From assembly GCF_000406145.1 (NCBI RefSeq), contig NZ_CM001976.1, positions 163,186 through 195,185 of the forward strand: a stretch of DNA of 32,000 nucleotides, given 5' to 3'. The position numbers were made by a program, and so were the translations under genes. The DNA is from Dickeya dadantii NCPPB 898. Its GTDB lineage: Bacteria; Pseudomonadota; Gammaproteobacteria; Enterobacterales; Enterobacteriaceae. A model generated the notes under the pieces. That model made no database searches. It was not told the origin of the DNA and saw only the letters and a program-made list of their open reading frames with translations. Positions 1 to 32,000 of the stretch are shown piece by piece (the stretch's first letter is position 1; the number at the start of each line of letters is the position of its first letter).

Positions 1-612
1 AACAGCTTCGTGATGGCGCTGGCGATCACCGTCGGCAAAATCAGCGTCTCGATGCTGTCGGCTTTCGCCATCGTCTATTTCCGTTTTCCGTGCCGCAACC
101 TGTTCTTCTGGATGATTTTCTCCACCCTGATGCTGCCGGTGGAAGTGCGAATTTTTCCGACGGTCGAGGTGATTTCCCATCTCAGCATGACCAACAGCTA
201 TGTCGGGTTGACGCTGCCGGTGATGGCGTCCGCCACCGCCACTTTTCTGTTCCGCCAGTTCTTCATGACGCTGCCGGACGAACTGCTGGAGGCGGCGCGT
301 ATCGACGGCGCCGGCCCGATGCGCTTTTTCTTCGACATGGTGCTGCCGTTGTCCAAAACCAATCTGGCGGCGCTGTTTGTCATCACCTTTATCTACGGTT
401 GGAACCAGTATCTGTGGCCGCTGTTGATCGTCAACGACCCCAATCTGGGCACGGCGGTAGCCGGGATTCAGAGCATGATCGCCACCGGCGACACCGCTAC
501 GCCCTGGCATCAGGTGATGGCGGCGATGCTGATGACGATGCTGCCGCCTCTGTTGATTGTGCTGCTGATGCAGCGCTGGTTTGTTCGCGGTCTGGTTGAT
601 AGTGAGAAATAA
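1..612 (+). CDS. ugpE: sn-glycerol-3-phosphate ABC transporter permease UgpE, C-terminal part (5' end upstream of window)
   Basis: Frame 1 is open from base 1 ([13 protein letters not shown]...). The sequence is a hydrophobic MalG/UgpE-type permease with the EAA-like loop [20 protein letters not shown]. ugpC and ugpQ follow, as in the ugpBAECQ operon. Confidence 0.9.
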
Positions 613-618
613 AATCTT

Positions 619-1691
<1,073 letters not shown>

Positions 1692-1695
<4 letters not shown>

Positions 1696-2441
1696 CCCCG
1701 AACTGGCCTTATCCCGCTATCGTCGCCCACCGCGGCGGCGGTTCTCTGGCACCGGAAAACACGCTGGCGGCGATTGATGTCGGCGCGCACCACGGTCACC
1801 GGATGATCGAGTTCGACGCCAAGCTGTCGCAGGACGGGCAGATTTTCCTGCTGCACGACGACACGCTTGAACGCACCAGCAACGGCTGGGGCGTGGCGGG
1901 TGACCTGCCGTGGGACAAACTGGTCGGGTTGGACGTCGGCAGTTGGTACAGCCGGCAGTTCCGCGGCGAGCGTCTGCCGCTGCTGTCTGAAGTGGCGAAG
2001 CGCTGCGCGCAGTATGGCATGGCGGCCAATATAGAGATCAAACCGACCACCGGCTGTGAGGATCAGACCGGCCGCGTGGTGGCGCTGGCCGCGCGCGCGC
2101 TGTGGCAGAACCATCCTGTCGCGCCGCTGCTGTCGTCGTTTTCGGTTGCGGCACTGGAAGCGGCGCAACAGGCCGCGCCGGAATTGCCGCGCGGTCTGCT
2201 GCTGGATGAGTGGGATGACGACTGGCGCACCCTGACCGCACGCCTTGGCTGCGTGTCGATTCACCTTAATCACCAACTGCTGGATGAGGCGCGCGTCAGG
2301 CTGCTGAAAGACGCCGGGCTGCGCATTCTGGTGTATACCGTCAATCAACCCGATCGCGCTCGCAACCTGTTGCTGTGGGGCGTTGACTGCATCTGTACGG
2401 ACCGGATAGATTTGATTGGACCGCAATTTAATGCGAGTTGA
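1692..2441 (+). CDS. ugpQ: glycerophosphodiester phosphodiesterase UgpQ
   Basis: The N-terminus [28 protein letters not shown]...[12 protein letters not shown] is the GDPD-family signature. The start overlaps the ugpC stop (ATGA at 1692-1695). Confidence 0.9.
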
Positions 2442-2498
2442 AATTAATGCTAATTAAACTTAGCGCCGGCTGAATGTCGTCTGTTCCGACAAACGCGC

Positions 2499-2527
2499 CA
2501 CGCCGGCCGATAACCGGCGTGTTTCGT
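2499..2527 (+). terminator. putative rho-independent terminator of the ugp operon
   Basis: The stem is CACGCCGG (2499-2506) / CCGGCGTG (2514-2521) with a 7-nt loop, followed by TTTCGTC. It lies 58 nt after the ugpQ stop. Confidence 0.5.
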
Positions 2528-2646
2528 CAGGCGTTTCCTGTATGACCTTGGGCCGTTCGGCCCGCTCCCGACGGGGCTTTGCCCCGCCGCCGTGACAAGC
2601 CATCAGCCTTCGCCCGGTGATCTGCGCGTTTTTTTAAGGAAGGGCG

Positions 2647-3603
2647 ATGCCCACGTTTATTCTTTCTCTCTGGCACCAGATTTTTCTTTCATTGCCGCTG
2701 TTTGTGTTGATTGCGTTGGGGTATGCCCTGATCCGCTTTGGCCGCTGGCCGTCCACGGTGACCGATGCGCTGACCAAATTCGTGTTTTCAGTGGCGTTGC
2801 CCGCCATGCTGTTCCGTATGATGTGCGATTTCTCCAAACGGCCGGCGGTGGACGCCCGGCTGCTGATCGCCTTCTTTGGCAGCTGTCTCATCGTGTTCGT
2901 GCTTGGTCGGATTGTCGCCAGCCGGGTGTTTCGGCTGGATGGCGTCTCCGGTTCGGTGTTCTCGCTCAGCGGGATTTTCTCCAACAACGTGATGCTTGGT
3001 CTGCCGATCGCCACCCTGATGCTCGGCCCGCAGGCGATTCCGTCCGTGGCGCTGGTGCTGGTGTTCAACGGCCTGATTCTGTGGACGCTGGTCACCGTCT
3101 CGGTAGAGTGGGCGCGCAACGGTTCGCTGTCGATGCAGGGGTTCACCAAAACCGCGCTCGGCGTGCTGAAAAACCCGCTGATCATCGGCATTCTGTCCGG
3201 TACGTTTTACAGCCTCACCGGGCTGCCGCTGCCGGATAGCATCGATAAGCCTATCGGTATGCTGAGCCAGATCGGCGTGCCGCTGTCGCTGGTGGCGCTG
3301 GGCATGGGGCTGGCGGAATACCGTATTCGCGACGGTTGGCAAATCAGCGTCGCTATTTGTCTCATCAAGCTGGTGGTGCAGCCGTTGGTGGTGTGGGTGC
3401 TGGCGGTCGCGCTGGGCCTGCCGGAGATGGAAACACGGGTGGTGGTGCTGCTGGGATCGATGGCGGTGGGCGTCAATATTTACCTGATGTCACGGCAATT
3501 CAATGTGTTGGGCGGCCCGGTCGCCGCCAGCCTGTTGATGTCGACCGCGCTGGCGGCGGTTACCACGCCGCTGATTCTGACGCTGATGGGCGTGAGGGTA
3601 TAG
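2647..3603 (+). CDS. AEC (auxin efflux carrier) family membrane transporter
   Basis: A 318-aa polytopic membrane protein with an N-terminus typical of AEC/MdcF-like permeases (FLSLPLFVLIALGYALIRFGRWP). It has about 10 hydrophobic segments. The overlapping ORFs 2592..3239 and 2634..3191 look like shadow frames. Confidence 0.8.
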   Translation: MPTFILSLWHQIFLSLPLFVLIALGYALIRFGRWPSTVTDALTKFVFSVALPAMLFRMMCDFSKRPAVDARLLIAFFGSCLIVFVLGRIVASRVFRLDGVSGSVFSLSGIFSNNVMLGLPIATLMLGPQAIPSVALVLVFNGLILWTLVTVSVEWARNGSLSMQGFTKTALGVLKNPLIIGILSGTFYSLTGLPLPDSIDKPIGMLSQIGVPLSLVALGMGLAEYRIRDGWQISVAICLIKLVVQPLVVWVLAVALGLPEMETRVVVLLGSMAVGVNIYLMSRQFNVLGGPVAASLLMSTALAAVTTPLILTLMGVRV

Positions 3604-3676
3604 CCTATCCAAACCCCGTCAGCCCTTGCTCCATGACTGAGGGGCATAAGCCAGACGTTCGGCGACAGTCGCTAAA

Positions 3677-3961
3677 TCAGTAACTTCGGTTGGTATTGCC
3701 CGGCGCGGATTGCTGGATGCGCTGGCGATTCTGTTCCAGTTGCTGTTGTAACTGGCGCTGTTGTTCACGGCTGCGCTGCTGGATGTCGCTATTCAGTTGC
3801 TGTTGTTGCAGCGCCTGGTTTTGCTGCATGTCCTGCAATAGCCGCTTCTGGCTGCTGATGCCGTTTTCAAACTGTTGCTGCTGGGGCGATATCTGCTGTG
3901 TGGCGGCCTGCGCCAGTAAAGGCAGGCTCAGGAGCAACATCAGGGGAGATATTATTTTCAT
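3677..3961 (-). CDS. small secreted Gln-rich protein, YhhA/DUF2756-like
   Basis: Signal peptide MKIISPLMLLLSLPLLAQA followed by Q-rich coiled-coil-like repeats. A GGAGGA RBS sits 4-5 nt upstream of the ATG (ccGGAGGAatcATG on the minus strand). E. coli yhhA, a similar Q-rich periplasmic protein, also neighbours ugpQ. The family name is from memory. Confidence 0.6.
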   Translation of the reverse strand: MKIISPLMLLLSLPLLAQAATQQISPQQQQFENGISSQKRLLQDMQQNQALQQQQLNSDIQQRSREQQRQLQQQLEQNRQRIQQSAPGNTNRSY

Positions 3962-4131
3962 GATTCCTCCGGGGAAACGGCTGTCGGATATGGCTTTATT
4001 CTAGCGGTTAATCGGGGCGTCGTCCCGGCCTGCGTCCACACATCGGATGATTCGCAGCGCCGACCGTGGCTGGGGCGCGGGGGCGGAATAGGCTATACTG
4101 GCGCCCACCTTTTTTCGTACCTGACCTTATC

Positions 4132-4596
4132 ATGTTTCATATCGCGCTCTATGAGCCACAGATTGCGCCCAACACCGGCAATATTATCCGTCTGGCGGCC
4201 AACAATGGCTGTTCGTTGCACTTGATCGAGCCGCTGGGCTTCGATTTCGAGGAAAAAAAGCTGCGCCGCGCCGGGCTGGACTATCACGATCTGGCGAGCG
4301 TCAGCCGTCATCGCAACTATCAGGATTTTCTGCAGGCGGTGGCGGGGCGTCGGATTTTCGCCTGCACCACCAAAGGCAGCCGCCCTTACGACGAACCCGA
4401 CTACCAGCCGGGCGATGTGTTGCTGTTCGGCTCTGAAACCGCTGGTCTGCCGGATGATATTCGCAACGGCTTCGCGCCGGAATGCCGTATCCGCATCCCG
4501 ATGGAGCCCAACTGCCGCAGTTTGAATCTGTCCAACTCGGTGGCGATCATCAGTTACGAGGCCTGGCGGCAGAATGGATTCGGCGGCCGGCGCTGA
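4132..4596 (+). CDS. trmL: tRNA (cytidine/uridine-2'-O-)-methyltransferase TrmL (SpoU/TrmH family)
   Basis: [37 protein letters not shown]...RRAGLDYH...FGSETAGLP...[22 protein letters not shown] matches E. coli TrmL (YibK) end to end. I used ATG 4132 rather than the upstream GTG 4066 of the track. Confidence 0.9.
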
Positions 4597-4650
4597 CGCG
4601 CCACGCCTGTCATGATCAACCCATCGGAACGACCAACAGGAGAGCATGTG

Positions 4651-5223
4651 ATGACCCGTTCGATACCTGCTTCTGCGCTGCGACGCACCCTGATCATGGG
4701 CAACAGCGGTTCGGGAAAGAGCTGGCTGGCGGAACAACTGGCGGCCCGGCTACAGGCTCCCGCCATCGACCTGGATCTGATCAACTGGGAACCGGGCGGC
4801 TATGGCAAAGCGCGCGAGCGGGAGCTGGTTAAAGCCGAAGCACGGGAACTGGCGCAGGCCGAATGCTGGATCATGGAAGGGGTTTACGGCTGGTTGATGC
4901 AGGAAGTGGTGCAGCAGGCTACGGCGTTGATCTGGCTGGATATTCCGGTGGATGAATGCCTGAACAATATTCGTCAGCGCGGGCTGCGCCGGGGCGGCGA
5001 TGAAGCGGCGTTGGCCGAGTTGCTGCGCTGGGCGGGCGAGTACCGGGAGCGCCAGAGCAACAGTTCGTTCAGCGGGCATCAGCGGGTGTTTGAGCAGTGC
5101 GTTCCAGAGGCACCATCGCAGCGCATGGTGGTGTCACAGCGCATGGTGGTACCACAGCGCATAATGCTGCACAGCCGTGAGGACATCGAGCGTTTTATGG
5201 CCGGGATTTTGTCGGACGACTGA
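4651..5223 (+). CDS. P-loop NTPase, adenylate-kinase/topology-modulation (FlaR)-like
   Basis: Walker A GNSGSGKS is near the N-terminus. An AGGAGA RBS (4638-4643) lies 7 nt before ATG 4651; the track ORF starts further upstream at 4612. The C-terminus carries an in-frame tandem repeat (SQRMVV SQRMVV PQR). Confidence 0.6.
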   Translation: MTRSIPASALRRTLIMGNSGSGKSWLAEQLAARLQAPAIDLDLINWEPGGYGKARERELVKAEARELAQAECWIMEGVYGWLMQEVVQQATALIWLDIPVDECLNNIRQRGLRRGGDEAALAELLRWAGEYRERQSNSSFSGHQRVFEQCVPEAPSQRMVVSQRMVVPQRIMLHSREDIERFMAGILSDD

Positions 5224-5258
5224 CCATCCGGCGCACGGCATCACGCTGTTGCAGAGCA

Positions 5259-6032
5259 TTAACGTTGTTGCAGGATGGGGGAGCGGCGTGCCGCTATCGG
5301 ATTGAGCAGGAACACCACCTCGCCCCGGTAGAACGGCGACGCCGCCAGCCGCCGCTGCCACCGTTCATCCCACTTACCGTGTTGCACCAGCCCGAGACGA
5401 AACGGCAGCGTCAGGTTCATTAGCGCCGGCAGATACGCGGCGTAATTTTCCACCGTACGCCGCCCCTGATAAGTCTGCACCACCAGTTCATCCACTACCC
5501 CATCCAGACGATTGAGTTGCCGGACGTCGCCGGTTTTAGCCCAGTCCAGCAGCCCGGTAACGCTCAGACGACAGTCGGGCGGCAACCGTTGGCGGAGCAT
5601 TTGCAGAAAGGCGACATAGTGCGACAGGTGGTAGCTTTTGGCGTCGAAATCGATCTGGATGCCGTCGACCCGGTTGCCGGCGGCGGCCCAGCGCTGCCGC
5701 AGTTGCAGCAGGCGCCGTAGTTCCGGTTCGCCAAGGCGCAGTTCGGAAACCCGAAACGACAGCCAGAGATGCCTGACCGGCAGCGCGCTGACCGGGATCC
5801 CCTGGCGCAGAAACACGACCTGGCCGCCGCGACGGGCGATTTCCCCCTGATGCAGGTAAAGCGTATCGGCCTGAGACAGCACCGGTTGCGGTTGCACTGC
5901 CGCCCACAGCCAGAAGGCGTGATAGCGGGCGGCGTTAACGGTGGCGCTGTGCGCCGTAACGCTCAGGCACAACAGGCTCGTCAGTACAACGGTATAACGG
6001 ACTACCAGTAGTATTTGAGCTGTCGCGCCCAT
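5259..6032 (-). CDS. secreted protein, DUF3142-like
   Basis: Signal-peptide-like N-terminus (VVLTSLLCLSVTAHSA). The motifs YHAFWLWAAV...LYLHQGEI resemble what I recall of the DUF3142 family. The start overlaps the upstream 733-aa gene by 31 nt. Confidence 0.55.
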   Translation of the reverse strand: MGATAQILLVVRYTVVLTSLLCLSVTAHSATVNAARYHAFWLWAAVQPQPVLSQADTLYLHQGEIARRGGQVVFLRQGIPVSALPVRHLWLSFRVSELRLGEPELRRLLQLRQRWAAAGNRVDGIQIDFDAKSYHLSHYVAFLQMLRQRLPPDCRLSVTGLLDWAKTGDVRQLNRLDGVVDELVVQTYQGRRTVENYAAYLPALMNLTLPFRLGLVQHGKWDERWQRRLAASPFYRGEVVFLLNPIAARRSPILQQR

Positions 6033-8203
6033 TGGCTGCCTTTAAAGTCCGCTTTGAGCTGCCGGAACCACGCCTTGCGCGTTTCCTTGCTGATATCCTG
6101 CGAACCGCAGTCGTTGTAACCGCTTGGCGCATAACAGTAGATGGCGCGGTAAAGCGCGTAACTCTTGTCTTCCGGCGGAGCTTTCGCGTCGGCGATCACT
6201 TGCATGTAGTTGTCGAGGCGATTGGATTCCTTGCCCGGATAGTAGGAGGCGGCATCCGTCAGGCCGTTGAGCATATTGCTTTCGCCCCAGTCGAATCCGA
6301 CGCCGTTGCCGGTACGCAGGACGAACTCGCCCAGACAGTTGAGGGCGTGGGCGTCATTGGCGTTCTGGTTCAGCGTCGTGACCGTTTCCTGAAGGGTTGG
6401 GCATTCATACCCCTCTTCGGTGTCGCTGCCGTCCCAACCGAATACGGTCAGGTCTTCCTCGTTCCAGCTCATGTTCTCAGTGCTGTTCAGCGGCGCGATG
6501 GTTTTCAGCAATGCGCTGTCTTTGAGAAAACCGGCGTAATCGCGGTGCGTCAGCTGTTTGGTCAGTAATGTGTGCAAGGCGATGGCGCGTTCTTCATGCG
6601 TTTGCTGAGGGCCGGTCTGCCGGTGCAACAGATCGGCATCGGCGCTGACTTTCAGTATGGCGGAGCGAAAACGCAGGTTTTTGACCGGGCTTTCCGGCGT
6701 GAAGACCCGTCCCGGCTGGCCGCTGTCCACCAGCGTTTGCGCCAGCATCAGTTGCAGGAACTGTTGCTGGGTATAGGTGGTTTTCAACATCAGCAGATGG
6801 CGCCAGTGCGCTTCCGCGTCGTCCCACTGTTTTTGCCGTTGCATCGCTAGCCCGCGCAGTACCTGACTGCTGAAGGCGGTGACGTTGGTGATGTCTTCCG
6901 CCGTCGTCATCGGCAGGGTTTTCAACACCGCGGCATAGTCCCGCTGCTGATAATACTGAAACGCCGCCTGCAGATAGCGAAACTCTTCCTGCATACCCGC
7001 TTTTTCAAACAACGGTTGCTGACGGGTGATTTCCTCCTGCGTCAGGGCAGGTAGCGTCATCCAGCCGTCAGGGCTGCGCAGGCGTTTGATGTCCTGTACC
7101 AGCATCAGGATCGGCGTATCGGCCGAGCTCACAAACTGGTTGTCTTCCAGTAGCTTGTTGTCGATTTCATTGCCGATGGCTTGCAACTGATCCACGCTTT
7201 TGGCGGATGCCAGCACCTGGCTAAAGTGACTGGCTAACGCGACGGTGTCGCCGCTGATCCACTCGGCACGACGGTACAGGCCTTCGGCCGAGTCGGCGTA
7301 TTTTCCCCGCGGATACTGCTTCAGGTACTCATCGACACGCTGAGCCGCCTGTTTCCCGGCGGCCTTGTCCATCTTGCGAGGGTCGAACATGTTGTATTCG
7401 TCCTGCGCGTCTTTCATCGCCTGATTAATCGATACCCGAATCAGCATATAACGGGCGGTTTCCGCCACCCACGGCTGGCTGGCCGACAACAACTGCTGGA
7501 AGCCTTTGTCCGCTTGATCCAACTGCCCTTCATAAAATGCCACCGCGCTGGCGAGGTAGCGGCGCAGCTCGCCGGCGTGGCCTGCGTCCGGTACGCCGGC
7601 GAGATCGGTATTGGCGTCGCTGACGCCGTATTCGCTGGACAGTATTCTCATCCGCACCAACGCTAATTGGGTGCGCTGGGCATCGTTGAGTTCCTTGTCC
7701 GCCAGCAGCAGATCGAAAAAGCTCTCCAGCGTGGTGAGATCGTTGGAAACCCAGCGTCCGTCCAGATCAACCGGCGTCAGGTCGCGCAGCTTGCCCAGTT
7801 CGGCATCCGGAAAATGCAACTGGGTGGCTTTTTGCAGCAGCGAGGTGTTCTCCTCGTCGGCTTTGTCGTCTGAAGGCGCGCTGGGGTCGGCCGGCGTGTC
7901 GGTTTTCGCGCTGGCGCTGTTATCTTCGGTGGCGGCCAGCCCCATCACACGGTAAGCGGTGAACGGGTCGACGCGGGAACGGGTTTGGTCCGGCTCCGGC
8001 TGGGGGATCGGCAGAGGAATATGATTACGGCTGCTTTGCAGCAGCACCAGATTAGTGCGGGTGTCGTTATCCGGCAGAAGGTAGGGAAGCGCGGGCATAC
8101 CGCAATCGGCATCGGAAAAACCGCATACGCCATCGCCGGAAGCGTATGCCGGCATCTGTACCAGCGTAGCGATGAATCCAGCCAGTAAGGCTAATCCTTT
8201 CAT
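6002..8203 (-). CDS. large secreted protein of unknown function (TPR-like helical segments, Cys-rich termini)
   Basis: A 733-aa uninterrupted ORF with the signal peptide MKGLALLAGFIATLVQMPAYA and an acidic low-complexity linker. One segment resembles YbgF/BamD-type TPR (EYLKQYPRGKYADSAEGLYRRAEW). I recognise no catalytic motif. Confidence 0.7.
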   Translation of the reverse strand: MKGLALLAGFIATLVQMPAYASGDGVCGFSDADCGMPALPYLLPDNDTRTNLVLLQSSRNHIPLPIPQPEPDQTRSRVDPFTAYRVMGLAATEDNSASAKTDTPADPSAPSDDKADEENTSLLQKATQLHFPDAELGKLRDLTPVDLDGRWVSNDLTTLESFFDLLLADKELNDAQRTQLALVRMRILSSEYGVSDANTDLAGVPDAGHAGELRRYLASAVAFYEGQLDQADKGFQQLLSASQPWVAETARYMLIRVSINQAMKDAQDEYNMFDPRKMDKAAGKQAAQRVDEYLKQYPRGKYADSAEGLYRRAEWISGDTVALASHFSQVLASAKSVDQLQAIGNEIDNKLLEDNQFVSSADTPILMLVQDIKRLRSPDGWMTLPALTQEEITRQQPLFEKAGMQEEFRYLQAAFQYYQQRDYAAVLKTLPMTTAEDITNVTAFSSQVLRGLAMQRQKQWDDAEAHWRHLLMLKTTYTQQQFLQLMLAQTLVDSGQPGRVFTPESPVKNLRFRSAILKVSADADLLHRQTGPQQTHEERAIALHTLLTKQLTHRDYAGFLKDSALLKTIAPLNSTENMSWNEEDLTVFGWDGSDTEEGYECPTLQETVTTLNQNANDAHALNCLGEFVLRTGNGVGFDWGESNMLNGLTDAASYYPGKESNRLDNYMQVIADAKAPPEDKSYALYRAIYCYAPSGYNDCGSQDISKETRKAWFRQLKADFKGSQWARQLKYYW

Positions 8204-8439
8204 GTCCTTTTCCTGTGCAGTGTGTCAGGCAACATCAAGAACTTATTCCATCAGGCATGTGCAGGTTCATGCATGACTGAAGGGATAATTTCTTTTGCCG
8301 GCGAGGCTGCGCGCACGATTTCTCGCGGCCATTCGCCCTGCGGCACAGGTTCACACTCTACCCGAGCAGGGAAAAAACTCAATCGGTTGACGGCATGGAT
8401 GTGACGGCGGGCGCGGAGGGCCGCGCCCGAAAAGACAGA

Positions 8440-9813
8440 CTATCTGCGTTGATAGAGCGGCAGCCAGAGCGTGAGCTGCAAACCGCCCAGCGGGCTTTCA
8501 TCGGCTTTGGCCCAGCCCCGATGCTGGGAAATGGCGGTTTCGACTATCGCCAGCCCCAGACCGGTACCGCCGGACTCGCGATCGCGCGCTTCATCCGTGC
8601 GATAGAACGGCCGGAAAATCTGCTCCCGATCCTCCGGGCTGACGCCGGGGCCATCGTCGCCAACGACAATGGTGACGCCCTGCGCATCGACCGAGAATGA
8701 CACGGCGATACGGCTGTGCGAGTAACGCAGCGCATTGCGCACCACGTTTTCCAGCGCACTGTCGAGCGCGGTTGGGTTGCCGAACAACGGCCAGGGGCCC
8801 GGAGGGGATAACACCTCCAGCGTCTTACCCATCTGCTCAGCTTCAAAGCGCGCGTCGTCCAGCACATCGTTCCACAGTTCATCCGCCTGTAGTTCTTCCC
8901 GCGATAGCTCATGTTTGTGCTGGTTGCGCGACAGCACCAGCAGGTCGTTGATCATGCCGTCGAGCCGTTGGGTTTCGGTTTCGATGCGGTTCAGTTCGTT
9001 GCCTTCGCCCTGACGGCGGCGTAATAGCGCGGTCGCCAGTTGCAGACGGGTCAGCGGGGTGCGCAGCTCATGGGAAATGTCGGACAACAGACGCTGCTGC
9101 GCCGTCACCATCCGCTCCAGCGCGCTCACCATCTGGTTAAAGCTGGAGCCGGTCGCCCGGAATTCCTGCGGGCCGGACTCCAATTCCGGATGTTGTTTCA
9201 GGTTACCGCGCGCCACTTCGTCGGCGGCGTTTTTCAGCTTGCGTGCCGGTTTCGCCAGACTCCAGGCCAGCCACAACAACAGCGGCGAGCTGGTAAGCAT
9301 GGTGACGATCAGCAGCAACAGCGGACGGTCGAACAGCAGGTTGATAAAATCGGATTGCGGACTGCTGGCGGGGCGCAGCATGTACATCAGGTAGCTGTCT
9401 TCGCCGTCGCGTACGGAAAATGGCCCCAGCAATTCCAGCCGGCCGTATTTTTTCTTCTGCGGGAAATCGGCGCTGTCGGATTGGCCGATGAAGTTACGCA
9501 CCATTTGCATTTCATTGCGCTGGGCGCCAATTACGCGCCCTTCGCTGGTAACCAGCAGCAGGCGTTGGCCGGGCGGCGCCCATTTTTCGATGACGCGAAA
9601 CAGACGCCGCCACCATAACAAATCGTTGGCCGGGTCGCTCGCCAGCTCGGCTTCAATGTGCTGCTCCAGCATCAGCCCCTGCCGTTGTTCGTTTTCCAGC
9701 AAGGGCGTGAGCTGCCGGGAGTCCAGCTTGGGCAACATCAGCACCAGCATCAGCACCAGTGCCAGCGTCAGCCAGAAAATGGCGAAGATTCGGGCGGTAA
9801 GACTGTTGATCAT
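8440..9813 (-). CDS. cpxA: envelope-stress sensor histidine kinase CpxA
   Basis: MINSLTARIFAIFWLTLALVLMLVLMLPKLDSRQ..., the H-box SDISHELRTPLTRL and the G-box GGTGLGLAIV are near-collinear with E. coli CpxA. Confidence 0.95.
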   Translation of the reverse strand: MINSLTARIFAIFWLTLALVLMLVLMLPKLDSRQLTPLLENEQRQGLMLEQHIEAELASDPANDLLWWRRLFRVIEKWAPPGQRLLLVTSEGRVIGAQRNEMQMVRNFIGQSDSADFPQKKKYGRLELLGPFSVRDGEDSYLMYMLRPASSPQSDFINLLFDRPLLLLIVTMLTSSPLLLWLAWSLAKPARKLKNAADEVARGNLKQHPELESGPQEFRATGSSFNQMVSALERMVTAQQRLLSDISHELRTPLTRLQLATALLRRRQGEGNELNRIETETQRLDGMINDLLVLSRNQHKHELSREELQADELWNDVLDDARFEAEQMGKTLEVLSPPGPWPLFGNPTALDSALENVVRNALRYSHSRIAVSFSVDAQGVTIVVGDDGPGVSPEDREQIFRPFYRTDEARDRESGGTGLGLAIVETAISQHRGWAKADESPLGGLQLTLWLPLYQRR

Positions 9814-9829
9814 ACAGCGGCAACCCGAA

Positions 9830-10528
9830 TCATGCGGTGGAAACCATCAGATATCCTCTGCCGCGCAAGGTTTTAAACCAGGGCAGCCCATCCTTGCGCT
9901 CAGGTAATTTGCGCCGCAGGTTGGAGATATGCATGTCGATGGCGCGATCGAACGGCGTCAGGCGCTTGCCCAGCACTTCCTGGCTGAGGTGTTCGCGCGA
10001 TACCACCTGACCCAGACGCTGCGCCAGCAGATAGAGCAGCGTGAATTCGGTGCCGGTCAGATCCAGCACCTCATCGTCGAAGCTGGCTTCCTGACGGCCC
10101 GGATTAAGCCGCAGTGCATCCACCTCGATAGTCGGTGCGCTGGCTTCGCCTGCCTGTTGTTGGTCGGTCCAGTTGGAGCGACGCAGAATGGCGCGGATAC
10201 GGGCGACCAGCTCGCGATCGTTGAAGGGTTTAGGCAGATAGTCATCCGCGCCTAACTCCAGGCCGAGCACGCGGTCCAGCTCGCTGCCGCGGGCGGTAAG
10301 CATGATCACCGGCGTCTGGTAGCGCTGACGCACTTCCTTGAGTGTATCGATGCCGTTTTTCTTCGGCATCATGATATCCAGCAATAACAGGTCAACCGAA
10401 TCATCCAGCACGCTTAACGCCTGTTCGCCGTCATGGGCGACAACGACGTTAAAGCCTTCCATTTCGAGCAATTCCCGCAACAGGGATGTCAGCTCGCGAT
10501 CGTCATCAACCAACAGGATTTTATTCAT
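9830..10528 (-). CDS. cpxR: response regulator CpxR (OmpR family)
   Basis: MNKILLVDDDRELTSLLRELLEMEGFNV...DLLLLDIMMPKKNGIDTLK... and the winged-helix C-terminus are almost identical to E. coli CpxR. Confidence 0.95.
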   Translation of the reverse strand: MNKILLVDDDRELTSLLRELLEMEGFNVVVAHDGEQALSVLDDSVDLLLLDIMMPKKNGIDTLKEVRQRYQTPVIMLTARGSELDRVLGLELGADDYLPKPFNDRELVARIRAILRRSNWTDQQQAGEASAPTIEVDALRLNPGRQEASFDDEVLDLTGTEFTLLYLLAQRLGQVVSREHLSQEVLGKRLTPFDRAIDMHISNLRRKLPERKDGLPWFKTLRGRGYLMVSTA

Positions 10529-10582
10529 GATTTACCTACCTCCACGGGCAAAATACGTCATAGATCGCCGTTATTCCATGAC

Positions 10583-10597
10583 TTTACGTAGTTTTAC
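10583..10597. promoter_or_regulatory. CpxR box (GTAAA-N5-GTAAA on the minus strand)
   Basis: The plus strand reads TTTAC GTAGT TTTAC, which is a perfect GTAAA-N5-GTAAA tandem on the complement. It lies in the divergent cpxR/cpxP intergenic region, where CpxR-P autoregulates and activates cpxP. Confidence 0.6.
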
Positions 10598-10738
10598 ATC
10601 GTCTGACGCATGTTTGCAGCAAGGCAATTAGACTAAGTCCATCGATTCGCCAAACAGTACACGTCACACCGTACGCAAACACAAGACGTACGTGAGTACA
10701 GTATGTGAATACAGTATGTGAACACAAAGGAGTCATTG

Positions 10739-11299
10739 ATGCGGGGCACCATCATCACGTTATCTTTTGCTTCACTGCTGATGTTGGTAACCGGCACCGT
10801 GGTGGCGACCGAAAACAGTTTACCCGGCGAAAATAATTTATCCGCCGAAAACAAGGCCCCCGAGTTGGGGAACTGTTATCGCGATGACTCTGCCATGAAA
10901 CGCGAAGAGAGTCAGCAGGGTATGTTTGACGGTGTGAAGTTGACTGAACATCAGCGCCAGCAAATGCGTGACCTGATGCGGCAAGTTCGCCATGAGCAAC
11001 CAGTCTATGACACAAACGATGTGGAAATTATGCATCGGCTGGTGACGGCGGAAAAATTCGACGCTCCGGCGGTGCAGGCGCAAGTCGCCAGAATGGTTCA
11101 GGCACAGATTGCGCGCCAGGTGGAGATAGCCCGGGTGAGCAACCAGATGTACAACATGCTGACGCCGGAGCAGAAATCGATTCTGGACCAGAAACATGAA
11201 CAGGCGATGCAGAGCGTGCGGCAGCAGATGTCGACGTCAGGATCACGTAGCCAGAATTTTGAACTGTCCCGTCAGGGGCAGGATGATAGTACTGAGTAA
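10739..11299 (+). CDS. cpxP: periplasmic Cpx pathway inhibitor/adaptor CpxP
   Basis: [27 protein letters not shown] and [10 protein letters not shown] are the two LTXXQ motifs. A signal peptide is present. An AGGAG RBS lies 7 nt upstream of ATG 10739; the track begins at the in-frame GTG 10718. Confidence 0.9.
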
Positions 11300-11332
11300 T
11301 GATAGTACCGAGTAATGATAGTACCGAGTAAT
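11285..11332. repeat. 3 x 16-bp tandem repeat GATAGTACYGAGTAAT spanning the cpxP stop codon
   Basis: Read directly: gatagtactgagtaat / gatagtaccgagtaat / gatagtaccgagtaat. The cpxP TAA (11297-11299) lies in copy 1. A related GAGTAGTG motif occurs three times at 11345-11373. Confidence 0.95.
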
Positions 11333-11389
11333 GCGCGTTTTTCCGAGTAGTGAGAGTAGTGCTGAGAGTAGTGTGTAAAGAAGTAACCT

Positions 11390-11450
11390 GTTTTCCTTGC
11401 CATAGACACCATCCCTGTCTTTCGCCCTCCTTGATGGAGGGCTTTTTTTT
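11390..11450 (+). ncRNA. cpxQ: CpxQ-like 3'UTR-derived sRNA (positional and recollected-sequence inference)
   Basis: The last ~60 nt of the cpxP 3'UTR end at a strong terminator. The stretch ttttccttgccatagacaccatccctgtctt matches my recollection of the conserved CpxQ core from E. coli/Salmonella (Chao and Vogel 2016). The 5' end is not determinable here. Confidence 0.45.
11424..11450 (+). terminator. rho-independent terminator of cpxP/CpxQ
   Basis: Stem GCCCTCC (11424-11430), loop ttgat, stem GGAGGGC (11436-11442), followed by T8. Confidence 0.85.
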
Positions 11451-11490
11451 GCGGAATTTCTGGAAAATCCTTTAAAAACAACTGCATGTT

Positions 11491-11520
11491 AAGCAATCAC
11501 AAGCAACTGCAAGCGGTTAA
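11491..11520. promoter_or_regulatory. three 10-bp-phased AAGC-initiated repeats in the int-proximal att arm (candidate Cox/Int arm sites)
   Basis: aagcaatcac | aagcaactgc | aagcggttaa. A near-identical phased triplet lies next to C at 13007-13036. Confidence 0.35.
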
Positions 11521-11574
11521 AAAGTGGTCAAAAACGGGCCAATTTCCGCAAGTGTGGACACTATGTGGACGATC

Positions 11575-12558
11575 CTAAACCGCTATTTTCCCCCGTAATG
11601 GGTTGAGTGTTATAGCGTTTTGCAGATAGTCCGGTGCAAGATGCGCGTAAGTCATGGTTTGCTGAATGCTGGCATGACCTAAAATCTGCTGTAATGCCAC
11701 CAGATTTCCCCCGTTCATCACAAAATGACTGGCAAATGTGTGCCGCAGTATGTGTGATGCCTGGCCTTTCGGAATATCGGGCTTTACCGCTTTGATTTGC
11801 TCGCAAAATGCCGAGTAGTCCACTTTAAACAGCTTTCCGGTTTCGCGGGTTTTGATGATCCGCGTAACCTCTTCCGATATCGGAATGGTTCTGTTTTTAC
11901 CGTTCTTGGTTTCGGTAAACGTCACCCGGTTATGCATCACCTGTTCAGCCCGTAATGTGCTGGCTTCTCCCCACCTTGCGCCGGTGCTCAGGCACAGCAC
12001 AGCCAACCGGTACTGATCGTCTTCCATTGTATCCAGCAGGCGCGCAATCTCCGATTCCGTCAGGAAGGTGACTGTTGGCTGCTTTTCTGGCAATGGTGGC
12101 AATTCCTTTAAGGGATTCTCGCCAGTGTAGATCTCCAGCTTTATCAGTGCCGAAAACATTCCGGAAAGCCGATAGATGTCTCGGTTGACCGTTGAAGAGC
12201 TGATACCGTCGTATAATCGCCGGGTACGGAACTCCAGAATTGAGCGCTTGTTTATCCGGCATATCTCCGGGTCGTCCATCTGGGCCGCTGTCCGTTTCAG
12301 ATGACGCTTTTCTATCAAACCATTCTTCAAATTCTGGCCGTAGTAAAGCCACCACAATTCAACCAGTTCACTGAGCTGGCGATGTTCAACGCCATAACCG
12401 TGCTGCCACTCTTTTTTGTCCGCTCTGGACAGCGTGTAGCGTTCGAAGGCTACCGCTTCTGTCTTTTTTTCAAACCGCCGCCGGATGCGTTTTCCGTTAC
12501 GTCCGATCGGGCGAATGTCCACTTCATAGCGACCATCATCGAGTTTCTTAACTGCCAT
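11575..12558 (-). CDS. int: tyrosine integrase, P2 Int family
   Basis: MAVKKLDDGRYEVDIRPIGRNGKRIRRRFEKKTEAVAFERY is nearly identical to the P2 Int N-terminus. Catalytic motifs GARWGEA, HILRHTFASH and LGHASIQQTMTYAHL are present. The start is set at ATG 12558 (GGAGAG RBS), not the 12603 of the track. Confidence 0.9.
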   Translation of the reverse strand: MAVKKLDDGRYEVDIRPIGRNGKRIRRRFEKKTEAVAFERYTLSRADKKEWQHGYGVEHRQLSELVELWWLYYGQNLKNGLIEKRHLKRTAAQMDDPEICRINKRSILEFRTRRLYDGISSSTVNRDIYRLSGMFSALIKLEIYTGENPLKELPPLPEKQPTVTFLTESEIARLLDTMEDDQYRLAVLCLSTGARWGEASTLRAEQVMHNRVTFTETKNGKNRTIPISEEVTRIIKTRETGKLFKVDYSAFCEQIKAVKPDIPKGQASHILRHTFASHFVMNGGNLVALQQILGHASIQQTMTYAHLAPDYLQNAITLNPLRGKIAV

Positions 12559-12624
12559 AAGAACACTCTCCGATGTAGTCATCATCCTGATACGCAATAT
12601 CAAAGATGTAACTTATGTAAATAT

Positions 12625-12924
12625 TTACCCAATATTCTGGTTTGATTGGTGAGATTTTGTTTCGTCTGGCCCAATGTGTGCGAGGGCCGGTGCGATCTGA
12701 CCAGCTTCCGGTGCTGTTTTATCCGTCATCAACCACAGTGTGTATTTTTGGAACTGCTTTGTATTTGTTATTTGTAACACCACTTGCAGTCCAGGTTCCC
12801 TATGGCCGCCTTCGTAGTTTTTTAGAGTGCTTAACGCTATACCACTGATTTCACAAAATTTTATTTGTGTAAGTCCCTCAGCCTTTCTTATCAATTTGAT
12901 TTTTTGAGCTATATCCATTGACAT
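12625..12924 (-). CDS. C: immunity repressor, P2 C family
   Basis: MSMDIAQKIKLIRKAEGLTQ...FQKYTLWLMTDKTAPEAGQIAPALAHIGPDETKS aligns over its full length (99 aa) with P2 C as recalled. It lies upstream of and co-oriented with int. Confidence 0.85.
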   Translation of the reverse strand: MSMDIAQKIKLIRKAEGLTQIKFCEISGIALSTLKNYEGGHREPGLQVVLQITNTKQFQKYTLWLMTDKTAPEAGQIAPALAHIGPDETKSHQSNQNIG

Positions 12925-12950
12925 GGTTCCCATGTGAAGACTATATTCCA

Positions 12951-12982
12951 CTCAAAAGGTATTCAGTTGAAAACCTTTTGAG
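12951..12982. promoter_or_regulatory. perfect 9-bp inverted repeat CTCAAAAGG-N14-CCTTTTGAG just upstream of C
   Basis: Read directly. It begins 27 nt upstream of the C start codon, where the Pc/Pe switch is expected in P2-like phages. Confidence 0.4.
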
Positions 12983-13006
12983 GCGCGAAAAACCAACCGC
13001 GAACAT

Positions 13007-13036
13007 AAGCAACTGAAAGCAGATGTAAGCGGTTGG
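13007..13036. promoter_or_regulatory. three 10-bp-phased AAGC-initiated repeats (candidate Cox boxes at the switch region)
   Basis: aagcaactga | aagcagatgt | aagcggttgg. The first and third units match units of the att-arm array at 11491-11520 (aagcaactg, aagcggtt). Confidence 0.35.
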
Positions 13037-13178
13037 TGATCGAAAGAGAGTATCACGGTGAGGGGGAGAGGATGAAGGAAGACGATGTGCGGGAAGCTGA
13101 AGTTACAGCGGAATCACCCGTAATTAATACGTATGCCGTAACTCTTGAGATAAAGGCGAGGGTTAGCGAAGGCGCTAC

Positions 13179-13406
13179 TCAGACCCGCAGCGCCAGTACG
13201 TTCTTTTTTGTTGGATACACGAAAGAACAAATCATTGATTCATCTAAATGATGATTTAGTTGAGCAATCAGCTCGCGCGATTGATTGGCATTTAGCCGAA
13301 TCGCAACAATCTGGTCATCAGGAACAGAAAATTCAATCTCAATAAGATTATCAAAGGTATTGCAGCGCACTTTATAGGTGGGAATGACGGTACGTTTCTT
13401 TGTCAC
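13179..13406 (-). CDS. hypothetical small protein (75 aa from GTG 13406; 87 aa if from GTG 13442)
   Basis: ORF in the C-cox insert with an AAGGA RBS 7 nt before the internal GTG 13406. I recognise no motif. Its 3' end overlaps a convergent plus-strand ORF, so coding status is uncertain. Confidence 0.4.
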   Translation of the reverse strand: MTKKRTVIPTYKVRCNTFDNLIEIEFSVPDDQIVAIRLNANQSRELIAQLNHHLDESMICSFVYPTKKNVLALRV

Positions 13407-13450
13407 GTTATTTTCCTTGTGTGGTTGGTTGATTGTTGGCACTTGAAATC

Positions 13451-13493
13451 TACCACAAAAACCACGCGCCGGGCGTGGTGAAATATCCCGGCA
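13451..13493 (+). repeat. copy 1 of a ~40-bp direct repeat (TACCACA..CACGCGCCGGGCGTGG..AAATATCCCGGCA)
   Basis: taccacaaaaaccacgcgccgggcgtggtgaaatatcccggca contains the stem CCACGC/GCGTGG. On the minus strand the hairpin is followed by TTTTT. Confidence 0.9.
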
Positions 13494-13539
13494 TGAATTT
13501 AATTAAAATAGATAAATGGCTAATAGTTTCTGCGGGTGG

Positions 13540-14004
13540 TTAACGAGGGATGCCGCCGCAAAAGAAAGAAAATAGCTTTTCCATAGGCGTCAATTTGCTA
13601 TTAGCCGGAAGGCCAAGCATAACAGCTGCCCGATGATAGGCGGGGCCACATAGTGAATAGGGGTGTGGGCTATCGGTTTGTTCTATTACATACTTTTTCT
13701 GCTTAATGATTTCAATATCACTGGTGTCGAGATCATCAAGGAGAATTCGATATTTTTGTGCCTGCTGTTTCGCACCTCCGGTTATTTCTCCGGGCTTGAG
13801 TGTAAAAAGTAGCGCCGAAATGATTGCAATTAAGATGCCGAGCAACAAACCGGAACCGTGTTCAGTTACAACAGCGCTACCGAGGAAAAACTGAATAAGG
13901 CAGAGCAGCTTATCGATACGTCGATTAAAAACCTCTGTAATTTTTTCAAGCTGGTAACTATAGGCAAGTTCGAAACGAATATTGTGAATTTGTTGCTCGT
14001 TCAT
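13540..14004 (-). CDS. small two-TM membrane protein of unknown function (SLATT-like topology; possible exclusion/abortive-infection effector)
   Basis: An AGGAG RBS lies 5 nt upstream of ATG 14004. There are two adjacent hydrophobic helices (KLLCLIQFFLGSAVV and LLLGILIAIISALLF) flanked by amphipathic helices. The sequence is AT-richer than the phage backbone. Confidence 0.6.
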   Translation of the reverse strand: MNEQQIHNIRFELAYSYQLEKITEVFNRRIDKLLCLIQFFLGSAVVTEHGSGLLLGILIAIISALLFTLKPGEITGGAKQQAQKYRILLDDLDTSDIEIIKQKKYVIEQTDSPHPYSLCGPAYHRAAVMLGLPANSKLTPMEKLFSFFCGGIPR

Positions 14005-14180
14005 ATGGACTCCTGGCTATTGGTATCCGCCCTTCTTTGTAGGCTTCGGGGCGGGACGGGGTGGAACGTGAAAATTGTCGGTGTCCTGTTCTGCGGAAGA
14101 TGCAGTGCTAAGCATGATGACTCGTCCTCTGTAGTTGGTGTTATGCCCGTTCTGGCTGGAACGTGTGGGCGTAGCGAGGA

Positions 14181-14221
14181 TACCACAGCGCACGCGCCGG
14201 GCGTGGCTAAAAATCCCGGTA
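14181..14221 (+). repeat. copy 2 of the ~40-bp direct repeat, 38 nt upstream of cox
   Basis: taccacagcgcacgcgccgggcgtggctaaaaatcccggta. Confidence 0.9.
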
Positions 14222-14258
14222 CATATTCAATAACGCAAAATGAAAAGCGAGGGTTGTG

Positions 14259-14531
14259 ATGAGTGAACGCGTTTATGAGGTTCGCTATCCGGTTGATGCT
14301 GTTCCGTATCAGAAATTTGCGGAATTGATCGGTAAGTCGGAAGCGGCAGTGAAAGGCATGGTTGATAATGGAAAATTGCCGCTTATTCCGTGGGTGAATC
14401 CTGAAAACCCTAATCCTCGTCGCGGTGAAAATTGGGTTTATATCCCGGAATTTAACCGTGCTATGCGCGATGCCTTTATGAACAGGCCGAAAGAACAGCG
14501 TGACGCATGGTTATTATGGCTGGGGTTATAG
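14259..14531 (+). CDS. cox: Cox (excisionase / Pc repressor), P2 Cox family
   Basis: DAVPYQKFAELIGKSEAAVKGMVDNGKLPLI...GENWVYIPEFN...RPKEQRDAWLLWLGL aligns with P2 Cox (AIPYQEFAKLIGKSTGAVRRMIDKGKLPVI...EYWVYLPAWN...RPKEIRDGWLMWLGL). I used ATG 14259, with a GAGGG RBS. Confidence 0.85.
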   Translation: MSERVYEVRYPVDAVPYQKFAELIGKSEAAVKGMVDNGKLPLIPWVNPENPNPRRGENWVYIPEFNRAMRDAFMNRPKEQRDAWLLWLGL

Positions 14532-14541
14532 GTGAATAATT

Positions 14542-14748
14542 ATGGTTAAAAAGGAATTTGCTGTTATTCGCCTGAGTAAGCACACCAGTATATATCGTGG
14601 CTTTTCAGTTGTTGAATATCCAAGAACAATCACAAACTCAATTAAGCGATATCGCGTTAGCAGGGAAGGGCAGTCTTACGGTTTATTTGATGCGCTGGCA
14701 TTAGCTACCGGTTATATCGACAGCTTACATAACAGCGTATATCAATAG
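14542..14748 (+). CDS. hypothetical early protein (68 aa)
   Basis: An AGGTGA RBS lies 6 nt before the ATG, directly after cox on the same strand. I recognise no motif. Confidence 0.5.
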   Translation: MVKKEFAVIRLSKHTSIYRGFSVVEYPRTITNSIKRYRVSREGQSYGLFDALALATGYIDSLHNSVYQ

Positions 14749-14782
14749 TGCAGCGATAAAGAATAAAAACAACACCAGAGAA

Positions 14783-14814
14783 ACCACGGCCGGGCGTGGC
14801 TAAATATCCCGGCA
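14783..14814 (+). repeat. copy 3 of the direct repeat, 48 nt upstream of the next early ORF
   Basis: accacggccgggcgtggctaaatatcccggca. Confidence 0.9.
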
Positions 14815-14861
14815 CCTATTTGCAACCGTCTATCTGTGGGCGGTTACCAATAGGAGGATCA

Positions 14862-15017
14862 ATGCAAAAACCAATCTCAATTGCGCCTTTCCTCTGGCAG
14901 CAACAGACAGAAAGCCGTATCAAACCAGAAATACGCCACGGAGAGGGCAAGCAAGGCATCATTATTCGGCCGGATGGCCGCCGTTGGAACCCGCCGAAAG
15001 GGGCGTTTAATCGGTAA
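14862..15017 (+). CDS. hypothetical early protein (51 aa)
   Basis: A strong AGGAGG RBS (14852-14857) lies 4-5 nt before ATG 14862. The track ORF starts at GTG 14796 inside the repeat, which I consider unlikely. Confidence 0.45.
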   Translation: MQKPISIAPFLWQQQTESRIKPEIRHGEGKQGIIIRPDGRRWNPPKGAFNR

Positions 15018-15029
15018 TCAGGAGGGAGC

Positions 15030-15359
15030 ATGTCTCAATCTGTCGATCATCAGAAATGGATACAGCGTTGCAGGGATATCGTGTTTAAAGGTGAATCCCG
15101 CGCTCAGTCATTTTGGGAGCGTGCTGCACTGGAAACGCGTGAGATTATCCTTTTTTCCGCAAAGCCAAAGCTGAAGTCGCGCCATGTCAATTACTCATGG
15201 CATCAGTTTACGGCGGAAGAGCGCGCCGCTATTTGGGGGGCAATTAAGCGCATCCGGTCTATTTGCGATGAAACTGCGCTATTTGGCCCGGATGATTTTC
15301 TGAAAACCAGTAATCAAAACGGCACACCCAATAAGCCGAGCCAGTCACCTATTCATTAA
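15030..15359 (+). CDS. hypothetical early protein (109 aa)
   Basis: An AGGAGGG RBS lies immediately upstream of the ATG, on the same strand as the early operon. I recognise no motif. Confidence 0.6.
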   Translation: MSQSVDHQKWIQRCRDIVFKGESRAQSFWERAALETREIILFSAKPKLKSRHVNYSWHQFTAEERAAIWGAIKRIRSICDETALFGPDDFLKTSNQNGTPNKPSQSPIH

Positions 15360-15430
15360 TTAACCCATAACAACGAATAAATGCCCTTTATCGGGCAGGG
15401 ATTCGTATTACCTGAAAAAAGGAAACCGTA

Positions 15431-15661
15431 ATGAAAAATGCCGAAGTAAAAACTATGACCGTCGCCGCTGATGGCGCACTGGTCGAGCTGCTGAAAAAGG
15501 CCCGATTGGAGGAACGCAAAGACCAGCATTTTTCCTTCTCACTGCGCCTTGCTGCGCTTGCTGTCCGCGCTCAACAACGCGACCTCTCTGCCGCCGAAGT
15601 GGTGGAACTTATACGCCAGGAATCAGAACGTTTTGAGCACTCCGCTCAGGGGCTGAGCTGA
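15431..15661 (+). CDS. DUF2732-like P2-family early protein
   Basis: LLKKARLEERKDQHFSFSLRLAALAVRAQQRDLSAAEVVELIRQE resembles the DUF2732 pattern recalled from P2-like prophages. An AAGGA RBS is present. Confidence 0.55.
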   Translation: MKNAEVKTMTVAADGALVELLKKARLEERKDQHFSFSLRLAALAVRAQQRDLSAAEVVELIRQESERFEHSAQGLS

Positions 15662-15885
15662 TGGACTCAATGGACATAGCTCAAGAGCGCGAAACGTTCA
15701 TCCGCGAAACGCAAATCCAGAAGGCCCGGCAACAGTCGGGCTATGCCGTTTCTGCATCCGTCTGTGAAAGCTGTGACGCACCGCCCCCCGAAGCCCGCCG
15801 CGTGGCCGTTCCGGGTGTGCGTCTGTGCGTGTACTGCCAGGGTGATGCTGAACTGAAAAACAAACACTATCGGGGGGCTTTATGA
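15661..15885 (+). CDS. TraR/DksA-family C4 zinc-finger protein (P2 Orf82-like)
   Basis: CESC...(N19)...CVYC four-Cys motif near the C-terminus. The start overlaps the previous stop (TGATG). Confidence 0.75.
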   Translation: MDSMDIAQERETFIRETQIQKARQQSGYAVSASVCESCDAPPPEARRVAVPGVRLCVYCQGDAELKNKHYRGAL

Positions 15886-16718
15886 GCACTATCGCCACAC
15901 CGCTGAAATGGGTCGGCAGCAAGGCCCGCGTGATGCATATCCTGCGCGAGCATTTACCGGCCGGCGACCGTCTGGTGGAACCGTTCGCCGGGTCTTGTGC
16001 GGTCATGATGAATACCGATTACCCGGAATACCTGATCGCCGATATCAATCCCGACCTGATTAACCTGTATCAGGTCATCAAAGAGGATGTGAAGGATTTT
16101 ATTGATACCGCCGAAGGTCTGTTTCGCACTGCGAATACAGCAGAAAGCTATTACCGCTTCCGGCAGGTATTTAATCGTAGCAAAGAGAATCGCACCACCT
16201 CAGCAGCACTGTTTCTTTATCTGAACCGGCACGGTTACCGGGGCGTTTGTCGCTATAACCGCGCCGGTGGGTTTAACGTTCCTTACGGGCATTATGCATC
16301 GCCTTATTTTCCACTGGCCGAGATTCAGGCATTTGCCGAAAAAGCCCGCCGTGCAAAATTCATCTGCGCCGCGTTTGGCGAAACGCTGCAACTGATTCAC
16401 CCCGGCGATGTGGTGTACTGCGATCCGCCATACATCCCGCAAACGCCAACGGCCAGCTTCACCAGTTATCACACCGATGGTTTCACCCACAACGATCAGT
16501 ATGACCTGTGCAGCGCGTTATCACGCCTGGCCGAGCGCGGGATCCCTGTCATCGCATCAAACAGCGACACTCACCACGCGCACAGCCTTTACCACCGGTT
16601 TGATATCTGCCGCTTCACCGCACCGCGTAGCGTCGGCGTTGCGGCTGGGGAAAGCAAACAAGCTGGGGAAATTATTGCTAAGCGTCTGCCGGTGCATGGG
16701 CAGCGAGGTGCCGCATAA
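15882..16718 (+). CDS. dam: DNA N6-adenine methyltransferase (Dam family)
   Basis: PLKWVGSKARVM, the SAM motif VEPFAGSCAV and the catalytic DPPY (VVYCDPPYIP) are present. The start overlaps the upstream stop (ATGA). Confidence 0.9.
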   Translation: MSTIATPLKWVGSKARVMHILREHLPAGDRLVEPFAGSCAVMMNTDYPEYLIADINPDLINLYQVIKEDVKDFIDTAEGLFRTANTAESYYRFRQVFNRSKENRTTSAALFLYLNRHGYRGVCRYNRAGGFNVPYGHYASPYFPLAEIQAFAEKARRAKFICAAFGETLQLIHPGDVVYCDPPYIPQTPTASFTSYHTDGFTHNDQYDLCSALSRLAERGIPVIASNSDTHHAHSLYHRFDICRFTAPRSVGVAAGESKQAGEIIAKRLPVHGQRGAA

Positions 16719-17632
16719 TGAGGGCTATCGATCTCTTCGCTGGATTCGGCGGCTCATCAACCGGCGCGCGTATGGCAGGAGCGCATGTGGTATGGGCTGC
16801 TAATCACTGGCCCGCTGCCGTTGAATATCATCGTTTAAACCATCCCGATGCAATCCACGTTTGTCAGGACTTGCATCAGGCTGACTGGAGTTCTGTCCCG
16901 GCACATGACCTGATGATGGCTTCCCCTTGCTGCCAGGGGCATAGCCGGGCACGCGGAAAAACAGCGGGTGATCCGCAGCATGATGCGAGTCGCTCGACAG
17001 CGTGGGCTGTTGTGTCCGCAGCCGAATATCACAAGCCCTCAGCAGTGATTGTTGAGAATGTGCCTGAATTTCTAAATTGGGCGTTGTATCCAGCATGGGC
17101 GGCGGCAATGGCGGCGTTGGGTTATGCGTTATCGCCACATGTTGTTGATTGTGCCGATCTGGGTGTTCCTCAGAATCGCGTCCGATTGTTTCTGATCTGC
17201 ACTCGCAGTCGCTCCCCACTTTCGCTCGACCTGCCTCGCCTCAGTCACGTCCCTGCCACCACATTCATTGATTTTGATGACGGAAGATGGTCACAGATAA
17301 ACCGTCCGGGTCGTGCAATATCGACGCTAGCACGCATCGAAAACGGTCGCCGTCAGTTCGGTGAACGATTCATTTTCAGCTACTACGGAAATACAAAATC
17401 GGGCCGCTCAATTGACAGGCCGATAGGCACAATTACAACCCGCGATAGATGGGCAGTGGTGGATGGTGATCGTATGCGGATGGTGACAAAGCGCGAGGTA
17501 TTGGCCGCAATGTCTTTTTCGTCATCGTATATCACGCCAGACAGCCACCGCCTGACAGTCAATATGGCGGGTAATGCTGTACCCCCCGTTGCTATGTGCC
17601 GGGTTGTTGAGGCCATAGGGGGTTGTCTGTGA
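16718..17632 (+). CDS. DNA C5-cytosine methyltransferase
   Basis: Motif I DLFAGFGG, motif IV SPCCQGHS, motif VI ENVPEF, motif VIII QNRVRLF and motif X GNAVPP are present. The start overlaps the dam stop (TAATG). Confidence 0.9.
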   Translation: MRAIDLFAGFGGSSTGARMAGAHVVWAANHWPAAVEYHRLNHPDAIHVCQDLHQADWSSVPAHDLMMASPCCQGHSRARGKTAGDPQHDASRSTAWAVVSAAEYHKPSAVIVENVPEFLNWALYPAWAAAMAALGYALSPHVVDCADLGVPQNRVRLFLICTRSRSPLSLDLPRLSHVPATTFIDFDDGRWSQINRPGRAISTLARIENGRRQFGERFIFSYYGNTKSGRSIDRPIGTITTRDRWAVVDGDRMRMVTKREVLAAMSFSSSYITPDSHRLTVNMAGNAVPPVAMCRVVEAIGGCL

Positions 17633-17916
17633 GCATTCTGCAACTCGCGGTGATGGGGGAATATTTCGCCGCAATGAAGGCTGGGATGAAGCCATTTGAA
17701 TACCGGTTGGACAATGCCTACTGGCGGCGTCGGCTCATTGGTCGGGATTATGAGCAACTGGTGATTACATGGGGCTATCCGGCTCGTTCTGATATGTCAC
17801 GCCGCCTGATCCTGCCCTGGCTTGGCTATGAAATGCAGACGATCACACATCCGCATTTTGGCGATAAACCGGTAAACGTGTTTGCTATACGGATCGGTGC
17901 TGGGGTTTGTGAGTGA
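17623..17916 (+). CDS. ASCH-domain-like small protein
   Basis: ILQLAVMGEYFAAMKAGMKPFEYRL...ITWGY resembles ASCH-domain phage proteins. The start (TTG 17623 or GTG 17629) is uncertain, and the stop overlaps the gene A start. Confidence 0.5.
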   Translation: MSVSILQLAVMGEYFAAMKAGMKPFEYRLDNAYWRRRLIGRDYEQLVITWGYPARSDMSRRLILPWLGYEMQTITHPHFGDKPVNVFAIRIGAGVCE

Positions 17917-19967
17917 TTGATTTACATGTCCCTGAACATAACGGCGCGTATCACGCTGTCAGGGAATGGCAGCGTGAGCAGTTTTCCCCCGGCGAGCCTG
18001 CCGGGCTGAGTTTCGTTGAGCGCAGCCTGTGGCACCTGAATAAGGTTGATCATTATTGGCGTCAGCAGTACCTGGCCGGAATGCCGGATTATCTGGCGAA
18101 GTATTTCGGCCAGCGTTATGAAAAGCTGTTTAAATCTGATGAGCACACCGGCCGCCGCCGGGCCAATACGTTTTTACTCCGTACCCTGGGGAAAAGCGTA
18201 TTGCCACGCCTGCGCACCGTTACCGAACGATACCAGACGCAACAGCGTGCGGCGGGAGATCTGCCGTTCCCGTTCTGCGATGATCTGGAAAAGATGCCGG
18301 TTTATGACCGTGACAACATCCGCGCCTTATCGCAACAGGTTGCCGACTTTATGGCCGCATCGTTACGTGACTACACCGAAAACCGCATCAGAAACACTGG
18401 AAATCTGACGGACAGGTATATTACCCTGCTGTCGTTTCGCCACCTTGGCTTGCTGACCTTGCAGGCCGGAACACAACCGCCTTACTGGGCGCAATTCACC
18501 AAAGGCCGCCGCCCGTTATCCACCGAGAAAGCCGAATCCGGCCTGTTACGCATGATGTCACCGGAGTGGTGGCGGGCGCGACTAAAACGCCGCCGCGATA
18601 TCCAGCGGGAGCATATGGCTATCGCGGTCGGCCAGGTGCAAAAGGCGGCGTCACCCTATGTTTCCCGCTCCACGCTGGATGAATGGAAAGAGCAGAAACG
18701 GCGTAACCGGGAGTTTTTCAAGGCGTTTGATCTGGAAGATGAAGAGGGTAACCGTGTTTCTCTGGATGACATGGTTAATGCCAGCAACGCCAACCCGGCA
18801 ATCCGCCGTTGTGAGCTGATGGTGAGAATGCGCGGCTTTGAGGATTTGGCGCAGGAAATGGGCTGCGCCGGAGAGTTTTACACCATCACCGCGCCGTCAC
18901 GGTATCACGCTGTACACAGTGGCGGCGGGTTCGTTGAGCAGTGGAGCGGTGCCAGCCCACGCGACACACAGAAATACCTGTGCGGTGTGTGGGCGCGTAT
19001 CCGGGCGGAGCTGTCACGCGAAGAGATTAGCGTGTTCGGCTTCCGTGTCGTCGAACCGCATCACGACGGTACGCCGCACTGGCATTTGTTGTTATTCATG
19101 CGCCCGGAGCACATTGAACAGGTGCGTGACATCATGGCGTATCACGCCCGCCGGGAAGACTCCGGCGAGCTGAACAGTGAAAAGGCGCAAAAAGCCCGCT
19201 TCCACTATGAACCGATTGACCCGGAAAAAGGCAGTGCTACGGGTTATATCGCCAAGTACATCAGCAAGAATATCGACGGTTACGCACTGGATGGCGAGGC
19301 CGACGAGGAAACCGGGGAAAACCTGCGCGACATGGCAAAGGCGGTATCTGCCTGGGCGTCGCGCTGGCGTATCCGGCAATTTCAGCAAATCGGTGGCGCG
19401 CCGGTGACGGTTTACCGCGAGTTGCGTCGCCTGGGTGATAAGCAACTGGATAACGCGGCGATGGATGCGGTACTGGCGGCGGCAGATGTAGGCGACTGGG
19501 CGGCATACACACAGGCGCAGGGCGGGCCGTTAGTCTCGCGTGATGAGTTGGTGGTGCGCCTGTCTTATGAAGTGACCGAGCGTGCCAATCAGTACGCCGA
19601 AGACGTGCAAAAGGTTCAGGGGGTGTACTCGCCATTATTAGGGGAGCGCTCCGCGATCATCACTCGAACGGTGGAATGGAAGATTGTCCCGAAACAGGCC
19701 GCCGCGTCAGCGGGGGCCGGGGTTTCTGGCGGCCCCGCCGCCGCTTGGAGTTCTGTCAATAACTGTACGTCGGGCCTACGGCGGCGATTATCGGAACTGT
19801 TGCGCTTACGCGGTTTTCCGCCTGATCCGGGGCTGGTCGATGTGCTGATTCGTGGCTGCAATCTGGCAATAAGCGAGGGCAGGGCGCTGAAAATGGTTAA
19901 CGGTAGGCTGGAGGAAGTAGGCCAGACAGGGGATTGCGAGCTGTGGCCGGGGTGGAATTGGGAGTAA
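17913..19967 (+). CDS. A: replication initiation endonuclease, P2 gpA family
   Basis: The HUH-type motif VVEPHHDGTPHWHLLLF and the catalytic tyrosine motif GYIAKYISKNIDG are present. It has the size and position of P2 A. Confidence 0.9.
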   Translation: MIDLHVPEHNGAYHAVREWQREQFSPGEPAGLSFVERSLWHLNKVDHYWRQQYLAGMPDYLAKYFGQRYEKLFKSDEHTGRRRANTFLLRTLGKSVLPRLRTVTERYQTQQRAAGDLPFPFCDDLEKMPVYDRDNIRALSQQVADFMAASLRDYTENRIRNTGNLTDRYITLLSFRHLGLLTLQAGTQPPYWAQFTKGRRPLSTEKAESGLLRMMSPEWWRARLKRRRDIQREHMAIAVGQVQKAASPYVSRSTLDEWKEQKRRNREFFKAFDLEDEEGNRVSLDDMVNASNANPAIRRCELMVRMRGFEDLAQEMGCAGEFYTITAPSRYHAVHSGGGFVEQWSGASPRDTQKYLCGVWARIRAELSREEISVFGFRVVEPHHDGTPHWHLLLFMRPEHIEQVRDIMAYHARREDSGELNSEKAQKARFHYEPIDPEKGSATGYIAKYISKNIDGYALDGEADEETGENLRDMAKAVSAWASRWRIRQFQQIGGAPVTVYRELRRLGDKQLDNAAMDAVLAAADVGDWAAYTQAQGGPLVSRDELVVRLSYEVTERANQYAEDVQKVQGVYSPLLGERSAIITRTVEWKIVPKQAAASAGAGVSGGPAAAWSSVNNCTSGLRRRLSELLRLRGFPPDPGLVDVLIRGCNLAISEGRALKMVNGRLEEVGQTGDCELWPGWNWE

Positions 19968-20400
19968 TAATTTATTGAATGCTGGTGATATATTTGAATA
20001 GTATGATTATTTATTAAAAATATTAATATTATTTTTTAGTAAAAGTTAGCTGACTAAATAAAATGTTTATTTGATTATTACTGGTTAGGCAATCGACTGA
20101 TTTTGCGAGGACGTATGTAAGTAACTGAAAATATTAATATATTTTTATCTCAGTACTATGACTGGTAAGCAAGGAGCATGGAGTGTTGGGGGTGAGATAG
20201 AAGTACAGGGTACTCTTGTGGTTACTAAGTGAATGAGATCTGATGGTTCTTTGTTTTTCCCTTTGATTGTATACGTACCTTAGAACAAAAAAAGATGCGT
20301 TTTCGATCTTTTTTCCCTATAGTACGCACGATTTTTATGCCATAAATATAGGTAAGACATTATGGCATTTTGTTCACACACATGTAGTCTGGAGGCTCTC

Positions 20401-21399
20401 ATGAACGATACTAATCATATGAGAAGCATATATAATAAATTCCAAAGCGCTGGTTTCAACCTGTCGTACATCAGGAGCTTATTGCCTGAATGGTGGGATG
20501 AGCGATTGGCTGATACCCCTTCGGGGCGTCAGTACGCAAGCCTGCACTTGGCTCGAATGTTTAGTATTTTACCTGAAAGCCTTAAGGATGAGAGCGAAGG
20601 GATTTGTTTTAATTTTGGTGGAAATCATAAATTTAAGCATCGGAATAATGTTGCTGATGATGATTTAGATATAGCGACTGCAATTGCTTATACTGCTGCA
20701 AAAATTGTTGCATCGAATTTTAAAAAACCATATGACCCGCAGATAGTTCTAGATCCAGAACTAATCAGAAAAGATACGATGGAAAGTAATCCATGGGTTT
20801 CACTTGGGAATTTGGTTGAATATTGTCACTCAGTGGGAATTCCTGTTATATATCTTAAGAAATTCCCTCGTGGTGCTAAGAAAATGGCTGGTTTAGCTTT
20901 AATGAGTTGCGGAAGACCAGTAATTATATTAACCCAACCTCAAAAGTATGGGTATATGCTTTTTGATTTGGCGCATGAGTTGGGGCATATTGCGAAAGGG
21001 CATTTAAATGCTGAAAATGGACAATGTCATGTGGATGAGAAGATTGAGTCAGCCTCAACTAGTGATATTGAAAAAGAAGCTAATGAGTTTGCGTTTCAAG
21101 TCCTTTCTGGACAAAAATCTCTTCGCATTGTACCTACAGGACGCTTTTTAAAAGCGCCTCAACTGGCAAATGCGGCAAAAAAATTTGGCAGCGAAAGAGG
21201 TGTTGACCCTACCCATATTGCCTTGAATTACGGTTTTGTTATGGGACACTGGGGGGTGGCAGTAAATGCCGTGAAGGCTATTTGTAACGGACACCCCACC
21301 GATCAGAACTTCATCAAGGATATGATGAAAAAGGGAATAGATTTAGAAAGCATCAATGAAGATGATCTAAATATTCTGGAAAATCTTATCGGGGAATGA
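20401..21399 (+). CDS. ImmA/IrrE-family (COG2856, peptidase M78) zinc metallopeptidase with an uncharacterised N-terminal domain
   Basis: FDLAHELGHIAKGH (HEXXH at nt 20974-20988), the downstream EKEANEFAFQVL and the upstream GIPVIYLKKFP...GRPVIILT form the canonical ImmA/IrrE arrangement. A GGAGG RBS lies 5 nt before ATG 20401; the track ORF starts at ATG 20362. Confidence 0.8.
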   Translation: MNDTNHMRSIYNKFQSAGFNLSYIRSLLPEWWDERLADTPSGRQYASLHLARMFSILPESLKDESEGICFNFGGNHKFKHRNNVADDDLDIATAIAYTAAKIVASNFKKPYDPQIVLDPELIRKDTMESNPWVSLGNLVEYCHSVGIPVIYLKKFPRGAKKMAGLALMSCGRPVIILTQPQKYGYMLFDLAHELGHIAKGHLNAENGQCHVDEKIESASTSDIEKEANEFAFQVLSGQKSLRIVPTGRFLKAPQLANAAKKFGSERGVDPTHIALNYGFVMGHWGVAVNAVKAICNGHPTDQNFIKDMMKKGIDLESINEDDLNILENLIGE

Positions 21400-21402
21400 T
21401 AC

Positions 21403-22044
21403 GTGATTGTTCTTTCTGACAATGATGTCATATTGAAGTTAGCTCAATGTAATCTACTATCACAATTATCTACGATATTAAATGAGCAACCTGATCAAAT
21501 TTTCATTAACCCAGCAGCTAGGTACCAGCTGCTTCCTGATAATCCAGATAAAGCAATTCGAAAGTGTGGAAGTCAGCAAATATATGAACAGCTGGGGGCT
21601 TTCATTGAATCGGTAAATGATGTTCCTGAAATTATGAATCTTTCCCTTTTGGAATTATTGGGTGATGTGCCTAATATAGACGTGGGTGAGCAATTTTTGC
21701 TTGCTTCCTGTATTGAGAATCCAGATGCGATATTTATGACGGGTGATCGTAGATGCCTATCTGCAATTATTTCGAATAAAGCCACTCTGGCTACTATTCA
21801 TCAGCGTCTAATTGATGCCGTCGTTACATTTGAATCATCACTACTATTATGTGTTCATGGCTCAACGGTTGCTCATGTTCATAGTCAGCTGATGGGTAAT
21901 CCGAAACCGGATGTTGTACTTAGGATGGCCCTTGCTAATTCTGGTAGTGCCATGTGTGAATGTTTATTTTCTTACACTCGTGATTTTTATGAATACCTTG
22001 CTTTTAAAGATAGGTTACCAGATAGGGAGTGGGGTCTGCAGTAA
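21403..22044 (+). CDS. hypothetical protein, possible PIN-like nuclease; translationally coupled to the peptidase gene
   Basis: The GTG start is 3 nt after the upstream TGA. The N-terminal IVLSDNDVILKL, then DVGEQFLLASC, then IFMTGDRRCL, then LIDAVV give an acidic-residue order reminiscent of PIN-like folds. The call as a CDS is fairly safe, but the fold call is weak. Confidence 0.5.
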   Translation: MIVLSDNDVILKLAQCNLLSQLSTILNEQPDQIFINPAARYQLLPDNPDKAIRKCGSQQIYEQLGAFIESVNDVPEIMNLSLLELLGDVPNIDVGEQFLLASCIENPDAIFMTGDRRCLSAIISNKATLATIHQRLIDAVVTFESSLLLCVHGSTVAHVHSQLMGNPKPDVVLRMALANSGSAMCECLFSYTRDFYEYLAFKDRLPDREWGLQ

Positions 22045-22135
22045 ATAATAGCAAACTTATAATAAGTCACTTGGTGGTTATAATAAATCAATACATATCT
22101 CTAAAATAGCTGCTTTATATCTATACGTTTTGTAT

Positions 22136-22161
22136 GCACAAACCCGCACAATTTTGCACAA
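22136..22161. repeat. three GCACAA hexamers at exact 10-bp phasing, left of the presumed cos
   Basis: GCACAA occurs at 22136, 22146 and 22156, with a further GCACTTGCACAA at 22222-22233. Confidence 0.8.
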
Positions 22162-22257
22162 TTTTTTTGATGCTATTTTTCCCCTTTCCGCCCGGTACGC
22201 ACGCGTGCTGGGCCGGTTTCTGCACTTGCACAAAAAATGAAGCGAGAGTCGCGCGCA

Positions 22258-22276
22258 GGTGACGGGGGAACAGCCC
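22258..22276. other. candidate cos cohesive-end sequence
   Basis: GGTGACGGGGGAACAGCCC matches 13 of 19 positions of the P2 cohesive end as I recall it (GGCGAGGCGGGGAAAGCAC). It lies ~275 bp from the Q stop, the same distance as in P2. Both points rest on memory. Confidence 0.35.
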
Positions 22277-22495
22277 CCGCGATGGGGGGTAGGTAGGGTT
22301 CCCCTTTGCTGTGCCGAATCCGGCCCATTTCCCGCCCTGCTGCGTGCGTATTTCCCTCCGGGAGATGCGGCGCGTCATCCGGTGAGAGAGCCCGACAGCG
22401 CGGCGCTGAGGCGGTTTTATGTGTGTGGGAAATGGTGGTGTTAGCCGTTGATCTGAAAAGAGATTGTTCGCAGATGGCGTGAAAGTTTTTGAATG

Positions 22496-22519
22496 AAAAC
22501 CGCCGCGTGAGTGCGGCGG
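22496..22519 (-). terminator. rho-independent terminator after Q
   Basis: On the minus strand: CGCCGC actcac GCGGCG followed by GTTTT. It starts 14 nt after the Q stop. Confidence 0.6.
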
Positions 22520-22532
22520 CGGCGGTGGGATA

Positions 22533-23585
22533 TCACTCGGCTTTCAACAGGGCGTAAGGGTTGAAGCGGATCACCTCCATCCCCAGCCAATCATTCACAT
22601 GCTTAAGCGCTTCCATCACCGGCATCAGTTCGTTGATGGCGAACACCCGCGCGGCTTTCTCCACATCGCCAAAGGAGCCGTTACCCTCCGGCATGGCGCC
22701 CATCAGTTGCGGCGGCACGCGGTGCGCCGCGAGGATATCGTCACGCGTCACCGATTTGATATTCAGGAATTCATCTTTGGCCGATATCTGGCTGAAGGGA
22801 ATAATCTGTACCCCTTTTTCACCGCCGCCCGGCGCGTGTAACAGCAGGTTTTTAAACGCGCCTTTACCGCGCGCTTCCTTCAGCGTTTTCTTCACGTTAT
22901 CCATGCTTTCGGTATCCACCTGGGATGCGCCGATGTAGATAATGCACCCGGCGTGCGAACCGTTGTCATAGTAGAGCTTGCGGAACATATCGGCAGAGTG
23001 CGACAGGCTGGCCGACAGCAGCGCGCCCATGTACTCGGGCATACCGTAGATCTCCTGGTGAATATCCGGGTTGATGACGTGGCACACGCTGTCGGTATCA
23101 AACGTGTGTTCATCTTTCCACTGCCGGATAAACCAATAGGTATTCAGATCGCTGCCGCGCCGGGTGTACTTGGCCGGAACGTGGCGCAGGGACAACACGC
23201 CGCCCAGCCGGTTGACCCGGCGTTCAAGGTAACCGTTGCCGAAAACAAACCAGTCGAGCACGAAGGCGGAGAACGCCTGACGCGACAATAGCGGGTGCGG
23301 GATAAAGCACCCGGTCAGCGCATTGCGTTTGAAGTACAGCGCGGACTGGTGCCATGACGCACTACCAAACGCGCGAGCCAGCCCGTACCAATCCACCGGG
23401 GTGTCGTAATAACGGCCATTGTCGGCGCAATACATGTTATCCAGCAGGTCATGGCCATCCCTGACCGGATAGGGGCCGTCAAAGGTAAACGCGCTCAGCC
23501 CCGGATCGCTTTTCAGGGCCGCCGCCATATCCGGCTGACTGGCGGTAACCGCCCGGTGTGTGCCGGTTTTATCTTTTCTTTTCAT
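22533..23585 (-). CDS. Q: portal protein, P2 gpQ family
   Basis: A 350-aa ORF in the gpQ position. WHQSALYFKRNALTGCF...FVFGNGYLERR... is typical of P2-family portals. The start overlaps the P stop (TGATG). Confidence 0.9.
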   Translation of the reverse strand: MKRKDKTGTHRAVTASQPDMAAALKSDPGLSAFTFDGPYPVRDGHDLLDNMYCADNGRYYDTPVDWYGLARAFGSASWHQSALYFKRNALTGCFIPHPLLSRQAFSAFVLDWFVFGNGYLERRVNRLGGVLSLRHVPAKYTRRGSDLNTYWFIRQWKDEHTFDTDSVCHVINPDIHQEIYGMPEYMGALLSASLSHSADMFRKLYYDNGSHAGCIIYIGASQVDTESMDNVKKTLKEARGKGAFKNLLLHAPGGGEKGVQIIPFSQISAKDEFLNIKSVTRDDILAAHRVPPQLMGAMPEGNGSFGDVEKAARVFAINELMPVMEALKHVNDWLGMEVIRFNPYALLKAE

Positions 23586-25312
23586 CAGAACTCCATCGCA
23601 AAGCCACCGCCGCCCTGCTCCTGGCCGAGTGGTTCATTGATGACGGCCAGCATGGTTGCCCAGGCCAGATCGCCATGATTAGAGCCGCGTGCGCGGTCGG
23701 TGTCGTAAGTCATGATGCCGCCCGGCGTCTTGACGCGCCGCACGGCGTTGAACGCATTGATTAGCGCCCGTTCGCTGCGGTCGTATTCCCAGCGGCCGGC
23801 ACGAATGACCTGAAGCATTTTCAGCACTAGGGCGCGTTTGGATGACACCGACATCAGGAAGCACACCGCCGCCGGGAAGAATTTCTTCACAATCTGGTAG
23901 ACCGCTTCGCCAATGCCGGTGCCATCAATGGCGATATGCTGCACGTTGTATTTGAAGGTCAGCGCTTCGATCACTTTCGCCTGTTCTTCGAACTCCAGAC
24001 CGCGTATTTGCTGGGTTTCGATGGTGCGGAACTTGCCGCCTGCCACCAGTGGCGGCACCACCACCGAGATCGCCCCGCTGTCGCCGTTGCCGCTGCTGCC
24101 GTTGGCGTCATAACCAATCCAGACGCCGCGATCGGCCATTGGGCGTGACGCGAAGGGCTTCCAGTCCGGCCATTCGTCGTAACCGTCGGCACCGCAGGCG
24201 ATAAGTGCATTCAGATTGAACGCCGACTCACCATCACGGACGAACTCACACATATACAGGTTGAGAAAATCATCCCCGCTGTTTTCATCCTGAATTTCTT
24301 CCAGGTCGGTGTATTCCCAGCCGTGATCGATGACATCCTGTAGCGTCACAATCTGACGCCAGGTTTTGTCCGGGCACAGCAGGCCGCTATTGAGTGCTTT
24401 CCATGACACATCAAACGCGACCTTTTGCGCCTTGCTGCGTTTCTCATTCCAGCGTGCGCCCGTCCAGAATGGGTACGCTTCATGGGTTTCACTCGATGGG
24501 GTGGAAAAGTAAGTGCGCGTCAGCCCCTTCAGCGTCGCCATAGCGCCCGCCACTTTGCGCAAATTGGTGAAGTTGCTGACCCAAAAAAACTCGTCAAACT
24601 TCAGATTCCCGGTATAGGACTGTGCCGTTGCCGCAGACGTGCCGAGGAAATGCAGCTCAGCCCCGTTGCTCAGGACGATTTTGTCACCGCCTTTCAGCTC
24701 AACGTCCACCTCCTCCGCTACCTTCTGGATAAAGCCCCGGAACTGGTGCGCCTGCCGACGTGATGCCGACAGAAAAATCTGGTTGCGCTGATAGGGGTAT
24801 TTCACATCGTCGCGCAGTGCATCAAGCAGCGCTTCACGCGCAAAATACCAGGTGGCACCAATCTGGCGTGACTTCAGGATCATGCGGTTTCGGTGGTGAC
24901 GTTGCTCATACCAGCCACGTTGATGCCACGAAAGGGAATCCAGTATTTTTTCCCGTAGCGCGGCGATCTGTTCGTCAGTGAAGTGATTTTTAACCTTGCG
25001 CTGGCGGGGTTTCTTGCCGCCTGCGGCATTGCCCGGCTGGCCGTCATTCAGCGTTTTCAACTGCCGGGTCAGCGCGTCCATTTCCTTCAGGTCGCCACCG
25101 GTTTTAGTCGGCTTCTGGGCCAACTGGCACAACCGCGCATCAATAGAATGCGTCACGCGCTGGATAGGCGGCGTTTCGTCCCATTCGTCGCGCTTTTTCC
25201 AGGCATACACCGTGTTTTGATTAATCCCCATCAGGCGCGAAATTTCCGCTGGCGGGTAACCCTGCCAGTAAAGCTGTTTTGCTCGCTGCCGTACAAATGC
25301 GTCCTGAATCAT
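23585..25312 (-). CDS. P: terminase large (ATPase) subunit, P2 gpP family
   Basis: An N-terminal HTH-like segment (ISRLMGINQNTVYAWKKRDEW) and the ATPase segment ILKSRQIGATWYFA are present. The size and position are those of gpP, divergent from O. Confidence 0.9.
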   Translation of the reverse strand: MIQDAFVRQRAKQLYWQGYPPAEISRLMGINQNTVYAWKKRDEWDETPPIQRVTHSIDARLCQLAQKPTKTGGDLKEMDALTRQLKTLNDGQPGNAAGGKKPRQRKVKNHFTDEQIAALREKILDSLSWHQRGWYEQRHHRNRMILKSRQIGATWYFAREALLDALRDDVKYPYQRNQIFLSASRRQAHQFRGFIQKVAEEVDVELKGGDKIVLSNGAELHFLGTSAATAQSYTGNLKFDEFFWVSNFTNLRKVAGAMATLKGLTRTYFSTPSSETHEAYPFWTGARWNEKRSKAQKVAFDVSWKALNSGLLCPDKTWRQIVTLQDVIDHGWEYTDLEEIQDENSGDDFLNLYMCEFVRDGESAFNLNALIACGADGYDEWPDWKPFASRPMADRGVWIGYDANGSSGNGDSGAISVVVPPLVAGGKFRTIETQQIRGLEFEEQAKVIEALTFKYNVQHIAIDGTGIGEAVYQIVKKFFPAAVCFLMSVSSKRALVLKMLQVIRAGRWEYDRSERALINAFNAVRRVKTPGGIMTYDTDRARGSNHGDLAWATMLAVINEPLGQEQGGGGFAMEF

Positions 25313-25434
25313 GCGCGGTTTCCCCCTTTGCCGGGAAGATTACCCCGCGCGCGATCCGCCTTTCGCTCACTTTCGGCTCTGGCCCTCCGCCGACAACAAA
25401 ACCGCGTTGAGACAGGGAGTTAGGCTCTGCAATC

Positions 25435-26310
25435 ATGGCGTCACAGACACCACAGGACAGGACTACAGGCATGAGCGGTACAGCCAAACCGACCCGCAAA
25501 AAATTCCGGGTTGCCGTCTCCGGTTCCACCGTTGACGGGCGCGAAATCGGACGCGACCACCTCTATGCAATGGCGGAAAGCTACAACCCGCAGGTATACG
25601 GCGCCCGCGTTAACGTTGAGCACATTCTTTCGCCCTATCCGGGCAGTGATTTCAGTGCGATGGGCGATGTTGTCGCGCTGAGCGCGGAAGACATTACCGA
25701 CGGCCCGCTAAAAGGCCGCGCCGCGTTGTATGCGGAAATCGAACCCACCGAGCGGATGAAGCAGCTCACCGGGGAAGGGAAGAAGATTTATTCCAGTATC
25801 GAAATCGATCCGCAGTTTGCCGCGACCGGCAGGCCGTATCTGCGTGGTCTGGCGATGACGGATACCCCGGCCAGCCTGGGCACCGAGCGCCTGAAGTTCG
25901 CCGCGCAGCAACGGGCGCAGGTGCAGGCATTCAACAATCTGCCCGGTGAGCCGGTCATGTTTACCGAAGCGATGGAGGCGGAGCTGGTCGAACTGTCCGA
26001 ACAGCGCAGCGACGAGGGTAAGCAGTGGTTTTCCCGCGTGATGGGGATTATCGGCAAAGGCCGCAAGTCAGACGGTGAACAATTTTCCCAGGTACGCGAA
26101 GCGGTGGAGAACGTCGCCCAGTCCCATGCTGACCTGCTGGACAATTTCAACGCGCTGAAAAACCAACAGCAGCAGGACAGCCGCACCATCCAGACGCTGA
26201 CCAGCGAGCTGGCCGCGCTCACGCAGAAGCTGGCGACGCAGGATAACAGCTACAGCCAGCGTCCGCCGGCCAGTGGCGGCAACAGCGGCGCGCAACTGGC
26301 TGACTTTTAA
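25435..26310 (+). CDS. O: capsid scaffold/protease, P2 gpO family (alternative start ATG 25471)
   Basis: FRVAVSGSTVDGREI...YNPQVYGARVNVEH...GLAMTDTPASLGTE parallels P2 gpO (FRIGVEGDTCDGRVI...RINLEH...GLAVTDDPASLGTE). Confidence 0.85.
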   Translation: MASQTPQDRTTGMSGTAKPTRKKFRVAVSGSTVDGREIGRDHLYAMAESYNPQVYGARVNVEHILSPYPGSDFSAMGDVVALSAEDITDGPLKGRAALYAEIEPTERMKQLTGEGKKIYSSIEIDPQFAATGRPYLRGLAMTDTPASLGTERLKFAAQQRAQVQAFNNLPGEPVMFTEAMEAELVELSEQRSDEGKQWFSRVMGIIGKGRKSDGEQFSQVREAVENVAQSHADLLDNFNALKNQQQQDSRTIQTLTSELAALTQKLATQDNSYSQRPPASGGNSGAQLADF

Positions 26311-26335
26311 GTACCGTTAAGCGAGACAAGCGAAC

Positions 26336-27391
26336 ATGGAAAACTCTACCCGTAATCTTTATAACCAATACATTTCCCGTCAGGCGCAGCTTAACGGGGT
26401 GCAGCCGAATGACGTGGCGATGACCTTCAGCGTCGAACCGGCTGCCCAGCAGCGCATGGAGCAAGCCGCGCAGGAAAGCGATGAATTCCTGAAACAAATT
26501 AACGTGTTTGGCGTGAAAGCCCAGGAAGGCCAGAAGATCCTGATCGGCAGCAAGGGACCGATCGCCAGTACCAACAACAGCAGCGACGGCACGTCCCGCC
26601 GTAACCCGACCGACAACCATTCCAAAGAGTCGAACACCTACCACTGCCGCAAGGTGAATTATGACTCAGCGATCAGTTACCCGCAGTTGGATGCCTGGGC
26701 GACGCAGCCGAACTTTCAGGCGCTGATCAGTCAGGCGAATGCACAGCAAATCGGCCTCGATCGCATCATGATTGGTTTCAACGGCACCACCTATGCCGAG
26801 ACGTCCAACCGCAGCGCCAATCCGCTGTTGCAGGATTGCGGTGTCGGCTGGTTGCAAAAAACCCGCAACGATGCGGCGCACCGCATTATCAAAAATGTCA
26901 CGCTGACCGCCCGCGACGAAGACAACAAGATTATTGCCAAAGGCACCTACGGCAACCTCGACACCGCTGTGTTTGATGCCAAAAACAGCCTGCTGGATCC
27001 GTGGCACCGCAAGGCGCCGGATCTGGTGGTGATTATGGCGTCCGACCTGCTGACGTCCAGCAATTTTCCGCGCCTCAATGCGCTGAGCCAGAGCAACCCC
27101 AATACCGAGTTACTGGCCGGTCAGTTGATTGTCAGTCAGGAGCGTGTGGGCGGCCTGCCGACCTTTCTGGCACCTTACTTCCCGTCCAACGCGGTGCTGA
27201 TCACCTCGTTCAAAAACCTGTCGGTTTACTACCAACTGGGGGCACTGCGCCGCAGCATCGCTGAAGAGCCGCAGTACAACCGGATCGCCACCTACCAGTC
27301 GTCCAACGACGACTTTGTGGTGGAGGACTACGGCAAGGTGGCCCTGATCGACGGCATTCAGTTTGCGCAGGCAGCAGGCGACGGCCAGTAA
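26336..27391 (+). CDS. N: major capsid protein, P2 gpN family
   Basis: IMIGFNGTTYAETSNRSANPLLQDCGVGWLQK and DLVVIM...ISQERVGGLP...YFPSNAVLIT..NLSVYY align with P2 gpN. Confidence 0.9.
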   Translation: MENSTRNLYNQYISRQAQLNGVQPNDVAMTFSVEPAAQQRMEQAAQESDEFLKQINVFGVKAQEGQKILIGSKGPIASTNNSSDGTSRRNPTDNHSKESNTYHCRKVNYDSAISYPQLDAWATQPNFQALISQANAQQIGLDRIMIGFNGTTYAETSNRSANPLLQDCGVGWLQKTRNDAAHRIIKNVTLTARDEDNKIIAKGTYGNLDTAVFDAKNSLLDPWHRKAPDLVVIMASDLLTSSNFPRLNALSQSNPNTELLAGQLIVSQERVGGLPTFLAPYFPSNAVLITSFKNLSVYYQLGALRRSIAEEPQYNRIATYQSSNDDFVVEDYGKVALIDGIQFAQAAGDGQ

Positions 27392-27434
27392 CAGCCAGGC
27401 GGGGTAACACTCCGCCCCAACCGGAGAACACACC

Positions 27435-28316
27435 ATGCTGACACCGGCACAACGACATTTTCAGCGGGTTATGGCCGAGCGCCGGGGCCAGGCGGACACC
27501 GAAACGGCGGTGTCACGCACTGCCCATGAGCAAATCCTTCACCGCCTGCGCCTGCATCAGGCCGCGCTGAAACAGGTGCAATCTGATGCGACCAAAGCGG
27601 AGATGAAAAAAGCCATGCTGCCGGAATACGACGGCTGGATTGATGGCACGCTGGAAGGCGACAGCGGCCGACAGGATGAGGTGATCGTCACCCTGATGGT
27701 GTGGGCGATCGACTGCCAGGATAACGCACTGACACTGAGGCTGGGGCGTTACGTCGTTAAGCATGGCCTGTCTTTGCCTGCCGACAAGTTCCGCCGCGAT
27801 GCGGTAACGGTACTGGCTGAGGAAGTGAGCAACCCGGTGTTGACGCTGGCAACCACCGATGCCGATGCCGACCTGAGCGGGTATACCGCCGTGCTGGATG
27901 AAGTGGCCGCGATTGTGGACGGCAAAGACATGCCGGATGAAGTGCGCGCCAAGCTGTGCAAAGCCCGCGCCTTCTCGCGCCGCGCAGCGGTGGATGCGCA
28001 AACCAAAGCCGAGGCACTGAAACTGTTCCGGGAAGCGATGGCCCGCAATCCGAACGCGGGAGTGAAACGGGAGATCGCAACCCTGACGCGGGAGCTGAAA
28101 AAGCTCATGCCGGGCAGCAGTAACGAGCCGGAAGACGGCGCGCCCGGCGACGATGAGACGACCACGGAAACACCCGCCGGGGAGACACCGCCTGCGGCTT
28201 CAGCCGACGCCGCGCAGCCAGCGGTAAAAAAAGCCGCCGTGCGTAACACCACGGCGCGGAAAACCACACGGACGACGGGCAAAAGCAAAGCCGCCCGTCA
28301 GTCTGCCAAACGTTAA
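27435..28316 (+). CDS. M: terminase small/endonuclease subunit, P2 gpM family
   Basis: MLTPAQRHFQRV..., DMPDEVRAKLCKA and GVKREIATLTRELKK parallel P2 gpM. It ends in a basic low-complexity C-terminal tail. Confidence 0.85.
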   Translation: MLTPAQRHFQRVMAERRGQADTETAVSRTAHEQILHRLRLHQAALKQVQSDATKAEMKKAMLPEYDGWIDGTLEGDSGRQDEVIVTLMVWAIDCQDNALTLRLGRYVVKHGLSLPADKFRRDAVTVLAEEVSNPVLTLATTDADADLSGYTAVLDEVAAIVDGKDMPDEVRAKLCKARAFSRRAAVDAQTKAEALKLFREAMARNPNAGVKREIATLTRELKKLMPGSSNEPEDGAPGDDETTTETPAGETPPAASADAAQPAVKKAAVRNTTARKTTRTTGKSKAARQSAKR

Positions 28317-28414
28317 CGACTTCGGCCCCGTCCGACAGGCGGCGCGCCGGGTGATCTGCCCGTATACGGTCTTTTTGCCCGGCGCCCACCGCCTGACTTT
28401 TGGGAGAGTTGAGC

Positions 28415-28906
28415 ATGAGCCTGGTGGCTTCGAAACGTGTTAGTGACGGCGGCGACGTGCCGGAGATTGACGACGGCGCGGCGGCAGTCAGCGCCGGGGA
28501 GTTCTGGCCGGTGATCGTCCTGCGCGATCTGCGCCTGGCCGCCCGCATCACCGGCGGTATCACCACCACCCGCCTGATGCACGTCACTACTGAAGCGGTG
28601 GTGCATGTGACTGACCAGTTGGCGAGCTGGCAGCAGACACAACAGGCCGCCGGATATGCCGCACTGGCGGACGTCCCGGCCGGACAGGTCAACGGCGAAA
28701 GCATCAAGGTGTACCGCTTCAAGCGTGCGGTTTATGCCATCGCCCGCGCCCTGCTGCTGGAGGGATACCGCGATGTGGATACCACGGCCAAAGGCGACAA
28801 GGCAACGGACACCTTTGACAGCCAGCGTGACGATTTATGGCGTGATGCGCGCTGGAGCATCGCCGATATACGCGGCGCCCAGCGCCTTTTTGCGGAGTTG
28901 TGCTGA
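28415..28906 (+). CDS. L: head completion/stabilisation protein, P2 gpL family
   Basis: LADVPAGQVNGESIKVYRFKRAVYA...AKGDKATD...DDLWRDARWSIADIRG parallels P2 gpL. A GGGAGAG RBS lies 6 nt before ATG 28415. Confidence 0.85.
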   Translation: MSLVASKRVSDGGDVPEIDDGAAAVSAGEFWPVIVLRDLRLAARITGGITTTRLMHVTTEAVVHVTDQLASWQQTQQAAGYAALADVPAGQVNGESIKVYRFKRAVYAIARALLLEGYRDVDTTAKGDKATDTFDSQRDDLWRDARWSIADIRGAQRLFAELC

Positions 28907-29106
28907 TGGTAGTCCGGGCGCTTCAGGGCGATACGGTGGACTTGCTCTGTTATCGCCATTACGGCACATCCGCCGGTGTCACCGAGCAGGTGATCGCCGC
29001 CAATCCGGGGTTAAGCCGCCAGATGTTTCTGACGGCCGGGCAGGCTATCACGCTGCCTGATATTCCCCGTCAGACAGAACAGGAAACGGTGCAGTTATGG
29101 GATTAA
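28906..29106 (+). CDS. X: tail protein X (LysM-like), P2 gpX family
   Basis: ALQGDTVDLLCYRHYG...VIAANPGL...ITLPDI...VQLWD parallels P2 gpX. The start overlaps the L stop (TGATG). Confidence 0.85.
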   Translation: MVVRALQGDTVDLLCYRHYGTSAGVTEQVIAANPGLSRQMFLTAGQAITLPDIPRQTEQETVQLWD

Positions 29107-29399
29107 ACGATCTTCAGCGCCTCAATGATGGGGTGACCTATGGCCTGTCCGTGATGGTGACCGGCATCGGGGTGATGACCGTCAGTGAAAAAGTTGCGCT
29201 GGCGGGCCTGGTTATCGGTGTTGTCACCGCGTGGCGCGCCTGGCTGTTCCGGCGTCGTATCGAGCGCGCACAACGACGCCGCAATGAACTGATCGAACAG
29301 ATTTTACAGCAGTCCGAACGCCGCACGCTGAATGCGTCGGAACGCCGCGCGGTGGCTATTTTGCATCAGGGTGACGTTGACGATGAAAACCGCGATTAA
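29097..29399 (+). CDS. putative class II holin / pinholin (not P2 gpY-like)
   Basis: It occupies the position between X and the endolysin. It has two TM segments (VTYGLSVMVTGIGVMTV and VALAGLVIGVVTAWRAWLF) followed by a highly charged C-terminus. The start is uncertain. Confidence 0.5.
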   Translation: MGLNDLQRLNDGVTYGLSVMVTGIGVMTVSEKVALAGLVIGVVTAWRAWLFRRRIERAQRRRNELIEQILQQSERRTLNASERRAVAILHQGDVDDENRD

Positions 29400-29928
29400 A
29401 CGCTGTTCGATTGCGCTGATTGTGGCGCTCGGCGTCACGCTGTCCCCCGGCACACTGCGCACGTCGCCGGAAGCACAGCAGAAAACGGCCAGTTGGGAAG
29501 ACTGTCGCCAGTCGCCTTATTACTGCCCCGCCGGGGTGCTGACGGTTGGCATTGGCTCTACCGGCAACGTGCAAAACCGGGCGTACAGCAATGACGAGAT
29601 CGCCCGCCGCTGGGTCAACGATATGCAGCGGGCAGAGAACTGCGTCAACGGCAATTTTAACGGCGCTGCCATGCCGCAATCGGCGTTTGACGCCATGACC
29701 GACACGGCGTTTAACCTCGGTTGCAGCGGCCTGATGTGGTTTACCAACCGGCAGGGCAGCAAGCAGCGCACCACCATCTGGAAACATGCGCAGGCGCACG
29801 AATGGCCCGCGATGTGTGAGCGGCTGACCGATTTTGTCAACAGCGGCGGCCAGCGCTCCACCGGGCTGGTTAACCGCCGCAGCGACTTTAAAGCCTGGTG
29901 CCTGCGTGATCTGGCGGGTGTGCCATGA
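29383..29928 (+). CDS. SAR endolysin, T4-lysozyme (GH24) family, phage P1 Lyz-like
   Basis: An N-terminal signal-anchor-release-like segment (CSIALIVALGVTLSPG) is followed by WEDCRQSPYYCPAGVLTVGIGST, MPQSAFDAMTDTAFNLGC and IWKHAQAHEWPAMCERLTDFVNSGG. These parallel P1 Lyz motifs. I used ATG 29383, which overlaps the holin 3' end. Confidence 0.8.
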   Translation: MKTAIKRCSIALIVALGVTLSPGTLRTSPEAQQKTASWEDCRQSPYYCPAGVLTVGIGSTGNVQNRAYSNDEIARRWVNDMQRAENCVNGNFNGAAMPQSAFDAMTDTAFNLGCSGLMWFTNRQGSKQRTTIWKHAQAHEWPAMCERLTDFVNSGGQRSTGLVNRRSDFKAWCLRDLAGVP

Positions 29929-30362
29929 AGCTGACCGTCACCCTTGCCGTGCTGCTGGTGCTGGCCGTCAGCGGCGTGCTCTGGCAAACCTACCAGCGCG
30001 GTATCGACCGGGCACATACCGAGGCACTGACAGACAGCGCCCGGCAACAGCGCGAACTGTTAACCGAAGTACGGGCACTGGCCGACGATGCCAGAAACGT
30101 GCTGGCGCAGGTGCGCGAGCGTGAGCAACAGCGTTATGCCGAAGGGGAAGAACGCCGTGAAAATCTGCGCGAAGTTATGCAGTCCGATACGTGCGCTAAC
30201 ACTGTGGTGCCTGCTGCTGTCAGCGACAGCCTGCAAAAACGCGCCGCCGTCGCTCAGCGTGCAGATACTGCACGACCCGGCGCCGCCCAGCCTGACGGCG
30301 CCGACACCGACGCCCGCACTGAAAACGCCGGTGACCTGGGGCGCGGTCGCGCTCTGGAGTGA
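29925..30362 (+). CDS. i-spanin (Rz/LysB-like)
   Basis: An N-terminal TM segment (LTVTLAVLLVLAVSGVLW) is followed by a charged coiled-coil region. The start overlaps the endolysin stop (ATGA). Confidence 0.7.
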   Translation: MKLTVTLAVLLVLAVSGVLWQTYQRGIDRAHTEALTDSARQQRELLTEVRALADDARNVLAQVREREQQRYAEGEERRENLREVMQSDTCANTVVPAAVSDSLQKRAAVAQRADTARPGAAQPDGADTDARTENAGDLGRGRALE

Positions 30363-30465
30363 TCAGCTTTTGGATGCGCTGGACACCTGCAACGCAGACA
30401 AGGCCGCCATCAACGATTTATACCTGCGTCGCCTTCAGCGCCTGAAGGACGCGGCCACACCATAG
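30136..30465 (+). CDS. o-spanin lipoprotein (Rz1/LysC-like), overlapping the i-spanin 3' half in the +1 frame
   Basis: A lipoprotein-like signal (LTLWCLLLSATAC) is followed by a Pro-rich mature part (APPSLSV...PAPPSLTAPTPTP). It extends past the Rz stop, as in the P2 lysB/lysC overlapped architecture. The start may be ATG 30136 or GTG 30157. Confidence 0.55.
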   Translation: MPKGKNAVKICAKLCSPIRALTLWCLLLSATACKNAPPSLSVQILHDPAPPSLTAPTPTPALKTPVTWGAVALWSDQLLDALDTCNADKAAINDLYLRRLQRLKDAATP

Positions 30466-30475
30466 GGGAATGCTC

Positions 30476-30934
30476 ATGCTGAAAACCAACTCGCTACGCA
30501 CCGCGCTGACGGCATCCAATACCTGGTGCCGGGCCAACCCGGAAGCCTTCACGGTGTTTGTGGAAGAAGGCGGCATTGAAACCACCGGGGAAACGCCGTC
30601 GTTTCTGTACCGCTACTCGCTGGTGCTGTTCGTGATGAACTTCACCGGCGATATCGACGATTTCACCTTACCGCTGATGGCCTGGTTGTGGCAGAACCAG
30701 CCCGACCTGCTGCTGAACCCGCAAAAGAACCGCGAGGTGAAATTCACCACGCTGATCAATAACGACGACAGCGCCGACATTCTGTTTGAAATTCCGGTGC
30801 GTGAGCGGGTTAAGGTCACGCGGGACGATAACGGCATCCTGCGTGCCGAACATTTGCCTGAACCTCGTCCGCGTCTCACCGGCGGGGTATGGGATGCGGT
30901 GCTTGACGATGCCACCGGGGAGGCAGCGGCATGA
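30476..30934 (+). CDS. R: tail completion protein, P2 gpR family
   Basis: MLKTNSLRTALT...NPEAFTVFVEEG...FTGD...LMAWLWQNQPDL parallels P2 gpR (MLKPDSLRRALT...NPDMLRIFVDNG...FTGD...VLAWLRENQPDI). Confidence 0.85.
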   Translation: MLKTNSLRTALTASNTWCRANPEAFTVFVEEGGIETTGETPSFLYRYSLVLFVMNFTGDIDDFTLPLMAWLWQNQPDLLLNPQKNREVKFTTLINNDDSADILFEIPVRERVKVTRDDNGILRAEHLPEPRPRLTGGVWDAVLDDATGEAAA

Positions 30935-31569
30935 CGGATAAATTATTTCACGCGCTGGATAAGGTGTTTGATGACATCCTTTCCGGCCTGTCACCTGCCG
31001 GACGGCTGAAAACGGCCCGTCAGGTCGGACAGGCGCTGCGCCGCAGTCAGCAGCAGCGCATCCGGGCGCAGAAAAACCCGGACGGCTCGGCTTATGCGAC
31101 CCGCCGCCGCAAGGTGCTGCGTTCGCAAAAAGGAATGGTCTTTGTCTGGGAAGGCCAGGTGCGCCACCTGAAGAACTGGCACGGCGGCCGGGGAAAATAC
31201 GGCCGCACGATCACCGGCTTTGATGAAGACCGCAACGCCATCCGCACGTTTTACCGCAGCGATATTGAGCGTTATATCGAGATCAACACGCAGGCGGTGC
31301 GCCGCACGACCAGCAAGACAACCCCGATGTTTCAGCGCCTGCGCGGTTATCGTTTTCTCAAAATGCGGGCCGATACCGACGGTGCCAGCGTAGGATTTGA
31401 CGGCATCGCCGGTCGTATCGCCCGCGTGCATCAGTACGGCGAGCGTGACAAGGTCGGGTCGGGCGCCTTTGCCCGCTACCCGGTGCGTGAACTGCTGGGG
31501 ATCTCCCTGGCTGATGAGCGTCTGATCCAGGACGCGGTGATCAACAGTCTGGGGAGTGCCGCCACATGA
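30931..31569 (+). CDS. S: virion morphogenesis/tail completion protein, P2 gpS family (about 60 aa longer than I recall for P2 gpS)
   Basis: LRRSQQQRIRAQKNPDGSAY and IARVHQYGERDKV are typical gpS-family motifs. The start overlaps the R stop and the stop overlaps the V start. Confidence 0.75.
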   Translation: MTDKLFHALDKVFDDILSGLSPAGRLKTARQVGQALRRSQQQRIRAQKNPDGSAYATRRRKVLRSQKGMVFVWEGQVRHLKNWHGGRGKYGRTITGFDEDRNAIRTFYRSDIERYIEINTQAVRRTTSKTTPMFQRLRGYRFLKMRADTDGASVGFDGIAGRIARVHQYGERDKVGSGAFARYPVRELLGISLADERLIQDAVINSLGSAAT

Positions 31570-32000
31570 GCGCTGAACTGATGCGATTACTGGAAAACCT
31601 GTTGCGCGTCGGCGTCGTCACGGCGGTTGACCCGGCAACCTGGCGGGTACGTGTTAAGAGCGGTGAATTGCTCACCGACTGGCTACGCTGGAACACCACG
31701 CGCGCCGGGGCGTTTAACGTCTGGTTCCCGCCTGCCGTCGGAGAACAGGTGTTGCTGGGTTGCCTTGGCGGTAATCCGGAAACCGCCGTGATTATCGGTA
31801 GCCTGTTCAGTGAAGCCCACCCGGCACCCGGCAACAGCCTGAAGGAAATTGTGATCACCGCGCCGGACGGTGCCCGGTTTCGGTATGACGCCGTAGCGGG
31901 TTCGCTGGAAGCAACCGGCATGAAAACCGTCAACGTGGTGGCCTCGGTCAGCGTCACACTGAATACGCCGGTGGTGGAATGCACTCAGCACCTGAAGGCC
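31566..32000 (+). CDS. V: baseplate spike/assembly protein, P2 gpV family, N-terminal part (runs off the window)
   Basis: My own translation of the open frame from ATG 31566 is MSAELMRLLENLLRVGVVTAVDPATWRVRVKSGELLTDWLRWNTTRAGAFNVWFPPAVGEQVLLGCLGGNPETAVIIGSLF... This parallels P2 gpV (TDWLQWLTHRAG...APSVGEQVLIL). It has no stop within the window, so it is absent from the ORF track. Confidence 0.85.
   Translation, partial: MSAELMRLLENLLRVGVVTAVDPATWRVRVKSGELLTDWLRWNTTRAGAFNVWFPPAVGEQVLLGCLGGNPETAVIIGSLFSEAHPAPGNSLKEIVITAPDGARFRYDAVAGSLEATGMKTVNVVASVSVTLNTPVVECTQHLKA

Follow-up and report, generated by a model that had tools for sequence, protein, structure and literature searches.

The lysis/lysogeny switch of the prophage contained in the window (the whole 32,000-nt stretch of Dickeya dadantii NCPPB 898 DNA analyzed here) is intact, and only the cox open reading frame (ORF) is displaced. 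Judging from comparisons with related loci, the interval 13077-14164 is a lineage-specific cargo bay between the promoter Pc and cox, and it therefore falls within the early operon, at its 5' end. This bay contains one ORF in the sense of the operon (59 aa) and two tandem antisense cassettes, hereafter A and B. We favor, with moderate confidence, a joint explanation in which an intact switch carries mobile antisense cassettes whose cargo would be made in the lysogen only, and in which the cassette B protein with two transmembrane helices (2-TM) may be an exclusion or abortive-infection (Abi) effector.

The genes around the bay are arranged as in a P2-type switch: members of the C and Cox families are encoded divergently, and int, in which the Int_N and Phage_integrase domains were matched, is found downstream of C. 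The repressor C (P2-type immunity; phrog_147, 1e-40; HTH_3, 3e-7) is encoded on the minus strand by a full ORF spanning 12625-12951. Since the family match begins at residue 10, its start was placed at 12924, which gives a protein of 99 aa (12625-12924). The cox gene (91 aa; PF10743, 7e-26; phrog_272, 2e-42) is on the plus strand at 14256/14259-14531, and C homologues were present at 15/15 Cox-related loci. The initial annotation of this DNA, which was made from the sequence without database searches, had placed the C start at 12924 and that of cox at 14259, with 1.33 kb between them, and had described the intervening segment as AT-richer. All of these coordinates hold, and the GC content of the gap, 0.456, is below that of the prophage (0.542) and of the host flank (0.594) and near that of int and C taken together (0.476). 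The C-to-cox stretch measures 1884 nt in the window versus ~680-700 nt in all the P2-like phage records listed.

The same annotation had held that this insert splits the switch, a claim that we could not uphold, as Pe and a Pc-like motif stay together beside C and the cox ORF alone has been displaced. The predicted early promoter Pe (TTGACA-18-TATATT, 11/12; 12918-12947, plus strand) has its -35 over the C start codon. This overlap was seen at 14/14 loci examined, with long and short gaps alike, and the WPhi record annotates Pe at the equivalent place. Just past the Pe -10 is a near-perfect 15-nt inverted repeat (12951-12982; 93% complementary), a candidate operator or leader structure. Next to it is a conserved leader stem-loop (12992-13037; -24.7 kcal/mol), which on the minus strand reads as a hairpin followed by a T-run (12993-13016). 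A candidate Pc, the extended -10 TGaTACTCT (13047-13055, minus strand), matches the position of the annotated WPhi Pc, which stands 117-153 nt from C. The corresponding block of the window, 12925-13076, is conserved, and Pe, the leader hairpin, and the Pc-like extended -10 are all within these 152 nt adjoining C. With Pe at the C start in every locus and the Pc-like motif in this block, the insert is downstream of both promoters. Pe abuts C, but the Pc-like motif is ~1.2 kb short of cox, and the P2 layout, in which Pe abuts C and Pc abuts cox within about 100-150 nt, was not found here; in canonical loci, the motif TGnTAACCT abuts the cox start.

The leader hairpin at 12993-13016 was also considered as a strong terminator guarding the switch, and this was rejected. 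It is inside the native C mRNA leader, for which reason it is probably not a strong terminator, and it also occurs in short-gap phages: the canonical short-gap loci have equivalent leader stems of different sequence. No plus-strand promoter or terminator was predicted between 12948 and 14259 by sigma-70 and terminator scans, and cox could have a promoter of its own that went undetected here.

The closest relative of this prophage, a homologous prophage at the same cpxP site (L006), identifies the bay as accessory cargo and not as core DNA of the lineage. Its homology with the window ends at 13076, and an unrelated 657 nt stand in place of 13077-14164; the behavior of a moron, being present, absent, or replaced between homologous phages, is thus observed. 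Among 15 Cox relatives, ten had a C-cox gap of 121-216 nt and five a gap of 900-3069 nt; the long gaps differed in content, and one of them had an IS21 insertion. The presence/absence polymorphism that the initial annotation had suggested looking for in this spacing was therefore found. The closest Cox relatives (Dickeya, Symbiopectobacterium, and Brenneria) are all long-gap, as would be expected if the interval were a conserved core regulatory region of this lineage with CII- or Apl-like ORFs. We nevertheless regard such a region as highly improbable, given that the gap content is unrelated between these closest relatives, that the 2-TM gene and the 75-aa gene of cassette A also occur elsewhere and in phages of other types, and that none of the ORFs gave a DNA-binding domain match.

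The accessory cargo of the bay is also mobile. A module of 689 nt (13545-14232, minus strand), flanked by two copies of the element described below, is 95% identical in a Dickeya zeae prophage (L003), and the copy there stands at a different position, after the first early gene. A moron located at the switch had been described as unusual, but it is less so than supposed: of 16 IMG/VR prophages that have the element as well as homologues of C and Cox, 10 show the expanded layout, and the plaque-forming phages SEN4 and SEN5 share it (PMC5261728), so that it is workable in a live phage. No match to the gap was obtained by megablast in E. coli genomes, and an Rfam search of the region and of four related loci matched no known RNA family.

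A 41-nt repeat (13463-13503 and 14191-14231) had been overlooked by the initial annotation; zero matches of this kind are expected in shuffled sequence. It falls within two copies of an element that heads the cassettes. Copy 1 (13447-13503, minus strand) consists of a hairpin with a T-run (13461-13479) and then TGGTAGATT (13447-13455), a sequence predicted to act as the cassette A promoter; from its sequence, the hairpin with its T-run would terminate cassette B. Copy 2 (14177-14231, minus strand), which abuts the cox start, has a hairpin (14191-14205) and then TGGTATCCT (14177-14185), likewise predicted to be the cassette B promoter. Copy 3 (14784-14812, minus strand) is a hairpin without TGnTAnnnT and has no antisense gene behind it. 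In the fetched loci, TGnTAnnnT was located 4-6 nt past the hairpin in 12/14 pattern-matched copies, and no antisense gene follows either of the two copies that lack it. The stem variants are compensatory (CCACGC/GCGTGG, CCATGC/GCATGG, and CCCGC/GCGGG). Copy 2 and Fels-2 have no T-run behind the hairpin, and a terminator role is therefore not universal. A generic sigma-70 scan did not flag the cassette promoters because they are without a -35, and the candidates are consensus matches. The element was also considered as a plus-strand promoter for cox, and this was discarded, as no -10/-35 fits.

The orientation of the element was the same throughout. In 63 IMG/VR instances, which are related prophages and not independent samples, it was on the same strand as Int (45/45) and C (39/39) and opposite to GpA (38/38) and Cox (20/20). 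The co-orientation of the minus-strand genes with C and int, already pointed out by the initial annotation, is thus strict for this class of cassettes. The first cargo ORFs behind the element fell into 22 clusters from 61 contigs. In 10 IMG/VR prophages, a distance of 57-58 nt separated the element from the cox start, and the same cassettes were also seen ~1 kb further along the operon in IMG/VR prophages. These patterns bear on the idea that the antisense units are mainly switch regulators, in which the act of transcribing them, rather than any product, would limit leaky expression from Pe into cox and so stabilize lysogeny. The fixed spacing from cox in the 10 prophages would suit this idea, as would a convergent geometry like that of Pe/Pc and of 186 pR/pL. 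It is improbable in our view, as the protein sequences are under purifying selection (see below), as ~22 cargo families are found behind one element, and as the cassettes are not confined to the position next to cox.

Within the bay, the first sense ORF after Pe (13072-13251, plus strand, 59 aa) is an ORFan located where cox starts in canonical phages. No homologue was found in phage records or at the Cox-related loci, and relatives have unrelated first ORFs at this spot; we consider it a putative gene from its sequence. Cassette A encodes a 75-aa protein (13179-13406, minus strand) with a GTG start and an AAGGA ribosome-binding site (RBS). Its homologues are P0128 (98%), P0129 (96%), and P0130 (63%), the last of which is likewise antisense and behind the same element in a 186-like early operon. 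The two ORFs reported earlier, 13179-13442 (minus strand) and 13072-13251 (plus strand), are real and do overlap each other by 73 nt. For the minus-strand ORF, the start had been left between 13406 and 13442; the GTG at 13406 is the most likely, being favored by the AAGGA RBS, by homologues of 57-65 aa that align from there, and by a predicted transcription start at ~13440.

The C-terminal 20 aa of the 75-aa protein are non-native: the sequence diverges after ...NHHL, at the stop of the plus-strand ORF, and the 73-nt overlap is therefore a by-product of recombination. A designed convergent overlap was rejected, since the position is that of a recombination junction. The AlphaFold2 (AF2) model of this protein had a pLDDT of 52, a confidence too low for use. 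No phage record was matched by the 87-aa or the 72-aa ORF in tblastn, and by exact look-up neither the C protein nor the 87-aa ORF was on record. An additional plus-strand ORF of 133 aa (13858-14259), the stop of which overlaps the cox start, was discarded as a gene, as its substitutions mirror the minus-strand frame and no coding signature was seen. Taken with the lack of a homologue for the 59-aa ORF and the scrambled C-terminus of the 75-aa gene, this non-coding ORF could suggest that the interval is recombination debris, that is, non-functional remnants with chance ORFs. The prospects of this explanation are very poor: the 2-TM gene, the small ORF upstream of it, and the core of the 75-aa protein are kept across distant genomes, and 63 instances of the conserved promoter element were found.

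Cassette B contains two genes. The second, at 13540-14004 (minus strand), encodes the 154-aa 2-TM protein. The initial annotation had described it correctly, with an AGGAG RBS, which is 5 nt ahead of the ATG, and two adjacent hydrophobic helices, which hydropathy places at about residues 30-48 and 50-70. The protein matches phrog_6315, a family of unknown function, over its full length (5.3e-34; residues 7-154 against positions 5-152 of the 152 in the profile), and the 2-TM family comprises 124 clusters at 50% identity. The ORF of the window and that of a second Dickeya prophage are separated by 15 substitutions, of which 12 fall at codon position 3 and none at position 2, a pattern that shows, at the level of sequence, purifying selection on this gene. 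In 11/11 independent phage contexts examined (the window, L003, L008, Fels-2/NC101, YenM_42.18, L022, L023, L024, L025, L026, and L028), the gene was antisense within lytic operons, and antisense homologues were found in Fels-2, E. coli NC101, Yersinia, Vibrio-type, lambdoid, and Mu-like prophages.

The first gene of cassette B, a proline-rich ORF of 32 aa (14017-14115, minus strand; MLSTASSAEQDTDNFHVPPRPAPKPTKKGGYQ), is preceded by a GAGGA RBS, and its stop is 12 nt before the ATG of the 2-TM gene. This ORF, directly upstream of the 2-TM gene, had been overlooked by the initial annotation. A homologous small ORF with the motif FHVxx[KR]PAPxP was found upstream of the 2-TM gene in 12/13 contexts, the Mu-like context (L028) being without it. 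The distance from its stop to the 2-TM start was 4-22 nt, and in most loci the 3' end of the small ORF contains the Shine-Dalgarno sequence of the 2-TM gene. A short ORF with a conserved proline-rich motif near the downstream RBS is what is expected of a regulatory leader peptide acting through proline-dependent pausing. The versions of Fels-2 and L026 are without consecutive prolines, which counts against a simple polyproline stall.

The initial annotation had likened the 2-TM protein to SLATT-like proteins, and this found support at the level of the fold only. The AF2 model is confident (pLDDT 93.9), as had been suggested to check, and contains helices at residues 3-46, 52-69, and 71-91 followed by three C-terminal helices. 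Hydropathy and the model thus agree on the SLATT topology of two adjacent TM helices with flanking helices, and the modeled fold may be SLATT-like. The BFVD matches were dominated by proteins named SLATT, which were also the best ones, and these are weak (E 7e-3 to 0.3; TM-score 0.5-0.65). No SLATT/DUF4231 Pfam match was obtained for the protein, for 67/68 family members, or for the family consensus, and the single matching member did so at E=0.097. No SMODS, SLOG, TIR, or other signaling enzyme was found as a neighbor in 13 contexts. The 2-TM family had no match in Pfam, NCBIfam, or PADLOC, also when its consensus was the query, and Pfam and NCBIfam scans of the bay ORFs returned nothing informative. 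PADLOC v2, run on four bay ORFs (the 59-, 87-, and 154-aa ORFs and a 61-aa ORF at 14001-14186), gave no match at E<=1. Searches for the 2-TM protein in the PDB, by sequence profile and by Foldseek, and in IMG/VR with the 154-aa protein gave no match, and a literature search on the Fels-2 locus tags found nothing.

Under the explanation that we favor, each cassette, headed by a conserved unit of a GC-rich hairpin, usually with a T-run, and then an extended -10, TGGTAnnnT, would be exchanged between temperate phages through recombination at the shared element. In the lysogen, repression of Pe by C would leave the leftward cassette promoters free. When Pe is active, RNA polymerase would meet both cassettes head-on before reaching cox, and this passage would keep them silent, both through transcriptional interference and through pairing of the antisense RNAs, so that the cargo would be lysogen-only. 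The 32-aa peptide would be translationally coupled to the 154-aa inner-membrane protein, a putative membrane-acting exclusion or abortive-infection effector with an output gated by the upstream peptide.

A different role for a lysogen-expressed 2-TM module, with no anti-phage function, appears rather unlikely to us. It could serve in addiction or toxin-like maintenance, modulate membrane stress or persistence, or act as a brake on induction. This would be consistent with the unmatched PADLOC defense models and the many roles of small membrane proteins in prophages, and also with the cassette promoters facing Pc, C, and int, from which read-through could add repressor transcription that is insensitive to Cox. 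However, the gene is strictly antisense in the lytic operons of unrelated phage types (P2-, 186-, lambda-, and Mu-like), as fits a product that must be shut off while the phage itself grows lytically, SLATT-like folds are reportedly typical of suicide effectors, and one 2-TM homologue adjoins a restriction enzyme and an Nmad2 gene. An extension of the anti-phage reading can be offered only tentatively: P2-like and related temperate phages may share a dedicated system of insulated antisense cassettes, in which the element would be both recombination joint and promoter, many small cargo genes would be docked, stacked, and swapped in early lytic operons and kept lysogen-only by convergent transcription, and the mini-ORF with the 2-TM protein would form a new leader-gated membrane effector that aborts or excludes rival phages.

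Prophage cargo is usually sought at operon ends or between modules, and here it occupies a fixed slot inside the early operon of P2-like phages, as very small, unannotated genes on the opposite strand. Annotations often overlook such genes or assign them to the wrong strand, for example in Fels-2 and Yersinia phage vB_YenM_42.18, and the element offers a search handle for unknown small proteins. If convergent transcription does tie cargo to lysogeny, it would represent a simple design rule and a compact natural "off when lytic" switch. The mini-ORF and 2-TM homologues in Salmonella LT2 (Fels-2) and E. coli NC101 make the function directly testable.

In comparison with known systems, the locus shares with the P2/WPhi switch the C repressor, Cox, an int located after C, a Pe -35 over the C start, and a Pc-like -10 ~125 nt away. 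It differs in that Pc abuts cox in P2/WPhi, with a gap of ~100-150 nt, whereas ~1.2 kb of cargo separate them here, and cox is thus no longer the first early gene. Known P2 cargo and defense hotspots are tin/old between A and Q, Z/fun in the tail genes, and a minor 'integrase-primase' region, and an individual description of the Pc-cox slot was not found in this hotspot literature (PMC9122126, PMC13586616). The bay resembles them in having variable accessory genes at a fixed slot, and the A-Q slot of the window is likewise occupied by cargo; unlike them, it is within the early operon, from Pc to cox, and holds very small genes matching no defense model.

Likenesses to other phage systems are also partial. 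Lambdoid morons are said to be extra genes with their own promoter and terminator; the cassettes resemble these in their presence/absence in homologous genomes, predicted own promoter and terminator, and lower GC, but they are always antisense to a lytic operon, have one conserved hairpin and extended -10 in common for many unrelated cargo genes, and can be stacked in tandem. SLATT-domain 2-TM proteins are reportedly suicide effectors in most cases. The central 2-TM hairpin with flanking helices and the SLATT-annotated structural matches recall them, whereas a proline-rich mini-ORF is present here instead of a SMODS/SLOG/TIR partner, and a Pfam SLATT match is absent. The sieB gene of P22 and lambda is a prophage-expressed membrane abortive-infection gene in the early-left operon, co-directional with pL. 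It is similar in being a gene for a small membrane protein in an early lytic operon with its own presumed lysogen promoter; the 2-TM family differs in having no sequence similarity to it (its PHROG matches are only to families of unknown function) and in being antisense. Finally, coliphage 186 is reported to show transcriptional interference between the convergent promoters pR and pL. The cargo shut-off proposed here would also rely on a strong lytic promoter that reads across a weaker one facing it, with the difference that, by this analogy, the opposing promoters would drive accessory cargo and not the repressor.

The window covers a Dickeya-type chromosome with a P2-like prophage right after cpxP (10718-11299, plus strand; cpxR lies at 9830-10528, minus strand). 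In this prophage, int (11575-12603, minus strand) and a C-type repressor gene (12625-12924, minus strand; phrog_147, 1e-40) are followed by cox (14256-14531, plus strand; PF10743, 7e-26), two DNA methylases, gpA, Q, P, and the remaining late genes. The C start was placed at 12924 because the phrog_147 match begins at residue 10 of the long ORF, and every coordinate in the initial annotation proved correct in the ORF and family-match checks. The two adjacent methyltransferase genes of the early operon (15882-17632) are of the Dam-like MethyltransfD12 type and, by motifs, the cytosine-5 type; the nearest relative, L006, has the first gene only, and homology to the window picks up again past the second. 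The gpA-Q hotspot (20362-22044) holds two genes that form a candidate defense pair. The 345-aa product is Peptidase_M78/ImmA-like (Pfam, 5.8e-6; PADLOC PD-Lambda-2_B, 2e-10; weak RmrA and CapP matches), and no match was found for the 213-aa product.

The C/cox immunity switch had been described as split by an insert. This did not turn out to be the case. A near-consensus promoter, TTGACA-18-TATATT, lies at 12918-12947 with its -35 box overlapping the C start codon, and this early promoter (Pe) occupies the identical place in 14/14 related loci examined, at C-cox distances from 120 nt to 3 kb. The annotation of the WPhi record positions Pe exactly there and the repressor promoter (Pc) 117-153 nt from C, abutting cox. 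Mapped onto the window, this distance corresponds to 13041-13077; the minus strand here contains the extended -10 TGaTACTCT, whose counterpart in canonical relatives is TGnTAACCT. Homology of the switch block to L006, including a stem-loop at 12992-13037, extends as far as 13076. The fixed Pe, the Pc-like motif and this homology therefore indicate that Pe, Pc and the operator region are intact beside C. As judged from sequence, the extra DNA is located downstream of Pe and Pc alike and displaces nothing but the cox ORF; in every long-gap locus, the first plus-strand ORF begins at the canonical cox start position. The stem-loop forms part of the early leader as well as of the C mRNA leader; its structure is kept, with differing sequences, in all Cox-related loci, in short- and long-gap P2-like phages alike.

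The C-cox interval, by these alignments, is a variable bay. L006, a homologous prophage likewise located at the cpxP site, matches the window at 89% as far as 13076 and again, at 95%, from 14165 on; the 657 nt between these blocks are unrelated. The C-to-cox stretch measures ~680-700 nt in all P2-like phage records listed, versus 1884 nt in the window. The spacing is polymorphic among the 15 loci retrieved with the window's Cox: the gap is 121-216 nt in ten (Acerihabitans, Photorhabdus, Xenorhabdus, Citrobacter, Providencia, and Serratia) versus 900-3069 nt, with differing contents, in five, namely the three closest loci (Symbiopectobacterium and two Brenneria species), a Dickeya-type genome, and Trabulsiella. 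C-cox spacers of variable size were noted previously by Nilsson et al. (PMC3448106). The gap in the window is indeed AT-richer, as first reported (GC 0.456 vs 0.542 for the prophage), and near int plus C (0.476). One long-gap Brenneria locus carries a homologue (37% identical) of the window's two-transmembrane (2-TM) protein, matching it in position and orientation. Another Brenneria bay (Brenneria rubrifaciens, L009 1932-5000) contains an IS21-family insertion (istA, istB) and a gene of ~150 aa behind the hairpin element described below, whose cargo family also occurs in at least six IMG/VR prophages. Xenorhabdus yunnanensis (L012 4040-4782) has two tandem C-repressor homologues upstream of cox.

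The bay (13077-14164) contains two tandem minus-strand units, cassettes A and B, and a 41-nt repeat is found ahead of each (copy 1, 13463-13503; copy 2, 14191-14231), for which the chance expectation is no match. In the element, read on the minus strand, CCGGG and a few further bases precede a GC hairpin (CCACGC-CCGGC-GCGTGG), which is followed, usually after a short T-run, by the extended -10 TGGTAnnnT. TGnTAnnnT was found 4-6 nt past the hairpin in 12/14 pattern-matched copies of the fetched loci, and the other two, copy-3 homologues, are not followed by any antisense gene. Both arms of the stem change together between loci: six loci have CCATGC/GCATGG, and a Mu-like phage has CCCGC/GCGGG. 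We read the element, on these sequence features, as a putative upstream insulator or terminator joined to a -35-independent promoter. Cassette B would be driven by copy 2 and terminated by copy 1, through its hairpin plus TTTTTGTGG; copy 1 would also drive cassette A. The swap point relative to L006 (14164/14165) falls just downstream of the -10, and thus the promoter unit was retained and the 5'UTR and ORF were exchanged. A degenerate copy 3 (14784-14812), also found in L006, lies between a 68-aa early ORF and the next early ORF; it lacks TGnTAnnnT, is not followed by an antisense gene, and may mark an unoccupied docking site or a place from which a cassette was lost. A second inverted repeat, GTTATGCC...GGCATAAC, occurs in the 5'UTR just past the cassette promoter in many loci (window 14140-14172, Yersinia phage vB_YenM_42.18, L024, L030, and L031); the window repeat has G-U wobble pairing on the plus-strand RNA only.

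Scanning IMG/VR for the exact pattern revealed 63 elements on 61 contigs, most of P2-phage size. Relative to the cargo direction, Int (45/45) and C (39/39) were on the same strand, and GpA (38/38) and Cox (20/20) were on the opposite strand. Sixteen instances had both C and Cox homologues: ten showed the window layout, with a C-cox gap of 904-1544 nt and the element 57-58 nt from the cox start, and six had a short gap with the element ~1 kb further along the early operon. Clustering of the first ORF behind each element gave 22 clusters, and 11 instances are followed by the 2-TM family. The same architecture was found in Yersinia phage vB_YpM_115 and in Salmonella phages SEN4/SEN5. As the latter form plaques (PMC5261728), the layout is compatible with a working phage. 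It is also less unusual than first supposed.

Cassette B encodes the previously reported 154-aa 2-TM protein (13540-14004, minus strand; AGGAG RBS). A module of L003, another Dickeya zeae prophage, shares 95% identity with 13545-14232; L003 has a different repressor and carries the module after its first early gene, reflecting the mobility of this segment. Purifying selection acts on the 154-aa ORF: of 15 substitutions between the two copies, 12 fall on third codon positions and none on second positions. A 133-aa plus-strand ORF antisense to it (13858-14259) ends in TGATG overlapping the cox start, resembling translational coupling; its substitutions (14, 5, and 6 at positions 1, 2, and 3) merely mirror the minus-strand gene, and it is therefore probably non-coding. 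The 2-TM protein belongs to phrog_6315 (5e-34), and its family comprises 124 clusters at 50% identity, nearly all members being 150-165 aa. Hydropathy indicated two hydrophobic helices, and the AF2 model was confident (pLDDT 93.9, pTM 0.86). No match was found in Pfam, NCBIfam, PADLOC, or PDB, family consensus included. A SLATT-like nature had been proposed: the best fold matches in a viral structure library were mostly proteins annotated with a SLATT domain, with probability ~1 for most but E 7e-3 to 0.3 and TM-score 0.5-0.65. This fold evidence suggests that the protein works like a SLATT-type 2-TM protein, but membership in the SLATT family is not established.

Directly upstream is a 32-aa mini-ORF (14017-14115, minus strand; GAGGA RBS), which was overlooked initially. 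A homologous proline-rich ORF of 23-48 aa precedes the 2-TM gene in 12/13 contexts, in which the proteins are just 25-45% identical. It carries the motif D-x-D-N-F-H-V-x-x-[KR]-P-A-P-x-P, then a charged tail, and stops 4-22 nt ahead of the 2-TM start, the SD often lying within its last codons. Hence, the conserved unit is a two-gene operon. The peptide could be either a regulatory leader or a partner protein; some versions lack consecutive prolines, which argues against a plain polyproline stall.

The pair is antisense to the flanking lytic genes in 11/11 phage contexts, namely P2- and 186-like prophages (window, L003, L008, Fels-2, E. coli NC101, Yersinia YenM_42.18, and L022-L024), two lambdoid prophages (L025 and L026, where it opposes pL-side genes), and a Mu-like prophage (L028). 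The deposited annotations of Fels-2 and YenM_42.18 call an ORF on the opposite strand instead (STM2733.1, NC_010463 30253-30798, and the 221-aa gp08, respectively); these are probably mis-annotations. The Fels-2-type module is present in 40/5426 complete E. coli genomes, annotated 'hypothetical protein'. One 2-TM homologue with its mini-ORF (L029 342-1834) lies outside any obvious prophage. Its neighbors are an Nmad2-domain gene and a restriction gene of the DpnII/MboI type, so that the surroundings resemble a defense island.

The second minus-strand ORF reported earlier (cassette A) belongs to a real small-protein family. Dickeya ananatis encodes versions of 57 aa (98% identical) and 69 aa (96% identical). 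A 65-aa homologue (63% identical) also runs antisense within a 186-like early operon, preceded by the same element and by a 5'UTR hairpin. The homologues and the predicted start site favor a GTG start at 13406, giving 75 aa. The AF2 model was unreliable. The overlapping plus-strand ORF was likewise recovered. Its stop codon marks the exact point, after ...NHHL, beyond which the window copy of the minus-strand protein diverges from its relatives, so both the 20-aa tail and the 73-nt convergent overlap arose as by-products where a recombination joint formed. No homologue was found for this 59-aa plus-strand ORF, which may or may not be translated.

The comparisons above establish the anatomy, polymorphism, mobility, orientation rule, selection, and fold; for the expression of the cargo we propose a model. 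In the lysogen, C would silence Pe, and the two leftward predicted promoters would express the cargo. Upon induction or infection, strong Pe would have to transcribe through both cassettes to reach cox, as no plus-strand promoter or terminator is predicted between Pe and cox. This transcription would shut the cassettes off via collision, occlusion, and antisense pairing. A membrane-damaging exclusion or abortive-infection effector, which must stay inactive during the phage's own lytic growth, would fit such off-when-lytic control. Leftward read-through out of the cassettes could also reach Pc, C, and int and contribute further repressor transcription.

We found no description in the papers searched of a fixed slot between Pc and cox, a hairpin-plus-extended -10 unit common to many cargo genes, a strict antisense rule for cargo, or the mini-ORF and 2-TM pair. 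The arrangement extends beyond this prophage and lends itself to direct tests in Fels-2, NC101, or SEN4/5. Prophage morons are known, as are the P2 hotspots: the A-Q slot, the tail-gene slot, and a minor 'integrase-primase' region (PMC9122126, PMC13586616).

What the first reader, a model, noticed from the sequence alone, without database searches (positions are those of the whole stretch)
20362..22044. AT-rich two-gene operon (ImmA/IrrE-type Zn-peptidase + PIN-like protein) in the P2 A-cos-Q cargo hotspot: candidate undescribed anti-phage / protease-controlled toxin system
Seen in sequence:
- Between the stop of replication gene A (19967) and the cos/portal end, the only substantial ORFs are two co-directional genes.
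- They are separated by 3 nt (TGA tac GTG, with GGGGA just upstream), which suggests an operon with coupled translation.
- Gene 1 has the complete ImmA/IrrE (COG2856, M78) signature in its C-terminal half: GIPVIYLKKFP..., FDLAHELGHIAKGH with HEXXH at 20974-20988, and EKEANEFAF.
- Its ~170-aa N-terminal region matches nothing I recognise and has no obvious XRE-type HTH.
- Gene 2 (213 aa) has an acidic-residue pattern reminiscent of PIN-like nucleases (IVLSDNDVILKL ... DVGEQFLL ... FMTGDRRCL ... LIDAVV).

Established knowledge:
- In P2-like phages this exact slot (tin/old in P2) is a documented variable hotspot for defence systems (Rousset et al. 2022).
- COG2856 peptidases act as proteolytic switches on partner repressors or antitoxins. 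Examples are ImmA/ImmR, IrrE/DdrO, the Xre-COG2856 TA-like modules predicted by Makarova et al. 2009, and RosmerTA.

Inference: this is a protease-plus-nuclease pair acting as a lysogen-encoded defence or TA-like module. I do not recognise this HTH-less peptidase plus PIN-like combination as a named system.
Basis: partly seen in the sequence, partly recalled or inferred. Interest (0 to 1): 0.9.

Follow-up and report, generated by a model that had tools for sequence, protein, structure and literature searches.

The report
Protease-guarded PIN-like toxin in prophage hotspot
A P2-type prophage carries, in its known defence-gene slot, a tightly coupled gene pair (a zinc peptidase plus a PIN-like putative nuclease) that is conserved as a pair across many bacterial phyla and most resembles the recently characterised VapBC52 self-cleaving toxin-antitoxin system, but whose two protein families have never been named or tested.

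Summary
Two co-directional genes fill the AT-rich gap (GC 0.34-0.40 against about 0.58) between the P2 replication gene A and the portal gene. One correction: ORF1 starts at ATG 20401 (332 aa), not 20362.

ORF1 is an M78/ImmA-IrrE peptidase. It has an invariant HEXXH...E site, a five-helix N-terminal domain and a helical tail. ORF2 (213 aa) matches no Pfam, NCBIfam or PADLOC model. Its confident AlphaFold model finds only PIN/VapC structures as top hits, and seven acidic residues are invariant down to 19% identity.

The pair is strictly conserved. 64 of 66 loci from Proteobacteria, Cyanobacteria, Planctomycetes, Acidobacteria and an unclassified bacterial bin have ORF1 directly upstream of ORF2, usually overlapping or within 8 nt. 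In Enterobacterales it recurs in exactly this P2 hotspot.

The kind is not new. Peptidase(COG2856)+PIN operons were predicted in 2009 and 2017. M. tuberculosis VapBC52 (2026) showed an M78 antitoxin that self-cleaves to free a PIN toxin. Rousset 2022 already lists this pair as untested hotspot cargo.

Verdict: an uncharacterised, widespread variant of a known kind, and a plausible abortive-infection module. Interest is moderate.

The parts
19968..22110 (.). AT-rich cargo island between gene A (stop 19967) and the cos/portal end of a P2-like prophage
   Evidence: GC is 0.34-0.40 against 0.55-0.60 in the flanks. Flanking genes are identified by PHROGs. The same slot is occupied by homologous pairs in all 14 Klebsiella/Citrobacter-type places shown and in 2 annotated E. 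coli loci.
20245..20400 (+). Conserved leader/promoter block that travels with the module. It holds a TATAGT box (20318-20323), a perfect 9-bp inverted repeat ATGCCATAA (20337-20345) - N14 - TTATGGCAT (20360-20368), and the SD GGAGG (20391-20395).
   Evidence: Alignment of six P2 loci, including the diverged subfamily, has 65% mean column identity and invariant TATAGT and GGAGGCTCT. The inverted repeat was read directly from the sequence. It is perfect only in the window. Promoter and operator function are inferred.
20401..21399 (+). ORF1, 332 aa: three-part M78/ImmA-IrrE zinc peptidase, the putative antitoxin/sensor
   Evidence: Pfam PF06114 26.6 bits (cut-off 22), aa 172-248 of the long form. 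PHROG 18577 E 4e-160. 387 homologues, all about 332 aa. AF2 pLDDT 87.8. The best PDB sequence hit of the family profile is 9vzy_A = VapB52.
20401..20595 (+). ORF1 N-terminal five-helix domain (aa 1-65) with invariant G18, P29, W31 and near-invariant W32 (LPxWW)
   Evidence: Helices 6-17, 21-27, 34-38, 40-53 and 58-61 in the AF2 model. Conservation in 124 non-redundant sequences. No HTH family by Pfam or PDB profile. hhalign against XRE domains gives probability 8%.
20629..20643 (+). Linker motif K77-F78-K79-H80-R81, family pattern [KR]-[FY]-K; candidate self-cleavage site
   Evidence: K79 124/124, F/Y78 122/124, K/R77 116/124. It lies in the lower-confidence segment aa 70-90 (pLDDT 61-64). It is positionally analogous to the F75-R76 'FR motif' of VapB52. 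Cleavage is inferred, not shown.
20755..21150 (+). ORF1 M78 catalytic core (aa ~119-250): HELGH 20974-20988, H201, loop with C209 and D212, E224
   Evidence: H192, H196 and H201 124/124; E193, D212 and E224 123/124; C209 only 29/124. In the alignment to VapB52, HEFVH...C229...E245 is in register.
21151..21396 (+). ORF1 C-terminal helical region (aa 251-332; five helices)
   Evidence: AF2 helices 252-266, 270-281, 284-294, 301-312 and 320-329, pLDDT >90. Conserved over the full length in all homologues.
21403..22044 (+). ORF2, 213 aa, GTG start 3 nt after the ORF1 stop: PIN-like putative nuclease (toxin/effector) with a C-terminal helical extension of about 60 aa
   Evidence: AF2 pLDDT 93.2, pTM 0.90. 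The top six Foldseek PDB hits by E-value are all PIN/VapC (probability 0.85-0.99, TM on target 0.52-0.60). Invariant D6, N7, D8, K12, D93, G95, E96, D115, E144 and D170 across 34 sequences down to 19% identity. 1436 representative clusters. No Pfam, NCBIfam or PADLOC model.

Best explanation
This is a two-gene toxin-antitoxin-like module carried as cargo in the gpA-portal defence hotspot of a P2-like prophage (closest relatives in Dickeya dadantii).

ORF2 is a PIN-like metal-dependent nuclease, most likely an RNase, that acts as the toxic effector. ORF1 is made first and in excess: ORF2 is translated by coupling from a weak GTG/TTG start. ORF1 binds and neutralises ORF2 through its non-catalytic N- and C-terminal domains. 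Its M78 zinc-peptidase core serves as the trigger. On a signal produced during phage infection or DNA damage (ssDNA in the VapBC52 and CapP precedents), the peptidase is de-repressed and cuts ORF1 itself. The most likely site is the invariant [KR]-[FY]-K motif in the linker between the N-terminal domain and the peptidase. Cleavage releases the nuclease, which arrests the cell and aborts the infection, protecting the lysogen population.

Shown here:
- the domain identities
- strict pairing and translational coupling
- invariant catalytic-type residues in both proteins
- recurrent hotspot location

Inferred by analogy:
- neutralisation by binding
- self-cleavage and its site
- the trigger
- the RNA target
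- the defence phenotype
For: (1) Pairing. 64 of 66 loci have a full-length ORF1 homologue directly upstream on the same strand. This holds even at 19-30% ORF2 identity, across Gamma- and Betaproteobacteria, Cyanobacteria, Planctomycetes, Acidobacteria and an unclassified bacterial bin. The two exceptions are contig ends.

(2) Coupling. The gap is 8 nt or less in 50 of 60 loci, and 18 of those overlap. ORF2 starts with GTG or TTG in 51 of 60.

(3) Gene order is large antitoxin first, toxin second, as in VapBC52.

(4) ORF1 catalytic residues. H192, H196 and H201 are invariant in 124 sequences, and E193 and E224 occur in 123 of 124. Pfam M78 is above threshold.

(5) Similarity to VapB52. The ORF1 family profile's best PDB sequence hit is VapB52 (9vzy_A, E 0.012), ahead of CapP, with HExxH, the Cys-switch position and the Glu ligand in register.

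(6) Architecture. ORF1 has a five-helix NTD, then a linker, then M78, then a helical C-terminus. This parallels VapB52.

(7) Linker motif. The invariant aromatic-basic motif (F78-K79) parallels the VapB52 FR cleavage motif.

(8) ORF2 fold. The model is confident and the top structural hits are all PIN/VapC. The invariant acidic residues follow strands 1, 4 and 5 and cap helix 94-105.

(9) Location. Two diverged subfamilies sit in the same P2 slot in every place shown, which is the main P2 defence hotspot. Elsewhere the pair lies next to integrases, Type III/I R-M genes and Tn7-like genes.

(10) Precedent. VapC52 overexpression gives phage resistance in M. smegmatis.
Against: - No experiment exists on this family: toxicity, neutralisation, cleavage and defence are all inferred.
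- ORF2 has no sequence-level link to any PIN family: Pfam, NCBIfam and PDB profile searches are all negative, and hhalign against VapC is null. The Foldseek E-values are weak (0.2-0.8). I could not verify that the acidic residues cluster in 3D.
- The second canonical PIN acidic residue (after strand 2) is absent.
- The similarity of ORF1 to VapB52 is confined to the M78 core and is marginal (18 bits).
- The NTD is not demonstrably XRE-like.
- The Cys-switch is not conserved in the family (C209 in 29/124; any Cys in the loop in 37/124), so the activation mechanism may differ.
- Many non-phage loci have ordinary chromosomal neighbours, so a defence role is not obligatory.
- The pair is rare in E. 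coli (13 of 5426 complete genomes).
Confidence: 0.55

Rival explanations
1. Protease-activated effector. ORF1 does not neutralise ORF2 by binding. Once triggered, it cleaves ORF2 (for example removing its conserved ~60-aa C-terminal extension) or cleaves a third, host- or phage-encoded protein. This would resemble CapP cleaving CapH or ImmA cleaving ImmR.
For: M78 peptidases characterised so far mostly cleave a partner protein (ImmA/ImmR, IrrE/DdrO, CapP/CapH). ORF2 carries a conserved C-terminal extension, containing invariant D170, that typical VapC toxins (~130 aa) lack.
Against: Antitoxin-first gene order, weak coupled start codons for ORF2 and strict 1:1 pairing fit a stoichiometric neutraliser. 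An invariant aromatic-basic motif lies in ORF1's own flexible linker. The only characterised M78+PIN pair works by self-cleavage. In Phormidium (L040) the catalytic Glu and the Glu ligand are lost while ORF2 stays intact. An obligatorily protease-activated effector would then be useless.
Confidence: 0.15
2. A plain addiction or stress-response TA module with no anti-phage role. It stabilises the prophage or island, or responds to DNA damage, and sits in the hotspot only because that site tolerates insertions.
For: Many loci are chromosomal with housekeeping neighbours. VapBC52's clearest phenotype is in virulence, and its phage phenotype comes from toxin overexpression. Pneumococcal and Brucella Xre/COG2856 pairs have been discussed as TA or stress modules.
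Against: Two diverged subfamilies recurrently occupy the principal P2 defence hotspot. Some loci adjoin Type III/I R-M and Tn7-like cargo regions. TA modules with sensors commonly act as abortive-infection systems (established knowledge).
Confidence: 0.15
3. Reversed polarity. The M78 protein ORF1 is the toxic component and ORF2 neutralises or modulates it. This was found unexpectedly for PD-lambda-2B, an Xre-M78 fusion that is toxic on its own.
For: In PD-lambda-2, over-expressing the Xre-peptidase alone was toxic and was rescued by its partner. PADLOC's best hit for ORF1 is PD-Lambda-2_B (E 2e-10, M78 core only).
Against: ORF2 has the conserved acidic constellation and fold of a nuclease rather than of an antitoxin. 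Gene order and weak ORF2 start codons argue for ORF2 being the dangerous, under-produced partner. Two loci carry frameshifted ORF2 with intact ORF1 (L044, L066), the usual decay pattern of a toxin gene.
Confidence: 0.07
4. Prophage regulatory protease. ORF1 is an ImmA-like anti-repressor that cleaves the phage's own XRE-type C repressor (12625-12951, minus strand) to induce the prophage, and ORF2 is an accessory.
For: ImmA/ImmR is the founding example of M78 function. The prophage does encode an XRE-type HTH protein next to its integrase.
Against: The pair is absent from most P2-like prophages (13 of 5426 E. coli genomes). It lies about 7.5 kb from the repressor, inside the variable cargo slot. 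It occurs with the same partner in non-phage contexts in Cyanobacteria, Planctomycetes and others. Its obligate partner is a nuclease-like protein, not a repressor.
Confidence: 0.04

Closest known systems
VapBC52 (Rv2515c/Rv2514c) of Mycobacterium tuberculosis (Singh et al., NAR 2026, PMC13273310)
   Same: It is a two-gene operon with a large multi-domain antitoxin first and a PIN-fold toxin second. The antitoxin has a five-helix NTD, a linker with a conserved aromatic-basic motif, an IrrE/M78 HEXXH peptidase and a helical C-terminus. VapB52 is the best PDB sequence match to the ORF1 family profile, with Zn ligands in register, and the window's C209 lies within one residue of the Cys-switch C229. 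Its toxin also carries an extra C-terminal helix and is linked to phage resistance.
   Different: No sequence similarity is detectable outside the M78 core. ORF1 is 332 aa against 415 aa. Its NTD is not detectably XRE-like and carries a family-specific LPxWW signature. The motif is F-K rather than F-R. The Cys-switch is not conserved across the family (29/124), whereas H201 and D212 are invariant. ORF2 is 213 aa with a ~60-aa extension and is not a DUF4411/Pfam PIN member. The taxa differ (Proteobacteria/Cyanobacteria against Actinobacteria), and here the pair is phage-borne.
Predicted Xre-COG2856(DUF955)-PIN 'three-component' TA systems (Makarova 2009, PMC2701414; Matelska 2017, PMC5499597)
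   Same: An M78/COG2856 peptidase gene sits in one operon with a downstream PIN-like gene. These operons are abundant in prophages and mobile elements. The predicted logic is a protease acting as the switch that frees a PIN toxin.
   Different: Those predictions involve a recognisable Xre HTH (fused or adjacent) and the PIN families DUF4411, COG2405, PIN_14, PIN_20 or PIN_26. Here no HTH is detectable by sequence, and ORF2 matches neither DUF4411 nor DUF3368/COG2405 in Pfam. Membership of the unnamed clusters PIN_14/20/26 could not be tested.
RosmerTA (RmrT/RmrA) and PD-lambda-2 anti-phage systems
   Same: Both are validated defence systems that contain an M78 peptidase fused to other domains. 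ORF1 hits their PADLOC models (PD-Lambda-2_B 2e-10; RmrA down to 3e-7).
   Different: The hits cover only the M78 core (ORF1 aa ~133-255). RmrA and PD-lambda-2B have an N-terminal Xre HTH. Their partners are unrelated (RmrT; HigB-like plus a P4-antitoxin-like protein). ORF2 hits no PADLOC model.
CapP/CapH regulators of CBASS; ImmA/ImmR; IrrE(PprI)/DdrO
   Same: They share the M78 fold and HEXXH...E site. CapP and PprI appear among the few structural or sequence PDB matches. The peptidase acts as a damage- or ssDNA-sensing switch.
   Different: Those peptidases cleave a separate HTH repressor to de-repress transcription. No such repressor gene accompanies the pair, and no CBASS or ICE genes are nearby. 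Here the conserved partner is a nuclease-like protein.

Membership tests
Peptidase M78 / ImmA-IrrE (PF06114, COG2856) | Profile match above the curated threshold | tested here: met
   PF06114 26.6 bits against a cut-off of 22, E 5.8e-6. Precomputed PF06114 on most of the 120 listed homologues.
Peptidase M78 / ImmA-IrrE (PF06114, COG2856) | HEXXH zinc site plus a downstream Glu ligand | tested here: met
   H192 124/124, E193 123/124, H196 124/124, E224 123/124. In register with VapB52 H216/E217/H220/E245.
Peptidase M78 / ImmA-IrrE (PF06114, COG2856) | Fold similarity to solved IrrE/PprI/CapP | tested here: inconclusive
   The only non-random Foldseek hits are PprI (8sln, probability 0.63) and PrpR (6cyj). 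E is 0.24-0.8 and TM 0.25, because the query is a full-length multi-domain model.
PIN-like nuclease superfamily | Alpha/beta/alpha sandwich with a parallel five-stranded sheet; structural similarity to PIN domains | tested here: met
   AF2 pLDDT 93. Four strands of three or more residues (3-5, 33-35, 110-113, 140-142) and a two-residue one (72-73) alternate with helices. The six best Foldseek PDB hits by E-value are all PIN/VapC (PAE0151 probability 0.99, Shigella VapC 0.91-0.95, Caulobacter VapC 0.91, F-plasmid VapC 0.85), with TM on target 0.52-0.60. E-values are weak (0.2-0.5), so the relationship is distant.
PIN-like nuclease superfamily | Three or four conserved acidic residues at the C-terminal ends of the strands forming the metal site | tested here: inconclusive
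   D6 (after strand 1), D93/E96 (N-cap of helix 94-105), D115 (after strand 4) and E144 (after strand 5) are invariant in 34 sequences down to 19% identity. The canonical acidic residue after strand 2 is missing.
PIN-like nuclease superfamily | Sequence-profile match to a PIN-clan family (PF01850, DUF4411/PF14367, DUF3368 and others) | tested here: not met
   No PIN-clan hit for any of 34 diverse members even at E up to 10. None in NCBIfam. The profile against PDB sequences finds no PIN. hhalign against Shigella VapC is null.
VapBC52-type M78-antitoxin / PIN-toxin TA | Two-gene operon: large antitoxin (NTD + M78 + helical C-terminus) upstream of a PIN-fold toxin | tested here: met
   Domain layout from the AF2 secondary structure compared with the published description. 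Pairing in 64 of 66 loci.
VapBC52-type M78-antitoxin / PIN-toxin TA | Conserved aromatic-basic ('FR') motif in the NTD-peptidase linker as the self-cleavage site | tested here: inconclusive
   An analogous [KR]-[FY]-K motif is present (K79 124/124, F/Y78 122/124) in a lower-confidence linker. It is F-K, not F-R, and cleavage is untested.
VapBC52-type M78-antitoxin / PIN-toxin TA | Cysteine-switch loop as fourth Zn ligand | tested here: inconclusive
   The window's C209 aligns within one residue of VapB52 C229. Only 29/124 family members have Cys at this column, and 37/124 have one anywhere in the loop.
VapBC52-type M78-antitoxin / PIN-toxin TA | XRE-like DNA-binding fold of the antitoxin NTD | tested here: inconclusive
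   The five-helix topology is compatible. There is no Pfam HTH family in 40 members and no PDB profile hit. hhalign against five XRE domains gives probability 8%.
VapBC52-type M78-antitoxin / PIN-toxin TA | ssDNA-triggered autoproteolysis; tRNA cleavage by the toxin; 1:2 complex | not testable with these tools
   Biochemical properties reported for VapBC52. They need experiments or multimer modelling.
Xre-COG2856-PIN predicted three-component TA (Makarova 2009 / Matelska 2017) | Xre-family HTH fused to or adjacent to the peptidase | tested here: not met
   No HTH is detectable in ORF1 by sequence, and no HTH gene lies in the island. A 489-aa paralogue in Calothrix does carry an extra XRE HTH in front of the ORF1-like region.
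Xre-COG2856-PIN predicted three-component TA (Makarova 2009 / Matelska 2017) | PIN partner belongs to DUF4411, COG2405, PIN_14, PIN_20 or PIN_26 | tested here: inconclusive
   DUF4411 and DUF3368 (COG2405) are not matched. PIN_14/20/26 have no public models in the libraries available, so membership could not be tested.
RosmerTA / PD-lambda-2 (PADLOC) | Full-length match of the peptidase component and presence of the cognate partner(s) | tested here: not met
   Hits cover only ORF1 aa 133-255 (E 2e-10 to 3e-3). ORF2 has no hit. There is no HigB-like or RmrT gene.
ImmA/ImmR-type anti-repressor module | Adjacent cognate XRE repressor gene that is the protease substrate | tested here: not met
   No HTH gene adjoins the pair in the window or in 64 other loci. 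The nearest XRE protein is the phage C-like repressor at 12625-12951, about 7.5 kb away.

The most novel reading that the evidence does not exclude
The ORF1/ORF2 superfamily (over 1,400 clusters at 50% identity, spread across at least four bacterial phyla) is a distinct, self-contained sensor-effector immune module and not just another VapBC. Three features set it apart:
- Its N-terminal domain, with the invariant LPxWW signature, is a new toxin-clamping or signal-sensing domain.
- Its peptidase is gated by something other than the Cys-switch, for example the invariant H201/D212 loop. It would then respond to a trigger other than ssDNA.
- The nuclease is a new PIN-like family whose conserved C-terminal extension, with invariant D170, contributes to catalysis or target choice.

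If so, it would be a new named defence family carried by P2 phages and many other mobile elements.
Probability: 0.3. Interest if true: 0.65.

Novelty: new variant of a known kind. Interest (0 to 1): 0.45.

Why it matters
The kind of system, an M78 peptidase acting as the built-in trigger of a PIN toxin, was a 17-year-old prediction. It received its first mechanistic study only in 2026, in a slow-growing pathogen.

This family is a much more tractable and far more widespread version:
- It has over 1,400 ORF2 clusters.
- It is strictly paired with ORF1.
- It is carried by P2 phages of E. coli, Klebsiella and Dickeya in the classic defence hotspot.

Neither protein has a name in Pfam, NCBIfam or PADLOC. 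Testing it would do three things. It would show whether protease-gated PIN toxins are a general anti-phage strategy. It would reveal what the peptidase senses when the Cys-switch is absent. It would also add a model to defence-annotation tools for a pair now labelled 'ImmA/IrrE peptidase + hypothetical protein'.

Tried and rejected
- Phage collection: DNA (megablast) and tblastn searches of the INPHARED phage collection found nothing, so the pair is absent from deposited phage genomes at these thresholds.
- Exact-sequence lookup of ORF2 found nothing on record.
- Single-sequence PDB searches returned only noise, plus CapP at E 0.38.
- ORF1 full-length Foldseek was diluted by its multi-domain nature.
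- HTH in the ORF1 NTD: not supported by Pfam scans of 40 members or by a PDB profile, and hhalign against XRE domains recalled from memory gave only 8%. I therefore do not call it an HTH.
- A sequence link between ORF2 and PIN was rejected at sequence level: Pfam (34 members), NCBIfam, the PDB profile and hhalign against VapC were all negative.
- Named defence systems: PD-lambda-2, RosmerTA, CapP and PDC-M69 match only the M78 core and were rejected as memberships.
- The first literature search was too loose to be useful, and a search for 'M78 peptidase' plus 'defense system' found no paper.
- The consensus promoter/terminator scan was no better than shuffles. The conserved leader was instead found by alignment.
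- The 9-bp inverted repeat is perfect only in the window, so operator function is only a suggestion.

Full report
OBSERVATION

The window is a P2-type prophage. A gpA-like replication nickase (17913-19967; PHROG 91, E 8e-257) is followed by an AT-rich gap. After the gap, on the minus strand, come the portal (22533-23585) and large terminase (23585-25312), then scaffold and major capsid genes. An integrase lies at 11575-12603. GC falls from 0.55-0.60 to 0.34-0.40 between 20001 and 22000.

The closest homologues are from Dickeya dadantii: 97% identity for ORF1 and 94% for ORF2.

One correction is needed. ORF1 starts at ATG 20401 (332 aa), not at 20362. The evidence:
- PHROG 18577 aligns from residue 15 of the long form.
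- All homologues are 329-335 aa.
- An invariant GGAGGCTCTyATGA precedes this ATG in six independent P2 loci.

ORF1

ORF1 passes the Pfam M78 (ImmA/IrrE) threshold: 26.6 bits against a cut-off of 22. Conservation in 124 non-redundant family members:

| Residue | Count |
|---|---|
| H192 | 124/124 |
| E193 | 123/124 |
| H196 | 124/124 |
| H201 | 124/124 |
| D212 | 123/124 |
| E224 | 123/124 |

The AlphaFold model (pLDDT 87.8) has three parts:
- Five short N-terminal helices (aa 6-61), followed by a lower-confidence linker (aa 70-90).
- The peptidase core (aa ~119-250), with one disordered loop at aa 207-220.
- Five C-terminal helices.

The N-terminal domain carries invariant G18, P29 and W31, and near-invariant W32. 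No sequence method recognises it as an HTH. Pfam scans of 40 diverse members and a profile search of PDB sequences were both negative. hhalign against classic XRE domains gives only 8% probability, although the alignment falls in the expected register.

PADLOC hits (PD-Lambda-2_B, CapP, RmrA, PDC-M69B) cover only the M78 core.

ORF2

ORF2 has no hit in Pfam, NCBIfam or PADLOC. The same is true of 34 relatives spanning 19-69% identity. Its PHROG (15597) has unknown function.

The AlphaFold model is confident (pLDDT 93.2, pTM 0.90). The six best PDB matches by Foldseek E-value are all PIN/VapC domains: PAE0151, Shigella, Caulobacter and F-plasmid VapC. Their probabilities are 0.85-0.99 and TM 0.52-0.60 on the target, over about 130 residues. 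E-values are only 0.2-0.5.

Across the superfamily, D6, N7, D8, K12, D93, G95, E96, D115, E144 and D170 are invariant. D6, D115 and E144 immediately follow strands 1, 4 and 5, and D93/E96 cap a helix. That is the layout of a PIN metal site. The canonical acidic residue after strand 2 is missing, however, and I could not check 3D clustering.

Sequence methods do not link ORF2 to any PIN family. I therefore call ORF2 a PIN-like fold with a conserved catalytic-type constellation and a ~60-residue C-terminal extension. It is not a member of any named PIN family. An exhaustive profile search finds 1,436 representative clusters (727 at E<=1e-10), nearly all standalone proteins of 195-220 aa.

THE PAIR

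I surveyed 66 loci: 5 retrieved by exact-protein lookup and 61 from a scan of one genome per species. In 64 of them a full-length ORF1 homologue lies directly upstream of the ORF2 homologue on the same strand. The two exceptions are contig ends.

The taxa include Enterobacterales, Methylococcales, Janthinobacterium, Zoogloea, Psychrobacter, Pseudomonas, Marinobacter, Alteromonadaceae, Holophagaceae, Gemmatales and Planctomycetia, an unclassified bacterial bin (L063), and many Cyanobacteria.

Gene coupling is conserved:
- The intergenic gap is 8 nt or less in 50 of 60 loci, and 18 of those overlap.
- ORF2 starts with GTG or TTG in 51 of 60 loci.
- This fits translational coupling with under-production of the downstream protein.

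HEXXH is present in all full-length ORF1 homologues but one. The exception is Phormidium L040, which has HKLGH, E224Q and F78I alongside an intact ORF2. Two loci have a frameshifted ORF2 with an intact ORF1 (L044, L066).

CONTEXT

Two diverged enterobacterial subfamilies (73% and 58% identical to ORF1) are indexed in 71 and 122 collection blocks. In all 14 places displayed they sit in exactly the gpA-portal slot of P2-like prophages. The same holds in the two annotated E. coli chromosomes I inspected, where RefSeq labels the pair 'ImmA/IrrE family metallo-endopeptidase | hypothetical protein'. Only 13 of 5,426 complete E. coli genomes carry it.

The gpA-gpQ gap is the principal defence hotspot of P2 (PMC9122126; PMC13586616).

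A leader of about 110 nt is conserved between the subfamilies, so the module travels with its own control region. It contains:
- a TATAGT box at 20318-20323
- the SD at 20391-20395
- in the window only, a perfect inverted repeat ATGCCATAA-N14-TTATGGCAT at 20337-20368

Outside P2 the pair occurs in several settings:
- next to an integrase in Methylococcus
- in an E. coli island with D5-type primase, SSB and PerC genes
- directly upstream of genes hitting Type III R-M models in several loci (by gene size and position, the Methylococcales loci L014, L015, L016 and L022)
- near Type I R-M, MADS-like and Tn7-like TniB/TniQ genes
- among ordinary chromosomal genes

WHAT IS KNOWN

Makarova et al. 2009 noted that COG2856-Xre fusions, naming Rv2515c, often share operons with PIN or RelE toxins in prophages. 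They predicted a protease-controlled three-component TA. Matelska et al. 2017 repeated this for DUF4411, COG2405, PIN_14, PIN_20 and PIN_26.

In June 2026 Singh et al. characterised Rv2515c/Rv2514c as VapBC52:
- The 415-aa antitoxin has a five-helix NTD that binds the toxin, an IrrE-type peptidase middle domain, and a helical CTD that occludes the PIN active site.
- Zn is held by H216, H220, E245 and a Cys-switch, C229.
- ssDNA triggers HEXXH-dependent self-cleavage near a conserved F75-R76 motif in the NTD-peptidase linker.
- VapC52 cleaves tRNAs, and when over-expressed it protects M. smegmatis from phage.

The ORF1 family profile's best PDB sequence hit is 9vzy_A (E 0.012). I identify 9vzy_A as VapB52 from its length, its chain count and the exact H216/H220/C229/E245 spacing in the alignment. 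The window's C209 falls within one residue of C229.

ORF1 also has an invariant [KR]-[FY]-K motif (K77-F78-K79) in the equivalent linker.

The differences from VapBC52:
- No similarity is detectable outside the M78 core.
- The NTD has its own signature.
- The Cys is present in only 29/124 members, whereas H201 and D212 are invariant.
- ORF2 is not a DUF4411 protein.

PD-lambda-2 (HigB-like + Xre-M78 + P4-antitoxin-like) and RosmerTA have different partners.

Rousset et al. 2022 list 'Peptidase_M78 + hypothetical (WP_052929074 + WP_064106679)' in their supplementary table of P2 hotspot loci. WP_052929074 is the accession annotated in the E. coli loci I inspected. The main text neither names nor tests the pair. 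I found no paper that does.

MECHANISM

The best-supported reading (confidence about 0.55) is a VapBC52-like, protease-gated toxin-antitoxin module used as abortive-infection cargo. ORF1 clamps and silences the ORF2 nuclease. A phage- or damage-derived signal activates the peptidase, which cuts ORF1, probably at the F78-K79 linker motif. The freed nuclease then arrests the cell.

What is shown: domain identities, strict pairing, coupling, conserved catalytic-type residues and hotspot recurrence.

What is inferred by analogy: binding, self-cleavage, the trigger, the RNA target and the defence phenotype.

The rivals are weighed in the Rival explanations section:
- a protease that cleaves ORF2 or a third protein
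- a pure addiction or stress module
- reversed polarity, as in PD-lambda-2B
- an ImmA-like anti-repressor acting on the phage C repressor

VERDICT

This is an uncharacterised and unexpectedly widespread variant of a known, recently validated kind of system. It is not a categorically new one. It is a good experimental candidate of moderate interest (0.45).

Noticed in passing
window 19968-20245: About 280 nt of very AT-rich non-coding DNA (GC about 0.3) lies between the gene A stop and the conserved leader. It holds AT-rich palindromes and a 15-nt inverted repeat, 93% complementary (20016-20030 / 20130-20144). In the Klebsiella, Citrobacter and E. coli P2 loci the whole gpA-ORF1 gap is only about 158 nt, so this stretch is specific to the window's lineage. 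It may be a remnant of earlier cargo exchange.
   Followed up: partly
window 20337-20368: A perfect 9-bp inverted repeat (ATGCCATAA-N14-TTATGGCAT) lies between the conserved TATAGT box and the SD of ORF1. The Klebsiella-type loci instead show AGTTATGAC ... GTCATAACT flanking the TATAGT box.
   Followed up: partly
window 21403; loci L001-L066: ORF2 homologues start with GTG or TTG in 51 of 60 loci and overlap or abut the ORF1 stop. This points to systematic under-translation of the putative toxin.
   Followed up: yes
L040:8998-9990 (Phormidium sp.): The ORF1 homologue has lost the catalytic Glu (HKLGH), the Glu ligand (E224Q) and the linker aromatic (F78I) together, while its ORF2 partner is intact. 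This is a natural variant consistent with neutralisation not requiring proteolysis (n = 1).
   Followed up: partly
L044:9844-10546 and L066:9973-10673: The ORF2 homologue appears frameshifted or split next to an intact ORF1 homologue, the decay pattern expected for a toxin gene.
   Followed up: no
L062:16768-20333 (Calothrix sp.): A second, longer ORF1 paralogue (489 aa) carries a canonical XRE HTH (aa ~82-160; RmrA and CapH N-terminal hits) in front of an ORF1-like NTD+M78 region. It sits in a different cluster, with a 149-aa ORF upstream and then a Cys-rich 210-aa ORF and a 334-aa radical-SAM-like ORF (CNWRCWYC) downstream. This may be another protease-controlled system.
   Followed up: partly
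L075:6095-6793 and L077:6095-6793: In some Citrobacter-type P2 prophages an extra 232-aa gene with a Type II DNA methyltransferase-like region (PADLOC MTase_II 1e-26) is stacked between gpA and the pair, so the hotspot can hold more than one cargo.
   Followed up: partly
L014, L015, L016, L022 (Methylococcales): The pair is immediately followed by large genes of about 1.5 kb and 2.0-2.7 kb. The neighbour survey found four Type III R-M methylase hits and four ResIII hits, which I attribute to these loci from gene size and position. The scan does not report per-locus hits, so the attribution is not confirmed. If it holds, this is a defence-island-like arrangement outside phages.
   Followed up: partly
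window 15882-17632: Two consecutive DNA methyltransferase genes (278 and 304 aa; PHROGs 56/116) lie just upstream of gene A. The homologous Klebsiella and E. coli prophages have one Dam-type methylase there, sometimes with a second Dcm-type one.
   Followed up: no
window 10500-15500: This is a second region of lower GC (0.42-0.51), around the integrase (11575-12603, minus strand). It includes an XRE-type HTH protein (12625-12951, minus strand; C-repressor-like) and several small ORFs without PADLOC hits (for example 13540-14004, PHROG 6315, function unknown). The integrase-primase interval is a minor P2 defence hotspot according to PMC13586616.
   Followed up: partly
plasmid record NC_015969.1 (Enterobacter soli, 32,574 bp): A record deposited as a non-mobilizable 'plasmid' carries an ORF2 homologue (74% identity) and has the size of a P2 genome. 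It is probably an episomal or mis-binned P2-like phage.
   Followed up: no
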